DNA of 64,000 bases from an uncultured Candidatus Peribacteria bacterium (GCA_964580035.1 CAZOJC010000002.1:8205-72204), one strand, 5' to 3'. Counted from the stretch's first letter, positions 1 through 64,000 are shown. Notes: generated from the letters alone by a model not told the origin. Numbers and translations: made by a program.

Positions 1-335
1 CTGTCTTGAGCCTCTGCATAACTTTGCCACTTCTGCCGCTCTCTGCCCTCTCATCTCTCTCTCCAATAGAACTTTCTCTGATAGTACTCTACTCTCTCGT
101 GATGGTAGCCCTACCATATCACATGTATTACCAACTACTCCGTACACGTATCTTCCAGTCGTTTACCACTTACTTTTTCGTTGGCAGCATGCTGACAGTG
201 ATGGCTGAATTTTTGCTCCTTGGCAGTCTTCATGCTGCTTCCATCCTTTCACTCTCGGTTATGTGCCTCGCAGTGTGGATAATGAATGTGGAGTATCAGC
301 CTTACGTTACTTCTCTCGAAAGGCAGGAAGAGTAA
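1..335 (+). CDS. small hydrophobic hypothetical membrane protein, possibly 5'-truncated by the window edge
   Basis: Track ORF 6..335 stays open in the same frame back to base 1. The translation is dominated by L/S/V/F hydrophobic stretches. No family motif recognised. Confidence 0.3.
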   Translation, partial: VLSLCITLPLLPLSALSSLSPIELSLIVLYSLVMVALPYHMYYQLLRTRIFQSFTTYFFVGSMLTVMAEFLLLGSLHAASILSLSVMCLAVWIMNVEYQPYVTSLERQEE

Positions 336-338
336 TGA

Positions 339-1268
339 TTAGTAAAATTTTTCCATTTTCCAGTGCTTCACATCGCCTGTAAAGAGTTTAAATGAGAAGG
401 TTATAGAAAGTTGAATGTCTCCATCATTATTTGTTTCGGGGGCTGAAATATTTGCGCACTCTGCAAGTTTATTTGCTAGTTCCGAATCAACTTTAATTGA
501 CCGTTCTCGCTCTATAACCAACTGAGGAGTCATTTTTAAATGACGATTAATGAGATCGATAATTTTCTTATTTCCGATTGAGTGAACGAGTGATCCAATT
601 TTCATTCCCGTTAAACAAGCTGCTGCAACATTCTTCACACTATTTTCTATTGCCGTAGCAAAAACTCTATGACAAAGCGCAGGCGTAAGAGAGTGCTGTG
701 CACTGAATAATTCATGCACTAGTATAATGGGGAACGTGACGATCTGATTCTCAAAAAGCTTTGCACGCACTTTGTCGTTCAACGCTTCTTCTTCACTTGA
801 GTGAAGCTGTATTTGACTGGATTCTGCACTCCTCAGAATTTCAAACATGACGAATCCGTCTATACCTTGCTTTCCATTTGATATTTGAAAAGTGAGACTG
901 TCTTGTCTTTCTGCAAATTTTTTAAAATACTCTTGAGAAAGTGGCTCCGTCGTAGAAACTGGTATGACTGGCCTTTGTCCTTGGGTACTCAAGAGTGCTT
1001 CTGCAATTTGAGAATCTGTTACCATTCCTCGCTTGTAAGCTTCTAGCAAAAGGCTTTCGTCGTTTATATTTACAGGAGCTAGACCTCTAAATGCTTGCTC
1101 AACTCTATTTTTAGTTCTTGTAGTTAAAATTACTGGAGGTGTGGTATTTTCATTATTTGTACCGCTAATATTACTCATAAATTGCATTTCATTCATTTCG
1201 TTCAGGTTCTCAGAAGGCATACTGCCGTGCATCCTCTCAGATTCTAGAAAATGCTCAAGAGAAAACAT
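339..1268 (-). CDS. hypothetical protein (309 aa), visibly AT-richer than its neighbours
   Basis: Long uninterrupted ORF transcribed divergently from ileS. No motif I can assign. Confidence 0.5.
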   Translation of the reverse strand: MFSLEHFLESERMHGSMPSENLNEMNEMQFMSNISGTNNENTTPPVILTTRTKNRVEQAFRGLAPVNINDESLLLEAYKRGMVTDSQIAEALLSTQGQRPVIPVSTTEPLSQEYFKKFAERQDSLTFQISNGKQGIDGFVMFEILRSAESSQIQLHSSEEEALNDKVRAKLFENQIVTFPIILVHELFSAQHSLTPALCHRVFATAIENSVKNVAAACLTGMKIGSLVHSIGNKKIIDLINRHLKMTPQLVIERERSIKVDSELANKLAECANISAPETNNDGDIQLSITFSFKLFTGDVKHWKMEKFY

Positions 1269-1341
1269 TCTTCATCAAAAAGGCCATCCATCATATTTGA
1301 TATCTCATTCCTTTCATCATCGTTTTAGCTATACTCTCCCT

Positions 1342-4300
1342 ATGTTCTCACCCGTCGATCCTAAACAGTCATTCCCCGCTCTGGAAGAGGAAATTCTCAA
1401 GAGATGGCGGGAAGACGACACGTTCAAGAGATCTCTTCAGCACCGAGCTGAGTCTGACGCTTTCCACTTCTACGATGGTCCTCCGTTTGCTACCGGCCTC
1501 CCGCATTACGGGCATATTCTTGCTGGAACCATCAAAGATGTCATTCCGCGTTACCAGACGATGCGCGGGAAGCATGTGAAGAGACGATTCGGGTGGGATT
1601 GTCACGGCCTACCGGTCGAACATCAGATAGAGAAGCAGCACGGACTGAAGACAAAGCGAGACATCGAATCTCTCGGCGTGAAAGAATTCAATGACCTCTG
1701 CCGGAATGCCGTACTTCGTTACACTCGCGAGTGGACGACGACGGTGGAACGGCTCGGCCGATGGGTAGACATGGATTACGACTATCGCACGATGGATCCA
1801 GATTACATGGAGAGCATTTGGTGGGTGTTTAAGCAATTGTACGATAAGGGCTTAATTTATGAAGGGTATAAAGCCATGCATCTCTGCCCTCGGTGTGAGA
1901 CGACGCTGAGTAATTTTGAAGTGACGCAAGGATACAAAGAAGTGTCAGACTGCACTGTCACTGCGAAATTTGCCTTGGTGGAAGACCCTCACACGTTCCT
2001 CCTCGCATGGACGACCACTCCTTGGACGCTTCCGGGAAATCTCTTTCTGGCAGTGAATCCGGAAGAAACCTACGTTTCATGTACGAGGCAGAATGACGAT
2101 GCGATCTACATCCTGTCTCAGCGATCATTTGCGGCAAGTGGGGGGAGAAGAATTGATGAAATACATGAGAACGACGCTGATCCACCGCTCAAACAAATCG
2201 CCACTCTTTCAGGCAAAGACCTCATCGGCAAACGTTACACGCCGGTGTTTCCCTACTTTGCAAGCAAGTACGAGCATGCGTTTCGCGTGGTGGGTGGAGA
2301 CTTTGTTACATCAGAAGAAGGGACGGGGATCGTGCACATTGCACCAGGCTTTGGAGAAGACGACTTCTCTGTAGGAAAAAGAGAGGGGGTAGCAATGCTG
2401 CAGCACGTCCTGCCGGACGGCACATTTACGGCCGATGTCACGGATTTTGCGGGGATGAGCGTCAAACCCAAAGATGCTCCCTCGTCTACAGATAAAAAAA
2501 TTGCAGAGCATCTGAAGAACGCAGGACTCCTTTTTGAGCAAAAAAGTTATACACACTCTTACCCGCACTGCTGGCGGTGCGACACACCGCTCATTAATTA
2601 CGCCACGACATCGTGGTTCGTTGCCGTAGAAAAGATAAAGCAAGAAATGCTGGCGGCGAATGCGAGAACCACGTGGGTGCCATCGGCGATACGCGATGGG
2701 CGATTTGGCAAATGGCTGGAAGGCGCGCGCGACTGGGCGATCAGTCGTAGCAGATATTGGGGAACACCCCTTCCGATCTGGAGAAATAGACAGACTGGCC
2801 AATTGGAAGTGCTCGGCTCGCGTGATGATCTTATGAATCGTGTGCCAGGACGATTCACAAAAATAACGATTGCTCGGCATGCCGAGAGTGTAGGAAATGT
2901 GCAGCAAATCTACCAAGGCAAGTCACCGGGAACGAACCTCACACCTACAGGAAAAAAACAAGCGGCGGCGCTTGGTAAGGCACTAGAAAGAAACTGCGGC
3001 ATCCCCGTCACAGCCATCTACCATTCTCCGTTGGCTCGTACAACTCAAACGGCGGCGGCCGTCGCTCGTGTCTTTTCTGTTCCACTCACGCAAGACGAGA
3101 GGCTCCGAGAAGTGTCATTCGGGGAGTATGAAGGCAAGCATATTGACTTCGATGATCTCACCTTCGTCCGGCAGAGACGTGCTCACAAGCTCAGCAAGGG
3201 GCAGGTGGAGAGCATCTATCATTTTGAGGGAATGGAAACGTGGCACGATATAGAGCTTCGGACGAAAGAATTCTTAGAAGACATTCTCCCCCGTCACCGC
3301 GGTGAACATATTGTGATTGTCACACATGCGGACATTGTGATGAATTTCACCCATTTGTTCACAGGAATAGACAAGGCGAAAATTGCACACCAGCCCTATC
3401 CAGAGCTTGCACAGTACAGAACATTCTACTGGGATCATAGTACGCAGACTCAGCTCGACCTACACAAAGAAACCGTGGACGAAATCACGTGGCACGGAAC
3501 GGGCACGCCCAAAGACGCGAGAGTGGAATTGACCGTCGCTCGTCACGGCGAGACGGATTGGAACAAGGCAGGCATTTTCCAAGGTCACAGCGATCAGCCG
3601 CTCAATGCCGATGGCATTCTGCAAGCAGAAGAGCTCGCCGCAACCCTCGATCCAAGCGACTACGATGTCATTCTCTCTTCAGATTTGCTCCGTGCCCGCC
3701 AAACGGCAGACATTATCGGAGCAAAGTGGGAACGCGAGGTGATCATCTCTCCTCTCTTTCGAGAGCAGAATCTGGGAGAGTGGGAAGGAAAAACAAAAGC
3801 CGACGTTCTCAGCCTCTTTCCTCACTACGTGCAGGATTTCTTCTCTCGAATACACAACGTTCCCGGAGGGGAAGATCTCGCGTCTCTCGCAAAACGGGTG
3901 GCAGCTGGTCGAGATGAACTGCTCAGAACGTACGCAGGCAAGCGAGTGCTGCTCATTTCGCACGGACGCTGGATCAATGCACTCGCACGCATCGAAACGA
4001 ATGAACCGATATTCTCTCCTGTTGCGAATGCGGGGGTAATGGAATTCACTCTCGAGCCTCGCTTGTCACGCGTAGCGGACGTCATGGACTGTTGGTTCGA
4101 GAGCGGTTCGATGCCGTATGCTCAAGAACACTTTCCGTTTGATGCAGCAAAACAAGAGACAAAAAAAGGGAAGAAATCTAAAAACGTTCTCACTCCCGCA
4201 TCGTTTCCGGCAGACTTCATCGCAGAAGGACTCGATCAAACGCGAGGCTGGTTCTACACGCTCACAGTGCTGGGCGTTGCCCTCTTTGGAGAAGCGCCGT

Positions 4301-5673
4301 TTAAAAACGTCATCGTCAACGGTATCGTGCTCGCTGAAGATGGCAGGAAAATGAGTAAGAGCCTCAAAAATTATCCCGAGCCAACGCAAGTGGTGGAGCG
4401 GCACGGTGCCGATAGCGTACGCTTTGCCCTCATGGCATCGCCGGCTGTGCGCGCTGAGGATCTTCGCTTCTCGGAGACCGTAGTTGAGGACGCACTGCGA
4501 AATGTGCTCTTGCCCCTGTGGAACGCGTACAATCTCTTCGTAACGTACGCGAATGCGGCAGCATGGGAACCTCCAAGTAATTGGACTCTCAAGAAGAGCA
4601 TGTCGAAAGATCCACTCGACCTCTGGATCGTCGCCCACACTCAATCACTCGTCAACGCACTCACCACAGAGCTCGACCGCTACGATCTTTCTGCCAGCTG
4701 CGCTCACTTGAGCGAATCAATTGACGGTCTTACCAATTGGTACATCCGCCTCCAGCGCCGTCGCTTCGCGGGGAAAGAAGAAGGGCGAGAAGAGGCTCTC
4801 GATACGCTCTACCGCGTGCTACTAACGTTGAGTCAACTGCTGGCACCATTCTGTCCATTCATCACTGAATCTATCTATACGAATCTCGTGAAAGAACCAT
4901 TCGGCAGCATTCATCTCACTGATTGGCCTGCATCTATTGCCCTCACAAAGAAAGACAGAGAAGTGTTGGCGCTGATGAACAATACACGAGCAGTGGTCAC
5001 GCTGGGTCTCTCGCTTCGCTCTGATGCGAAAGTGAAAGTGCGATGTCCGCTCCAATCTGTGACAGTGGCGCTCTCCCCTTCCGATACGAGTGGTGTGCGA
5101 GAAGACATCATACGAGACGAATTGAATGTGAAAGAAGTGAAGATCGTCAGCGATCCGGGGTCTCTGGCTCGCGCGTTTGTGGCCGTCGATGCACGCAAAG
5201 TAGGACCGCGCCTTGGCGCGAAAGTACAAGATATCATTCGTGCCGGAAAAGAAGGACGCTTCACGCAGAAAGGCGACACTATCAGCATTGAAGGAGAGAC
5301 GCTGCAGGCAGATGAAGCGAAAATAATGTATGCCGGCGCGGAAGGGCAGAATATCGCAGCCGACCACGGCATCATCGTACGACTCGATATCACAGTCACT
5401 GAAGAACTCAAGCGTGAGGGAGACGCGCGTGAGATCGTGCGTATGGTCCAGAAACTGCGGAAGAGTCATGGCCTCTCGTTCACCGATACCATATCGCTCT
5501 CAATCACCGGAGCCGATGATGTGCTCGCCTCTCACAAGACACTCATCGAGAAGGAAACGAGAGGACGCATCTCAAAAAATCCAGAGGCAGGTACGTCGTC
5601 AAATATACCTCCCGTAACAGAGACATTCTCTCTCGATGATCGCGAGATTACGATTTCTTTCCTACCCCTCTAA
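1342..5673 (+). CDS. ileS: isoleucine--tRNA ligase carrying two embedded histidine-phosphatase domains (1443 aa)
   Basis: Track ORF 1141..5673. The first 67 codons overlap the divergent gene and look non-protein-like, so the start is placed at ATG 1342 (MFSPVDPKQSFPALEEEILKRW). Class I signatures are present: PHYGH (HIGH), editing-domain TTPWTLP and GTGIVHIAPGFGEDD, WFESGSMPYAQ, and KMSKS. Confidence 0.9.
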   Translation: MFSPVDPKQSFPALEEEILKRWREDDTFKRSLQHRAESDAFHFYDGPPFATGLPHYGHILAGTIKDVIPRYQTMRGKHVKRRFGWDCHGLPVEHQIEKQHGLKTKRDIESLGVKEFNDLCRNAVLRYTREWTTTVERLGRWVDMDYDYRTMDPDYMESIWWVFKQLYDKGLIYEGYKAMHLCPRCETTLSNFEVTQGYKEVSDCTVTAKFALVEDPHTFLLAWTTTPWTLPGNLFLAVNPEETYVSCTRQNDDAIYILSQRSFAASGGRRIDEIHENDADPPLKQIATLSGKDLIGKRYTPVFPYFASKYEHAFRVVGGDFVTSEEGTGIVHIAPGFGEDDFSVGKREGVAMLQHVLPDGTFTADVTDFAGMSVKPKDAPSSTDKKIAEHLKNAGLLFEQKSYTHSYPHCWRCDTPLINYATTSWFVAVEKIKQEMLAANARTTWVPSAIRDGRFGKWLEGARDWAISRSRYWGTPLPIWRNRQTGQLEVLGSRDDLMNRVPGRFTKITIARHAESVGNVQQIYQGKSPGTNLTPTGKKQAAALGKALERNCGIPVTAIYHSPLARTTQTAAAVARVFSVPLTQDERLREVSFGEYEGKHIDFDDLTFVRQRRAHKLSKGQVESIYHFEGMETWHDIELRTKEFLEDILPRHRGEHIVIVTHADIVMNFTHLFTGIDKAKIAHQPYPELAQYRTFYWDHSTQTQLDLHKETVDEITWHGTGTPKDARVELTVARHGETDWNKAGIFQGHSDQPLNADGILQAEELAATLDPSDYDVILSSDLLRARQTADIIGAKWEREVIISPLFREQNLGEWEGKTKADVLSLFPHYVQDFFSRIHNVPGGEDLASLAKRVAAGRDELLRTYAGKRVLLISHGRWINALARIETNEPIFSPVANAGVMEFTLEPRLSRVADVMDCWFESGSMPYAQEHFPFDAAKQETKKGKKSKNVLTPASFPADFIAEGLDQTRGWFYTLTVLGVALFGEAPFKNVIVNGIVLAEDGRKMSKSLKNYPEPTQVVERHGADSVRFALMASPAVRAEDLRFSETVVEDALRNVLLPLWNAYNLFVTYANAAAWEPPSNWTLKKSMSKDPLDLWIVAHTQSLVNALTTELDRYDLSASCAHLSESIDGLTNWYIRLQRRRFAGKEEGREEALDTLYRVLLTLSQLLAPFCPFITESIYTNLVKEPFGSIHLTDWPASIALTKKDREVLALMNNTRAVVTLGLSLRSDAKVKVRCPLQSVTVALSPSDTSGVREDIIRDELNVKEVKIVSDPGSLARAFVAVDARKVGPRLGAKVQDIIRAGKEGRFTQKGDTISIEGETLQADEAKIMYAGAEGQNIAADHGIIVRLDITVTEELKREGDAREIVRMVQKLRKSHGLSFTDTISLSITGADDVLASHKTLIEKETRGRISKNPEAGTSSNIPPVTETFSLDDREITISFLPL
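2851..3450 (+). other. histidine-phosphatase (PGM/CobC/SixA superfamily) module 1 inside IleRS
   Basis: Motif order is ITIARHAES ... HSPLARTTQTA ... SFGEYEG ... IVTHADIV, which matches the R-H / R / E / H catalytic constellation. The RHG motif reads RHA here. Confidence 0.65.
3520..4059 (+). other. histidine-phosphatase module 2 inside IleRS
   Basis: Canonical motifs LTVARHGETDWN ... SSDLLRARQTA ... NLGEWEG ... LISHGRWI. The module is followed directly by the IleRS motif DVMDCWFESGSMPYAQ. Confidence 0.8.
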
Positions 5674-6065
5674 TGGCAGATCAATCTGGCTCTCTACCCC
5701 TCAGGCTCGTCATAAAGACGCTCTGCAACATCGGGATTGTCTTTGGTATGAATACACTCGTACCGCAGTACTTTTCCGTAGAGGGCGGAGCTGCTGCGTT
5801 CGTTGTTATTGGCATTCTTGTTTCGTTTTTGAATGTCATCGTCCGACCAATTCTCGTCGTACTCACTCTTCCCTTTACGCTGACAGCCTCCATCATCGCC
5901 TTCATTCTCGTCAACGGAGGCATCCTTTGGCTCGTCTACCAGACGACACTCCTGATGGAATCGACTCAGATAGCGCTCATTATTGGCGGAGGAATCGGGG
6001 GATGGATCGTAGTCAGCATCGTGTTTGGATTCTTCAATTGGCTCTTAAAGCACCTGCTCAAATAA
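5673..6065 (+). CDS. DUF360 / phage-holin-family-4 type small membrane protein
   Basis: 130 aa with four hydrophobic helices. VIGILVSFLNVIVRPILVVLTLPFTLTASIIAFILVNGGILWL is typical of this family. The ATG overlaps the ileS stop (TAATG). Confidence 0.65.
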   Translation: MADQSGSLPLRLVIKTLCNIGIVFGMNTLVPQYFSVEGGAAAFVVIGILVSFLNVIVRPILVVLTLPFTLTASIIAFILVNGGILWLVYQTTLLMESTQIALIIGGGIGGWIVVSIVFGFFNWLLKHLLK

Positions 6066-6089
6066 TCCCATCTCAGGTAAGATCACAGC

Positions 6090-7235
6090 GTGAAGATCGC
6101 TTACTGCACCAACGTCCGACTGCCGAGCGAACGAGCCCACGGGCATCAAATTGCGCATGTGTGCGATGCGATGGTGCGCCTCGGGCATGAAGTCACGATT
6201 TTCTGCCCGTTTCGCCTGTCTGCCATCGACCAGTCGTTTTCTTCCTACTACGGCGTCGATTCTCGCATACGATGCGTGACACTTGGATCGTTTGATCCTA
6301 TCGATGCTTGGTGGCTTCCCGGAATACTTGGGCTCTGGAGCATGAATTTCTTATTAAGAAAGTACATGCATCATGCGCTCGTGACGGAATCATTCGATAG
6401 TGTGTACACCCGTTCTCCCGCACTACTTCCTGCCTTACTTCTTACGGGTAAACCCGTGATTCTTGAACTGCATCAGTTGCCTCGTTTCAGAACGTCACTT
6501 CTGGCTCGATACTGTAACCGTTGCACGCGTGTCGCGTGCCTTACAACAACGATGCGAGCGCATTTGATTGCAGCGGGCGTGCAGCCAGAGCGTATCATCG
6601 TCGCATCCGATGCAGTCGCCATTGAACGCTTCGCACAGTTACCCACTGCACAAGAGGCCAGAGCACACTTCGGCATCGTCACTGACAGAATCGTCGTCGG
6701 TTATGTTGGGCGTCTCAAAACGCTAGGGCAAGAGAAGGGTGTTGGCATCCTACTTCGAGCACTCAAACAATTATCATCACAGCAGCGATATTATGGATGT
6801 ATTGTCGGTGGGCCCGATTCTGACAGAAAAGAATATGAGTCTCTCGCTCGCTCGCTCGGTTTAACAAGTGATGAAGTCTGCTTTGTAAAGGAAATACCTA
6901 GTACTGAAGTGCCCAAAGCGATGGTCGCCTGCGACATTCTCGCTATGCCACTCACTGATTTTCCACTATCACGCAACTATATGTCGCCGCTTAAAATGTT
7001 CGAATACATGGCGACACATAGACCTATAGTAACGTCTGATCTTCCCACCATTCGCGATGTACTCAGTGAAGAAACAGCTGTGTTCTGCGATCCTGGGGAT
7101 CCGGTAAGCCTCGCAAACGCATTGGAATGGGTGAGAGATCATCCTCAAGCTGCCGCTCAGCGGGCAACTGCGGCATTCGCGCTTGTGCAGGAACACACGT
7201 GGACCAAGCGCATGGAACGCATTCTCGCTCTCTAA
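6090..7235 (+). CDS. glycosyltransferase family 4 (GT-B, RfaB-like)
   Basis: GTG start with MKIAYCT... The C-terminal half has the GT1/GT4 pattern (GYVGRL...KG...LL.A, then E-x7-E-like FEYMATHRPIVTSD). Confidence 0.75.
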   Translation: MKIAYCTNVRLPSERAHGHQIAHVCDAMVRLGHEVTIFCPFRLSAIDQSFSSYYGVDSRIRCVTLGSFDPIDAWWLPGILGLWSMNFLLRKYMHHALVTESFDSVYTRSPALLPALLLTGKPVILELHQLPRFRTSLLARYCNRCTRVACLTTTMRAHLIAAGVQPERIIVASDAVAIERFAQLPTAQEARAHFGIVTDRIVVGYVGRLKTLGQEKGVGILLRALKQLSSQQRYYGCIVGGPDSDRKEYESLARSLGLTSDEVCFVKEIPSTEVPKAMVACDILAMPLTDFPLSRNYMSPLKMFEYMATHRPIVTSDLPTIRDVLSEETAVFCDPGDPVSLANALEWVRDHPQAAAQRATAAFALVQEHTWTKRMERILAL

Positions 7236-7244
7236 AAACGCTCT

Positions 7245-8330
7245 TCACAGCCTGCAGATGTAATCAATAATGCGATCTCCCGTCTTTCCATCCCACTCTT
7301 TCGGCACTTCAATGTGTGCAGGTGTTCTCGATGTTACATACTGCATGACAGACTCACAGTCTTCTCTACGAGAAGGATCTACGAGAACATTGCTGCCGCT
7401 CTCGACTGTGACTGGACGTTCTGTATTTCTGCGGAGCGTAAAACAACGCTTATGCAGCACCACTGCCTCTTCTTGAATGCCTCCTGAATCTGTGAGAATG
7501 AACTCGCATCTATCGAGGGCGCTTAAGAACTCAAGATATCCCAGAGGCTCAATGATCTGACACTCGCTCGCGAGTGCCATGAGTGCGTTGGATGATGCGA
7601 GTGAGCGCATGAGCCTTGGATGAGCTGCGATGTATACGCGGCAATGTTCGTTTACTCTGGTGAGCAAACGTAAGGCATGGCCTAACGGCTCTTCATGATC
7701 GACATTGCTGGGCCTATGGAGCGTGCTTAAGACAAATGGCTGATGAGGGGAAAACGACGGCGTGCGAGAGCGAATGAAAGGCAGAGTGCTCAGCAGTGTG
7801 TCAGCCATCGTATTGCCGACGAGCACGGGAGTACCGGAGCGCTGCTCGCGAATCACATTCTCCACGGCAGAACGCTCTGTGCAGAAGAGTAAGCGCGCCA
7901 TGCCGTCGATGGCAATGCGATTCAGCTCTTCGGGCATCTCCTGATCGAATGATCGCAATCCCGCCTCGATGTGCGCGATGGGAATCGAACATTCGTGCGC
8001 TGCACCTGCGGCTCCCACTGCTCCATTGACATCTCCATACACAAACACCCAGTCCGGCTTGAGCGATGAAAACACTGTGAGTAGCGCGTCGTGTGTTTTT
8101 GCAATCATATCGACTCTGCTGAGCCCGCCTATTTCTAGATTAATGGTAGGGGTGGGAATAGTAAGCTGCGTGAAAAAAATATCAGATAGCAAGGGATCGT
8201 AGTGTTGTCCTGTGTGAATGATGGTATGACGTATGGCCGCTTCTGGCCTCCTGTCAATAGCGCGGCATATAGCTGCTAATTTTATGAAATTCGGTCGGGC
8301 TGAGACGACGCTGCAAATATGCATGTTCAC
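7245..8330 (-). CDS. wecB: UDP-N-acetylglucosamine 2-epimerase (non-hydrolysing)
   Basis: N-terminus ICSVVSARPNFIKLAAI ... HTGQHYD, then DSGGIQEEA near the C-terminus. The start is GTG 8330 or ATG 8324. Confidence 0.9.
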   Translation of the reverse strand: MNMHICSVVSARPNFIKLAAICRAIDRRPEAAIRHTIIHTGQHYDPLLSDIFFTQLTIPTPTINLEIGGLSRVDMIAKTHDALLTVFSSLKPDWVFVYGDVNGAVGAAGAAHECSIPIAHIEAGLRSFDQEMPEELNRIAIDGMARLLFCTERSAVENVIREQRSGTPVLVGNTMADTLLSTLPFIRSRTPSFSPHQPFVLSTLHRPSNVDHEEPLGHALRLLTRVNEHCRVYIAAHPRLMRSLASSNALMALASECQIIEPLGYLEFLSALDRCEFILTDSGGIQEEAVVLHKRCFTLRRNTERPVTVESGSNVLVDPSRREDCESVMQYVTSRTPAHIEVPKEWDGKTGDRIIDYICRL

Positions 8331-8448
8331 AGCGTAATTGAAATGCTGGCATCTTCACAGAGAAATCTGGTGCTTTGAGCCATTGCGAGCCGTCTCTCAT
8401 TGTAACGCGTTCATGAAAGAGCTACTCTCAGTGAGATTTTTTCTCTCT

Positions 8449-9294
8449 ATGACTCAAGATAATAAAGAAATATATCGCTCGCACCACGATGCCATCATCA
8501 GCAAGCGCTGGCATTCACCACATGCGATTCGCAGATACAACCACCATACCCAGTACCAAGCATTTCTGGAGTGCGTTCCTGTGGGCTGCACAGTGGTCGA
8601 TGCAGGATGCGGTGAAGGAGTGCTCAGCGTTCTTCTCGCCAAGCACGGCTGCCGAGTCATCGGCGTAGACATCTCGGAGCCAAATATAGCTGAAGCAAAA
8701 GCGTTCGCATTGAGAGAGGGCGTGGCTGATCGATGTGAGTTTTTAGTGGGAGACGCCGAACGTCTTCCTCTTCCCGATAAGAGCGCCGATGTGGTCGTTT
8801 CGAGTCATGTCCTAGAGCATCTTCCTGATTTCGTGCAAGGCGTGCGCGAATTGAATCGCGTAGCGAAGACACTCGTCGTCGTCGCCATCCCCACCTGCCT
8901 CAATCCCGCCTCATGGGTACTCCTTGGGGGCGACAAGTACTGGACCGTTTCCCGTCGCACTCCCTACGCAATCTTTGTAGGGTTCTTTCGAGTGGTGGGG
9001 GCCATGCTGCGCGGACAGGAAGGCGTGAACGAAACGTACGCGGGGCATCCTGAATTGATACACATTCACAGGTTCCCACACCGTGGCCGAATGCTACTGG
9101 AATTGGGAGGATTACAGGTCGTTCGTTACAGGGCAAGCTCGTTTCCCATTCCCTATCTCTCTTTCCTCGTACCAGTGTCTAGGTTGCTAGGCGCCTTCCG
9201 CTACTGGCCTCTGTTTCGTAACTTTGGATTCGGCACCACGTACGTCTGCCATCCCTGTCATGCCGCAGAGTCATACACTTCATCAAACCAGTGA
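8449..9294 (+). CDS. class I SAM-dependent methyltransferase
   Basis: Motif I is VVDAGCGEGVLSVLLAKHGCRVIGVDIS, with an acidic post-I residue and VVSSHVLEHL. ATG 8449 (or 8413) is preferred over the track start at 8338. Confidence 0.75.
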   Translation: MTQDNKEIYRSHHDAIISKRWHSPHAIRRYNHHTQYQAFLECVPVGCTVVDAGCGEGVLSVLLAKHGCRVIGVDISEPNIAEAKAFALREGVADRCEFLVGDAERLPLPDKSADVVVSSHVLEHLPDFVQGVRELNRVAKTLVVVAIPTCLNPASWVLLGGDKYWTVSRRTPYAIFVGFFRVVGAMLRGQEGVNETYAGHPELIHIHRFPHRGRMLLELGGLQVVRYRASSFPIPYLSFLVPVSRLLGAFRYWPLFRNFGFGTTYVCHPCHAAESYTSSNQ

Positions 9295-11072
9295 GACAGT
9301 TGGACGATGTTCATGAGCAAGTGTAAGTGGTAGCCTCTGCGATCCCGGTGCTCATGCCATTGAATACGGACTTTCTCCACATCGAACAGCTCTCGTATCT
9401 TCTGGTTTTCCAGCGCTTCTTCAACGAGAGGGGCGCACTCTCTTCTCAGCCATTTGGCAACGGGCGGATAGAACGAAGCCTTGGGCAGTGAGTACAGATG
9501 CTTGGGGAGCATGTTTCGGTACGCATCTTTCAGCAACGTCTTTGTCCGACGCAGATGTACGTGCCAGTTGCCTGGCGTGTGAGAGATGAGATCGATCAAT
9601 CGTGAATCCAGAAAAGGAACTCTCGCCTCCACGCCGCTCGCCATTGTCGTGCCGTCCACCAGCTTCAGAGACTCATCTATTAACCATGTTCTCCTATCTG
9701 CTTCCATTGCTTCTCTCAGCGCATCTGCTGAATCATGAAAAAAGGGCAAGAAGTACTCACCGATAGCAGCCGTCGAATACCATCCTCGCGCTACTGATTG
9801 CACTTCAGAGATCGGACGACTCATCAGACGAGTCCAGAGCGCTGCTCCTGGAGAACCTTGACTGACATCAGATGCCACACCATAGCGAATGGCAGCCCAT
9901 CTACGAATCGATGGCGGTATCCATCCAAAGGCACGGAGCATGGCAACAATCCTGTAGCGAGGATATCCGCCAAATAATTCATCGCCTCCAGCACCGCAGA
10001 GGATGACATCGACGTGAGGCTTCGCGATTGTTGCCAAAAGATACTGAGCAACGGAAACATGATCGCTATTGGGGAGATCGAGGGCACGAGCGCACGCACG
10101 AAATGCATCCCTGTACTGCGCAGCGGTAATCGTCAGCTCTGTGTGTGAAGTGCCGTAGTGCGATGCGGTGAGACGCGCGAGATCGGCATCCGCATTGAAT
10201 CGGCTGGCACCTTCAGCTTCAGTAGCTTCAAACCTTGCAGTGAAGGTGGAGATTGGCTGCTTGCTCACTTGAGCCATGTGATGGAGAATGACTGAGGAAT
10301 CCATTCCTCCGCTCAAAAAAATACCCACTGGTTGATCTGATACCAAATGTTCTTCCACACACTGTCTCATGATATCGGGGAGAGTCTTCTTCAATTGTCC
10401 TCGGCTGGTAGCCTGCCACGGCGCTCTCTGTGTGTGTATCTCACGCGAAGAAGTCTTCCCATCTCGGACAACCATCATGGTCCCCGGCGTAATCGGGGTG
10501 ATGCCGACACAGAGGGTGTGCGGCCTTGGAACGTACTGCAGATGCATGTACAAAGAGAGTGCTTCGTAATCTATAGGAAGTTTTTCTGGCACTGCTTTCA
10601 AGAGCGCCCTCACTTCGGAAGCGAATGCAAGATGTCCTTCTATGAATCGCGTGTAGAGAGGTTTGATGCCACTTGAGTCTCGTGCGAGTATCAATTCACG
10701 GGTCTTCGTATCGTAGATCGCGAGGGCATACATGCCTCTTACGCTTCGTAAAAAGTCATACCTGTCTGAGGAATAAAGGTGGAGGAGCACTTCTGTATCG
10801 GTTCTCGTGCGACAGGAAAATCCTCGCGCCTGAGCAAGGGCACGAAAGTTAAATATTTCTCCGTTAAATACGATACCTACCGTGCCATCCTCGCTCCACA
10901 TTGGCTGCGCGCCTGCCGGAGAAGGATCGAGAATGGCAAGCCGTGCATGACCGAGAGAAATGCCATGGCCACAGTAGATGTCATGCCCGTCGGGTCCTCT
11001 GTGCATGAGGGCTCTTGTCATCCGCGTAATGACCTCTGGGTGCTCTCCGATGCATCCGGCTATGCCGCACAT
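9258..11072 (-). CDS. asnB: asparagine synthase (glutamine-hydrolysing) family amidotransferase, paralog 1
   Basis: N-terminal nucleophile MCGIAG. Contains the GATase-II block and the PP-loop FLSGGMDSS. Its 3' end overlaps the convergent methyltransferase gene by 37 nt. Confidence 0.85.
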   Translation of the reverse strand: MCGIAGCIGEHPEVITRMTRALMHRGPDGHDIYCGHGISLGHARLAILDPSPAGAQPMWSEDGTVGIVFNGEIFNFRALAQARGFSCRTRTDTEVLLHLYSSDRYDFLRSVRGMYALAIYDTKTRELILARDSSGIKPLYTRFIEGHLAFASEVRALLKAVPEKLPIDYEALSLYMHLQYVPRPHTLCVGITPITPGTMMVVRDGKTSSREIHTQRAPWQATSRGQLKKTLPDIMRQCVEEHLVSDQPVGIFLSGGMDSSVILHHMAQVSKQPISTFTARFEATEAEGASRFNADADLARLTASHYGTSHTELTITAAQYRDAFRACARALDLPNSDHVSVAQYLLATIAKPHVDVILCGAGGDELFGGYPRYRIVAMLRAFGWIPPSIRRWAAIRYGVASDVSQGSPGAALWTRLMSRPISEVQSVARGWYSTAAIGEYFLPFFHDSADALREAMEADRRTWLIDESLKLVDGTTMASGVEARVPFLDSRLIDLISHTPGNWHVHLRRTKTLLKDAYRNMLPKHLYSLPKASFYPPVAKWLRRECAPLVEEALENQKIRELFDVEKVRIQWHEHRDRRGYHLHLLMNIVQLSHWFDEVYDSAA

Positions 11073-11078
11073 ACGCTA

Positions 11079-13952
11079 CTACTGTAGAGCATGAGATTCG
11101 CTTTGCATACGAGTAGTCAGAGAGTGAGCGATTCTTCTCGCATTGGCCATCACTGTGAGCGTGTGCGGACCGCTCGGAAGGCAGGGGAACAGGGAGGCAT
11201 CAGCACAGTACGTGGAAGGATACCCCGCTATCTCGCCGTCCACTGTTGCAGAGAGAGGACCAGTTCCGTCAATTGGCACTGATCCTGCATAGTGCGAACT
11301 GGATCCTTCAGGTAGCAAGAGAGTTTTTACGGGCCAGAGCCCAAGAGCTCGAAGGGCACGCCGCATGCGGCGCACGGCTACCAGACGCTCTTGCTTCTCT
11401 TGCTGCATGTCTTCACGAGGAGAGATGTCCGTACCGTTTTCATGCCATTGCACATATGCGTTGGGTTCGGATGAATGGAAGCGCATATCAGCGATGACCA
11501 GTCCTGGAGAGAATAGTCGCGCAATGTCGAATGCACTTGGAATGGGAAGCGGAATGCTGCCCAGTAAACGAAAGAGGAGCAGACTGCGATAGCTGTAGAG
11601 CTGAGCAATGCTCGGGCCCTTCGGGGCGAGAGCATCGTTGAGCACCAGCTGACACAGACTCATACGCCGCTCAGGACCCGTCTCGAGGCATCCAGACGGC
11701 CGAATCGTGGCAATGTATGCGTGAGGTTTCGCAATGAAGGGAATGGCGTCCTTCATGCCCTTCGACGCTGCAAGTATGCGAGCACTGCCGACCGCTCCTG
11801 CGCACAGAATCACTTTCTTTGCCGCAGCGATTGTTTCCACTGTGCGTGTTCCCAGCTTTCTCCCTCGCACTTCTCCCCCGTTCTTGGCAGTGCGAATGTG
11901 ATCTACGATGAAATGTGGCAACCACCGGAAGCGAGGGCTTCGCTGCAGTTCTCGCAGTGTTTCGGTGGGACGATACACGGCATGCTCTTCATCTGAGTAG
12001 TAATCAGTATCTCTGAGTGTTGACGCCCGCCTTGATCCGAGGGGGGCGGTGAGCACCGCGGAAAGAGGCTGCAGCAACGAATATCCTTCGCGCCGAAACC
12101 ATGCTGCAGAAGCACGAAATCTCTCGAGGCATGCTGTGGCGTGATGATCGACTGGTAACGGGGGTTGCACTCGATACTCATCACTTGCTCCGCTCACTCC
12201 AATGCGATCAATCACTTCCTGATATTCTCGCTTCATATCATCTGGAGGCAGTCGCATCTCGCGGAGAGTATCTGTCGAAAAGGCGGCACATGCTGCTCCC
12301 CACACGGCACCCAAACCTCCTTCTGCCAGTGTCTCTATGACTTGGATAGCATGCTGAGTGGTGTTGAACTCTTCTGTATGACGCGTCACAAATGCCCTGT
12401 TTCCGCTCGTCATGCCTCCACCAAGTCCGCCGCGCAAACCATCGACTGGAATGGCTGATACGTCATTCCCAAGGAACCAACGCCACTGATCCTCTCTCTC
12501 GCGCCTGAGTGACAGAAAATCGCTCACGGGCTCGTGGAGGAGAGCGGGGCCCTGCACGCCTCCATCGATCATCGCAACCGAACGGCCACACTCAATCAGA
12601 GCCAGTACTGCATGCACTCCTGCCGGGCCACTGCCGATGACAATGACATCAGTATCCATGGGCGTACTGCATGAGTGTTTTTGGACGATAGTACCAGTAG
12701 AGCATTCTCGGAAGCGCTCGTGCGACACGGAGAGTGGGACGCAGACAGAGAGAAGCCACGTTACAATCGAAAAGCGGCGAGGCAAGAGAGATGTCGATGA
12801 TCGCGGCGTGCATTCAGCTATCGCTGCTGCAACGATGAGACATCGCTGCAGGTGACATGAGGGATATCGTATGCGTGAGGCAAAATCGAGTGCCCGTAAA
12901 CGACCTTGCGATCGCCAAATCCAAGGAGAGAGTATCTTTGAATCTAACGAATGAACGGCAAGGGCTTGCAACATCCTCTGCACCTCCTCACTCGTCGGCT
13001 CAGATACGCAGCAGTCGCTGAGCACATACCGCAGCAATGCTTCAGCGTACGCGACCGTGCTTTCTGGAGAAGACAACAGTGATGACCGCAGCGATCGCGG
13101 AGTGATGTCCACAGTACGGAGAAGTGGCTGAGGGTCCATGATGATGCTCTCTGCAGCTCCTCTCACATTGCTGACGGTGATTGGTGGATTTTTCATCATC
13201 CGACACGCAACAGCAATCATCAAACAAAGCGAAATCGGCAGGTGAAGGAGCGGAGGATTGAGGCCCTGCGCCTCTGCAATCGTCGAACAGAGCTGATTGT
13301 ACGTGTAGCGCTCAGGGCCACCCATTTCCCAGTGCTTGCAGACTTCTTCCTGCTGCGCCAGAAGGCACTGCTCAATAATACTCGCAACATCATCGCGATG
13401 GATCGGCCAGTAGCACGCAGTTCCCGGTCCGACGATGGGGCACACGGGCAGGCGAGAGAGAGTGGTGAGCATTGCAAACACTCCGCTCTTTGCAGAACCA
13501 TAGATGACGCTACTACAGAGCGTGACCACTGGCACAGTTCCTGCGCGAAGGATATCGTCTGCTCGTTTTTTCGTATCGCCGTACAGCCCTCGCCTCTTGA
13601 GATGTGACGATTGAGTGGAGAGATGAATAATTCTTTGAATACCGTTCTCGGCGCACACTTCTGCCACGATATGAGCGCCTTCCACATTCACCTGTTCGCT
13701 GTCTTTTTCGTCATTCTTTCGTGCGGCCAAATGAATGAGCATGTCGACACCCTCAGTCGCTGCGCGCAACGCAGTGCGATCTGTTACATCCACTCGTAAC
13801 CATGTGCACCGAGGGGAATTCTCACAGCCTTCAGGAGGGTCTCCTCGTGTGAACGCTCGAATACAATAGTTCCTGCGTGCGAGATGAGCGACCACTGCCT
13901 GCCCGACGAATCCACCTGCGCCGGTGACTGCAATGACCATTGGCTTACGCAT
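11079..13952 (-). CDS. fusion protein: N-terminal NAD-dependent epimerase/dehydratase (SDR) plus C-terminal FAD-dependent GMC-type oxidoreductase (957 aa)
   Basis: The N-terminus VIAVTGAGGFVGQAVVAHL is an SDR Rossmann fold. At about aa 436, DVIVIGSGPAGVHAVLALIECGRSVAMIDGG is an FAD Rossmann fold. The C-terminal YCADASLFPCLPSGPHTLTVMANARRIA resembles the GMC C-terminal motif. There is no stop codon between the halves. Confidence 0.75.
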   Translation of the reverse strand: MRKPMVIAVTGAGGFVGQAVVAHLARRNYCIRAFTRGDPPEGCENSPRCTWLRVDVTDRTALRAATEGVDMLIHLAARKNDEKDSEQVNVEGAHIVAEVCAENGIQRIIHLSTQSSHLKRRGLYGDTKKRADDILRAGTVPVVTLCSSVIYGSAKSGVFAMLTTLSRLPVCPIVGPGTACYWPIHRDDVASIIEQCLLAQQEEVCKHWEMGGPERYTYNQLCSTIAEAQGLNPPLLHLPISLCLMIAVACRMMKNPPITVSNVRGAAESIIMDPQPLLRTVDITPRSLRSSLLSSPESTVAYAEALLRYVLSDCCVSEPTSEEVQRMLQALAVHSLDSKILSPWIWRSQGRLRALDFASRIRYPSCHLQRCLIVAAAIAECTPRSSTSLLPRRFSIVTWLLSVCVPLSVSHERFRECSTGTIVQKHSCSTPMDTDVIVIGSGPAGVHAVLALIECGRSVAMIDGGVQGPALLHEPVSDFLSLRREREDQWRWFLGNDVSAIPVDGLRGGLGGGMTSGNRAFVTRHTEEFNTTQHAIQVIETLAEGGLGAVWGAACAAFSTDTLREMRLPPDDMKREYQEVIDRIGVSGASDEYRVQPPLPVDHHATACLERFRASAAWFRREGYSLLQPLSAVLTAPLGSRRASTLRDTDYYSDEEHAVYRPTETLRELQRSPRFRWLPHFIVDHIRTAKNGGEVRGRKLGTRTVETIAAAKKVILCAGAVGSARILAASKGMKDAIPFIAKPHAYIATIRPSGCLETGPERRMSLCQLVLNDALAPKGPSIAQLYSYRSLLLFRLLGSIPLPIPSAFDIARLFSPGLVIADMRFHSSEPNAYVQWHENGTDISPREDMQQEKQERLVAVRRMRRALRALGLWPVKTLLLPEGSSSHYAGSVPIDGTGPLSATVDGEIAGYPSTYCADASLFPCLPSGPHTLTVMANARRIAHSLTTRMQSESHALQ

Positions 13953-14802
13953 GCTCGAGACGAGTACCAGATCCGCGCCAGCTCACTCCTCGATACGGCG
14001 AAATGTGAACATCACGAAATCCACTCCCAAACCAACGGCGAATGCGTTCCTCTGAAATAAACCACGTTTGCGGAGCGTTCAGCTTATCAAATACATTCAG
14101 CATATTGCGACTGAGGCTCAATTGTCTCCAATTTTGGAAGTACTGATAGTACGGCAGACTGCGCAGTGGCAAACGATAGATCGTGTGCACTGGGAGAGAG
14201 ACAAGGAGTGTGAGAATCCACGCAAGCCAGAGAACCATCCTGCGAGGCAGATGTCGAATAATGAGGTATTTCACAGGCTCCAATACGTATTGATTCAAGA
14301 AATTTCCTTCCTTGCTGTACACCCACACAATCACCCGCCCGCCAGCAGCGCAATGAGATGCAATGTTGGCGAATGAAGCATCGGGGTCATCTGTATGATG
14401 CAAAACGCCGATAGAGTACACGACATCAAAGACTGTATTGAGCTGCATCTTTGCAATGTCGTCTTGGAGTATTCGAACATTCTGATAATTTTTTGTTCTC
14501 TGTATGGCGCTCTCCGTTGCGTTTAAGTCTACTCCCACGACGCTCTTTGCCACAGGCGCCACAAAACTGACGTGCTGACCTCCCCCGCAACCACAATCGA
14601 GCACGGTCTTGCCTCTGAATGTCTCCCACGTGTTTGGGAATATCCATTCGGAGAACAACCAACGATTGTCGTCTTGAAGGTGATTCCACTGCCATGTCCA
14701 CTGCGATTGCTGATGTTGCTTCATAGGCAAAAGCATACCTGATGACACGATTACTGTGCCATACATGGGAGCATTCCTATTCAGCTGACACTGTGGGAGC
14801 AC
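13945..14802 (-). CDS. class I SAM-dependent methyltransferase
   Basis: Motif I is VLDCGCGGGQHVSFVAP, with VVGVDL and DVVYSIGVLHH. GTG 14802 is the track start and ATG 14766 is an alternative. The stop overlaps the start of the SDR-GMC gene. Confidence 0.75.
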   Translation of the reverse strand: MLPQCQLNRNAPMYGTVIVSSGMLLPMKQHQQSQWTWQWNHLQDDNRWLFSEWIFPNTWETFRGKTVLDCGCGGGQHVSFVAPVAKSVVGVDLNATESAIQRTKNYQNVRILQDDIAKMQLNTVFDVVYSIGVLHHTDDPDASFANIASHCAAGGRVIVWVYSKEGNFLNQYVLEPVKYLIIRHLPRRMVLWLAWILTLLVSLPVHTIYRLPLRSLPYYQYFQNWRQLSLSRNMLNVFDKLNAPQTWFISEERIRRWFGSGFRDVHISPYRGVSWRGSGTRLEHA

Positions 14803-15577
14803 TCATCAAGCGCTCTCTACAGAGCACCACCATACCCTTCCACGCATCCTGCCATCGAATCTTCTTCCCCTCGTCTACGGATCTCGGGCTGTACTCAATC
14901 GGCACTTCTTTGATAGCAATTGATCTCCTCAGACACTTGCCAGTGATCTCCGCCTCAAGCTCGAATCCTCTGCTCACAAGCGCAAAAGAACGAAGAAGAT
15001 CTGTAGGCAGAAGCTTGTAACAGGTGTAGCTGTCTGTAATGTGAGCGCCAAACAAAAGATTTGAGAGCTTCGTGAGTAGTTGGTTTCCGAGCCTGAATCG
15101 CCAATGCGTACTGGGATTCCACTGCAAGAAACGAGATCCAAACACAGCGCACTGAGGGTGAGAGATGGCCACCTGCAGCAGAGTTGAAATTTGCGTGGGA
15201 TGATACTCCAGATCTGCATCCTGAATGATGGTGTACTGACCAGTAGCCTGCTTCAGTCCTGCGATAATTGCCGACCCTTTTCCGCCGTTTTTCTGTGTAA
15301 TAACACTGTCTTCAGCGCGCGCATGCGCACGAATGATTGCAAGTGAATCATCAGTCGATCCATCATCGATGTAGATATGCTGTGCATCGCTACAGTGCTC
15401 ACGCAGCGCGTTCATGATTGTGACGATCGTCCTGCTTTCATTGTACACGGGAACGAGAATGGAGAGAGTGATGCTATTCATGTCATGTAATGAAATCGTG
15501 GGCACTGGTGAGCATGCATCATACATTTTTTGTGCGATGGGCGATATTTCTGAAAAAAAATCAGAATGTACGTGCAA
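14777..15577 (-). CDS. glycosyltransferase family 2 (polyprenol-phosphate sugar transferase-like)
   Basis: LSILVPVYNESRTIVTIMNAL ... IYIDDGSTDDS ... IQDADLEY (DxD). An alternative start is ATG 15481. Confidence 0.85.
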   Translation of the reverse strand: MHVHSDFFSEISPIAQKMYDACSPVPTISLHDMNSITLSILVPVYNESRTIVTIMNALREHCSDAQHIYIDDGSTDDSLAIIRAHARAEDSVITQKNGGKGSAIIAGLKQATGQYTIIQDADLEYHPTQISTLLQVAISHPQCAVFGSRFLQWNPSTHWRFRLGNQLLTKLSNLLFGAHITDSYTCYKLLPTDLLRSFALVSRGFELEAEITGKCLRRSIAIKEVPIEYSPRSVDEGKKIRWQDAWKGMVVLCRERLMSAPTVSAE

Positions 15578-15626
15578 AAAAAGCCTCTATGATATAGAAT
15601 GAATCTTCGCGTTCATTCACACCACT

Positions 15627-16026
15627 GGGGATGACAGGCTTCGACAGCGTGATTCTGCGTTGACTGCGTCACGATCCGGGATTGCTCTGGTTCCCGATAC
15701 CCACCGTTGCACCAATTAATTGCCAATAGCAATTTCATGGCTCGCGTGCAGGGCATTGCGAACTCCGTTCGCCTTGACCAGCTCGTTGCAGCTTAGTTCT
15801 GTTTTTTAACGGAACACGCCTCCCCGCCGATCCTCGCTGAGCGGATGAGGCGTCACTAGCGGGGCTGGCTTTCCGTCCGACGGTGCGGATAGCCAACATC
15901 CTTCCGTCATCACTCTCACCCTTTCCTTGTTCCTTCCTGATGGGCTGAGAGAATTGGAAGGAACATGATCGTACTGACCTTTGGCGTACACGTTGGACCC
16001 GGGTTCGACTCCCGGCATCTCCACCA
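15627..16026 (+). ncRNA. ssrA: tmRNA (SsrA), standard one-piece form
   Basis: The 5' GGGGATGACAGGCTTCGACAGCG pairs with the 3' ...GGACCCGGGTTCGACTCCCGGCATCTCCACCA. This gives a 7-bp acceptor stem with a G3:U wobble, a T-arm GGGTTCGACTCCC and an encoded CCA. An internal tag ORF ends in ...LVAA-stop. A TATAGAAT -10-like box lies about 27 nt upstream. Confidence 0.9.
15722..15796 (+). other. tmRNA tag-peptide reading frame (ANSNFMARVQGIANSVRLDQLVAA-stop)
   Basis: GCC resume codon after ...CACCAATTAATT, then 24 sense codons to TAG at 15794..15796. A later in-frame GCT (ARVQGI...) is an alternative resume point. Confidence 0.55.
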
Positions 16027-17541
16027 TAGCTTTTTTATCAATATCAGCGAGCTTAGAAAGCTCAAACAGTAGCGAAAAACTAGCGGTTCCAACGCCATTT
16101 TCCTTGCTGAACGGTATAACGTTCACAAAAGCGAGCCGCAGGACGGTCTTTTTATTCTCGTATTCATCGGTATTCCATAACGCAGAAGGGTTTTGAAGGA
16201 AATTGAGTACCCTCGTTAGTGCGGTTCCAAAATCATTCCTAGGGTCATTTTGAGAAAGCACTTTTAGACGCAATTCCCTTTTCTCAGTTTCAAGCTCCTC
16301 AATTCTTGCCTCGTATCGCTTAACGATTGCGGCACTTTTCATGTCCTCGATCTTTTTTACCAAATCAATAATCTTATCTTCGAATGCGCCCATTTCTGAC
16401 TTTTGCCGTTCCGCATCCGCTGTCACAGCCTTCATTCGATCTTTCCATGCGTCACTGAATACCGCGCCGAGTAACTTTAGGGCATTCGGCGTCGCGGACA
16501 TGCCATTAAGCAGCGTTGTGAAAGCGTCATCTATGTATTCTTTTCTCATTCCTTTATTACGATACGTGCAACCCGCAGTGGTACAGCGGTAATAGGGGTA
16601 CATTTGCGTGCGCCCTTTGCTCCAACTGGCGGTCATCAATTCGCCGCAATCACTACATGCTGCATACCCTCTAAGCTCAAAATCCTCATGTAGAGCTTTT
16701 CGCTGAGGACGTGGCGCAGTTTCTGCTAGACGCTGCTCTATGAGCCTTAGTGTCTCTTCGCTAATGAGAGCCTCGTGGTGTCCTTTACGACGAGATACGT
16801 GCCATAATGGGTATTCAATAAATCCGGCGTAAATCCATGCGCGTTCTAGCAACCGAATAGCTTGCTCCAAATGCACACGGTCTTTTTGTTTACGATGATA
16901 AAAGCCTTTCCTTTGTAAAAATTGTTGTACGTCCGTTCGGGTTACAAATCGTGCGCTCGCATATCCTTCTAATGCTTCTTTAATAACTGAAGCGTTAGGT
17001 TCAATCGGAACAAGTAATTTCCCATGACCAGGAAATTTCTCTGTCCTCATGCCGGGTGGATGGTCAAAAGTCCAATATCCAGCCTCCAAACGTGCCTTCA
17101 TCCTTCCTCGTACCTGCCTCGCATTTTGTTTGCGCTCTAATTCAGCATGGCCAGCAAATATCAATTCAATAAACTCACTTTCTGGGCTGTCTTCAAATTT
17201 ATAAGTAGGACTTTCCAATACGCCATTGCGTGAATAGATGGCAGTTTTTAAAGTGAGATGGCCTTTTACGTCCCTCGCAAAGCGCTTTATATCATCGACT
17301 AAGACTACAATCTTTTCATTACTAAAAACGTCATACGTTCTAAGAATTGAAGTAAGTCATTCATCGCGGGTCTGTCTGTCAAACCACCCGAAACTCCTTC
17401 ATCTTTAAAAACGCGCAAAACCTCATATTTTCTTTCGAGTGCATATTGTCTGCATCGGTGCTCCTGACTCTCCAAGCCATGCCCCTCATTCACCTGACGT
17501 TCTGATGAAACCCGACAATAGATGAGTGCTTTATTGCTCAT
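15806..17541 (-). pseudogene. large serine recombinase, interrupted by a frameshift and lacking a stop before it runs antisense into tmRNA
   Basis: ORF 17305..17541 is the resolvase N-domain (ALIYCRVSSERQ ... GVSGGLTDRPAMNDLL). A second frame is open from about 17330 and runs into track ORF 15806..17218 (IVVLVDDIKRFARD ...), which covers the recombinase domain, a Cys-rich zinc ribbon (CSDCG...YYRCTTAGC) and a coiled coil. The last roughly 70 codons are the reverse complement of tmRNA. Confidence 0.8.
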
Positions 17542-17665
17542 GTGAAAAATGGTCGTCTAGGAAACGGTTAACAAATGAGTATAGCTCATCCCTGAGCCTA
17601 ATAATCTCCTCATCTGTTGCTGATGGCTCATTGAGGATGCGCCGACATTCTTCCAAGCTGAGCAT
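17531..17665 (-). CDS. 44-aa ORF overlapping the recombinase start (MLSLEECRRILNEPSATDEEIIRLRDELYSFVNRFLDDHFSHEQ)
   Basis: Found by hand translation and not in the track. ATG is at 17665. Its TAA stop lies 11 nt inside the recombinase ORF (ATGAGCAATAA overlap). The sequence is helical and acidic in character. Confidence 0.35.
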   Translation of the reverse strand: MLSLEECRRILNEPSATDEEIIRLRDELYSFVNRFLDDHFSHEQ

Positions 17666-17979
17666 ACAAAAAAGCCGCCCCGCCGTTTGGCGTGACGTAG
17701 GATTTTAGGAATGTTCAGCCTTAATGGTCTTGTGGTCAAATGCGTACGTGTCTCACTGTTTCCAACAATTGCAGACGAGTCTTTATGACGCATCGGGCAT
17801 AGAACTTTTTTAGTATAAAAAAGCCATGGTAAAGATAACTTTTCAAATATGGTTTCTGATTGCCTAAAGAAAAAGTATATGTGCTGTTGCTCGAAGAACC
17901 GTTCGATTTCATATCTGTTTAGTTTTGTTTTTGCCTCAAAATCGCGTCGTTTTGCAATGGTTTTACAATCATTTTGCAT
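17557..17979 (-). CDS. hypothetical ORF (140 aa), doubtful
   Basis: Track ORF only. Its 3' part overlaps the 44-aa ORF in another frame and looks non-protein-like. Only the AT-rich N-terminal part might be real. Confidence 0.2.
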   Translation of the reverse strand: MQNDCKTIAKRRDFEAKTKLNRYEIERFFEQQHIYFFFRQSETIFEKLSLPWLFYTKKVLCPMRHKDSSAIVGNSETRTHLTTRPLRLNIPKILRHAKRRGGFFVCSAWKNVGASSMSHQQQMRRLLGSGMSYTHLLTVS

Positions 17980-18322
17980 GTTTCCTGACTAGCCAAAAAA
18001 TGACTAAAAACGGCGACAAAGGGATAATTATAGGCACAAGCACAATAATCAAAACAACGCGGAGAACCTTTTTAATGTCGATACGCTGAGATGGTGTGAT
18101 TGGTTCAGTGATCTTTGTTTTTGTGGTGTCATTGGGCACTAATTTCTTAAGGTACTGTGTTGAGTGAATGCCTGTCTTTGGGATGCTTATAGAGGTGTAT
18201 GCACCTTTGGAGTTAGCACCAACGCGCAGTCCTTTTATGCCAGTACTAACACTTAGTCCTCCTTTGGAGATACCAATGCGGAACAAGCCAAGTTTCTTTG
18301 ATTTTCGGAAGCCAAAAGCCAT
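17969..18322 (-). CDS. DUF4236 domain membrane-anchored protein (117 aa)
   Basis: MAFGFRKSKKLGLFRIGISKGGLSVSTGIKGLRVGANSKG matches the characteristic DUF4236 N-terminus. There is a C-terminal TM helix. The start is placed at ATG 18322 rather than the track start at 18520. Confidence 0.7.
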   Translation of the reverse strand: MAFGFRKSKKLGLFRIGISKGGLSVSTGIKGLRVGANSKGAYTSISIPKTGIHSTQYLKKLVPNDTTKTKITEPITPSQRIDIKKVLRVVLIIVLVPIIIPLSPFLVIFWLVRKHAK

Positions 18323-18412
18323 TACTCTGCATCTTAGACGATGGTTGTAATGTTTCAACTGTAATCTTCCAACCATGCAACAATAATTCAAGGAACCAAT
18401 TATGCGGTTCCT

Positions 18413-18625
18413 ATGATTAAAAATCCTAAAATACTGGCAGCAGGGGATGTGGCAGAGATTCTTGGAGTGTCCTATCAATACATTGATAGATTGGCACGTG
18501 AGGGACGTTTGACCTTCCAAATGACTTCCTCAGGGAGGGTTTTCTTAGAGGATGATGTGGTGGCGTTTCAGAGAGAGCGGGAAAAGAAGGCAAAAACTGA
18601 CCCTAGAATTAAGAGAAGGAAATGA
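18413..18625 (+). CDS. excisionase/MerR-type helix-turn-helix DNA-binding protein (70 aa)
   Basis: ILAAGDVAEILGVSYQYIDRLAREGRLTF... is typical of the HTH_17/Xis family. The tail is Lys/Arg-rich. Confidence 0.7.
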   Translation: MIKNPKILAAGDVAEILGVSYQYIDRLAREGRLTFQMTSSGRVFLEDDVVAFQREREKKAKTDPRIKRRK

Positions 18626-18634
18626 TATAAAGGA

Positions 18635-20446
18635 CTAATTCTGAATTGGGTTTACTAATTGTTCTGGTGTGAAGCTTCCACTCTCCAAGGATATATTGAG
18701 GCTGTCATAAATGCTTTTTAAACCTTCAAGAGCATCTGTGATGTTTTTTGGGTCGCAGAGTTTGGAATAGAACAAGATTTTATCAACAATGTCACTCGCA
18801 TACTCTTGTGTGTTAAACGATAACAACGCTAACGAGGTTAAATTGAGCATGCGGTTAGGATTGAGGGTTGCAGCATTGTGTACAAGATCATTCCTGGTTC
18901 TATAGAGCCTTCTCAAATGATGTTCAATATTCTGTTCATGTTTTACTAAAAACTTTTTAACCGTCTTTCCGTCAGCCAAATGTGTGGCAAGATACTCAGC
19001 TTTATGACTTTCGTATGGGAAATTTACGAGCGCCTTTTGTAAATCAGCTAGCTCTTTTTTGTCAGTTAGCGTTTTCAGTAACTTAGCCTTATCCAGCATA
19101 GAATCATTCTTGCGAATAAATTTAAGATACGTGGCGCGTGTAATGCCATTTGTCTTTCTTAATTCTTCTAAATCACGTCCAAAATCAGATAGCAATTTTG
19201 GTATATAGAACAGGCTTGAGATTGCTGGAATGTACTCACATATCAATGGGAATGCCTTGATCCTTTTACCGTCTTTATCAGAGCGCTTAACGCAGTTAAA
19301 AAGTACCTCCAGCGCAATCCAAGAATTTAAGTAACTGTTGATAATGTTTTTCTCATTAAACGAATATGAAAGATGCGACATGACGCTGCGAATTTTGTGT
19401 GCAATTTCTGCGTCACGAGTATGAAAGTTGATATGAATATATACACCTAAATTGCGCAAAAACTTCTTAAACCTTTGAGAATAACCAAAGTAAACGATAT
19501 CCTCATAATCAACTAGTGACCATTCATGTGATCCGGGGTCATAAACCAGTCCAAAGTTATAAAAATCTATTTCACGATCAGGAAAATTGAAATGGATGTA
19601 ATTTGAAATCATTTCTATCCCATTTTGCATTGCGAAGAGAGCGCTGAAGCGATCATGAGCTTTAAGTTTATCCTCATAAAAAATCAGGCTGTTTTGCTTT
19701 GAAATACTTTCAAAGCTCGCAAATTTATTTGTTCCAATGTTGGTACTTTTAGGAAGCTCTTTAAGGATTTTAATACGGTTGGATTTGATCTCACCTTTTA
19801 CAAAGCTATCAATAACGCGATGGTCAACGTTCGTCAGAAGTAAAATACATTTGAATGTGTAGCGTTTCTGCATTTTTGTCAGCCATTTCTTGATCTGGTT
19901 TTTACCAATGTCATTCTTTAATGCTTTTACTTCTTTTCTCAGGTAGGCAAATGAGACACCGGTATTTATCAATTCACTAATTAAACTATAAGCAAATGAA
20001 CGAATTTCTGACTTCTTTGAGTATGTGAAATTTGATGTTTTCCTCAGATCGCAAAGCTCAGTGATGCTACTGACTAAGCCTGACAAATACTGCTTATTAA
20101 AAAAAGAAAGCTCTACTTCAATATAGTTTTTCAGATACGTGACCTTATCTTTATGCCCTTTGCATTTGTTTAGCTGTTTGATGATTGTTTCTCTTCTTGT
20201 GCCATATAGTTTCGTTAAGAGAGCATCGGCTTCTAGGACATGCTTTGCTTCCTCAATTAGAGGGTCAAGATACCAAAATAGAAATTCATTCGTTTCTATT
20301 TCTTCGCACAGAAATCTAATTTCTTTAAGAATGATATGAGCATTTGTATGTCTTGGTCGCATGCTATCAATTGCCTTGCGATGTAAAGCAGCTTTAAGCG
20401 TTTTAACTAACATTACGTTTGCCTTATTTTTCTCTCTGACTACCAT
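18635..20446 (-). CDS. large AT-rich hypothetical protein (603 aa) with two Rx4-6H HEPN-like motifs; possible abortive-infection/defence RNase
   Basis: Uninterrupted 1.8-kb ORF. HHLRRLYRTRNDLVHNAATL (RNDLVH encoded at 18878..18895) resembles HEPN motifs of the LY.(L/T)R..(I/L)VH type. A second RDAEIAH is encoded at 19397..19417. The function is inferred from these motifs only. Confidence 0.55.
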   Translation of the reverse strand: MVVREKNKANVMLVKTLKAALHRKAIDSMRPRHTNAHIILKEIRFLCEEIETNEFLFWYLDPLIEEAKHVLEADALLTKLYGTRRETIIKQLNKCKGHKDKVTYLKNYIEVELSFFNKQYLSGLVSSITELCDLRKTSNFTYSKKSEIRSFAYSLISELINTGVSFAYLRKEVKALKNDIGKNQIKKWLTKMQKRYTFKCILLLTNVDHRVIDSFVKGEIKSNRIKILKELPKSTNIGTNKFASFESISKQNSLIFYEDKLKAHDRFSALFAMQNGIEMISNYIHFNFPDREIDFYNFGLVYDPGSHEWSLVDYEDIVYFGYSQRFKKFLRNLGVYIHINFHTRDAEIAHKIRSVMSHLSYSFNEKNIINSYLNSWIALEVLFNCVKRSDKDGKRIKAFPLICEYIPAISSLFYIPKLLSDFGRDLEELRKTNGITRATYLKFIRKNDSMLDKAKLLKTLTDKKELADLQKALVNFPYESHKAEYLATHLADGKTVKKFLVKHEQNIEHHLRRLYRTRNDLVHNAATLNPNRMLNLTSLALLSFNTQEYASDIVDKILFYSKLCDPKNITDALEGLKSIYDSLNISLESGSFTPEQLVNPIQN

Positions 20447-20547
20447 ATAGGTGATTAAGGGGGGTGAAGCCTAAACAATACAATGTTTAGGGGACACCCC
20501 TCTAATCTACTTATATTCAGTCCAAATTAGTAGTAAAGTTCCAACTA

Positions 20548-20793
20548 GTGAGAAAGTGTCTAATCCCTCTACTGGCTGTTTTGATGCTTACCGCTTGCAG
20601 TGGAGGCTCTTCTTACAACAGTGACAGTCCAGTAGGGCAGGATGAATCTGATAGGCAAATAGGTAACCCGTATTCAGAAGGAACGGGTCACTATGCTGGA
20701 TATGAATGGGCAGAGCGCACTGGCGGTGACTGCAATGGCAATTCCGCGTCCTTTAACGAGGGTTGTGAAGAATACTACAGTCAAACAAGGTAA
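20548..20793 (+). CDS. small lipoprotein (81 aa)
   Basis: GTG start. Signal peptide with the lipobox LMLTAC|SGG. The mature part is Cys-containing. Confidence 0.6.
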   Translation: MRKCLIPLLAVLMLTACSGGSSYNSDSPVGQDESDRQIGNPYSEGTGHYAGYEWAERTGGDCNGNSASFNEGCEEYYSQTR

Positions 20794-21212
20794 TGAGATT
20801 TCAGCCTTCAATTTTGGCATTTCTCTTAGTATTAACTGCTTGTTCTTCACAAACAGTGACAAGCTCAGACTTGTTTCAAAAGAAGCTAGATTGCTCCAAT
20901 AAAATTGAAAGCATTAAGAGTGAACTTACAAAAATGAAGAAAGAAAATGGAAATAGCATTGTTGGTGACTATACGTTAGATGAGGTCTTCTACTCAGAAA
21001 GCCTCAACACATGCGCATACGGATACTTCTATAGAGAAGAATTATGTGGCTTGAATTATGGCTGCTCAAAGCCAGAAGACTATGAGTATCAAAATGTTTA
21101 TGTGATAAGGGATGTACTGGCTAGTAAAGACTTATACAACGAAAGGTACTCACAACCATCAAACAACGATATTGCTAAGTTCAGAGACAAGATTGCTGAG
21201 CTAAAGAAATAA
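20793..21212 (+). CDS. lipoprotein (139 aa)
   Basis: Signal peptide with the lipobox LVLTAC|SSQ. The start overlaps the preceding stop (TAATG). Confidence 0.6.
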   Translation: MRFQPSILAFLLVLTACSSQTVTSSDLFQKKLDCSNKIESIKSELTKMKKENGNSIVGDYTLDEVFYSESLNTCAYGYFYREELCGLNYGCSKPEDYEYQNVYVIRDVLASKDLYNERYSQPSNNDIAKFRDKIAELKK

Positions 21213-21898
21213 AACCAGTGATGTTCTACTCTCCGCATGTGAGTCTTTGATTACTCCTTTTCACAGTGCATAGGCTTTCTCTGCACGTTCCTCGGCTACT
21301 TTGAGTATCGTATTCCATTCAATTACCATGGTTTCTAGTTGATTCCATTCCTTCCGAACCAAGTCCACCACACTTCACACTTTGCTAGTATCTTGCTTCT
21401 TGCCGTAGGCACCTTCCGCTTCGCTGAATAATTGCGCAAAGCTAGCGGTATTCGGGTTGTTACCAGCGTCGAATTCTTGGCAGATGGGAGGCGGAACGAC
21501 GCATGCGCCATTGACGCAGCCAAACGCACATGCATGAACTCCGTAGGAGGAATGTCGTCTCTCGTTACTGTTCCTCTCGTGAAGATGTATTGCGATATGG
21601 AAATTTCAGCGTGGCTTCAGAAACAGGATGTGTCTCCTGCGTACGGAGATGGTATATCTCCGCGTAAGATGATGAAAATAGGGAGGAAAAGTACTAAAAT
21701 TGAGACAGACAGTGAGCTGCACAGTGGGCGAGGAAAGCGCTTGGACTTTGAGCAGTATTTGCAAGAAAGTAAAGCGTGCGAATAGCGGGTCGGAATCGTC
21801 ACTTTCGACTACGAAAAGTAAGCCCCCGTTATGATGGTCTGCCGAATCTTGGTGAGCATACTATTGACTATAATTTATTTTTATGTTTAAATATTAAA

Positions 21899-22372
21899 AT
21901 GTTAGATGAAGGTTTAAATGATCACACACTAGCGAATGATGTATGGAATATGCCAATCAATGATGATTTAATTCAAGCATGCATTAGGTATGTGGGGGAA
22001 GATAAGGAAAGGTTTCGAGAGGAGCTGCTCCGCTATTATATTGGTCCGGACGATGATAATGTGAGGGAAAGTCGCTTTAATGAACACCTGAACCTAGTGT
22101 TTGGAAGTATTCTTCAATGGCTTAATTCCCTGCTTACGGTTGATGGCAAGACAGACACCAATAGAACTTTTGGTGATTTGGTGCTAACAACAGGTAACGT
22201 CGACGTGGGTGGATTAAGGAAATTACTATATTTTGCCTTGGAGCAAAAAGTGAGTGAAATCGAAGATCAACATGATCGGGATAGGATTATTAATATGGCA
22301 GCAAATAGAATTAGACAAAAAATTCATGCCTTGATAGCCAGCACGGGCCAATCAAGTCTGATGTCTTTGTAG
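21899..22372 (+). CDS. hypothetical protein (157 aa), AT-rich
   Basis: The track ORF starts at 21776. ATG 21899 (MLDEGLNDHTLAND...) is preferred because the upstream part is Arg-rich and non-protein-like. No motif recognised. Confidence 0.4.
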   Translation: MLDEGLNDHTLANDVWNMPINDDLIQACIRYVGEDKERFREELLRYYIGPDDDNVRESRFNEHLNLVFGSILQWLNSLLTVDGKTDTNRTFGDLVLTTGNVDVGGLRKLLYFALEQKVSEIEDQHDRDRIINMAANRIRQKIHALIASTGQSSLMSL

Positions 22373-22444
22373 AAAATTTTTCTCTGCAGCTTCAGATACG
22401 AAACTTCCCTGTCGTAGTCAAAACACTTCAGGGAGTTTGCGTGA

Positions 22445-23578
22445 ATGTACCCTAGAGAAGGGGTGAGCATACTTACAATATCTTCTGGAGAATGTTACTC
22501 TGCAGTCGTGGAAACTCTCGCTGATTTTGCCGTACGCTTCAACCCCGTATTTCAGGAGCTACTTTCGAAAGAAATTGAAAAAATCACAGACTGCAGTACA
22601 GACGAAAACGTGCTCTACGCCTACCGTCATTTAGTGACGCTCGCCTCTGCCGGCGGCAAACGAATCAGGCCCTATGTGGCATCGTTGCTCTACCGAGCGT
22701 GCGGCAATGCATCGGATGAAGACATCATGCACTTTTTGATCGCCCTCGAAACGTTTCATCTCTTTGCCCTTGTTCATGACGATATTATGGATAGTGCCGA
22801 TGAGCGATACGGCCAGCCCACCGTTCACGCCGCACTGCGCACGCGCTTGGCACAAAGGGGTGCCATGGGCGACATTCGTTCAGCATCAATTGCTGAGGCA
22901 ATCTTGTGCGGAGATCTTTTGCTGACATTGGTCCATCAGTTTGCATTGAATCAGCAGGGCGGAATCGTACCAAGAGAACGTGTAGATGAGGCTCATCGAC
23001 TGCTCATTCTCATGAGCCGAGAGATGGTAATCGGACAACACTTGGATATTGAATTTCCCACACGGCTCGACGTTAGCGAACGCGACATTCTGAACCGTCA
23101 TCATCTGAAAACATCGCTCTACACATTTGTGCGGCCCATGCACATTGGCGCGGTACTTGGGGGTGCGAATGCGGCAGTGCGGCATTTTTGCATCGCGTTC
23201 GGCTCTGCGTTGGGGATGGGATTCCAATTAGAAGATGACTTGCTCGATTTGCTCAGCAATGAAACTGCGATGGGCAAAGCGCCGGGTGCAGACCTCACCC
23301 AACGCCAGCACACGCTCCTTACTGCTCAATTGAGACAACATGGCACGAAGCAACAGAGTGCCGTACTAGAAAGCGTGTGGGGGAAGGCTCTCTCTCCAGA
23401 ACAATTGAACACTGCTCGCGCACTATTTCATGATTCCGGTGCAACAGACGCCGTACGTTCACGAGCTGCGGAGGCATTTGGCGAAGCCCGTGGGCTGCTG
23501 CGTGGCGCGCCACTGCCTGTGGAAGCCGTGCAAGCATTGGAGCGACTTCTACAATTTTTTGAGCATCGTCTGCCATGA
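22445..23578 (+). CDS. crtE: polyprenyl diphosphate synthase (GGPP synthase-like)
   Basis: The first Asp-rich motif is LFALVHDDIMDSADERYGQPT and the second is GFQLEDDLLDL. Confidence 0.85.
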   Translation: MYPREGVSILTISSGECYSAVVETLADFAVRFNPVFQELLSKEIEKITDCSTDENVLYAYRHLVTLASAGGKRIRPYVASLLYRACGNASDEDIMHFLIALETFHLFALVHDDIMDSADERYGQPTVHAALRTRLAQRGAMGDIRSASIAEAILCGDLLLTLVHQFALNQQGGIVPRERVDEAHRLLILMSREMVIGQHLDIEFPTRLDVSERDILNRHHLKTSLYTFVRPMHIGAVLGGANAAVRHFCIAFGSALGMGFQLEDDLLDLLSNETAMGKAPGADLTQRQHTLLTAQLRQHGTKQQSAVLESVWGKALSPEQLNTARALFHDSGATDAVRSRAAEAFGEARGLLRGAPLPVEAVQALERLLQFFEHRLP

Positions 23579-24450
23579 GCATCGCTCCCTATCCTTTTAG
23601 AGCCGATGACGTGGCGATATGCGCTGCAATTCAGAAAAAACATGCCACGTCATACGCTATGGCCACCCGCCTGTTCCCCCCCAAAGAGCGAGCTGCCGTG
23701 CAGGTTCTATATGCGTTTGTGCGCACCGCCGACGACTTGGTCGATGAGCCGCTTGATCCCGATCCTCAGGCCATGCACGCTGCCTTGGATGCATGGATTT
23801 CGCAATGGGAAGATGCGTACGCTGCTGGCACAAGCGAGGATCCCGTACTTCGCGCGTCGGCCACGCTCTTCCATGAATTTGGCATTCCTCTCTCGTATGC
23901 CGATGCGTTTCTTGGGGCAATGCGCCTCGATCTCACCAAGCATCGCTACGGATCCTACGCACAACTCTTACATGACTACGTCTACGGCTCTGCTGCAATT
24001 ATCGGCTTGAGCTTGTGTCGCATATGCGGCATTCAGGACCCTGCCACACTACGACAAGCTCAATCGCTGGGGGAAGCCATGCAGCTGACAAACTTTTTGA
24101 GAGACATGCGAGAAGATTACCTCGATCGCGGCCGCATCTACCTTGCAGAAGAAGACATGGTTTCGTGCGGTGTCTCTGAAGCCGATATTGCTGAAGGGAA
24201 CGTCACACCCGGTGTTATCAGGCTCCTTACGCTCTACATCGCACGAGCTCGAGCACTGTATGAAGAGGCAGATCTTGGCATTCAGGCGCTGCCTCCGTTC
24301 GCACGAAAACCTGTGCGACTGAGCCGCATACTGTACTCACGCATTTTGGATAAGATTGAAGCGAATCACTACGACGTCTTCCGGCGCAGAGCGCGAACGA
24401 ACGATGGGATGAAAGCACTCCTCTTCCTCAAAACCTTGCTTTTTTCATGA
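23575..24450 (+). CDS. crtB: phytoene/squalene synthase family protein (phytoene synthase)
   Basis: YAFVRTADDLVDE and NFLRDMREDYLDRGRIYL are the two Asp-rich SQS/PSY motifs. ATGA overlap with crtE. Confidence 0.85.
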   Translation: MSIAPYPFRADDVAICAAIQKKHATSYAMATRLFPPKERAAVQVLYAFVRTADDLVDEPLDPDPQAMHAALDAWISQWEDAYAAGTSEDPVLRASATLFHEFGIPLSYADAFLGAMRLDLTKHRYGSYAQLLHDYVYGSAAIIGLSLCRICGIQDPATLRQAQSLGEAMQLTNFLRDMREDYLDRGRIYLAEEDMVSCGVSEADIAEGNVTPGVIRLLTLYIARARALYEEADLGIQALPPFARKPVRLSRILYSRILDKIEANHYDVFRRRARTNDGMKALLFLKTLLFS

Positions 24451-25958
24451 GCAAGCATGTCGTCATTATTGGCTCTGGAATTGGCGGAATGGGGGCTGCC
24501 TGCCTTTTAGCGCACGCGGGTTTCCGCGTCACCGTGCTCGAAAAAAACGAGCAGATCGGAGGACGTATGAGCATTCTGACGCAAGACGGTTTTACGTTTG
24601 ATATGGGTCCGTCTTGGTACTTGATGCCCGATGTCTTTGAGCATTTCTTTGCCTTGCTTGGCGAACGAGTGGAGGATCATTTGCAGCTCACCAAACTGGG
24701 GCCGTCGTATCGCATATTTTTTCCAGATCGCGTGTCTCCCATCGACATCTACTCAGACCTTGCAAAGGACTTACCCACATTTGAGTCGCTCGAACCCGGT
24801 TGCACACCTCGGATTCAAGCATACTTGGATGAAGCGGCGCGAAAGTATGAGATTTCCATGCAGCATTTTCTGTATCGAAACATAGATAGCCTGCGCGATT
24901 TTTTCATTCCTGAATTAGCAAAACAAGGAAAAGGGTTGAGCATGATCACGTCAATGGACAGGTACACCAAAGGGCTGTTTTCAAGCAATGAATTGCGTCA
25001 AATTCTGCAGTACACGCTGGTGTTTTTGGGAAACTCGCCCAAGAACTGTCCGTCGCTGTACAGCATCATGACGCACATCGACGTATCGCAAGGCGTGTAC
25101 TACCCCCAAGGAGGATTGCACACCATCGTACACGCCATGCACACACTGGCGCTCGCCCGTGGTGTCATAACGCGCACGCACGCCGAAGTCGCCAAAATTT
25201 CCGTCCATGAAGGAGCGGTCGACGGCGTTCTTCTGAAGAGTGGCGAACGTATCAACGCAGACGTGGTGATTAGCAACGCAGACCGACACTGGACCGATAC
25301 GCAACTGCTTGATCCTGGCCTCGGCACAACCACTGAGCGCTACTGGAAAAACGCTGTCCTTGCACCCTCAGCACAGATACTCTACGTAGGCGTAGAAGGA
25401 AGGTGCGACAGCCTCGCGCACCATAACTTTATTTTCGCTCGCAATTGGGAGGAGCATTTTTCGACAATCTTTGATGCCCCGCGCTGGCCGGATGACCCCA
25501 GTCTCTACGTCTGCGCGCCCAGTCGTACTGATCCCAGCGTTGCGCCTGACGGCTGTGAGAATCTATTCATCCTCGTTCCCATAGCGCCTGGATTCGATCG
25601 GCCGATCAGCGAACAACAAGAGTTTGAGGATCGCATGCTCGAGAAAATAGCAACGCAGATGCACGTGCCTGATTTCGTGAAACGCATTGTTGTTCGGCAG
25701 CGATTCTCTGTGAAAGATTTCCGCTCTCGATACTTCAGCGTGCGCGGCACGGCATTGGGGCTTGCTCACACGCTACGGCAAACATCGTTACTACGACCGA
25801 ATAACTGGAACAGGCGAGTGCAGAACTTGTACTACGTGGGAGGAAATACTGTACCGGGTATCGGCATGCCGATTTGCTTAATAGGTGCGGAACTGGTGTT
25901 CAAACGTATTCTGGGTAACCGCTCGGGCGGACCGCTTCCCACTCCGCTCCACATCTGA
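24447..25958 (+). CDS. crtI: phytoene desaturase (CrtI family FAD oxidoreductase)
   Basis: The N-terminal dinucleotide fold is VVIIGSGIGGMGAACLLAHAGFRVTVLEKNEQIGGR. The C-terminal YYVGGNTVPGIGMP matches the CrtI signature. ATGA overlap with crtB. Confidence 0.85.
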   Translation: MSKHVVIIGSGIGGMGAACLLAHAGFRVTVLEKNEQIGGRMSILTQDGFTFDMGPSWYLMPDVFEHFFALLGERVEDHLQLTKLGPSYRIFFPDRVSPIDIYSDLAKDLPTFESLEPGCTPRIQAYLDEAARKYEISMQHFLYRNIDSLRDFFIPELAKQGKGLSMITSMDRYTKGLFSSNELRQILQYTLVFLGNSPKNCPSLYSIMTHIDVSQGVYYPQGGLHTIVHAMHTLALARGVITRTHAEVAKISVHEGAVDGVLLKSGERINADVVISNADRHWTDTQLLDPGLGTTTERYWKNAVLAPSAQILYVGVEGRCDSLAHHNFIFARNWEEHFSTIFDAPRWPDDPSLYVCAPSRTDPSVAPDGCENLFILVPIAPGFDRPISEQQEFEDRMLEKIATQMHVPDFVKRIVVRQRFSVKDFRSRYFSVRGTALGLAHTLRQTSLLRPNNWNRRVQNLYYVGGNTVPGIGMPICLIGAELVFKRILGNRSGGPLPTPLHI

Positions 25959-26782
25959 TGCGCACGCTCATTAATGTCTCTCGGCCGCGTTTCTGGCTCT
26001 ATCTCTTCGGGCCGGCACTGATAGGCCTTGCAGTGAGCGAGCAGCCACTGATGTATGGTTCGAACGCTCGCATTCTCGCCTTACTCCTTCTGTGGACTCT
26101 GCCTGCAAACTTCTTCCTCTACGGAATAAACGATCTGATGGACAGTGATACAGATTCTTTGAATGAAAAGAAAGATACCTATGAGCGCAGACTTGCAACG
26201 TCGCACCGCTCGTATGTACGAATAGGTGTCGGCCTCTCGGTACTCTTCATGCTGAGTGGCTTTCTGCTTACCCAGGATGTCACTGCTAGGCTCTCTCTTG
26301 CGATATTTATTATGTTGGGATTCGCCTACAGCGCTTCGCCTGTACGCTTGAAGGCTCGTCCACTTCTGGACTCTGCCTCAAACGTTCTCTACGTGATGCC
26401 AGCCATTATGATAGCCGCCGCTTGCGGCCAAATAATACCTTCCTCTGCCGTAGTGGGAGGGTGGGCATGGTCGTCTGCAATGCACCTTTTTTCTGCCATC
26501 CCAGACATCTCGGCAGACTCACAAGCGAAGCTGCGCACGACTGCAGTGGTGCTTGGCGCACCAAAATCGCTCATGCTTTGCGCATTGCTTTGGAGCGTGA
26601 GCGCCGGAGTCGCTCTCTGGTTTTTTTCGTTCTCGATCGTATCGATGATCGCTGTTGGCTATGCCGCGCTGCCACTATTCTTGCTTCGATCCGACAGAGA
26701 GTCGCTCTTTTCCGTTTATCGACGCATGCCGATTGTGAATGCAATCGCAGGTTTCGCGCTCTTCCTGTCACTACTGCCCTAA
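25958..26782 (+). CDS. UbiA-family prenyltransferase, lycopene-elongase-like by context
   Basis: Polytopic membrane protein with the UbiA motif GINDLMDSDTD. TGATG overlap with crtI. The specific function is inferred from operon context. Confidence 0.65.
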   Translation: MRTLINVSRPRFWLYLFGPALIGLAVSEQPLMYGSNARILALLLLWTLPANFFLYGINDLMDSDTDSLNEKKDTYERRLATSHRSYVRIGVGLSVLFMLSGFLLTQDVTARLSLAIFIMLGFAYSASPVRLKARPLLDSASNVLYVMPAIMIAAACGQIIPSSAVVGGWAWSSAMHLFSAIPDISADSQAKLRTTAVVLGAPKSLMLCALLWSVSAGVALWFFSFSIVSMIAVGYAALPLFLLRSDRESLFSVYRRMPIVNAIAGFALFLSLLP

Positions 26783-27495
26783 TGGATACTCCGCACCGCA
26801 TCAGCGTCGTCATACCCACATTGCAGGAAGAATCGCTGCTCCCTCTGCTCCTTGAAGATTTGCGCGTGCAAACACTGCCGCCCCATGAGATTTTGGTGGT
26901 TGACGGAGGATCGACAGATCGCACTCGCGTACTGGCCGCTCCCTTTGCAGTCGTCATTGAGGGTGAGAGAGGAACAGGGCGCCAGCGCGCGCTTGGCGTG
27001 GAGCGAGCGAGCGGCGATCTCATCATCTGTCTCGATGCGGACGTACGCCTCGACTCATGTGCAGTGGAACGCATGACAGACGAATTCCGACGAAAGCGCT
27101 GCACGGTTGCATGTCCTTTGTATTGGCCTATGAAAAGCACAGCCTTCGTGCGCTTCACATTCCTCTTTTTTAATGGACTCTTTTTGCTATTCCAACGTCT
27201 CGCCCCTTCTGGCGCTGGTTGCTGCATTGTCATTACTCGCAAGCAGGCTCTCATGGCCGGCAACTTTCGATCTGACACTCCCTACGATGACATCGCACTC
27301 ATTCGAAAGGCAGGCCGGATGGGGAAATTTCGCATGCTTCCCGTCTGGGTTGGCGTCTCCGATCGCCGCTTTCGCAAAGAAGGTGCGCTCTGGGTCTTTC
27401 TGCGTTGGCTCGCGCTGTCCCCTTTTTTCGTGCTAGGCATATTCCGCATTCAGAACATCATTCCCTATACATTTGCTCACTACCAAGAACAGTGA
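26782..27495 (+). CDS. glycosyltransferase family 2 (candidate carotenoid glycosyltransferase)
   Basis: ISVVIPTLQEESLLPLLLEDL ... ILVVDGGSTDRT ... ICLDADV (DxD). The start is placed at ATG 26782 (TAATG overlap with the UbiA gene), not the track start at 26422, which lies inside the UbiA gene. Confidence 0.75.
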   Translation: MDTPHRISVVIPTLQEESLLPLLLEDLRVQTLPPHEILVVDGGSTDRTRVLAAPFAVVIEGERGTGRQRALGVERASGDLIICLDADVRLDSCAVERMTDEFRRKRCTVACPLYWPMKSTAFVRFTFLFFNGLFLLFQRLAPSGAGCCIVITRKQALMAGNFRSDTPYDDIALIRKAGRMGKFRMLPVWVGVSDRRFRKEGALWVFLRWLALSPFFVLGIFRIQNIIPYTFAHYQEQ

Positions 27496-27512
27496 ACATC
27501 GCGGTCGGGCAT

Positions 27513-27944
27513 CTATGCATTTAAGTACGTGATAGTGAGTTGTAAAATAGATGCAAACGCCACCCACAAGAGATAGGGAATATTGGCGACTATAATCCAA
27601 GTATAGGTTGGTACTCCCGTCTCAATATGACGTGTGAGACCGTACGAGTACAGAGCAAAGAGCGCCCAGATGAGAGTGCCAAGAACGAGCAGAATGTCTA
27701 TGGAAGCTAAGAGATTATTTTTGAGACCGAATTGGATGGGAGAAAACGCAACGTTGAAGATGAGATTGAGAGCAAACGGCACAGCCACAAACCAAGGAAT
27801 TTCCCTTGTGAACACCTTGTAAAAAACCGCTGCGAACGATACGACAATGATCGCGTACAAGACGGTCCACACAGGTCCAAAAATCCAGCTCGGCGGAGCC
27901 CATGAGGGTTTGAGGAGCTGTTGATACCAGAGGGCGGTTTGCAT
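27513..27944 (-). CDS. tspO: tryptophan-rich sensory protein TspO/MBR (CrtK-type)
   Basis: WYQQLLKPSWAPPSWIFGPVWTVLYAIIVVSF plus a C-terminal Trp-rich helix. ATG 27944 is preferred, and the track start at 27962 is possible. Confidence 0.85.
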   Translation of the reverse strand: MQTALWYQQLLKPSWAPPSWIFGPVWTVLYAIIVVSFAAVFYKVFTREIPWFVAVPFALNLIFNVAFSPIQFGLKNNLLASIDILLVLGTLIWALFALYSYGLTRHIETGVPTYTWIIVANIPYLLWVAFASILQLTITYLNA

Positions 27945-27971
27945 GATGACAGAGTAACACACTGCTGCTTA

Positions 27972-28487
27972 TCACAGAATGCGGCTATCATATGCCCAGT
28001 GCAAAAGCGCCTGACGCTGCTTTCTCCTGCAAGACAGATCTCCGCGATCACAGTTATTCTTCACTTGCGTCACGTGACGCTTCATCGCGAGCCACCTACG
28101 AATCTGCCGATCATCCTCCTCAGGCATTCTGCGGCCGCGATAGTAGCGACAGTACCACTGAAACCATCCTCGGGGATCCATGGGATGAATCCATCCTTTC
28201 CTCCGCCATTCATCTAGGGACTGGCTCGCATTCACGCCGAAATAATTGAGGGTAGGATCGTGCCGTTCATGACAGAGTTTTGCATTCGTAAACCAGTCGG
28301 CCGGAAATTCATCGCGACAGTCGGTCATATATTTTCCTCCGAATACACCGAGCGTAAGCATGTCTTTGGGAGTGATGTCTGGTTTGAAACGAGCATCAAA
28401 ATGCGCGCCCTCGGGTTCTGTGAGGGAGTACTGACAGTGCTGCATCAGATCATTGACCGTCACAATAATGCTTCTTTCTGCGTTCAT
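27972..28487 (-). CDS. conserved-looking hypothetical protein (171 aa), Trp/Arg/Cys-rich
   Basis: Clean ORF with a distinctive GWIHPMDPRGWFQWYCRYYRGRR block. The family was not identified. Confidence 0.55.
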   Translation of the reverse strand: MNAERSIIVTVNDLMQHCQYSLTEPEGAHFDARFKPDITPKDMLTLGVFGGKYMTDCRDEFPADWFTNAKLCHERHDPTLNYFGVNASQSLDEWRRKGWIHPMDPRGWFQWYCRYYRGRRMPEEDDRQIRRWLAMKRHVTQVKNNCDRGDLSCRRKQRQALLHWAYDSRIL

Positions 28488-28513
28488 CGGTAGCAGTGTA
28501 CAGAATACACCTC

Positions 28514-29353
28514 CTATCGTCTGCGCAACGCTTCAGTTTGGAGTCCGATTCCAAAGAGCAGTATCGCACTCAGGAGAAATATGGCTGAAAAGATGACGAC
28601 GAACGGCAAGTACAAGAGAGCCACAAGCAAGAGCAGCACGCTCACCACGCTACAGAGAATGCTCAGCAGTAAAAAAAATTTGAGAGGATTAAATGTGACG
28701 ACAACTTCTGTGACGTATTGCAATGTACGCAAAGAATCTCGTACGACACGAACTTTCGAACGTCCTATGCGTCTGCTATAGGAGATAGGAATGTATGTCA
28801 CGAGCTTCGCTGTGAGCATGTATATGAGTGTGATCGTCGTTGTGAAACTGAAGCCTTGGCACAGATGAGGGAAGTACGGCATCACTGTACTTTTTCTGAA
28901 GGCGCGTAACCCGGAATTGATGTCTGGAATGCTGCGACCGGTGACAAATTCGACGAGGAACTTCAGCACTATTCTGGCCGGCATCTTAAGGAACGAACCA
29001 CGATACGCAGTACCGCTACGCGCTCCCACGACCATCTCGAAGCCTTCCTCGATCTTGTGAATCAAGTGAGGGATAGATTCTATGGGATACGTGCCGTCGG
29101 CATCGGTGATGACGATGATATCGTTTTGCGCCATGCGAATGCCGTCCATGATGCTCTTGCCGTATCCTGCGTTACTTGGGTGCCTGATAACCGTAGCGTT
29201 GCACCTGCGTGCTGCGTCTGCTGTTGCATCTGTGGAACCGTCATCCACGACGATCACTTCTGGCGAGTGTGGCAGGGCACGAATGGCATCTACAACGAGT
29301 GCAATTGCCTTCTCTTCATTGAACGCCGGAACAATGACGCTGTAAGAAGTCAT
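28514..29353 (-). CDS. glycosyltransferase family 2, polyprenol-phosphate glycosyltransferase type (GtrB/ArnC-like)
   Basis: YSVIVPAFNEEKAI ... VIVVDDGSTDAT ... ITDADGTY, plus two C-terminal TM helices. ATG 29353 overlaps the upstream stop (ATGA). Confidence 0.85.
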   Translation of the reverse strand: MTSYSVIVPAFNEEKAIALVVDAIRALPHSPEVIVVDDGSTDATADAARRCNATVIRHPSNAGYGKSIMDGIRMAQNDIIVITDADGTYPIESIPHLIHKIEEGFEMVVGARSGTAYRGSFLKMPARIVLKFLVEFVTGRSIPDINSGLRAFRKSTVMPYFPHLCQGFSFTTTITLIYMLTAKLVTYIPISYSRRIGRSKVRVVRDSLRTLQYVTEVVVTFNPLKFFLLLSILCSVVSVLLLLVALLYLPFVVIFSAIFLLSAILLFGIGLQTEALRRR

Positions 29354-30603
29354 GATCGCTTGCGCACCCACGAAAAGAAATCAACGTATCCCACTGCAGA
29401 CAGTACCGCGTAACAGAAAATAATCGGCATCAGATATCTCGGTGTTGCATCTGTCAGCACAAACACACCGATAGTGTAGCCAATAACGAGCCAGAAAAAG
29501 AGCAATTCCTTGCGACGTAGTGCAGGCAGAGCGAAGAGGAAACCAATGTAGAGCACGACGGAGCCAAGAACTGCAAGCGAGTTATAGACAGCCCCCCAGC
29601 CGTTTACGTATGGCAAATGAAGCTCAACTACTTCCCAGAGAGAGAATGCAACGTAATTGGGAAAGTGCGTGAGAATCTTTGCCTTCCCCGACCGTGCTGC
29701 CGTCTCTGCATCCGTAATCATTGTACTATCTGGCCATCTGCGATGCATCAGGCCGTTAAAACTACAAGCATCGGAAAGCCCTGTCCAATCGCGAGAGATG
29801 TATTCCGCCCACAAGCATTTCGGAGCCTCAAAGAACGAGATGTTTTCAGCCTGCTCTCCTCGCACGTACCACATGACTGACGTGCGTGCCGAATCGATGA
29901 TCCTGAATTGTCCGTCTGCTTGGTAGTTTCGCGCTCCCCACAGCATCGTCAGAAGAAAAGGGAGCGCCACGAGAGCACTGAGAAAGCGCCACTTCCATCG
30001 ATACACGAACGCGAGCAGAAGGAAGAGAAGAGGTAGGAAGAAAAATGAGAGATACGTGAGCTGTATGGCGGCGATCATTATGCCGATGGCGATGGCCATT
30101 TTCCACGATTGAACGCGCCGAAACTCCAGAAACGCTGTAGACAGAAACAGCATGAGGGAGAGCACGAAACACTCTCTCATGACGAAGAATATCGTATGAA
30201 ATGTCGCAGGAAACAGGAGTAATAGAGCCAAGAATACATCACTCGTCGTGTCTTGCAGGCCAATCGTCTTGAGTCGCGACGAGAAGAGTACGGCTGCGAT
30301 GAGCAGGATCACTGCCTGACTAAGAAAAATCGCTGAAGCATTGCCAATGCCAAAAATTCTATAGATACTTGCAAGAAATACGCTGTACCCGGGCTCTCGG
30401 TATGCGTACGGCGTCACGCCGTCAAACGAGAAGAAGAGCTGCTGAGAGAGGTGTACAGCTGTCTGGTGGTACTGATTGGCATCGTCCCCAAACAAGCGCT
30501 CAGGGGGCAGGCTACTTCGCCCGATGAGCAACGCGCCCACAATACTACAGTAGACGAGTATGAGCCACGTTCTTCGCGCCGTTGCGTATCGCAGTATCTT
30601 CAT
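29350..30603 (-). CDS. polytopic GT-C type membrane glycosyltransferase (ArnT/PMT-like)
   Basis: More than 10 predicted TM helices. A DD motif (FGDDANQY) sits in the first loop. ATG 30603 overlaps the asnB-paralog stop (ATGA). Confidence 0.6.
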   Translation of the reverse strand: MKILRYATARRTWLILVYCSIVGALLIGRSSLPPERLFGDDANQYHQTAVHLSQQLFFSFDGVTPYAYREPGYSVFLASIYRIFGIGNASAIFLSQAVILLIAAVLFSSRLKTIGLQDTTSDVFLALLLLFPATFHTIFFVMRECFVLSLMLFLSTAFLEFRRVQSWKMAIAIGIMIAAIQLTYLSFFFLPLLFLLLAFVYRWKWRFLSALVALPFLLTMLWGARNYQADGQFRIIDSARTSVMWYVRGEQAENISFFEAPKCLWAEYISRDWTGLSDACSFNGLMHRRWPDSTMITDAETAARSGKAKILTHFPNYVAFSLWEVVELHLPYVNGWGAVYNSLAVLGSVVLYIGFLFALPALRRKELLFFWLVIGYTIGVFVLTDATPRYLMPIIFCYAVLSAVGYVDFFSWVRKRS

Positions 30604-32480
30604 GATTGTTTCCGTAACCAAGCATCGAGCCAGAGGAGCGCCCAAAGATGATCGCTGTAATCGATGTCGGAAGTATAGTACCGATGCAAGAAGCGTTCCA
30701 TCGAGGCGTACTCAAACATAGTGTAGAGCGGTGACTTGGCATCGAGGAGCCTCTCTGTCACGAAAGACCTTACATCAGTTCGAAACCATCTGTTGAGCGG
30801 CAGACGAAATCCTGACTTCTTTTTCGAAAGCGTCTCGCTTGGCAGGATATCTTTCAGTATCCGCTTTAAGATCCACTTTCTGTGTCTTCCGTGAAGCTTA
30901 ACTGTACTTGGCATGCGGGCAGTGCACTCGAGTAATTCATGATCCAAAAAGGGCGATCGCGCCTCCAGACCGTGAGCCATGGTTCCTAGGTCCATTTTTG
31001 TCATCAAGTCATCCGCGAGATATGTATCTCTATCCATGCTCATGGCACTGTGTACAAGATCGTCTCCGCGGAGACGTGCCTCGCTTGTGAGATGGGCATA
31101 CCAATCGTCGGTTCGCTGAAATGCTTCTGCAACGCCTTTCTTGTACAGTTGCCTCTTCTCTTCTTCGGTAAAAAAGCTGATGTAGTTCAAATATCGTTGA
31201 GGCCAAGGTAAGCCGATGCTCGATTGAAACCGATGACAACGATAGCTGAATGTGTCTTCTCTCAGGGCAAGCAGCGCTTCTGTTCCCATGCGCGTGAGCG
31301 AGTGGAGCAACGAAGGCATGCGCGCCCAGCGCTCTGAAAATCGCAGAATCGGATAGCGAACGTATCCTGCGAAGTTTTCATCTCCCCCATCGCCGCTCAG
31401 AGCGACTGTGACATTTTTTTTTGTCTCACGCGCAAGAAGATAGGTGGGGATAACGGAGGGATCTGCGAACGGCTCTTCGTAGGCCGTCACCAATTCATCG
31501 AGGAGGCACACGATGTCTGGCTCGAGAACGATTGGATGATGATTCGTACAGTAGAGCTTTGCGATACGCTCGGCGTCCGGTAACTCATTGTGTGATTCTT
31601 CTGGACTGCCGATGGAAAATGTCTCTATGGGCCTGTCGCTCTGCTTCGCCATGAATGCAACCACAGCTGCCGAGTCGACCCCGCCTGAGAGAAATGCGCC
31701 CACTGGCACGTCGGCAACCATTCGCAGTCGCACGCTCTCAGTGAGTATCGCTCGCACGTCTTCTTCCCACTCAGAAAGCGAGCGTGAGTGATCGACGGTG
31801 TTCTTCAGCTGCCAGTAACGACCTTTCGACACTCTCCCCGCAGTAAGATCGACACGCATCCAGTGAGCGGCAGGCAATTTTTCTATCCCTGCGATTCCGG
31901 TGCAAGGGGAAGGAACGTACATCATCGTGAGAAAATGATGTATCGCTTCGGTATCCACTGCCGTTGGGCATTCTGGCAATGTGCGTAGTGCTTTCATTTC
32001 TGAAGCGAATGCAAATGTGGTGCCGGCGTGAAAGAATTTTATGGGCTTCTTGCCCACCCGGTCTCGTGCGAGAAATAGGCAGTGCTTCTTCTTGTCAAAG
32101 ACGGCAAATGCAAACATGCCACGCAAATACTGGAGGCAATTTTCACCGAATTCCTGATACAGAGCGAGTAGCACTTCCGTATCCCCAGATGACACGAATC
32201 TGCACCCTCGCTTCTCCAGCATCGATCGTAGGGCCTGAAAGTTATAGATTTCACCGTTGAATACGAGGACATGATTGTTATCTTGAGAAATCATTGGCTG
32301 CTGTGCTGCCGCAGATACGTCAATGACAGACAGGCGACGGTGACCAAGCCCGACTGCTCTCTCAAGGCAGACGCCTCCGCCGTCAGGTCCTCGATGGCTC
32401 AATGCATCCGTCATGCGCTGAAGCAGTACACCATCCACCTCTGAGCCGTCTAACTTCACGATGCCGCATATACCGCACAT
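30600..32480 (-). CDS. asnB: asparagine synthase (glutamine-hydrolysing) family amidotransferase, paralog 2
   Basis: N-terminal nucleophile MCGICG. Contains the GATase-II block and the PP-loop FLSGGVDSA. Confidence 0.85.
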   Translation of the reverse strand: MCGICGIVKLDGSEVDGVLLQRMTDALSHRGPDGGGVCLERAVGLGHRRLSVIDVSAAAQQPMISQDNNHVLVFNGEIYNFQALRSMLEKRGCRFVSSGDTEVLLALYQEFGENCLQYLRGMFAFAVFDKKKHCLFLARDRVGKKPIKFFHAGTTFAFASEMKALRTLPECPTAVDTEAIHHFLTMMYVPSPCTGIAGIEKLPAAHWMRVDLTAGRVSKGRYWQLKNTVDHSRSLSEWEEDVRAILTESVRLRMVADVPVGAFLSGGVDSAAVVAFMAKQSDRPIETFSIGSPEESHNELPDAERIAKLYCTNHHPIVLEPDIVCLLDELVTAYEEPFADPSVIPTYLLARETKKNVTVALSGDGGDENFAGYVRYPILRFSERWARMPSLLHSLTRMGTEALLALREDTFSYRCHRFQSSIGLPWPQRYLNYISFFTEEEKRQLYKKGVAEAFQRTDDWYAHLTSEARLRGDDLVHSAMSMDRDTYLADDLMTKMDLGTMAHGLEARSPFLDHELLECTARMPSTVKLHGRHRKWILKRILKDILPSETLSKKKSGFRLPLNRWFRTDVRSFVTERLLDAKSPLYTMFEYASMERFLHRYYTSDIDYSDHLWALLWLDAWLRKQS

Positions 32481-32496
32481 ATCGTGGAGTATAAAG

Positions 32497-33801
32497 ATGC
32501 ACGCAGTGTTACACTACCCCATGATGACTCGTTTCTCTGGCATATGGCTGGCCCCCTTGCTCACCGCAGTTGGCAGGAAATTACATATTGATGCGCATTA
32601 CTTTGCGAAAAATTCGTTTTTCGTGCTCGTCGGACAAGCCCTTTCGATCGTGCGCGGGGTCGTCACGGGGTACCTCGTCACTCGATTCTTTTCGACTCAA
32701 GTGTACGGCGAATATCAATTCATTCTCAGTGTAATGGGGATGCTCTCTCTCTTCACGTTCATGGGTGCTTCGACTGCCGTCAGCCGAGCGTGGAGTCGTG
32801 ATGATCACTTTTCTCTCAATGCGGTATCTCTGTATCAAGCAAAGCTTTGCCTCGTAGGATCGCTAATTCTCGTTGGATCGATTCCGTTCCTTAGCTGGTA
32901 TGATCGCCAGTCGCTCTGGCCGCTGTTCTTGGCTGCAGCAGTGATTTTTCCTCTCCCACCGCTCGCAATGCTACGATTTCCTGCCTACGCCATCGGCAAG
33001 GGACGGTTTGATCTCACGCTGCAAGCAGGGTTCGTGTGGACGATACTCGTCATTCTGAGCACGCTCGCGATTCTCATTTTTTGGCAGTCATCGATACTCA
33101 TGCTCATTACAGGCACAGCAATTCCGCCCCTCGTCTACTTCTGGTACGGACGGCATATACGCTCTCCTCAAGAGTCTGGCGACAGAGAGGCGACCAAAAA
33201 AATCATTCGGTACGGATGGCACCTCACACTGTCCACGCTGCCGGTGGAACTCGTGTGGTACATCGACAGACTGCTCATCTCTCACTATCTAGGGCTCGCA
33301 CAACTTGCCACGTTTTCCGTCGCGCTGCTCATTCCTGAGCAAGCAAAAGTGCTCTTAAAACAACTGCTGCCAATCTCATTTTCTCGGCAAGCAAAGATCA
33401 AAGACTCGCATGAAAGCAGGCGAAAACTCATGAAAGTGGTCCTACTTGGCACCGCGCTGTTCGCTCTTGGCATCGCGGTATACATCGCGATATGTCCGAT
33501 TATCATTCCCCTGCTCTTCCCTCGCTACGATGCCACGCAGGTGATATGGCTGACGTCACTTGCCGCAATCACCCTCATCGTTCAACCGATGTCCCTCTTC
33601 TCGCAGCACCTTGAGGCTCGCCGCATGATTCGAGAGTTATGGATAACCAATTGTGTTTCCTCTGTCGTATTCCTCGTTTCCCTTCTTGTTCTTATACCTT
33701 GGTACGGTCTTGCGGGAGCAATTATCGCACGCGGTATTTTTCGATGTATTTCCTCAGGAATCACGTGTTGGTACATTGTTCGCCTGCCGATACGAGAGTA
33801 G
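32497..33801 (+). CDS. polysaccharide/oligosaccharide flippase (MOP/Wzx-like)
   Basis: Multi-TM protein (12 or more helices) with an N-terminus typical of polysaccharide biosynthesis proteins (NSFFVLVGQALSIVRGVVTGYLVTRFFS). The start is ATG 32497 or 32521 rather than 32461, which would overlap the divergent asnB paralog. Confidence 0.65.
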   Translation: MHAVLHYPMMTRFSGIWLAPLLTAVGRKLHIDAHYFAKNSFFVLVGQALSIVRGVVTGYLVTRFFSTQVYGEYQFILSVMGMLSLFTFMGASTAVSRAWSRDDHFSLNAVSLYQAKLCLVGSLILVGSIPFLSWYDRQSLWPLFLAAAVIFPLPPLAMLRFPAYAIGKGRFDLTLQAGFVWTILVILSTLAILIFWQSSILMLITGTAIPPLVYFWYGRHIRSPQESGDREATKKIIRYGWHLTLSTLPVELVWYIDRLLISHYLGLAQLATFSVALLIPEQAKVLLKQLLPISFSRQAKIKDSHESRRKLMKVVLLGTALFALGIAVYIAICPIIIPLLFPRYDATQVIWLTSLAAITLIVQPMSLFSQHLEARRMIRELWITNCVSSVVFLVSLLVLIPWYGLAGAIIARGIFRCISSGITCWYIVRLPIRE

Positions 33802-33866
33802 AGGATAACGCTCGTATCCGTCCTCAAACTATGCTATAATCAAGAGATACCCGTACATTTACGGCA

Positions 33867-35222
33867 ATGCCACTCAATATACAAGAACACCAACAAGCAA
33901 TCGTGAAGCAAATTTGGCGCTTGCGTGCGAAATTTCCAGTGTATGCGTACGAAAAATATCGCATTCACGTCTTGCAGGAGCGAGGCAAGGATTTTCCTCT
34001 CGGTAGTTACGAATCCACCATCCAAGAGTCGATGTCTGCGCGTTACTGCGATGGGTGGGTAAGCAACGATTTTTCAGTCATCATACAGGCACTCGATGCT
34101 CTCGAGCAGGAGCATCACTACGAATGCCGCGAAACGTACCAGCAATTCCTCGACCAATACCGGCAGCGAATGAAGAATGCGAGTAATCCTGCGGAAGAAG
34201 AGATGGCATGGCGAGACTCCGTCAATTCCATCCATCGGCTCCATCTCACTGAGGATGCAGAAGAATTACGTCGCCGTGGGCCTCCGAAGGAAATGCCAGA
34301 ATGGATGAATAAAAAGCGAAGGTATGCAAAATTCTTCCTCGAACACTCTGCGGACGTGACAGCTTCGCCTCTCAAAACAGCACTCGCATTCACGCTGCTC
34401 GGATGCGGGATGGTCTTTCTCACGCTTGCCATTCAGTGGGAGCTCAATCCGTCTTCTCTGCCGCTTCCTGAAAATATCACCGCTGCAAGACACAAAAAAA
34501 ATGACGGCGTTATCAACTCGGGCAGCGGCGTTCTGCTCCCTGATAAACCGCTCACGCCTCCGGAAATGGAAGAGGAGAAACAATACAAAGAAAAGCTGAA
34601 GGCAGAGGTGCCGATCGTGCCGCTTACAACTTCGCCTGAACCCAATCGCTTCAGTGATTTGAGCGGATCGAGTGCAGTCGTTCTCGCTGCCAATAAGTTG
34701 GCGACACGGGGCATTATTGCAGGGTATCCTGACGGAACATTCCGACCTAATGCGACCATCATTCGAGCGGAAATAATTAAAATTCTGGTCCTCGCAAGAT
34801 TTGGCTGGCAGATTTCTAACAATGTAAGCACGCTCTTCACCGATGTCTCGACAGACGACTGGTTTAACCAGTACATGGATACGGCGGCAAAGTATGCCAT
34901 CGTCTCGACTCGGAACGGCACGATGTTCTATCCGGCGAAAGAAGTGAACACGGCGGAATTTATCTCAATGGTTGGCATCGCATTCGATCTTCCAGTGAAC
35001 GAACGCTATCAGTACAAAGACGTTGACCCTCGGAGAGGATTTGCTCGGTATGCGGGCGCAGTGCAGAGGCTTAAGCTGCTGCCGAGGCACCCGGAGCTCC
35101 TCGAACCTGCAAAGCCCATCACGAGAGGGGAAGCGGCGATGGCAATTCTCTCGCTGTTGGTTCAAGGAAATAGTGAAAAGCGGGATGCAGCACTCGAATC
35201 ATCGGACGCACGCGGCAACTGA
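33867..35222 (+). CDS. membrane-anchored protein with three C-terminal S-layer-homology (SLH) repeats
   Basis: FSDLSGSSAVVLAANKLATRGIIAGYPDGTFRPNATIIRAEIIKIL, followed by FTDVSTDDWF... and YKDVDPRRGF... repeats. There is a central TM helix. Confidence 0.7.
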   Translation: MPLNIQEHQQAIVKQIWRLRAKFPVYAYEKYRIHVLQERGKDFPLGSYESTIQESMSARYCDGWVSNDFSVIIQALDALEQEHHYECRETYQQFLDQYRQRMKNASNPAEEEMAWRDSVNSIHRLHLTEDAEELRRRGPPKEMPEWMNKKRRYAKFFLEHSADVTASPLKTALAFTLLGCGMVFLTLAIQWELNPSSLPLPENITAARHKKNDGVINSGSGVLLPDKPLTPPEMEEEKQYKEKLKAEVPIVPLTTSPEPNRFSDLSGSSAVVLAANKLATRGIIAGYPDGTFRPNATIIRAEIIKILVLARFGWQISNNVSTLFTDVSTDDWFNQYMDTAAKYAIVSTRNGTMFYPAKEVNTAEFISMVGIAFDLPVNERYQYKDVDPRRGFARYAGAVQRLKLLPRHPELLEPAKPITRGEAAMAILSLLVQGNSEKRDAALESSDARGN

Positions 35223-35280
35223 CAGTTCAGTTACGCTCATTTGTGAGGACAGGCGACGATAATGCTGATACTCTCTTTAC

Positions 35281-36525
35281 ATGAGCACAGAGAGAAGACC
35301 GCTTCGCATCATGTTCCTCACGATCTTCATCGATCTGCTTGGAGTTGGCATTCTCATTCCAGTGATCCCTCAGTTACTTGGCAATCCGGCATCGCCGCAG
35401 TACCTGTTGCCAGATAGCCTGACGACGCAGGAAGGATACGTGCTTTTTGGCTTTCTACTTGCAATGTATCCGCTTGCTCAATTTTTCTCGACCCCAATTC
35501 TCGGACAGCTATCAGACCGCATAGGCAGACGACCCGTTCTCGTTGTCTCCATGGCAGGCACGGCTATCGGGTACGCAATTTTCGCTCTCGGCATCCACCT
35601 CGCGAGCATTCCGCTCCTCTTTGCTTCTCGCATTCTCGATGGCATCACGGGCGGCAATCTCTCTGTGGCTCAAGCGGTGATCGCAGATATCACTCCGCCG
35701 GATCAACGATCCAAACACTTCGGCTTCGTGGGCGCAATTTTCGGACTCGGCTTCATACTCGGACCCGCAATCGGAGGCCAACTGGCCGATTCGAGTATTC
35801 ACCCCCTGTTCACTGCTGCGACACCTTTTTGGTTCGCCACCGTGCTCTCAGCTTTCAATACACTGCTCATCTGGCTCTTCTTAAAGGAAACTAACAAACA
35901 TCGTGTAGCTGCAACAATCGAGTGGACGCGGTCTATCAGCAATATTATCCGGGCGTTCTCTCTGCCCGCTCTCCGCCCTCTCTTTCTGGTCGGATTTCTC
36001 TTCCAGAGCGGATTTTCATTCTTCACGTCATTCTTTGGCATCTACCTCATCGTTCGCTTCAGGTTTGACGAATCGGATATCGGCTACTTCTTCGCCTACA
36101 TCGGCATCTGCGTTGCGCTCACGCAAGTGTTCCTCACTCCTTTCGTTGCACGGAGATGGAAAGAGCAACGAGTGCTCTCTGTGTCGCTCGCGGCAACAGG
36201 CGTCGTCGTCTTTCTCTTCCTTCAGCCGGGCCCATGGCCTCTCTTACTCGCGATTGTACCGTTCTTTTCAGTGTGTAACGGTCTGTCGCAGGCAAATTTT
36301 ATGGGGCTTCTGAGTCGATTGGCGGGGGCACAGGTGCAGGGTGAAGTGCTCGGCATCAATGCGAGTCTTGGGGCTCTCTCACAGGCCATTCCGGCTATTC
36401 TCTCTGGCGTCATTGCCGCAGGCTCTGCTCCGTCTGTCCCTCTGCTCATTGCAGGACTCGTGATGATTGCAGGCGGCATCGTCTTCCGCTCTTCGCTCGG
36501 TGCTCGGCGAGCCCTCTCATCATGA
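35281..36525 (+). CDS. MFS transporter (drug/H+ antiporter, TCR/Tet-like)
   Basis: 12-TM pattern. The N-terminus reads FLTIFIDLLGVGILIPVIP, and motif A is GQLSDRIGRRPVL. Confidence 0.85.
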   Translation: MSTERRPLRIMFLTIFIDLLGVGILIPVIPQLLGNPASPQYLLPDSLTTQEGYVLFGFLLAMYPLAQFFSTPILGQLSDRIGRRPVLVVSMAGTAIGYAIFALGIHLASIPLLFASRILDGITGGNLSVAQAVIADITPPDQRSKHFGFVGAIFGLGFILGPAIGGQLADSSIHPLFTAATPFWFATVLSAFNTLLIWLFLKETNKHRVAATIEWTRSISNIIRAFSLPALRPLFLVGFLFQSGFSFFTSFFGIYLIVRFRFDESDIGYFFAYIGICVALTQVFLTPFVARRWKEQRVLSVSLAATGVVVFLFLQPGPWPLLLAIVPFFSVCNGLSQANFMGLLSRLAGAQVQGEVLGINASLGALSQAIPAILSGVIAAGSAPSVPLLIAGLVMIAGGIVFRSSLGARRALSS

Positions 36526-37361
36526 CGAAACGGCTCATCGTATCGGCGGACGATCTTGGAGTGAATGTGCAAAGATCACACGGGATTTTCCAGTGCTTTG
36601 AAGAAGGAATAGTGACGAATGCCAGCCTCGTGTGCAACGGTGCCGATAGCGTTCGCGCCGCGCGTGTCGCCTCGCAAAAGCATCTCCCCACTGGGCTTCA
36701 CATCAATCTCACGGAGGAGTACCCGCTCAGTGCGCGGCAGGATATTGCCTCGCTCGTGGAAGGCAGCGGAGCATTTTTGGAACACAGTAAGCTGAGGGAC
36801 GCTCTCGAGAAACGGCTCATTTATAGCGCTCACATCGAGCGGGAGATCCGCGCGCAGGTGGAATGGTTCTTTGAGCATCGTGGTATGCCCACGCACGTAT
36901 CTTCTCGACATCACGTCCATATCATTCCCGAGGTTGCCCACGCTCTCTTGGCCTCGCTCGAGCGCTACGGCATCCGATTCGTTCGCATTCCGTGTGAGAA
37001 ACCTCTGCCTCCATGGGGATACATCGTTTCAGAAGAAACGCTTGCAAGCACACAAGCACTGAACGCTCAAGCAGAAAAAGCGAGAGAGCTCTACCAGGCA
37101 TTCGGCATTGAGAGCACGGATCACTTTCGCGGGCTCACGCTCCTTTCCAATGCTTCGCGAAAGAATTTGCGGCACGTCATCAATAAACTTGAAGAAGGCA
37201 CCACCGAACTCATGGTGCATCCTGGTAATCCCATCACGTATGGCACTCCCTTTGACCTAGATCCGCAACGGCAAACAGAACTTCGCATGCTCACTGATCC
37301 GAGCATTTTTGAGTGTGTGAACGAAAAGGGACTGATGCTCTGTTCGTTTAGCGATCTGTGA
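36522..37361 (+). CDS. ChbG/HpnK/YdjC-family carbohydrate deacetylase
   Basis: LIVSADDLGVNVQRSHGIFQCFEEGIVTNASL, plus HxH-type metal ligands (SRHHVH). ATGA overlap with the MFS gene. Confidence 0.8.
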   Translation: MTKRLIVSADDLGVNVQRSHGIFQCFEEGIVTNASLVCNGADSVRAARVASQKHLPTGLHINLTEEYPLSARQDIASLVEGSGAFLEHSKLRDALEKRLIYSAHIEREIRAQVEWFFEHRGMPTHVSSRHHVHIIPEVAHALLASLERYGIRFVRIPCEKPLPPWGYIVSEETLASTQALNAQAEKARELYQAFGIESTDHFRGLTLLSNASRKNLRHVINKLEEGTTELMVHPGNPITYGTPFDLDPQRQTELRMLTDPSIFECVNEKGLMLCSFSDL

Positions 37362-37458
37362 GAGGCGGTGATAATGAATACTTTTTGTATTCAAATAGTG
37401 TTGTTGGTAGTATATTTTCTACTACACTGACAATCAGTCAATTCTTCATTCTATTCTC

Positions 37459-38883
37459 ATGTTTATCCCCTTCATTCTCACTCTCGCAGTATCAGTCTGT
37501 GCCAACGCCCCTTGCGTTCAAGAGACACCGCCAACAGTGTCGCCTGCACTCGAACGAGTGGCCCCAGTAACTGTCTCTCGGCGTACGCTGATGGGGCAGG
37601 GCGAGAGAGGTTTTACGTCGTCGCACATGCCCTCGACTGTCAGTGTCCCCGCTCAGACGATGGACCGAGGCAGCATGGTAGAAGTCGTGAAAGAAGGCGA
37701 AGACCATATCTTCAGTGTATTCGTACGCATTCAGAATCTTAACACTCAAGAAACTCATCTCATTCAAACTGAGATCAAACAACGGCCTGTATTCCTCGTG
37801 CCTGGTACGTACCGAGTGTTTACGGAATCGTCACGATATGCATTTCCACAGGAAGCCAAGTACCAAGTGGTGGACACTGTCAGTGGCAGAGTGGTGGAAT
37901 CATTTCCGAAATCGCATGTGCCAGTGAACGCCATCGTCTTAGAGAAGGGCCAACACTTGCGCGTAATCCTCGTTCCTTCCATCCGATCTTTCAATGCAGT
38001 CTTCTACAGAATTGGCGCAGAAAAGACGCCTGCAGCGCACCTCTTTGCAAGGCCGTACCCAACGATGGATAGCGAGCCGGGTGCCTTCAATGGACCGGAA
38101 CAATTTCCGAGTGCCCAAACATCCATCGTCTTCTGGGGTACGCGTCGAAGCATGCTCAATCCGGAGCAAGCAGCACGCATCCGATCGGAAGGTGTCAGTG
38201 GAGTGAGAGCGGGAACGGCAGGACGCGTGTTCGACCCGGTGATTGTTTTGGGTGTCCGCACCGTTGCCGAGGACTTGGCCCGCGTCTTCGTCTCCAAGCG
38301 ACACTTGCATCTCGAGGATTACCGTGGCGCGCACCACACTAATTTCCTCATACAGCGAACGTCGAGAGGAAGGGTGCCGAGGAGCCTGCTACGGATGAGC
38401 GAGGCAGAGCTCGCGCATGAATTTGAAAAACAACTTCTCTGGATGGAAACACACAACGTGCATCGACCCACAGAAGGCAGTGGCTACGGTAACGAAAGCT
38501 TTATGGACGTACTGCAAAAACAAGCGACGGAAGAGATGAGGGCATGGCCTGAAACGAGCAGGAAGTCCACTGAGATGTACCGACAGTACGCCTCTGAGAT
38601 GACCTCAGTCATGAATACGTCGGGGGAGAGCGGCACTATGTCATTTGAGGGCAAGAGCGTGCGTGTGGGTGACGCGTTGCCGGAAGTGATGCGCCGACTA
38701 GTGCTTGCCACCCGTCGTGAACGCATGAATTACGACACCTACGATCCTTCTTCACTACAGGAAGTGACGCAGGCACTGGGAACAAGCATCGTCGCACGAC
38801 GGCAAGAGCTCAATACTATCGAGCAGAACGCCCTGCAATGGCTGAAGCAAACGAGACCGAGTATCGCTGCGGATCTTCAGTGA
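37459..38883 (+). CDS. secreted hypothetical protein (474 aa)
   Basis: Signal peptide MFIPFILTLAVSVCANA. No recognisable domain. Confidence 0.55.
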   Translation: MFIPFILTLAVSVCANAPCVQETPPTVSPALERVAPVTVSRRTLMGQGERGFTSSHMPSTVSVPAQTMDRGSMVEVVKEGEDHIFSVFVRIQNLNTQETHLIQTEIKQRPVFLVPGTYRVFTESSRYAFPQEAKYQVVDTVSGRVVESFPKSHVPVNAIVLEKGQHLRVILVPSIRSFNAVFYRIGAEKTPAAHLFARPYPTMDSEPGAFNGPEQFPSAQTSIVFWGTRRSMLNPEQAARIRSEGVSGVRAGTAGRVFDPVIVLGVRTVAEDLARVFVSKRHLHLEDYRGAHHTNFLIQRTSRGRVPRSLLRMSEAELAHEFEKQLLWMETHNVHRPTEGSGYGNESFMDVLQKQATEEMRAWPETSRKSTEMYRQYASEMTSVMNTSGESGTMSFEGKSVRVGDALPEVMRRLVLATRRERMNYDTYDPSSLQEVTQALGTSIVARRQELNTIEQNALQWLKQTRPSIAADLQ

Positions 38884-38905
38884 ACGCTGCACTCTTAGCC
38901 TTATG

Positions 38906-39556
38906 CTACTTTATAACGGGCTCAAGAAATCGCGCGAATACGTAGCCGTTGCCTTTCGATGTTTCCACCTGTGCCCAACCATTTGAGAGGAAGTATCGAA
39001 CCGTCACGATGTCGCCAAGCGCCAACTTCGCAAGCTCGTACGATGTCGCGCGAGCATCCATTCTCAAGCGCAGAATAGGACTGGTCACGCGGTGTGTGCC
39101 TTCGCTTACAGCGTGAGGAGGAGACACTGCGCTATGAACAGCATTCACCTGAGCATGCTCGGGCTTCACGTGGGTGAGAGGAGCGGTGCTCTCTGTCACT
39201 GTTTGAAGCGTACTGGAATACACGTACCCCTCGCTGCCATCTGGCAACTGTACCTTTGACCATGCATGGGAGAGCGGGCTTGCAAACGATAGCCTGTCTC
39301 CTCGATAGAGATACGCGATGATGCCCGCGCTTGGCTTTGGCGCAGATCGCACTGGCACTTCTGCACTTTGGACAATGAATCTACCTCTCTCGAGCACTGA
39401 TGACGGAAATGTCTGACGCACTCTCGCCGATCCCCAGACGGCGCGGCGTTCGGGGCTCGCGATCATCACGTGATCTTCAGCCTGCGTAGGCAAAGGCATC
39501 ATGATGCATGCAATGGAGAGTGCGACGAGAGAGAGTTGGCGGAAAGATGTACACAT
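38906..39556 (-). CDS. secreted protein with two bacterial SH3-like domains
   Basis: Signal peptide, then VRSAPKPSAGIIAYLYRGDRL...WSKVQLPDGSEGYV and GDIVTVRYFLSNGWAQVETSKGNGYV. Confidence 0.6.
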   Translation of the reverse strand: MCTSFRQLSLVALSIACIMMPLPTQAEDHVMIASPERRAVWGSARVRQTFPSSVLERGRFIVQSAEVPVRSAPKPSAGIIAYLYRGDRLSFASPLSHAWSKVQLPDGSEGYVYSSTLQTVTESTAPLTHVKPEHAQVNAVHSAVSPPHAVSEGTHRVTSPILRLRMDARATSYELAKLALGDIVTVRYFLSNGWAQVETSKGNGYVFARFLEPVIK

Positions 39557-39619
39557 GAACGTACTATAGCGAGCATGGCGTGTGTTCGCACTAAAAATCT
39601 GGCCTGATGTGGTGCGTTG

Positions 39620-40141
39620 TCACTCTGTCGCGGCTCTGACCGGTGCCAACTCACGAATAGCTGCCGTCACTTCTTCGTAGGTCATGCCATCAGATGCTTT
39701 GGATGCCTTGAGAATATCGTAGCCTGCACTGCGCAGCACGTTTACGTAACGCTCGTACCACACGGGGGTCTCGGGGCTAGAGAGAACAGCATCAGGGCGA
39801 AATGCCTTTGCCAATATCTTTGCGGCTTCAGCGCGAGTAATGCCGTCTGAAGGATGAAAGGACCCGTCAGCGTATCCACGCACAATGCCCGCTCGCATGA
39901 GAAAGCACGTTTCAGCAAAGAACGAATTGCCTCGACTCACGTCAGTGAACAGCAGTGTGTATGGATCTGGGGAGAGCATGTTCGGGCAAGCCTTGATGAC
40001 TTCTGGACTAGTCAGTGCCTCTGCGACATTAATGACGAATGAACCGCGATTGAGGCCTTCCTGTGCAGTGATTGCGAATGCCGAGGGAACTAAAGCGGTA
40101 ACAAGCGTTCCTACGACGAGAAGAGAGCGAAGGGTAAGCAT
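39620..40141 (-). CDS. secreted SLH-domain protein
   Basis: Signal peptide, then FTDVSRGNSFFAETCFLMRAGIVRGYADGSFHPSDGITRAEAAKILAKAF. Confidence 0.7.
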   Translation of the reverse strand: MLTLRSLLVVGTLVTALVPSAFAITAQEGLNRGSFVINVAEALTSPEVIKACPNMLSPDPYTLLFTDVSRGNSFFAETCFLMRAGIVRGYADGSFHPSDGITRAEAAKILAKAFRPDAVLSSPETPVWYERYVNVLRSAGYDILKASKASDGMTYEEVTAAIRELAPVRAATE

Positions 40142-40286
40142 AGAGAATGTAGGGAAGAAAGAGACACTGCACAGTGTAGAGCACTCTTAACATTATGCAT
40201 AACACAAGCAGAACGTATCGCTGGCTATTATACAAAGAACTACACTATCCGTAGACTTCACATCACTCTTTCCCACACCTCACTCT

Positions 40287-40481
40287 ATGGATCAGGATGC
40301 TATTCAGAAGAAGTGCGAACAGTTTCTGAGAGATTTAGGAGCGCCAGGCTTCATCGTATTCGGCTGGAAGAAAAGCGCTGATGAATTTAGCGTCGTTTCT
40401 TCATACCACGAGATTCCGCCGAATGCCGCTATAAAAGGTTTAAGCTGGGCTCTGCATGACTTCATCGGCAAGACGCTTTGA
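40287..40481 (+). CDS. small hypothetical protein (64 aa)
   Basis: Track ORF in an otherwise empty intergenic gap. The composition is protein-like. No motif recognised. Confidence 0.35.
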   Translation: MDQDAIQKKCEQFLRDLGAPGFIVFGWKKSADEFSVVSSYHEIPPNAAIKGLSWALHDFIGKTL

Positions 40482-40519
40482 TATGGCACTATCAGTGAAA
40501 ATGTGATACACTAATCGGA

Positions 40520-41938
40520 ATGCCTGTACGTCGCGCTTGCAGCACACTTGGCAATCCCAGTCGCGGGATCATCGTCCTGTACATTTTATTAATAGTGGCA
40601 ACAATGACGCTCATCGCTACGGTGTTCTTCGTGCGCGGGCGAATCCTCATGGAGCAGCAAATTAAAGATAAGCTCAGAAGCACGGCGACTGCTGCAGCGA
40701 TGCAGTTTGAAGATGCGCCACTGGAGCGGTTTACAAATGAAAACGCCCTGCAAGACAGAGAGTACCTAGCCATTGTCTCAAAACTTCAAGAAATCCGAGA
40801 ATCCATTTCAGGCGTACGCTTTGCCTACATCATGAGAAAAACAAATACAGAAGGTGAGTTTGCGTTCATTGCTGACGCAGATCTCGCTCTCTCTGAGAGC
40901 GCACTCGATAAGAACGGCAATGGCACTGTGGATGCATCTGAATCGCCAGGGTTACCCGGAGAGGTCTACGATGCATCGCAAGCGCCAGCTCTGCAGGAAG
41001 CGTACCTGCATCCGACGGCAGACGAGAGCTTCACTTCCGATGTGTGGGGCATGATGATGTCTGGTTATGCACCCATCCACAATGCAAGCGGAGCGGTCAT
41101 GGGTGTGCTCGGGGTAGATATGGATGCTGGGGATTTCACGGAAATTTCGAGGAGTATCTTCTCGCCTCTCGCGCTCCTCCTCGTGCTGCTCACAGCCATC
41201 ATCCTCTCGGGGATTGTGCTCATGGCGATCTCGAGACAGCAGGTCGACACACTCAAAATTCTCGACACCGAGCGTGCAGGACTCTTACGGCTCACCTTTC
41301 ATCAACTCGGAGGGCCGCTCACGATACTCAATTGGTCCCTCGAGCTTCTCAAAGAGAAACATGACTCTGAGGACGTAAAAGAGCACATCAGTGTCATGGA
41401 AGAAGCCATGAATCGGCTCTCAAACATTTCAAATTCCCTCCGTGATGCAGAGCGCGTGCACGACGGCACCATGAAGTACAAGCCATCCGTCGCCTCACTC
41501 AACGCCGTGATTCTGCGCAGCGCAAGCGAAGCCAAGCAGCTGCTCTCGCAATCAAAGCAGCGCCTTTCGCTCAAGCTGCATGCGGACCTCATCATGCGGC
41601 TCGATGCCAAGCTCATACAGGCCGTCATGCGTGAGTTGATAGGTAACGCAATGGACTTCTCCCCTCCTCATTCCACAATCACAATCATCACGAGCCGACA
41701 TGGCAAGTACGCGCGCGTGGAAGTGAGCGATAACGGACATGGCATCCCCAGAACGGATATTAGTAGGCTCTTTCAAGAATTTAGGAGAGGATCAAATGCG
41801 ACGCTCTACAAGTCAGACGGTAGCGGACTCGGGCTGTACATAGTGCGAGGCATCATTGAACAGGCTAGTGGCCGCATTTGGCTGGAGAGCGAAGAGAATA
41901 AAGGTACAAGCGTCATTTTTGAGCTGCCGATCGTATAA
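40520..41938 (+). CDS. sensor histidine kinase with no adjacent response regulator
   Basis: Two TM helices flank an extracytoplasmic domain. The H-box is atypical (LTFHQLGGPLTIL). The HATPase_c N, G1 and G2 boxes are present (LIGNAMDFS, DNGHGI, GSGLGLYIV). Confidence 0.85.
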   Translation: MPVRRACSTLGNPSRGIIVLYILLIVATMTLIATVFFVRGRILMEQQIKDKLRSTATAAAMQFEDAPLERFTNENALQDREYLAIVSKLQEIRESISGVRFAYIMRKTNTEGEFAFIADADLALSESALDKNGNGTVDASESPGLPGEVYDASQAPALQEAYLHPTADESFTSDVWGMMMSGYAPIHNASGAVMGVLGVDMDAGDFTEISRSIFSPLALLLVLLTAIILSGIVLMAISRQQVDTLKILDTERAGLLRLTFHQLGGPLTILNWSLELLKEKHDSEDVKEHISVMEEAMNRLSNISNSLRDAERVHDGTMKYKPSVASLNAVILRSASEAKQLLSQSKQRLSLKLHADLIMRLDAKLIQAVMRELIGNAMDFSPPHSTITIITSRHGKYARVEVSDNGHGIPRTDISRLFQEFRRGSNATLYKSDGSGLGLYIVRGIIEQASGRIWLESEENKGTSVIFELPIV

Positions 41939-42045
41939 CACTCTGTGATTGCGCAAGGAGGGTCACTTCATTACACTTCAGAGCATCGCCGTCACGCACT
42001 ACGCGTTTTCCTGTGGCGAACCCATCGGTCCCTCCCCTCTTTCCC

Positions 42046-42696
42046 ATGACATTTCCTCTTCTCATATCCTTTCGAGAAACGCTCGAGGCCGCACTCATTG
42101 TCAGCGTGATCCTTTCCTCGCTCCAGCGCCTTGGTCAGTCGCGCATGATGAACGTAGTGTGGCTGGGGATAGCGGCTGGCATTGCCGTGAGCATTGGCGC
42201 CGCAGTGAGCGTGCAATTTCTCGTCAGTGCTATCAGAGATACGACTATGGAGCTCTCAGAAGGCATAACGCTCCTCCTCGCCTCGAGTATCGTAGGGTGG
42301 ATCTCACTTTGGATGCTGCGACAGCGGAAAGAACATCCACAGACTATTGAAGCGACGATCACCTCACACGCCTCTCGAGGATACGCTCTGGGGCTCTTCA
42401 CCTTGAGCTTCGTATCTGTGGCGCGCGAAGGCATTGAAACTGCCTTGCTTCTGCAAGCGGCATTCCTGCAGGCAGAGTCCACATACGCCCCGATGGGCAT
42501 TGCTATCGGTTGTACACTGGCAATTGCAGTGAGTTACGGGCTCAGTAAGGGCATTCGCTCGCTTCCACTCAAAACGTTCTTCTCAGTCAGTGCGGCTCTC
42601 CTCATGATCCTCGCGGTCTCTCTTCTCATTCATGGACTCTATGAACTGAAAGGAAGCGGTGTCTTTTCAATGCTCATCGCAACAAGGCTGCCGTGA
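42046..42696 (+). CDS. FTR1/EfeU-family iron permease
   Basis: Two REXXE motifs are present: FRETLEAALIV and AREGIETALLL. ATG 42046 is preferred over the track start at 42013. Confidence 0.8.
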   Translation: MTFPLLISFRETLEAALIVSVILSSLQRLGQSRMMNVVWLGIAAGIAVSIGAAVSVQFLVSAIRDTTMELSEGITLLLASSIVGWISLWMLRQRKEHPQTIEATITSHASRGYALGLFTLSFVSVAREGIETALLLQAAFLQAESTYAPMGIAIGCTLAIAVSYGLSKGIRSLPLKTFFSVSAALLMILAVSLLIHGLYELKGSGVFSMLIATRLP

Positions 42697-42703
42697 GGCT
42701 CGC

Positions 42704-42720
42704 AAGGACGATCCGTCCTT
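42704..42720. terminator. short perfect hairpin between the convergent FTR1 and VanW genes (AAGGACG-atc-CGTCCTT)
   Basis: A 7-bp stem with a 3-nt loop, read directly from the sequence. There is no flanking U-run, so terminator function is uncertain. Confidence 0.25.
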
Positions 42721-42827
42721 GGGGCGTAGCTGTGAGCGCCACTACTGCGACAGCAATGACGAGCATTATCATGAAACTCCGTCCGACATGATTCATGTCC
42801 TCATGATACCAGAACGCACGGAGGCAA

Positions 42828-44192
42828 TCAGCGTTGTAAAGCCACTTCAGTGGCGGCTGCATGGGTCTGCGTGCTGGCAGCGGCGATCCAACGATCAGGA
42901 AGTGAGCGAGGCAGGGCGTTATACCGTGAGACGAGCAGCTCAGTAAACACCGATCCATCTGCTCTAGTGATGATGCGATTCCACGCTATCTCGTTCTTCC
43001 GTATCTTCTTGCCTTTATGGATCATATCCTCTGGAGCATTCTTATTGAAGTACGGACCGTCGAGCGTGACCGTTCGTCCATCTCGCATGCCGTAGATCAC
43101 CACACGCGCCTCGGTGCCTTCAACGTATGCCTGCAGTAGAATGTCATCTTGCGTGTCATTGATAAATGTGAAGTCCTGCGCGCCCATGAACACCGTCACA
43201 TCTTGCCCCACTCCGTACTTTTCGTAGTACGAAACGAAGAGACTGTGATTCTTCATCTTTCCCAGTGGCAAGCCTGCCCTGAGTACTGCTCTGTACACTG
43301 TCGTGGATGCTTGGCAGATCCCTCCCCCGAGTGTGGGCTTCAGTGTAGTTCCGCCGAAGATACCGAGCGCCTCTTTCCAGCCGTCTCTCGAGCGAAGGTC
43401 TCCGATCATTGCATTGAACGATGCCGTCTCACCAGCAGCGATCACAACATTATTCACTCGTTCTCTGAGGGCCTTGCGCACGTTGGACTTTCTTCCTTCT
43501 CCGGAACCGGCAAAGTCTGAACGGCCAGCCGAGAGAAATTCCATTGTTCCGAGCGTATCGCTCGTCAGATTGCGGATACTCCCCTCGCGTCGAACCACGG
43601 GGATAGAGATATCCGACACATTGTTCTCAATTGCACGGAGGAGAAGATCGATGAAGGTGCGTGCACTCACTTCATAGCCAGGGGCGGCGTGGGCACAATC
43701 AGTCACAGCCCTGCGTACGCCGTGCTCATCCACCGCCACAGACGTAAGCTCACAGTCCACCGGAGCAGGCAGCTTGAGCGCTGTGGGGAGCTCCTGCGCG
43801 ATACGCTCTGTGTTCAGCACCGCACGCGTCACGCCATACACGTTCTCCATCTTCACCCACGACGGATACTGCCGAAGGACTAGCGTCACTGGCGGAAGGG
43901 GCTCCATCGAACCCTCCAGAAGCACTGTCACAGACACCGTGCGCTTCATGATGTTCTCGCGCTGCTCGAGCGGGCTCATGGCTGAAGAAGATATTTGAGC
44001 ATACTGCACGGGGATGGTGGCAGCATTCACCGCAGATACTCTGCCAACCTGACTGATTCCAGATGCCGTTAGAACTGCGATCATTGTTCCTCCTCCAGCG
44101 GCGAGTGTCACGCAGAGTGAGAGTGTGACGAGGGAAGCGAGTACGTTCCTCTCATCATTTTTTCGTGCGGTTGCTCGTTTACTCTTTGGCAT
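42828..44192 (-). CDS. VanW-family protein
   Basis: N-terminal TM anchor. The VanW core reads GGGICQASTTVYRAVLRAGLPLGKMKNHSLFVSYY. Confidence 0.8.
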   Translation of the reverse strand: MPKSKRATARKNDERNVLASLVTLSLCVTLAAGGGTMIAVLTASGISQVGRVSAVNAATIPVQYAQISSSAMSPLEQRENIMKRTVSVTVLLEGSMEPLPPVTLVLRQYPSWVKMENVYGVTRAVLNTERIAQELPTALKLPAPVDCELTSVAVDEHGVRRAVTDCAHAAPGYEVSARTFIDLLLRAIENNVSDISIPVVRREGSIRNLTSDTLGTMEFLSAGRSDFAGSGEGRKSNVRKALRERVNNVVIAAGETASFNAMIGDLRSRDGWKEALGIFGGTTLKPTLGGGICQASTTVYRAVLRAGLPLGKMKNHSLFVSYYEKYGVGQDVTVFMGAQDFTFINDTQDDILLQAYVEGTEARVVIYGMRDGRTVTLDGPYFNKNAPEDMIHKGKKIRKNEIAWNRIITRADGSVFTELLVSRYNALPRSLPDRWIAAASTQTHAAATEVALQR

Positions 44193-44298
44193 GTGGATGT
44201 GGATATTTATGATGTAATATACTATTATAACATATTTATTTTATTAATGCAAATATTAGAATGATTGACAATTATGAGTATTGATTAAAAATAGTATT

Positions 44299-45765
44299 AT
44301 GAGTGTCGAATTAAGAAGCAAATTTTGTAACCACAGCAATAATATAGTGCAAGAAAATCAAAAAGATTTCGAAATTTTTTGGAAGGGGATAGAGGCAATA
44401 ACTTCTATAGCAAAAAATATTGAAAGTGACTGGACAAAGGAAGAAAAGGAATCTTTCTTCGGTACTATCGAAGATTGTGATCAAAGTTTAAGATTGCTAA
44501 AAAGGTGGACATCGATCAAAATGAGTCGTATTGGGCTCGAAAGCACGGCACCAGAAGCGCATGAAGAAAAAGTCTTAAGGGAATGGGGTGCAGTGTTACA
44601 TCTTATTCAGAGGTTGAAGTATTCAGGCAAATTTATAAAATTTTTTGATGAAATTGCTAAAGCAGAAAGAGCAGAATGTGATCTTTTAGAGAGAAATAAA
44701 GGTCTCATTGGGAAGTTAATAGATCCTTTAAGAAAGAGGAACAGGTGTAACTGCGCAAATGACGATATCATGGCTGATGGATTGATAGGATTAATGCGTG
44801 CGATTTATGGATTCGATCCAAAGAAAGCGAAGTTCTCAACATACGCATATAGTACAATTAATAATGAATTATCAAAAAAGCATGTAGGCGGCTGTGGTTC
44901 TCCATACAGAAGGCCAAATTATTTAAACCAGATCACTAACGATGGAACAAAATTGTTGATTAGAAGAAGGTTGAACAGATTACAGATAATAAATCTAGAA
45001 AATGATTTTCTCAATCCTTCAGAAGAGCTTCCTCCAGAACGAAAATATATCCTTGAACAGTACAAAAATATTGCAAGCGATAAGGAGGATTTTAATAAAA
45101 CAGCTGCAACAGTAAATTACTTCCGTATTCATGCCTCTAAGAAAATAGCAACCGCCCTAGCAAAAACACCTAAACCCAGGAATTTCGAAAATGCAGTGTT
45201 AGAACTTCCAGATGGCAGGAATGCTAATCCAGAAATTCATAATGAACAAATACCATATCCATTCATTTCAGCGGCATATCTTGTTTACAAATTAACTATT
45301 ACTCATGGTATCGACAATGCTAAAGCATGCACTCTCGTGGGAGCATTAGCACCTGTTTTGAAGAAAAAAGACGAGATGTTGTACCATGATCTTCCAACTC
45401 TTGATCAAGTAGCAACACGCATGACTAGCTCGGAAGACCAAGAAAAGACTGTGAAAAAGTCAGAGATTCAGCGTAGAATTAACGCTTGCCTACATGAGAT
45501 TTTCCAGTGCATACACGAAGTGACTAATATGAATTATGATATATACTGTGGTAAAAAAATAGCAACGATTGAATCGTCAAAAATATGCGCACGAATTTTA
45601 ACAATATTTTTTGACAATGCGGAACAAGACTCAAATAGAAATATGGAGATCTTTGGAATAAGCGATCTCCCTCCAGTTGAGGAGCAATGTAATGAACTTG
45701 GATTAGATATAAGTCTGCTTTATGGAAATATTTCTAAAATCGAAGCAGTGATAGATGAAGATTGA
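44299..45765 (+). CDS. divergent sigma-70-family-like protein (488 aa) in an AT-rich islet
   Basis: The region-2 signature is ERNKGLIGKLI...DDIMADGLIGLMRAIYGFDPKKAKFSTYAYSTINNEL. A weak region-4-like segment reads LPTLDQVATRM...SEIQRRINACLHEI. A TTGACA box lies at 44265..44270. Confidence 0.6.
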   Translation: MSVELRSKFCNHSNNIVQENQKDFEIFWKGIEAITSIAKNIESDWTKEEKESFFGTIEDCDQSLRLLKRWTSIKMSRIGLESTAPEAHEEKVLREWGAVLHLIQRLKYSGKFIKFFDEIAKAERAECDLLERNKGLIGKLIDPLRKRNRCNCANDDIMADGLIGLMRAIYGFDPKKAKFSTYAYSTINNELSKKHVGGCGSPYRRPNYLNQITNDGTKLLIRRRLNRLQIINLENDFLNPSEELPPERKYILEQYKNIASDKEDFNKTAATVNYFRIHASKKIATALAKTPKPRNFENAVLELPDGRNANPEIHNEQIPYPFISAAYLVYKLTITHGIDNAKACTLVGALAPVLKKKDEMLYHDLPTLDQVATRMTSSEDQEKTVKKSEIQRRINACLHEIFQCIHEVTNMNYDIYCGKKIATIESSKICARILTIFFDNAEQDSNRNMEIFGISDLPPVEEQCNELGLDISLLYGNISKIEAVIDED

Positions 45766-45845
45766 ACAAGACTTTGAAACTTTCTCACTCATCATTTGCG
45801 ACTATCACAGGATATTCACTCCCTCGCCCATCTCCGATAAATAAG

Positions 45846-46598
45846 ATGACTCTCAATCGTAACAATAGTAGACCCCCACGTACTGTGCATCACCTCGTTC
45901 CTCGAGAACGGGGTGGCTCAGACAAATCCGTCAACTTGAAAAACCTCTCAGAAGAGACTCATGGAGCAATTCACCTTCTTTTTCGCATTTGCTGTCCGCA
46001 CGAGATCTTAGCTCAGATTCTCCTTGAGAACAGAGGGAAATTCCAAGAGGTATGGCGAAAGAACATGTTGGCACTCATCGCAATGCCTCTCAATGAAATA
46101 TATCTTAGTGCAGCATTTCGCAGTGAAGAAGCAATGAATACAGCGGCTCTTAATCCATGTCAATCATACAAAAAACTTCAGGAACCCAATATTCCAAATG
46201 TGTACGTCGATACCCAAGCGAAATGGGAAGCCCGCAATATACTCTTCTCAAAGATTCCTCCACACGGAATGATTGCGCAAATGCTCATCATCTATCACAC
46301 CGTCCTTCAGGAAACATGGAAGGAACAGCTCATACAGCTCGTCTTACTTGAGCCTGCAGAGATCTATGCAGTTGAGAGCATCTCACAAATGATTGCGCAA
46401 ATGCTCATCATCTATCACACCGTCCTTCAGAAGGCATGGAAGAAAGAGCTCATAGAGCTCGTCTTACTTAAGCTTGCAGAGATCTATGCAGTTGAGAGCT
46501 TCTCACAACTGTACGCTGGGGATTGTGGATCAATAGACTTTCTTCGACGTGGGTTACTGCAACAAACTAAAAAATCTCCGACTACAGTTTTGGTGTAA
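45846..46598 (+). CDS. HNH-motif protein with three copies of an approximately 40-aa module
   Basis: HHLVPRERGGSDKSVNLKNLSEETHGAIHLLF is an HNH pattern. It is followed by PHEILAQILLEN..., GMIAQMLIIYHTVLQETWKEQL... and MIAQMLIIYHTVLQKAWKKEL... The start is ATG 45846, or TTG 45762 as in the track. Confidence 0.55.
   Translation: MTLNRNNSRPPRTVHHLVPRERGGSDKSVNLKNLSEETHGAIHLLFRICCPHEILAQILLENRGKFQEVWRKNMLALIAMPLNEIYLSAAFRSEEAMNTAALNPCQSYKKLQEPNIPNVYVDTQAKWEARNILFSKIPPHGMIAQMLIIYHTVLQETWKEQLIQLVLLEPAEIYAVESISQMIAQMLIIYHTVLQKAWKKELIELVLLKLAEIYAVESFSQLYAGDCGSIDFLRRGLLQQTKKSPTTVLV
46269..46508 (+). repeat. tandem direct repeat, two copies of 120 nt, inside the HNH-protein gene
   Basis: ATGATTGCGCAAATGCTCATCATCTATCACACCGTCCTTCAG occurs identically at 46269 and 46389. 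The rest of each unit is similar, with scattered substitutions. Confidence 0.9.
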
Positions 46599-46630
46599 TC
46601 GGAGGTCATTTTCAGTTAGATACTACTGTC

Positions 46631-49600
46631 TTACACAACTCCACTAAAGCGGCTTAAGAAGGCGGATCCTGCACCTGCGAGCGTCATGAGAACAAAGGAG
46701 ACGAGCGCTGCAGCCTCTGCGCCGGTCTGAGGGAGCACGTAATTTTTCCACTCCTGCACAACGACCTGTGGCTGCTGCAATGGCTGCACGGGAATGGGGA
46801 GAGGTGGTGGTGGAGGAATGTACGTCTGCTGCTGGTAGACAGGGTACGGATCGTTGTATGCGTAGTACGTGGGAGGAGGCGTGTACGACGGCGTGAACGT
46901 GTTCGTATTCGTATTGATGATGGTCACAGGGCCGCCTCCGCCTCCCGTTTCAGGACACTGAAGCGTAGTGGAAGTCGTATTGGTCTGAGAGGACTGAAGC
47001 ACAGTCGATCCTTCGTTGTTCCACTGAATAGCCGCGACATTAGTGGCTGTGCCTGTCGTGCAATTCGTTGTAAGCGTTGGCACATTGAATGCGAGGAAAA
47101 ACTGCCGAGTCTGGCCGGCGGGGAGATCCCCTGCTGTACAGACAACCACAGGAGAGCCACTCTGCACTTCACTCACGCAGCCAGCCGAGCTCTGAGCAGG
47201 AATGAATGAGCCGAGGCCTGAAGGGATTGTGTCCACTACTTTCACATTCTTGGCGACGGCAGTACCAGTATTCTGCACAGAGATGACGTACGTGACCACA
47301 GAGCCGCGAGGCGCGGTGGAAGGTGCAGATTTGCTGCCTGATACGAGAGGTGTGCCGCTGGTCGGACACGTGATAGTTGTGCTGACTGTATTACTCGATG
47401 TTTCTGTAATGCCTGATGCGGACACTCGTGCGGTATTCGTGATGACCTTCTGAACGCAAGGGCTTACTGGAGGAATGTTGAAGACGAGTGTGACGAAACG
47501 TGGCGCTGTGGTTGTCACCGTACCAAGAGCGCAGACAATTTTTCCACCACTTTGCGAGCATCCTTGTGAGCTCTGAGCTGCATTGAAGGGAAGCGCGGGT
47601 GAGTCGGTGGGAATTGTGTCTTCCACGACCACATTTGGCGAATCAGTATTGCCGGTGTTTGTCACCGTGAGCGTGTAGGTGAGGGTGTTGCCGCGCACGA
47701 CAGTGGGGTCACCATTCTTGGTGATAGTAAGGCCGCTGATATTCGGGCACGTAACAGACGTGGTGACAGTGTTGCTGGATGTGGGCGTGCCGTTTCCTAT
47801 GCGTACAGAAGCGGTATTAGAGATGGTTCTTGGGCAAGGCTGAGATGGCACGTTGAAAGCCAGCGTAAGAGGGAGAGAAGACTGCGGAGGAAGGGTGATG
47901 TTGCTGCACTGAACAGCGGTGCCGACGACTGCGCAGTTTGAAGAGCTGGCGGCAGCATTGAACGTGAGGCCGGAAGGAACAGGGTCAGAGACGGTGACTC
48001 CTGTTGCTTGGCCAGTGCCATCGTTTCTCACGGTGAGTGTGTATGTAGCAAGGGTGCCAGCTTGGACGGTTGCAGGGCCGGACTTCGTGATGGAGAGGAG
48101 AGGGAGGGGGCAGGAGATGTTCGTCTGCACCGTGTTCGATGTCACTTCCGCGACATTCGTAGCTGTGAGAGTGGCAGTGTTGAGCGCTTGTGCTGGACAA
48201 GAAGAGCCTGAAAGCTCGATCGCTCTCACAATGATGCTCACATTTCTCACTTCTCCTGGTGCCAGAGAGAAGGGGCCGCAGCTTACGAGCTGTCCTGTGA
48301 CAGTACAGCCAGGAGCAGAAATAACAGTGACGGATGACGGCAATTGGTCCCTGAGTATCACAGACTGCGCTATGGCAGTACCTGTATTTCGCGCGACTAA
48401 GGCGTACGTGAAGCTCTCGCCCGTGTTCACGTGCGTTCTATCGACGTACTTAGTGAGTGAGAGAGCGGGAGATGTGCTTGGGCATGTGAGTGTAGTGGCG
48501 ACAGTGTTTGTGTCCACAGTTGTGATGACACTATCGGCATCGCGGCCAAATTCTACTCTTGCCGTATTAGTGGCAACGGTTTGCACACACTGAGCTGTGG
48601 AGTTGAGCGGCACCGTAAAGACGAGAGAGATGTTTCTCTCGACTCCTGGACCCATGTCTCCCAGAGCACAGACAACGGCCGGAAGATGATTCTGAGGATC
48701 GTACTGACACCCTGGAGTACTGCTTGCACTGAGGAAGTCCCCAAGTCCTGCTGGTACAAAATCAACGACCCTCACGGCACGAGCCACACCATTGCCGGTA
48801 TTCCTCACTCTGATTGCATAGGCGATTGTACTATTACCCCCTTTCTCAACAGTTGCGGGGCCAGACTTACTGGCAACGATGTTTGGATTGGCTACCACTG
48901 GACACTGCAACGTTGTCTGCACAGTATTACTAGATACTGAAGGTACGCCAGTTGCTGAAGCGTAGGCGGTGTTGGCAATAGTATCTGGGCATGATCCTGC
49001 TGATGCGACATTGAACGTGAGCGTCACGTAGCGAACAGGATTCTGCCTCGTGAGCGTGCCAAGCGAGCAAGAGATATTTCCTCCGAGGATGCTGACTGTA
49101 CAGTCTGGAGTGCTCAGGAGAGAGTTAAAAGACAAGCCCTTGCCTTGCGCAAACGCATCATTCACAAAAACGTTTTGGAGATCGGTGTTGCCAGTATTGC
49201 TCACTGTGAGCGTGTAGGTGAGGGTGTTGCCGCGCACGACAGTGGGGTCACCGTTCTTGGTGATAGTAAGGCCGCTGATATTCGGGCACGTAACAGACGT
49301 GGTGACAGTGTTGCTGGATGTGGGCGTGCCGTTTCCTATGCGTACAGAAGCGGTATTAGAGATGGTTCTTGGGCAAGGCTGAGATGGCACGTTGAAAGCC
49401 AGCGTAAGAGGGAGAGAAGACTGCGGAGGAAGGGTGATGTTGCTGCACTGAACAGCGGTGCCGACGACTGCGCAGTTTGAAGAGCTGGCGGCAGCATTGA
49501 ACGTGAGGCCGGAAGGAACAGGGTCAGAGACGGTGACTCCTGTTGCTTGGCCAGTGCCATCGTTTCTCACGGTGAGTGTGTATGTAGCAAGGGTGCCAGC

Positions 49601-52600
49601 TTGGACGGTTGCAGGGCCGGACTTCGTGATGGAGAGGAGAGGGAGGGGGCAGGAAACCTGCGTGAGCACCTCATTGCTTGTGACTGCGGTAATACCCGTC
49701 GCTGTTACCGTAGCAGTATTTCGTGCAGCGAATGGCAGACAAACGTTTGCCATCGGTACCGTGACCGCGAGTGTGATCGAACGCACTTCCCCGGGAGACA
49801 GAGAAAAAGTCGGGCACGTGACGAGCTGGCCCGCTTGAGTGCAGCCTGCAGTGGACCCAGAAGCGAGAGTGAAGGTATCGGGAAGCCTGTCGGTGACAGA
49901 CACGCCTGTTGCGTCTCCGTTGCCGGCATTACGCACTGTGAGTGTGTACGAAAAGCTCTGGCCACGAATCACCTGCGAGACATTCGCAGATTTCGTGATA
50001 GTGAGAACGGGGATCTGCGGGCAGGAGAGTGTAGTGAACACTTGGTTAGATGTTTGCTGAAAGACGCCGTTCATGGAAACTGACGCAGTGTTCGTGAGTG
50101 TTTCATTGCTGCAAGAGCCAGTTGGCACTGCTGTCTTGACTGTGAACGAGAACACGACGTCTCTGCTGCCATCAGCAGGATGCATCGCTTTTTGAACCGG
50201 GAAAGGACCACAAGAGAGAACGTTCGCGGAAGACAGCGAGCAGCCGCTCGGCACGTTCTGCACTGTGATAGAGCTCGGCAACTGATCTGAAATGGTGACG
50301 CCGTTGGCATCAGACCCTCCAGTATTGCGGACGCGGATGGTGTACGTGAGGGAGTCGCCCTTCGTAACCGTCGTCTTATCGGCCGATTTGAGAACAACGA
50401 TGACGGGGGGAAGACACGTTACTTGGGTGCTGACAGAGGCGATGTTGTTCTGCATGACCGGATCTGTGACGCTGCTTGTCACCTGCACTTCATTTCTCAC
50501 TGTACTTGCACATGAGGAAGTATCTAATCTGTACGCTACAGTGAATGACCGAGAGGCGCCGGACTCTATCCGAGCAAAATTGCAACCAAATCCTATTGTG
50601 CTTGCTACACATTCAGAGGGCAGTGGACTTGTGAGTGTTGCGCCAACTGCGTTGAATTGATCGGCGAGGAGTACGTTTCTTGCCGCATCGGGACCATTGT
50701 TATTGATGCTAATTGTGTACGAAACAGTACTGCCTGGTGCTGCAGTCTGCGGGCCTGTCTTTGTCACTGCGATGTCTGCGCTCTCAGCGCAGAGAGCGCG
50801 TACAACTGTTGGATTGGGCGTGGTGACAGGATCTGCATTTGCGACACTCGCTTGCGCGGTATTCCTGATTTCTCCACACTGCATCACGCGGAATGTGAGG
50901 AAGAATGATGTGCTCGCCTGAGGCTGAAGTGAGGTGGTTCGCTCGCAGGAAACGTACGATCCATTGCGGACACTACACCCTTCGCCAGAGAGAAATTGAA
51001 GTTGATTGAGAGGCGCAAAATCATCGACGCGCAGTGTGCCAGTAGTGGGCACGGAGCCGCGATTGGTAACGCGAATCTGATAGGTCACGGTGTCGTTCAC
51101 ACGTACTTCCGTCTGTTGAGCGGTTTTGGTGATGTCCAGATTCGTACGATTATTCACCGGACAATTACTGATGGCAGACGAAATGATAGGCCCAAGCTGA
51201 GTCGGAATATCGTTTCCTGAGACATCTTTTCCTTCCACTCCTATTTGATTTCTGAGGATGCATGCCTGTGGCGGGTTATCGCTCACACGGAAGGTCACCT
51301 CGTACACCGCCTCTGCTTGCTCTGCTACCGTGCCAGCGCGGCACGTGATAGAGCCGGCCCCACTGTCACAGCTCTGCGCTGCGTCTGCGGCACCTGCGAT
51401 GAGGCGACTGGACTGATACGTCATCGCATCGGTTGAGAGGAAATAGTCTCGGATGAGCACGTTTCGTGCCGTTGCCGTTCCTGTATTTCTTGCAGAGATG
51501 CGGTATACGACGGTGCTTCCCGGCATAATGCTCGCGCTCTGCATGGTCTTGATTGGCTGAAGATTCGGCCTGCCGATGATGACGGGGCAGTTGCTGAGCG
51601 TCGTTGTGAGAATCGGCGTAAAGACTGGTGTCGCATTAGTTCCCCCAGCGGAGGCTTGATTTTTGATCGTGCAGACGGACGGATTGTCTGCGACCTTCAT
51701 GCGAACGTTATAGGTGTAGGTTTGCCCGGGAGGAAGCGTGCCGAGTGTGCAGACGAGGCTTTCGCCTGCATCGAAACTATTGATGCGTTGAAGATTGCAA
51801 TGTGTAGAGCCATCCCATGAGAGAAAGCTCATGAAGCTGTCTGCGCGGAAATAGTCGTGCATGTAGGCAGTCTGGATAGCGTCTGTGGCGCTCGGGTTTG
51901 TCACGCGAATTTGATACGTCACGGTATCTCCTGGCTTGGGGTTTGGCGTAAGGAGGACTTTGGAAATCTGAGGCGTGATGGTCGTCACGGGACAGATGCC
52001 AGGGTTAATGAGCTGACTTGCCTGAAGCTCGTACATCGCATCATTCGGATTATCTGACAGCTGCCTCGGTGCGCTCGTGAGAGCTCTCCACAGATACACA
52101 CGAGTGGCGTTTCCAGTCACACTGACTTGATAATCGACAGCCGTTCCTGGCATCACCACCTTACTGTCTTCTGCGATGAATTGTGCCGTACTGGGAGATC
52201 CTGCAGGGCAGGAGCCGTACGAAGCGAGCACAAAGCGAGCAGGGCAATCCGAAACACTGGAAGACTGGTAGACGACGCGCGCGCGTCCGTTGTTCCAATC
52301 TGGCTGAACAGAGAGCTTTCCAGAAGCGAAGGCCGCAGCAATCTGCGAGGAGGTCATAAATGTACCAGACGGACAGGATTGCGGCGGTGCCGGATCATCA
52401 TTATGACAGAGAGGAAGATTGGTATTGATTCGTCCGGCGAACACGTTCTGAGGATTTCTCACTGTTGTATTGCCAAAGCGAAGATCGGTTTGGTACGCAC
52501 AGTTTGGAAGACGGATTTCGAATCCTGTCAGTTCTCCAGGGCTCACCACCTTCGTCACTGAGTCGAACACCGTCTGGAGCCGGAGGTCTGGATCGAATAC

Positions 52601-53167
52601 CTTGTAGGAAACAAACGTGAACGGAAGGGAGCAATTGGTTTTATTCCACAACGTAGCTACATGACCAGGAACATTGATTTTCGCGATAACATTGCCGTCT
52701 CGGACTGCCTGCTTCACGGCGGCGAGCGTGAGTGCATCGCAGTTGAGATCGCCACTCACCGTTGCCACTGAAGGATCCTGTACTTCTTCAGCTTGAGCGA
52801 CAACTTCTGGATCTATCACCTGCTGAGGCAGGATTGCTGGCGCAGCCTGCACTGCTTCCTGCTGAGGCGTTTCATTGAGCGCGAGAGCTGATTCTGGCTC
52901 AGCCGTAGGCGTACTCTGCGCAGCGGCTTCGCTTGCTTCCACTGGAAGCATCTCTTCTTGGGTAGCTATAACGGCTGACTCTCCTTCAGCTTGAGTAATA
53001 CTAGGCTCCGATTTACTCTCACTGTACGGCAAGAGTTCATCGGCAGACGCTGGCAGAACGTAGCGCGAGATGAAAGTATCAATGCTCGCTCCTGCGCTTG
53101 CATAGACAATCGTGGATAGAAATACTGCCAGTGTTACTGAGGCAAATTGCCGACGGTACGTCATCAT
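46631..53167 (-). CDS. giant cell-surface protein (about 2178 aa): signal peptide, many DUF11-type repeats, Pro-rich stalk and an LPXTG sortase anchor
   Basis: The start is placed at MMTYRRQFASVTLAVFLSTIVYASA (ATG 53167). Repeated units follow the pattern L(T/S)ITK.G..(T/V)...G..(L/V)TYT(L/I)TV.N.G...A..V.V.D.(L/V)P. The C-terminus is PPPPPLPIP...LPQTGAEAAALVSFVLMTLAGAGSAFLSR. Confidence 0.85.
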   Translation of the reverse strand: MMTYRRQFASVTLAVFLSTIVYASAGASIDTFISRYVLPASADELLPYSESKSEPSITQAEGESAVIATQEEMLPVEASEAAAQSTPTAEPESALALNETPQQEAVQAAPAILPQQVIDPEVVAQAEEVQDPSVATVSGDLNCDALTLAAVKQAVRDGNVIAKINVPGHVATLWNKTNCSLPFTFVSYKVFDPDLRLQTVFDSVTKVVSPGELTGFEIRLPNCAYQTDLRFGNTTVRNPQNVFAGRINTNLPLCHNDDPAPPQSCPSGTFMTSSQIAAAFASGKLSVQPDWNNGRARVVYQSSSVSDCPARFVLASYGSCPAGSPSTAQFIAEDSKVVMPGTAVDYQVSVTGNATRVYLWRALTSAPRQLSDNPNDAMYELQASQLINPGICPVTTITPQISKVLLTPNPKPGDTVTYQIRVTNPSATDAIQTAYMHDYFRADSFMSFLSWDGSTHCNLQRINSFDAGESLVCTLGTLPPGQTYTYNVRMKVADNPSVCTIKNQASAGGTNATPVFTPILTTTLSNCPVIIGRPNLQPIKTMQSASIMPGSTVVYRISARNTGTATARNVLIRDYFLSTDAMTYQSSRLIAGAADAAQSCDSGAGSITCRAGTVAEQAEAVYEVTFRVSDNPPQACILRNQIGVEGKDVSGNDIPTQLGPIISSAISNCPVNNRTNLDITKTAQQTEVRVNDTVTYQIRVTNRGSVPTTGTLRVDDFAPLNQLQFLSGEGCSVRNGSYVSCERTTSLQPQASTSFFLTFRVMQCGEIRNTAQASVANADPVTTPNPTVVRALCAESADIAVTKTGPQTAAPGSTVSYTISINNNGPDAARNVLLADQFNAVGATLTSPLPSECVASTIGFGCNFARIESGASRSFTVAYRLDTSSCASTVRNEVQVTSSVTDPVMQNNIASVSTQVTCLPPVIVVLKSADKTTVTKGDSLTYTIRVRNTGGSDANGVTISDQLPSSITVQNVPSGCSLSSANVLSCGPFPVQKAMHPADGSRDVVFSFTVKTAVPTGSCSNETLTNTASVSMNGVFQQTSNQVFTTLSCPQIPVLTITKSANVSQVIRGQSFSYTLTVRNAGNGDATGVSVTDRLPDTFTLASGSTAGCTQAGQLVTCPTFSLSPGEVRSITLAVTVPMANVCLPFAARNTATVTATGITAVTSNEVLTQVSCPLPLLSITKSGPATVQAGTLATYTLTVRNDGTGQATGVTVSDPVPSGLTFNAAASSSNCAVVGTAVQCSNITLPPQSSLPLTLAFNVPSQPCPRTISNTASVRIGNGTPTSSNTVTTSVTCPNISGLTITKNGDPTVVRGNTLTYTLTVSNTGNTDLQNVFVNDAFAQGKGLSFNSLLSTPDCTVSILGGNISCSLGTLTRQNPVRYVTLTFNVASAGSCPDTIANTAYASATGVPSVSSNTVQTTLQCPVVANPNIVASKSGPATVEKGGNSTIAYAIRVRNTGNGVARAVRVVDFVPAGLGDFLSASSTPGCQYDPQNHLPAVVCALGDMGPGVERNISLVFTVPLNSTAQCVQTVATNTARVEFGRDADSVITTVDTNTVATTLTCPSTSPALSLTKYVDRTHVNTGESFTYALVARNTGTAIAQSVILRDQLPSSVTVISAPGCTVTGQLVSCGPFSLAPGEVRNVSIIVRAIELSGSSCPAQALNTATLTATNVAEVTSNTVQTNISCPLPLLSITKSGPATVQAGTLATYTLTVRNDGTGQATGVTVSDPVPSGLTFNAAASSSNCAVVGTAVQCSNITLPPQSSLPLTLAFNVPSQPCPRTISNTASVRIGNGTPTSSNTVTTSVTCPNISGLTITKNGDPTVVRGNTLTYTLTVTNTGNTDSPNVVVEDTIPTDSPALPFNAAQSSQGCSQSGGKIVCALGTVTTTAPRFVTLVFNIPPVSPCVQKVITNTARVSASGITETSSNTVSTTITCPTSGTPLVSGSKSAPSTAPRGSVVTYVISVQNTGTAVAKNVKVVDTIPSGLGSFIPAQSSAGCVSEVQSGSPVVVCTAGDLPAGQTRQFFLAFNVPTLTTNCTTGTATNVAAIQWNNEGSTVLQSSQTNTTSTTLQCPETGGGGGPVTIINTNTNTFTPSYTPPPTYYAYNDPYPVYQQQTYIPPPPPLPIPVQPLQQPQVVVQEWKNYVLPQTGAEAAALVSFVLMTLAGAGSAFLSRFSGVV
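47667..48115. repeat. 449-bp near-identical direct repeat, copy A, within the giant surface-protein gene
   Basis: A by-eye alignment with 49206..49654 (offset 1539 nt) shows a single mismatch: 47714 a versus 49253 g. Confidence 0.9.
49206..49654. repeat. 449-bp near-identical direct repeat, copy B, within the giant surface-protein gene
   Basis: Same alignment as copy A. It also explains the identical 74-aa shadow ORFs in the track (47797..48021 and 49336..49560). Confidence 0.9.
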
Positions 53168-53357
53168 ATTCGTTGGGAGTAAAAGAGAGCGATGAAAACT
53201 TCGATTGACTGATAGAAAGAGGAGCAGCGCAGTCAAAGGAGAGAATCCTATCATTTTTTTGTATTTTGTCAATAGATGTATTTTTGATGAAAATACTGAG
53301 GAACAATCAGCAAGTATTCGGCTTTCCATAACAAGTGTGAGAATCTATGATTGCTGC

Positions 53358-55157
53358 ATGAAACAGCTCACTACCAGTGCACTCCGACAAGAATTCCTGA
53401 CATTTTTTGCTTCTCACCAGCACGCTATCATCCCCGGAGCAACGCTCGTTCCGGACAATGACCCGACTGTCCTCTTCACGACTGCAGGCATGCACCCGCT
53501 CGTCCCCTACCTCATGGGCGAGAAACACCCTGCGGGAACACGGCTTGCAGATGTTCAGCTCTGCGTTCGCACGCAAGACATCGATGAAGTGGGAGATAGC
53601 ACACATTTAACGTGCTTTGAAATGCTCGGAAACTGGAGCCTTGGGGACTACTTCAAGCGAGAGGCGATTGAGATGAGCTTTGCCTTCATCATCGAACAGC
53701 TCGGCATTCCCCTCTCACACTTTGCCGTGACGTGCTTCCTCGGCGACTCAGACGCGCCAAAAGACACGGAATCTGCCGCAATCTGGCGCGGCCTCGGCGT
53801 GCCTGAAGAGCGCATCGGTTATCTTCCTAAAGCCAAAAACTGGTGGGGGCCTGCTGGGAAGACGGGGCCGTGCGGACCGGATACGGAAATGTTCTACTGG
53901 GTAGGTGAGGGTAAGCCTGTGGGTAATCCCGCAACGCATGAGAATGAGTGGATGGAAATTTGGAACGATGTGTTCATGCAGTACAACAAACGAGAAGACG
54001 GGGCATTTGAGCCACTCGCTCAGAAAAACGTGGATACTGGCATGGGGCTTGAGCGTGTCGCTGCGGTGCTTCAGGGCGTATCGAATGTGTACGAGACGGA
54101 CGCGCTCGCACGTGTGCTGCATGCCGTCCTTGCCAATGCCCCCACGCACGATATGAAGTCGGCTCGCATTGTCGCCGACCACATCAAGGCTGCTACATTC
54201 ATCATTGCCGATGGCGTTCTGCCGTCAAATATTGACCGTGGTTACGTGCTGAGACGACTGATTCGGCGCGCGATTCGCTCTGCCCGTCAGCTTGGCTTAC
54301 AGCAAGAAAACGGACGAATAGCAGAGATAGCAAAAATAGTAATAGATACCTATTCTGAGCCCTATCCTCAGCTAAAAAATAAGAACAAAGAAATTGTTCA
54401 ATCATTAAATACAGAAGAAGAAAAGTTCAATAAAACGCTTCAAGAAGGGCTAAAGCACTTTGAGAAGATAGCTCAGACGTGCGGATCTCGACTCGATGGA
54501 ACTGCTGCGTTCCACCTGTATGACACGTACGGCTTCCCTCTCGAGCTCACACGTGAACTCGCGCAAGAAAAAGGGCTCTCAGTGGACGAACAGGGATTTG
54601 CCGATGCATTTTCCCGTCATCAATCACTCTCACGGACTGCAGGAGAAAAGCGCTTTGCGGGAGGGCTCGCTGATCAATCGGATGAAACAACTAAGTTGCA
54701 TACTGCTACTCATCTTCTGAACGCTGCATTACGAAAGGTGCTCGGTGAGCACGTGATGCAGAAGGGATCGAACATTACGGCAGAACGTCTTCGATTCGAT
54801 TTCTCTCACCCAGAAAAAATGACACCTGAGCAACTGAAGGAAGTGCAGCGGCTCGTCAACGACGCTATTACTGCCGATGTGCCTGTTTCTTTCTCTGTGA
54901 TGACCGTAGAAGAAGCGCTCTCCCAAGGGGCTATCGGGGTATTCGGCGATAAGTACGGAGAGAAGGTGAAAGTGTACACTATGGGTGACTACAGCAAAGA
55001 AATCTGCGGTGGGCCGCACGTTGCTCGCACGGGAATGCTCGGATCGTTCACCATTCAAAAAGAGGAGAGCTCCTCTTCCGGTGTGCGGAGAATCAAGGCC
55101 ATTGTCAGCGGCGGCCCTGCTGAAATCTCTGTGGCTGTGGAAACGAGCCAGCTCTGA
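53358..55157 (+). CDS. alaS: alanine--tRNA ligase, short form (599 aa) ending after the editing domain
   Basis: The start is placed at MKQLTTSALRQEFLTFFASHQHAIIPGATLVPDNDPTVLFTTAGM. Also present are FEMLGNWSLGDYFK, the editing-domain motifs HTATHLL and CGGPHV, and GVRRIKA close to the stop. Confidence 0.9.
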   Translation: MKQLTTSALRQEFLTFFASHQHAIIPGATLVPDNDPTVLFTTAGMHPLVPYLMGEKHPAGTRLADVQLCVRTQDIDEVGDSTHLTCFEMLGNWSLGDYFKREAIEMSFAFIIEQLGIPLSHFAVTCFLGDSDAPKDTESAAIWRGLGVPEERIGYLPKAKNWWGPAGKTGPCGPDTEMFYWVGEGKPVGNPATHENEWMEIWNDVFMQYNKREDGAFEPLAQKNVDTGMGLERVAAVLQGVSNVYETDALARVLHAVLANAPTHDMKSARIVADHIKAATFIIADGVLPSNIDRGYVLRRLIRRAIRSARQLGLQQENGRIAEIAKIVIDTYSEPYPQLKNKNKEIVQSLNTEEEKFNKTLQEGLKHFEKIAQTCGSRLDGTAAFHLYDTYGFPLELTRELAQEKGLSVDEQGFADAFSRHQSLSRTAGEKRFAGGLADQSDETTKLHTATHLLNAALRKVLGEHVMQKGSNITAERLRFDFSHPEKMTPEQLKEVQRLVNDAITADVPVSFSVMTVEEALSQGAIGVFGDKYGEKVKVYTMGDYSKEICGGPHVARTGMLGSFTIQKEESSSSGVRRIKAIVSGGPAEISVAVETSQL

Positions 55158-55165
55158 GAGCCTCA

Positions 55166-56098
55166 TTACGAGAGCACTGAGATGGCCGCTGAAAGCTCTG
55201 CGAGCTCTGCTGTGATATTTGATTGTCTCGTCTGGTTGTATCCGAGAGTGAGATCCTCGATCATATCCGAGGCATTATCTGTCGCATTGCGCATCGCTAC
55301 CATGCGGGCAGAGTGCTCAGAAGCGACGGCCTCTAACACTGCTTGGTAGATTTGAATTTCTGTGAGCTGCGGAAGGATGGCATCCAACACCTCTTTCTGT
55401 GAGGGTTCAAACAGGTAATCGACGACATCTTCCTTGTCCTGTGCGTTTAGCTCTTCTTCCTCTTTGGTCAAACGCTTTCGCGTGATGATGGATCCGACCA
55501 TTTCTCGCATTTCGCTTGGTGAGAATGGCAGGAGCACTTTCACTGCAGTTTCCTGCACCATGGGCGAAACGAAGTCTGAGTAGATGAGCACGACGTGATC
55601 GTAGCGATCGCTCAGATAACTTTCCTCTGCCAATCGTGCGATGGGGAGGGAGTCTTTGAACGTTGGGTGATTTGACAGAGCAGGAAAGGTGGCAAGCACC
55701 GTCTGCTTCTGGCGCGTGAGAAACTGATGACCTCGCCGGCCGACGGTGATGAAATCGATCGATTCGAAGGTGCTGAGTCCTTTGAGGCCCTGCAAGTACT
55801 GATTCACGGCGCGGAAGACCTGAGCATTGAGGCCGCCACACAACCCTCGATCGGAAGTGAACACAATGCCGAGCACTCTCTTCACCGGATGCTCGGCGAG
55901 AAACGGATGATCGTGTGAGGCGCGACCCAAGGATTGCAGAATGCTCCACGCGTGCAGCGCGTATCGACGGAGCTGCTGAGCATTCTGAACCGCCTTGCGC
56001 ATCTTTGCGGCAGACACCATCTCGAGCGCCTTCGTCACCTGTTTTGTGGACTTCGTCGCCTTTATCTTCTGCCGGAAATCGCGGAGACTGCGCGCCAT
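55166..56098 (-). CDS. atpG: F-type ATP synthase gamma subunit
   Basis: The N-terminus is LRDFRQKIKATKSTKQVTKALEMVSAAKMRKA and the C-terminus is YNQTRQSNITAELAELS. Confidence 0.9.
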   Translation of the reverse strand: MARSLRDFRQKIKATKSTKQVTKALEMVSAAKMRKAVQNAQQLRRYALHAWSILQSLGRASHDHPFLAEHPVKRVLGIVFTSDRGLCGGLNAQVFRAVNQYLQGLKGLSTFESIDFITVGRRGHQFLTRQKQTVLATFPALSNHPTFKDSLPIARLAEESYLSDRYDHVVLIYSDFVSPMVQETAVKVLLPFSPSEMREMVGSIITRKRLTKEEEELNAQDKEDVVDYLFEPSQKEVLDAILPQLTEIQIYQAVLEAVASEHSARMVAMRNATDNASDMIEDLTLGYNQTRQSNITAELAELSAAISVLS

Positions 56099-56119
56099 GA
56101 AAAGAAATGAGGAGAAAAA

Positions 56120-57730
56120 TTATGTCGCCTTTTTGGCGGTGGATGTTTTCGAGCTCACACGCTTCTTCTTCTCTTTCTGCGCGAGATCCCCTGTGGAAGA
56201 CGGTGTTACTGGTGCCTTCATATCTTGCTTAAAGCTCTCGATAAGACGCGTGAGACGTTCTTCTGATTCTTTGGAGAGCTCAGTATCTATCGATTCCAGA
56301 AGATCGTAGTGCTGCTGATTGAGCATCGAAAGAAAACGATCCATTAACGGTTTCACCTCTGGCACGGCAATGTCATCGAGGAGACCGTTGACTGCGATAT
56401 ATAGCATCGCCACCTGCTCACCGATCGAGTACGGCATGTACTGCTGCTGTTTGAGAATTTCTGTCAGACGTGCACCGCGGTCGAGCTGCTTTCGCGTGGC
56501 AGCATCCAAATCCGAGCCGAATTGAGAGAACGCAGCAAGCTCTCGGTACTGGGCTAAATCGAGGCGGAGGCGCCCTGCCACTTTCTTCATAGACTTTCGT
56601 TGGGCCGCCGACCCCACGCGAGACACCGATGTCCCCACGTTCACGGCTGGGCGAATGCCTTTGTAGAAGAGATCGCTCTCTAAGAAGATTTGACCGTCTG
56701 TAATGGAGATGACATTGGTAGGGATGTAATCTGAGATGTTGCCAGCTTGTGTCTCTATGATCGGGAGTGCCGTGAGAGAGCCTCCGCCATGGCGTTCGTC
56801 GAGGCACACCGCACGCTCGAGCAAGCGAGAGTGCAAGTAAAACACGTCTCCAGGGTACGCCTCTCTGCCTGGCGGCCGACGAAGAAGGAGTGAAATCTGA
56901 CGGTAGGCCCACGCCTGACGCGAAAGATCGTCGTACACAATCAGCACGTCTCGTCCTTTATCCACGAAGTACTCAGCCATGGCAGTGCCTGCAAATGGCG
57001 CGATGTACGAGAGAGCGGCAGCTTCGGATGCCCCCGCGCTGACGACGATGGTGTATGCCATGGCGCCGTTCTTCTCAAGGTCTGCAACGATCTTGGCTAC
57101 TTTGGACTCTTTCTGGCCCACGGCAACGTACATGCAGATGACAGGTCGATCGGTGTCCTGCGTCTTCTTCTGATTCAAAATCGCATCGATCGCCACGGCC
57201 GTTTTGCCAGTCTGACGATCTCCAATAATGAGCTCTCGCTGGCCTCGACCAATGGGGATCATCGCGTCGATGGCTGTTATGCCCGTCTGCATGGGGACCG
57301 TGACGGACTTTCGTTCGATGACACCAGGCGCAATTTTCTCCACCGGATAGAGCACCTTCCCGCTGAGTGCTGGTCCGCCGTCTTTAGGCACTCCGAGCGG
57401 AGAGAGTACACGTCCAATGAGCTCATCACCGACGGGAACTGAGAGAATCTGCCCTGTCGCTTTCACGGTATCGCCTGCTTTGACCGTACTACCATCTCCG
57501 AATATGACGGCACCGACGATGTCTTCTTCCAAATTGAGCACACTGCCGAACGTGCCGTTGCCAAAGTCGATCATTTCAGCGGCTCCGATGCGGGAAAGTC
57601 CGCTGATTTTTGCAATGCCGTCACCCACTTGGATGACGGTCCCTACATGTTCATGGGTAATCTCTGGCGTATAGGCTGCGATGCGCTTTTCGAGCATCTG
57701 AACCAGAGCGGAGCTGAGAGTGGTAGTCAT
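56120..57730 (-). CDS. atpA: F-type ATP synthase alpha subunit with a Lys-rich C-terminal tail
   Basis: The Walker A motif is [29 protein letters not shown] is also present. An extra tail ends ...[18 protein letters not shown]. Confidence 0.95.
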
Positions 57731-57757
57731 GAGAAGAGAGTGGGAGAGAATGACGTA

Positions 57758-58165
57758 CTAATGAGGAGAAGTCAGATACGTTGAGAGTCGAGTGAGGGCA
57801 TCGCGAACGCTCATTTCCATGCGCTCGTCACCCGTGCGGAGGGAAGCGCCGCCAATGAGAGAATCGTCGGCATTTTCTTCAAGAGGCACGTTTTGGCGAG
57901 TGGCGGTGGAGAGAATCATTTGTATCGCCTTTGCTCTATCCGTTCCGGCATTTCCGGAAGGTGTGGTGAGAATAGCGGGCTGAAGCAATCCTTTTTGCCG
58001 CAACACGCGGGTCACAAGAGGAATCAGAATTCGTGAGGGCTGTCCCGGTTGCGTGCTTCGAAAGAGACTCACTGCCGCATCCACGAGCTGAGGCACTTCA
58101 CTCTCTGGGGTTTCTATGCTGGCATCTACCAGAGCGCGCGCGATGAGAAGGGGAGTTATTTTCAT
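57758..58165 (-). CDS. atpH: F-type ATP synthase delta (OSCP) subunit, short (135 aa)
   Basis: Sits between atpF and atpA. The C-terminus LIGGASLRTGDERMEMSV matches the delta signature (GG....G...D.S). ATGA overlap with atpF. Confidence 0.75.
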   Translation of the reverse strand: MKITPLLIARALVDASIETPESEVPQLVDAAVSLFRSTQPGQPSRILIPLVTRVLRQKGLLQPAILTTPSGNAGTDRAKAIQMILSTATRQNVPLEENADDSLIGGASLRTGDERMEMSVRDALTRLSTYLTSPH

Positions 58166-58671
58166 GCGCGGAGGAGTGTGGGAAGTTCTGTTTCAAGTTC
58201 TTTGAGCAGTTGCTCCTGTTCGGTTGCGGTAAATTTGCGACGGAGAATGCGCTCGCAGACCGTCACGATCGAGCGCGCCACTGTTTCCTGCACTTGCTGG
58301 AAGACTTTGAAACGCTCATCTTCAACCTTTTTTTTGCCCTTCTCGATGATATTCGCGGCTTCAGCGTGAGCTTTGGCAATGAGTTCTGCTCGCATGTTCT
58401 CCGCCTCTTCCTTGGCTGTCTCGAGCATGCGTCCGGCCTCTTCATCTGCCTTTGTAAGAATTTCCTGACGTCGCTCCTCTGTCACCTCTTTCTCCCGCGC
58501 GATTTCTTCAGCTTCTTGAAGCGACTTGCTGATAGCCTCTCTCCGTGCGTCAATCGTTTTAAGCAGCGGGCGATACACAAATTTTGTGAGCAGCAAGAGC
58601 ACAATTGCAAAGTTTACGATCTGTGCGAGCAGAATTTGCCAGTTGATGCCGAGCGTAGAAATGACTTCCAT
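58162..58671 (-). CDS. atpF: F-type ATP synthase subunit b
   Basis: An N-terminal TM helix (INWQILLAQIVNFAIVLLLL) is followed by a long charged coiled coil. Confidence 0.85.
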   Translation of the reverse strand: MEVISTLGINWQILLAQIVNFAIVLLLLTKFVYRPLLKTIDARREAISKSLQEAEEIAREKEVTEERRQEILTKADEEAGRMLETAKEEAENMRAELIAKAHAEAANIIEKGKKKVEDERFKVFQQVQETVARSIVTVCERILRRKFTATEQEQLLKELETELPTLLRA

Positions 58672-58699
58672 GAGGAGCCGAAAGAAAGAGATGAAAGAA

Positions 58700-58954
58700 T
58701 TAGACGAATTTAATGATGAGGGCGATCACAAGCCCGTAGATGGCCACAGCTTCTGCGAAAGCGATAGCGAGGATCGCAAGCGTCTGCACACGAGCGCCAG
58801 CTTCAGGATTGCGGCCAATGGCTTCTACCGCTTTAGAGCCGATGAGGCCAATGGCAGTTGCTGGCCCGAGGGAGCCCACAGCGATCGTGAGTGCGACGGC
58901 GAAATTCTTATCGCCGAGAAGGGTTGCGCTCTGAGAGATGGTTTCTGCTTCCAT
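58700..58954 (-). CDS. atpE: F-type ATP synthase subunit c
   Basis: 84-aa hairpin protein with a GxGxGxG-like first helix, the RNPE loop (GRNPEAG) and a carboxylate in AFAEAVAIYGLV. Confidence 0.9.
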   Translation of the reverse strand: MEAETISQSATLLGDKNFAVALTIAVGSLGPATAIGLIGSKAVEAIGRNPEAGARVQTLAILAIAFAEAVAIYGLVIALIIKFV

Positions 58955-59032
58955 AGGGGAAGGGGGGGAGAAAGATAGAAAGGGAAGAAATAAACGCAGG
59001 ATTGAAAATGAATGACGAAGAGCGGATAACAG

Positions 59033-59800
59033 TTAATGAGCTCCGTGTCCGGTGGTGGCCATTTTGAGGAAAACGGTGGTGAGAAGAGAGAACACAATAC
59101 CTTGAATGAGTCCGACAAAGAGCTCCATGGCGAGGAACGGCACTGGAATAACGTACGGCACCAAGTACGCGATAACGACCAGCAGTACTTCTCCCGCGAA
59201 AATATTGCCGAAGAGACGAAATGTGAAAGAAATAATCTTAGAACATTCACTGATGAGCTCAAGCAGTCCTACGAATGTCCCCACTGGATCCTTCCAAGGT
59301 GGGACAAAAAATTTGCCTGTGTAGTGTTGAAAGCCAAGCATCGCAATACCAAAACCCTGTACGCTTACCATAGAAATGAGTGCGAGTGCGAGCGTCATGT
59401 TCACATCTGCGTTCATGGATCGAAAGATGGGGATCGCCATCTGATGGCCGTCATGCATGCCACTGACTGTCACGCTACCAACACCGGGGAAAATGCCCAT
59501 CCAGTTTCCCGTAATTATGAATATGAGAATTGTGGCAACAAGAGGAAAGAACGCCCTCGTCTGTGTTGCATCATGAATCACTGCGCCAAAAAACTCATAG
59601 AGTCCGCCTATCGTCATTTCCATGAGCATCTGGAAACGACCGGGGACCATTTTGTATCCTGTGGCACGCGTCATCGCTGCGAGAGCGAAAAGCACAATCA
59701 TCGCGAGCCACGCCATGAGGAGCGTGTTTCGGATTTCAAACGATCCGATCGTTGTGATCACTTCTGATGCCAGTGTGGGCGGTGTGAAGGCGGCTGCCAT
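59033..59800 (-). CDS. atpB: F-type ATP synthase subunit a
   Basis: Polytopic protein with the conserved FTFRLFGNIFAGE motif, which contains the essential Arg. Confidence 0.9.
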   Translation of the reverse strand: MAAAFTPPTLASEVITTIGSFEIRNTLLMAWLAMIVLFALAAMTRATGYKMVPGRFQMLMEMTIGGLYEFFGAVIHDATQTRAFFPLVATILIFIITGNWMGIFPGVGSVTVSGMHDGHQMAIPIFRSMNADVNMTLALALISMVSVQGFGIAMLGFQHYTGKFFVPPWKDPVGTFVGLLELISECSKIISFTFRLFGNIFAGEVLLVVIAYLVPYVIPVPFLAMELFVGLIQGIVFSLLTTVFLKMATTGHGAH

Positions 59801-59807
59801 GATCTAC

Positions 59808-60152
59808 TTAGGATTTGGGACGTAAGGAATCGTGAAAGCTATGACTTTCTGCAATATGCCCAGGCGTAAGATCGGATTTTTTTGGTAAATCTTTCGGAAT
59901 TTTATCGAGAATGACGCGTATTTTTCTGGTAATGCCAACAAGCGAGAGCGCGAATGCGAACATGAGTCCGACAATAACGAGAAGTGGAGACGTTCCGAGG
60001 GAACGATCAATGTACGCTCCGCCCAAGCCAAAGAGGACTGCAGGGATAGCGATGGTGTACCCCAGTTCCCATGCGAAATTGAGGCCAAGCCATGTGCTCT
60101 CATCCTCAGTGGGGCGAGTGTCCGATGCCGATGAGTGCGTAGAAGGGTTCAT
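59808..60152 (-). CDS. atpZ: AtpZ/AtpI-like small membrane protein of the ATP synthase operon
   Basis: Two TM helices. WLGLNFAWELGYTIAIPAVLFGLGGAYIDRSLGTSP is typical of AtpZ. It lies directly upstream of atpB. Confidence 0.7.
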   Translation of the reverse strand: MNPSTHSSASDTRPTEDESTWLGLNFAWELGYTIAIPAVLFGLGGAYIDRSLGTSPLLVIVGLMFAFALSLVGITRKIRVILDKIPKDLPKKSDLTPGHIAESHSFHDSLRPKS

Positions 60153-60170
60153 CGAGATGGCAGATATGTG

Positions 60171-60587
60171 TTACGAAGCACGACGGCGCGATCGTTGACG
60201 GCGCAGTGTGACAAGTTTTGCGAGTTCCCTCTCCAGAGTCGCCGTCGCATCTGCGAAGCCTTCTGCATCATTGCGACGATCATTCATCAGCTCTTGTGCC
60301 CGTTTCTTTGCTGCCTCTATGGCTTCCTCTTCAAGAGATTCCGTTCGATCGGCAGAATCTGCGAGTACGCGCACGCCAAGCTTTTCGACTTGGATGATGC
60401 CGCGAGAGACAGCAAAGAACAACTCTTCTTTGCCTGTGCGGATGATAATCGTGCCTGGCATCACGCTGCTCATGAGAGGAATGTGGTGATTGAGAACGGT
60501 TATTTCGCCCGTACCAGTCGGGAGGGTGACGGAGACCGCTTCGCCGCTGAATGCTGAGCCTTCGGGGGTGATGAGTTCTAAGTGCAT
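60171..60587 (-). CDS. atpC: F-type ATP synthase epsilon subunit
   Basis: MHLELITPEGSAFSGEAVSVTLPTGTGEITVLNHHIPLMS, plus a helical C-terminal domain. Confidence 0.9.
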   Translation of the reverse strand: MHLELITPEGSAFSGEAVSVTLPTGTGEITVLNHHIPLMSSVMPGTIIIRTGKEELFFAVSRGIIQVEKLGVRVLADSADRTESLEEEAIEAAKKRAQELMNDRRNDAEGFADATATLERELAKLVTLRRQRSRRRAS

Positions 60588-60618
60588 GAGAGTGCGCGAT
60601 AGACAGCACAGGAGGTAA

Positions 60619-62082
<1,464 letters not shown>

Positions 62083-62135
62083 TTATTTCCATCATTGTTG
62101 AGCAGCATTCTCATCTCTCACACAGACTGCAGACA

Positions 62136-62149
62136 TGCAGTATACTGCA
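62136..62149. promoter_or_regulatory. perfect 14-bp palindrome TGCAGTATACTGCA containing a TATACT -10-like box, in the atpD/purE divergent intergenic region
   Basis: Read directly from the sequence. The reverse complement is identical. It lies 32 nt upstream of the purE ATG. Confidence 0.3.
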
Positions 62150-62180
62150 ATCCTCACTCTCTTTATTCACACGACTCTCT

Positions 62181-62708
62181 ATGAAGACACCACTCCCCCT
62201 CGTCGCCATCATCATGGGTAGCACCTCAGATTGGGACACAATGCGGCACGCAGCCGAAATGCTCTCTGATTTTGGCGTGCCGTACATCAAAAAAGTGCTC
62301 TCTGCTCACCGTACACCAGATGATATGGCAGCGTTTGCCAAGCAAGCAGAGGAGGCGGGTATCTGCGTGATTATTGCGGGCGCTGGCGGAGCGGCGCACC
62401 TCCCTGGAATGACGGCCTCACACACCACTCTGCCCGTTCTCGGCGTGCCAGTTGAATCGCGAGCGCTGAGCGGCCTCGATTCACTGCTCTCGATCGTTCA
62501 GATGCCGGCGGGAATTCCGGTAGGCACACTGGCAATCGGCGAGGCGGGGGCCAAGAATGCCGCACTTCTTGCCACTTCGATACTCGCCCTCACAAGTGAG
62601 GACCTACGAAAAAAACTGAAGGCGTTTCGTCACAAGCAAGCTCAGAAGGTGAGAGCGGGGAGCCTCGAAGAGAAGAGAAAAAAGAAAGCGTCGAACACAC
62701 GAGCATGA
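62181..62708 (+). CDS. purE: 5-(carboxyamino)imidazole ribonucleotide mutase
   Basis: [14 protein letters not shown] ... SAHRTPD ... [11 protein letters not shown]. Confidence 0.9.
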
Positions 62709-62724
62709 TGGTATACTGCCAGCC

Positions 62725-63837
62725 GTGCGAAGCATTCAATCGTCACCCAATGTACGGATAGGCATCCTCGGTGGAGGGCAGCTCGGGCGCATGCTCGGCC
62801 TTGCAGGGATACCTTTGGGCTGTGAGTTTCACTTTTTAGATCCAGTCGCAAGCGCCCCTGCAAGGCAGGTGGGTGTTCATACTGTCGCAGCGTACGAAGA
62901 CACTGCTGCACTCGATGCGTTTTCTGCAAGTGTCGACAGTGTCACGTATGAATTTGAAAATGTTCCTGCGACATCGGTCGAATACCTCAGCAAGAAAGGC
63001 ATCCCTGTGTTCCCTTCTGCGGCCGCCCTTCACTACTCACAAGATCGCCTGACGGAAAAGACATTCTTCCAATCTCTCGGCATCCCCACTCCGGCCTTTC
63101 GGGCTCTCGATTCGAGAGACGATCTCATGAACGCGGCGGATACGCTCGGCCTTCCGCTCGTCTTAAAGACGAGACGACAAGGTTACGATGGCAAAGGACA
63201 AGCGATCATCCGCGATGTGTCTGATTTGCCCTCAGCATGGGAAAGGCTCAAGCACACACCGCTGATAGCTGAACAATTCATTCCGTTTTCTCGAGAAGTG
63301 TCGCTGCTTGCCGTACGATCTGTGAACGGGGAAACAGCCTTCTATCCTCTCGCTCAAAATACACATGAGAACGGCATTCTCCGACTGTCAAAGGCCCCTG
63401 CGAATGTGTCTGATATCTTGAAAGACAAGACATTCTCTTATGGAACAGCACTCCTCGACGCTCTCTCGTACGTGGGTGTCCTCGCACTGGAACTCTGTGA
63501 ATACGAGGGAGAACTCCTTGCCATTGAAATGGCTCCTCGTGTGCACAATTCCGGACACTGGACGATAGAAGGGAGTGAGACGAGTCAATTTGAGAATCAT
63601 CTGCGAGCGATGCTCGGTCTGCCCTTGGGCTCCACAGATATGGCGGTGCCTGCTGCGTGCATGATCAATCTCATTGGCACGCTTCCTGATATCTCTCAGA
63701 TTCTCTCGATTCCCCATGCGCACGTGCATCTGTACGGCAAAGAACCGCGTGCAGGGCGCAAGCTCGGGCATGTCACAGTCGCGGGCGTCAGTGCGTCATG
63801 TGACGATGCCCTGAAAGCGATTAAGCAATGTCTCTAG
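62725..63837 (+). CDS. purK: 5-(carboxyamino)imidazole ribonucleotide synthase (ATP-grasp)
   Basis: GTG start. IGILGGGQLGRML is present, with ATP-grasp core motifs (LVLKTRRQGYDGKGQ, EMAPRVHNSGHWT). Confidence 0.9.
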   Translation: MRSIQSSPNVRIGILGGGQLGRMLGLAGIPLGCEFHFLDPVASAPARQVGVHTVAAYEDTAALDAFSASVDSVTYEFENVPATSVEYLSKKGIPVFPSAAALHYSQDRLTEKTFFQSLGIPTPAFRALDSRDDLMNAADTLGLPLVLKTRRQGYDGKGQAIIRDVSDLPSAWERLKHTPLIAEQFIPFSREVSLLAVRSVNGETAFYPLAQNTHENGILRLSKAPANVSDILKDKTFSYGTALLDALSYVGVLALELCEYEGELLAIEMAPRVHNSGHWTIEGSETSQFENHLRAMLGLPLGSTDMAVPAACMINLIGTLPDISQILSIPHAHVHLYGKEPRAGRKLGHVTVAGVSASCDDALKAIKQCL

Positions 63838-63871
63838 CGCCTTTCAATGTTCAATCGCTGTTCCGATTGCT

Positions 63872-64000
63872 ATGCTGCACACCATGCACTCATACGTCGC
63901 ACTCGTCGGACACCAACCCCTCCTCACGCGCGCAGAGCTCTCTTGTCGTTTCGCCGATATCTCATTTGGTGACATGATAGGCGCAGACTGGCTCCCCTTT
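63872..64000 (+). CDS. 5' end of a hypothetical gene running off the window
   Basis: Open frame from ATG 63872 (or 63884) to the window end. YVALVGHQPLLTRAELSCRF weakly resembles the N-termini of THUMP-type RNA methyltransferases. This is very tentative. Confidence 0.3.
   Translation, partial: MLHTMHSYVALVGHQPLLTRAELSCRFADISFGDMIGADWLPF

Follow-up and report, generated by a model that had tools for sequence, protein, structure and literature searches.

An isoleucyl-tRNA synthetase of Peribacteria with two histidine-phosphatase domains nested in its CP3 subdomain

The ileS gene in a 64-kb stretch of DNA from an uncultured Candidatus Peribacteria bacterium (hereafter the window, meaning the whole of the DNA that was analysed) encodes an isoleucyl-tRNA synthetase (IleRS) which carries two histidine-phosphatase domains, HP1 and HP2, nested in its CP3 subdomain. 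From our analysis it would be logical to suggest, with a probability of roughly 70%, that this is a functional, single-copy-type IleRS of the type-2 subclass from the Peribacteria (Peregrinibacteria, CPR), and that the two nested domains, of the PhoE/CobC/PspA/GpgP kind, are both seemingly competent phosphatases. The architecture is already in databases and in print, yet uncharacterised, and the window protein is a divergent new member of it.

The open frame around ileS spans 1141-5673 of the plus strand and gives 1443 aa when counted from MFSPVDPKQ at nt 1342, a start which agrees with the MFDPVDPKQ start in homologues (Table 1). No stop or frameshift was seen inside ileS in the ORF listing, as had been read from the sequence at the outset, and GC content over 2851-4059 (0.48-0.56) equals that of the remainder of the gene, with no compositional break. 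The product scores 863.7 bits against the NCBIfam ileS model TIGR00392 (cutoff 621.4) in two stretches with the inserts between them, and Pfam tRNA-synt_1 is also matched in two stretches (E 3.4e-137), the first of which stops at aa 506, at position 269 of the 414 of the model; Anticodon_1 and DUF5915 are matched as well. All IleRS hallmarks are intact, namely HYGH, TTPWTLP, GTGIVHIAPGFGEDD, WFESGSMPYAQ (from aa 918) and KMSKS (aa 1003-1007), and their residues are invariant in an alignment of 61 relatives, including W223, T224-T226, W228, G327, G329, H332 and G338 of CP1 and W918, E920, S921, G922, K1003, M1004, S1005 and K1006 of the second Rossmann half and SC-fold. Mean pairwise identity is highest in CP2 and the CP2-3 linker (0.80) and lowest in HP2 (0.43), with 0.64 for the anticodon-binding domain, 0.60 for HP1 and 0.53 for CP1. 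The AF2 model of aa 1-1200 (pLDDT 85.9, pTM 0.83) has its best PDB matches in the IleRS of S. cerevisiae, C. albicans, P. megaterium (IleRS2) and T. thermophilus (TMt 0.69-0.87, E 1e-59 to 1e-68, 27-30% identity), against 1e-39 to 1e-47 and 16-19% for type-1 IleRS; the predicted fold is that of the type-2 (eukaryote-like) subclass.

Table 1. Features of the ileS gene in the window and the evidence for each.
Feature	Position (nt)	Strand	Evidence
ileS, 1443 aa + stop, predicted type-2 (eukaryote-like) IleRS with two nested histidine-phosphatase domains	1342..5673	+	ORF, TIGR00392, Pfam, AF2
HIGH signature HYGH, aa 55-58	1504..1515	+	sequence; H55, H58 invariant (alignment)
CP1 editing domain, ~aa 201-420, with TTPWTLP and GTGIVHIAPGFGEDD	1942..2601	+	sequence, alignment
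CP2 and CP2-3 linker (ARDWAISRSRYWGTPLPIW)	2602..2787	+	linker defined per PMC7955072
First CP3 elements (RNRQTGQLEVLGSRDDLMNRVPGR), running into HP1	2788..2850	+	AF2
HP1, histidine phosphatase (branch 1), aa 504-703	2851..3450	+	Pfam His_Phos_1, HP1 HMM, PhoE alignment
Conserved CP3 element DLHKETVDEITW, aa 706-717, between HP1 and HP2	3457..3492	+	alignment
HP2, second histidine phosphatase domain, aa 727-906	3520..4059	+	Pfam, HP2 HMM, CobC alignment
Second Rossmann half and SC-fold; WFESGS nt 4093-4110, KMSKS nt 4348-4362	4060..4521	+	sequence, second tRNA-synt_1 stretch
Anticodon-binding domain, aa 1093-1237	4618..5052	+	Pfam Anticodon_1, E 3.3e-24
C-terminal DUF5915, aa 1254-1407, typical for type-2 IleRS	5101..5562	+	Pfam, E 1.5e-25

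HP1 and HP2 are both housed in CP3, a subdomain at the periphery whose structure varies. It follows the CP2-3 linker (ARDWxxSRxRYWG) and precedes the second Rossmann half, differs in fold between Candida, Thermus and S. aureus IleRS, and is a known variable insertion point of class Ia synthetases (PMC7191050, PMC7955072). The linker lines the tRNA CCA pocket (PMC7955072), and in human IARS1 CP3 is a protein-protein docking surface (PMC13439101). In the AF2 model the CP3 strands 479-481 and 488-490 and the helix 494-500 are followed directly by the HP1 strand 505-512. The sequence-only reading had located the modules inside the catalytic core, which is true of the primary sequence only, as both belong to CP3; it was correct that they are internal to IleRS and not a simple terminal fusion, and that they flank a genuine IleRS element. 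This element, DLHKETVDEITW, carries DLHKETVD, in which the alignments show no variation at D706, L707 and H708 and hardly any at K709, and its DLHK corresponds to DLHRPxID in the CPR IleRS that contain a single phosphatase domain. HP1 stands at the site of that lone domain (Parcubacteria lineages, Peregrinibacteria), and HP2 stands where the single-domain relatives have a CxxCGGxMxR knuckle. Comparable hydrolytic or accessory modules, set into the Rossmann fold as 'connective peptides', are the editing domain CP1 and, in Thermus IleRS, the Zn-binding CP3. CP1 is universal and hydrolyses mischarged aminoacyl esters; we know of no role in aminoacylation for the histidine phosphatase superfamily, the chemistry of which is phosphoryl transfer.

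Pfam His_Phos_1 (PF00300) is matched in two stretches with 271.5 bits (E 4.8e-81, cutoff 21.7), and HMMs made from relatives delimit the domains at aa 504-702 and 728-906, fitting the positions that had been predicted for them (nt 2851-3450 and 3520-4059). The HP1 HMM scores 326.8 bits on HP1 and the HP2 HMM 183.4 bits on HP2, for which the best Pfam stretch is aa 731-886. Alignment with PhoE (1EBB/1H2E) gives for HP1 the catalytic set R512 and H513 (nt 2875-2880), N519, R566, E590 and H662, and alignments with PhoE and CobC give for HP2 R734 and H735 (nt 3541-3546), N741, R784, E808 and H874. The earlier claim of two modules with full residue sets in a complete IleRS is thus upheld, except that it had put the catalytic Glu in GEYEG/GEWEG; the PhoE alignment places it in 'RLRE' of HP1 (E590) and in 'LFRE' of HP2 (E808), and the Glu residues of GEWEG in HP2 vary among relatives.

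The conservation of these residues is strict. HP1 keeps all six without exception in the Peribacteria sequences (81/81). HP2 keeps five of them just as strictly, and its second His (H874) is found in 80, the remaining sequence having an alignment gap at this position. Among 141 histidine-phosphatase domains embedded in IleRS (133 clusters at 50% identity) both Arg and both His are each kept in 141/141, Glu in 137 with Asp in 3 more, and Asn in 130. Judging by their residues, both domains of the window protein look catalytically complete. The histidine phosphatase family usually reads RHG and HG beside the catalytic His, whereas HP1 reads RHA (53 of 81 relatives) and THA (81 of 81), so that its activity might be altered. 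Both domains have the alpha/beta phosphoglycerate-mutase-like fold in prediction, with Foldseek TMt 0.74-0.80 against PhoE, GpgP, PspA and CobC. Block-mean pLDDT in the aa 1-1200 model is 80-98 for HP1 and 61-97 for HP2, and the HP1-HP2 fragment modelled alone reaches 90.9; the neighbours of this fragment (TMt 0.6-0.8) are GpgP (6S2Q, 4QIH), PhoE (1H2E), TIGAR, CobC (6NRU), PspA (4IJ6), the E. histolytica phosphoserine phosphatase and HFP (9MMH).

Two separate insertions or one duplicated insert had been offered as alternatives, and the former is favoured by our comparison. HP1 and HP2 are 24% identical to each other, free-standing phosphatases resemble HP2 more closely (mean 29%, up to 40%) than HP1 does, and the HMM of either domain gives about 50-90 bits on the other, against 180-330 on its own. 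Given this identity and the low cross-scores we rejected a recent duplication of HP1 as the origin of HP2.

The closest sequence and fold matches of both domains are small-molecule phosphatases (PhoE, CobC, PspA, GpgP) and not phosphoglycerate mutases, and both show the LRE...G-W/Y-EG pattern typical for PhoE/CobC-type enzymes. Free-standing PhoE (1EBB/1H2E), CobC (6NRU, 6E4B), PspA-type (4IJ5/6, 5ZKK) and GpgP Rv2419c (4PZ9, 6S2Q) proteins share the fold and the full catalytic set with HP1 and HP2 and are their best sequence matches (E 1e-13 to 1e-18), but they are stand-alone proteins of ~200 aa, 25-32% identical, and HP1 and HP2 stay under every equivalog cutoff of these families; the substrates of the latter cannot be transferred. 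The model of cofactor-dependent phosphoglycerate mutase, TIGR01258, gives 21.2 bits for HP1 and 43.4 for HP2 (cutoff 81.7), and the gpmA equivalogs 20-45 bits against cutoffs of 305-421; CobC (TIGR03162, cutoff 162.9) gives 81.4 and 103.4 bits, the 174.5 bits on the whole protein being merely two domains summed, and PspA-type phosphoserine phosphatase (NF045917, cutoff 350) 84.8 and 74.3 bits. On these grounds, identity of either domain with dPGM, CobC or PspA was rejected at the level of equivalogs. The second-best NCBIfam match of HP2 (100.7 bits, cutoff 326) is NF005567, the bifunctional RNase H/acid phosphatase of the Rv2228c type, where a CobC-like domain is likewise fused to a nucleic-acid enzyme; that fusion is terminal and its partner is RNase H, whereas HP2 is nested. 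Proteins related to this family are present among the homologues.

The same architecture, looked for in related genomes, is widespread there. We matched 116 species-representative genomes, mostly Peribacteria or Peregrinibacteria, and kept 80 loci, in all of which one ORF covers IleRS and both phosphatase domains. The only conserved gene neighbour of ileS is a small 4-TM protein downstream, which offers no clue to the function. The best 120 protein matches (representatives of 90%-identity clusters) all contain PF00133 together with PF00300 and are 53-65% identical to the window IleRS, the query's own cluster aside, which makes the latter at most 65% identical to any relative among the matches listed; altogether the architecture occurs in >120 protein clusters. 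In the insert region the 81 Peribacteria sequences are 42-62% identical to the window's, and the nearest genomes are Peribacteria/Peregrinibacteria MAGs. With His_Phos_1 nested in a single polypeptide of a Patescibacteria/CPR lineage, the window protein belongs to an informal group of CPR IleRS with embedded histidine phosphatases. Most similar in plan are the single-domain IleRS of Paceibacterota, Wolfebacteria, Campbellbacteria (A2996_01775), Yonathbacteria, Niyogibacteria, Zambryskibacteria and some Peregrinibacteria, annotated as 'class I tRNA ligase family protein' or 'isoleucyl-tRNA synthetase', with the consensus RHGE...SHGDPL...DLHRPxID...CxxCGG...WFESGS. They share with the window protein the type-2 character, the position of His_Phos_1 between the CP2-3 linker and DLHRPxID, which is the HP1 site, and the catalytic residues, but they are ~1130-1275 aa long, have one phosphatase domain and keep the CxxCGG knuckle intact behind DLHRPxID; in the window protein HP1 has diverged (RHA, THAD and RRAHK motifs) and a second domain replaces the knuckle.

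Some relatives possess three or four phosphatase copies, and at least four sites within IleRS are used. True tandem duplication was found only for HP2 (P0181/P0245 and L053), and the third copy (P0181, L053) retains the full catalytic set, having diverged to 45-48% identity. Other enzymes are inserted in related IleRS too, namely GNAT, AAA_18/33 kinase-like and Ser_hydrolase (alpha/beta-hydrolase) domains; P0324 combines a phosphatase with an AAA_18/AAA_33 P-loop kinase-like insert, and P0151, P0347 and P0478 of Peribacteria/CPR combine it with GNAT. A curator-recognised precedent of an enzyme domain nested in IleRS is ileS_w_GNAT (NF040702), though the window IleRS has no Pfam match to GNAT or acetyltransferase and scores 290.2 bits on this model against a cutoff of 1999.

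That no such synthetase had been described, as the sequence-only reading supposed, turned out to be wrong, since single-domain forms are common across CPR phyla and fusion names are in use at JGI, where relatives are called 'isoleucyl-tRNA synthetase/bisphosphoglycerate-dependent phosphoglycerate mutase' or '/broad specificity phosphatase PhoE'; fragment P0001 is annotated with KO K15634, which is a phosphoglycerate mutase label put on the insert. The novelty is therefore gone and the observation stands. SR1 bacteria are related to Peregrinibacteria. In one descriptive sentence, which gives neither insertion sites nor residues nor a function, Kantor et al. 2013 (mBio 4:e00708-13, PMC3812714) reported that two "phosphoglycerate mutase" domains split an SR1 IleRS, which additionally carries Nudix. 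It is the only published mention of such an IleRS that we found, the Peribacteria complete-genome paper being silent on the protein. The SR1 and window proteins are alike in that two domains of the phosphoglycerate mutase (histidine phosphatase) family interrupt IleRS in a CPR lineage, a likeness drawn from the published description (PMC3812714), and they differ in Nudix, for which the window IleRS has no Pfam match.

We propose that the synthetase part would charge tRNA-Ile normally and that, by analogy with the family, each phosphatase domain would hydrolyse a phosphomonoester via a phospho-histidine intermediate, with H513 or H735 as the putative nucleophile, R512/R566/H662 or R734/R784/H874 as the phosphate pocket and E590 or E808 as the general acid, in HP1 and HP2 respectively. 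A small phospho-metabolite or a nucleotide-type phosphomonoester is the most likely class of substrate. HP1 is probably the local version of the single phosphatase domain that IleRS carries across much of the CPR. We regard HP2 as a later, Peribacteria-wide second insertion into the CxxCGG-knuckle loop; in a sublineage HP2 was duplicated again.

Superphylum-wide retention, strictness of the catalytic residues, multiplication of the copies and the use of several sites argue that a phosphatase activity has been selected in the context of IleRS. In an all-versus-all BLAST of the 141 embedded domains those at the mid-site and after KMSKS score higher to CP3-embedded domains than to 13 free-standing ones, an outgroup that is small and biased. 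The spread to other sites may be intragenic duplication and not independent capture, which makes the argument from recurrent fusion weaker. We may even suggest, tentatively and at less than even odds, that the embedded domains are a catalytic accessory of IleRS throughout the CPR, with a functional link to aminoacylation. At the entrance of the active site their target might be either a nucleotide-type by-product or an adenylate-mimicking inhibitor; another candidate is the acceptor end of the tRNA. Alternatively, the charging state of IleRS might gate the phosphatase activity, which would then report isoleucine/tRNA status to metabolism. The GNAT, kinase-like and Ser_hydrolase inserts of related IleRS, and Nudix in SR1, would fit a permissive scaffold as well as they fit functional coupling.

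Such a scaffold is the basis of the strongest competing explanation, a quite plausible one if short of an even chance, according to which HP1 and HP2 are ordinary metabolic phosphatases that hitch-hike in a permissive loop of an essential, constitutive protein and have no link to aminoacylation. Such an enzyme could be a phosphoserine phosphatase of the PspA type, a sugar-phosphate phosphatase of the GpmB/PhoE type, or even the phosphoglycerate mutase of the cell. It agrees with the small-molecule enzymes being the nearest neighbours in sequence and fold, with the variable and surface-exposed character of CP3, and with the lack of a further histidine-phosphatase gene in the 64-kb window, where all six-frame ORFs were searched with both HMMs. 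However, it leaves unexplained why the domains are retained specifically in IleRS over many CPR phyla and why two-, three- and four-copy forms occur in the same enzyme at so many sites; moreover, the dPGM, CobC and PspA equivalog scores are far too low, and the constraint on HP1 matches that on the anticodon-binding domain (0.60 versus 0.64).

It appears unlikely that one or both domains heal RNA ends, as the sequence-only reading had speculated; they would remove a 3'-phosphate or an opened 2',3'-cyclic phosphate from tRNA-Ile that has been damaged, and thereby allow its recharging in cis. The idea draws on their presence in a tRNA-binding enzyme, near in sequence to the linker that lines the CCA pocket (PMC7955072). 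The combined phosphatase and kinase-like inserts of P0324 recall healing enzymes made of a kinase plus a phosphatase, and the RNase H/acid phosphatase match of HP2 points in the same direction, but every close neighbour is a small-molecule enzyme, and Pfam finds no RNA-binding domain or ligase partner in the window IleRS. We also know of no RNA 3'-phosphatase in the histidine phosphatase superfamily.

Quite improbable is a non-catalytic role, in which the folds would be kept for docking, tRNA binding or dimerisation. The docking function of CP3 in human IARS1 (PMC13439101), the Ala in place of Gly beside both catalytic His of HP1 and the fast evolution of HP2 would suit it; yet in the 81 sequences neither domain departs from the nucleophile His, the two Arg, Glu or the second His, one gap aside, and these residues persist in the 141 embedded domains from very divergent clusters and in the diverged third copy, a retention which is hard to explain without catalysis. 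An artefact has a negligible chance, as a chimeric assembly or hidden frameshift is rejected on the continuous ORF, the even GC and the identical single-ORF design in 80 independent assemblies and >120 protein clusters, and an intein-like element removed post-translationally is rejected on the lack of any Hint, intein or homing-endonuclease domain in the window IleRS (Pfam), on the nature of the inserts, which are conserved enzyme domains, and on the short, well predicted connections between CP3 strands and phosphatases in AF2.

The window result is confirmatory and adds a divergent member to an architecture already in databases. Since the inserts are labelled as phosphoglycerate mutase (K15634, JGI names), metabolic reconstructions of CPR may count a false glycolytic enzyme. 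An essential translation enzyme over much of CPR/Patescibacteria bears one to four phosphatase domains, predicted to be active and so far unstudied. If these are purely moonlighting, they would be a clear example of nested domain capture in streamlined genomes; if they are coupled to aminoacylation, they would add to the aminoacyl-tRNA synthetases a catalytic domain of a new, non-editing class and may expose a CPR-specific need, for instance in detoxification, repair or nutrient sensing.

The isoleucyl-tRNA synthetase gene (ileS) of the window encodes a complete IleRS in which two histidine-phosphatase (HP) domains, HP1 and HP2, are nested, and this architecture is real and conserved. A single open frame encloses the whole insert region, and the product, counted from the methionine at nt 1342 (MFSPVDPKQ), a start shared with its homologues, has 1443 residues and reaches 863.7 bits with the NCBIfam ileS equivalog model TIGR00392, whose cutoff is 621.4. 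A Pfam scan gave two stretches of His_Phos_1 and a split tRNA-synt_1, and HMMs built from relatives placed the domain limits at the coordinates at which the sequence-only reading had put its two phosphatase modules. There is no GC break over the inserts.

Features of ileS and of the rest of the window
Feature	Position (nt)	Strand	Basis or content
Open frame enclosing ileS	1141-5673	+	ORF list
tRNA-synt_1, two stretches of IleRS			Pfam, E 3.4e-137
His_Phos_1 (PF00300), two stretches of IleRS			Pfam, E 4.8e-81; 271.5 bits, cutoff 21.7
Anticodon_1 of IleRS			Pfam
DUF5915 of IleRS			Pfam
HP1 (aa 504-702)	2851-3450	+	HMMs built from relatives
HP2 (aa 728-906)	3520-4059	+	HMMs built from relatives
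AT-rich stretch	301-1350		GC 0.36-0.41, about 0.52 elsewhere
309-aa ORF	339-1268	-	within the AT-rich stretch
130-aa four-TM protein	5673-6065	+	Pfam Phage_holin_4_2, 34.7 bits
Polysaccharide-type cluster	6090-15586		GT4 and GT2 glycosyltransferases, UDP-GlcNAc 2-epimerase, two methyltransferases, NAD-epimerase fusion
Asparagine-synthase homologue in that cluster	9261-11075	-	
tmRNA gene	15627-16026	+	Rfam, 101.9 bits; tag ANSNFMARVQGIANSVRLDQLVAA
Serine recombinase	15809-17356	-	stop-to-stop ORF; Resolvase, Zn_ribbon_recom
Second asparagine-synthase paralogue	30603-32513	-	
2237-aa protein	46634-53344	-	13 DUF11 repeats, DUF7507, DUF7619

When species-representative genomes were scanned with an alignment of the insert, a relative was found to be encoded in 116 of them. 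The 80 loci retained, almost all of which bear the label Peribacteria, Peribacteraceae or Peregrinibacteria, share 42-62% identity with the window, cover both domains in most cases and in each case carry IleRS and both inserts in one ORF, so that the two-domain design extends through the lineage. A chimeric assembly is excluded, because independent assemblies share this single-ORF architecture. A full-sequence protein search returned over 120 clusters, about 1370-1640 aa in length and each with PF00133 and PF00300; no relative found exceeds 65% identity to the IleRS of the window. Among 66 complete sequences the mean pairwise identity is 0.60 for HP1, 0.53 for the editing domain CP1 and 0.64 for the anticodon-binding domain; HP2 is the fastest-evolving segment (0.43) and still keeps its catalytic set. 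At one related locus (L011:2163-7365) about 500 aa of the stop-to-stop ORF precede the IleRS start.

The inserts had been described earlier as lying inside the catalytic core, which holds for the primary sequence only, since both are placed within CP3, the peripheral subdomain which separates the CP2-3 linker (ARDWxxSRxRYWG) from the second Rossmann half (PMC7191050, PMC7955072). The topology of CP3 is unlike among the Candida, Thermus (with its Zn motif) and S. aureus enzymes (PMC7191050, PMC7955072), and human IARS1 uses it as a docking surface for proteins (PMC13439101). In our IleRS the first CP3 elements are followed by HP1, the conserved DLHKETVD and HP2, which occupies the loop ahead of ...RVADVMDCWFESGS. 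An AF2 model of aa 1-1200, built on a 61-sequence alignment (pLDDT 85.9, pTM 0.83), joins the CP3 strands to both domains by short connections and finds its best PDB matches in type-2, eukaryote-like IleRS (TMt up to 0.87).

With aa 440-960 as query, exhaustive HMMER searching of 1.84 billion cluster representatives gave 130 matches at E <= 1e-30. Most of the 150 matches listed are single-HP IleRS, about 1130-1275 aa long, in which the domain lies between the CP2-3 linker and DLHRPxID. In a profile search this form appeared in Paceibacterota, Wolfebacteria, Campbellbacteria, Yonathbacteria, Niyogibacteria, Zambryskibacteria and some Peregrinibacteria; PF00300 is present in 119 of the 120 best matches of that search. 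Its top match, a 2230-aa protein named isoleucyl-tRNA synthetase (P0415), is without PF00300. HP1 shares the insertion site of this CPR-wide single domain, and a single-HP relative (P0017) clusters with HP1 in a neighbour-joining tree; therefore HP1 is probably the Peribacteria version of it. The single-HP enzymes retain an intact CxxCGGxMxR knuckle after DLHRPxID, whereas in the window HP2 stands in the place of the knuckle and is a second insertion. Since HP1 and HP2 share only 24% identity and HP2 is nearer to free-standing phosphatases (up to 40%), two separate insertions are to be preferred over a duplicated insert, the other alternative first considered.

The number and the sites of the HP domains vary further. 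Tandem duplication of HP2 has given three domains in P0181/P0245 (Ca. Peregrinibacteria CG1_02_54_53) and at L053:4374-9399, where both copies keep the full catalytic set and are 45-48% identical mutually and 74-80% to their orthologues; P0331 has four HP stretches. In other relatives the HP is located between WFDSG and KMSKS (P0363, P0307, P0253) or about 75-80 aa past KMSKS, at the boundary of the catalytic and anticodon-binding domains (P0310, P0325, P0252, P0326). For these sites a crude BLAST comparison, with a small and biased outgroup, leans to intragenic spread over independent capture. The retention across the superphylum, the multiplication of copies and the multiple insertion sites suggest that HP activity is selected in the IleRS context. 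We keep alive another explanation, that these IleRS are a permissive scaffold for nested enzymes, as the variety of other domains nested in them is equally striking: a GNAT acetyltransferase in the CP1 region besides the HP(s) (P0151/L036, at aa 276-382 with two HPs; P0347, with an extra weak acetyltransferase match between WFDSG and KMSKS; P0478), an AAA_18/AAA_33 P-loop kinase-like domain (aa 746-869) with one HP (P0324), and a Ser_hydrolase alpha/beta-hydrolase domain (aa 562-734) with a post-KMSKS HP (P0326). Contigs of the P0347 cluster are up to 2.1 Mb long.

By alignment to PhoE (1EBB/1H2E), CobC (6NRU) and other solved phosphatases, both active sites are complete (R512, H513, N519, R566, E590 and H662 in HP1; R734, H735, N741, R784, E808 and H874 in HP2) and strictly conserved. 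The residue sets noted from the sequence thus stand as complete, with the correction that the general-acid Glu belongs to RLRE in HP1 and LFRE in HP2 and not to GEYEG or GEWEG; the Glu residues of the latter vary in HP2 among relatives. HP1 is unusual in having RHA and THA in place of the family-typical RHG and HG. In a MAFFT alignment (n=81) the six residues are invariant in both domains save one gap, and of 141 HP domains embedded in IleRS from 133 divergent clusters, all have R, H, R and H, 137 have E (3 more have D) and 130 have N. That these domains are pseudo-enzymes is unlikely because of this conservation. The IleRS of the window is probably bifunctional: its synthetase part would charge tRNA-Ile, and each HP module would hydrolyse a phosphomonoester via a phospho-His intermediate, according to the chemistry of the family.

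The HP1-HP2 fragment modelled alone (pLDDT 90.9) has confidently predicted, canonical folds, whose neighbours are GpgP, PhoE, TIGAR, CobC, PspA-type phosphoserine phosphatases and the riboflavin-pathway HFP, all of them small-molecule phosphomonoesterases. As every close neighbour in sequence and fold acts so, the most likely substrate would be a small phospho-metabolite or a nucleotide-type phosphomonoester. Healing of tRNA ends, proposed in the sequence-only reading, looks improbable to us: what speaks for it is limited to proximity and a single kinase-like co-insert, and we know of no RNA 3'-phosphatase in the histidine phosphatase superfamily, which counts against it.

The four-TM gene begins at the ileS stop codon, and ileS is closely followed by a homologue of it in the same orientation in 62 of about 65 related Peribacteria loci extending far enough, so the two form a conserved gene pair. 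On the other side, directly upstream of ileS, the ORF of the AT-rich stretch has no Pfam match and no homologue among the 80 related loci. The recombinase ORF overlaps the 3' part of the tmRNA gene from the opposite strand, an arrangement that may point to integration of an element at ssrA; the giant DUF11-repeat protein is presumably a cell-surface protein.

The architecture was at first taken for undescribed, which it is not. Kantor et al. 2013 mention an SR1 IleRS interrupted by two "phosphoglycerate mutase" domains (PMC3812714), and JGI names several relatives IleRS/PGM or IleRS/PhoE fusions. At NCBI relatives are named 'class I tRNA ligase family protein' or 'hypothetical protein' (e.g. 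OGJ62383.1), and IleRS with nested GNAT has its own NCBIfam model. HP-bearing IleRS is unmentioned in the Peribacteria genome paper, and we found no functional study of it in the literature; the architecture is thus known, though uncharacterised, and the window contributes a new member worth biochemical follow-up. Full proteins of the family bear the JGI label 'bisphosphoglycerate-dependent phosphoglycerate mutase', and a TARA fragment (P0001) is labelled K15634 (gpmB). Neither HP1 nor HP2 singly passes the equivalog cutoffs for dPGM, CobC or PspA, the whole-protein CobC score being above cutoff because the scores of the two domains add up. Therefore automated metabolic reconstructions of CPR bacteria may miscount phosphoglycerate mutase, an IleRS insert being mistaken for the glycolytic enzyme.
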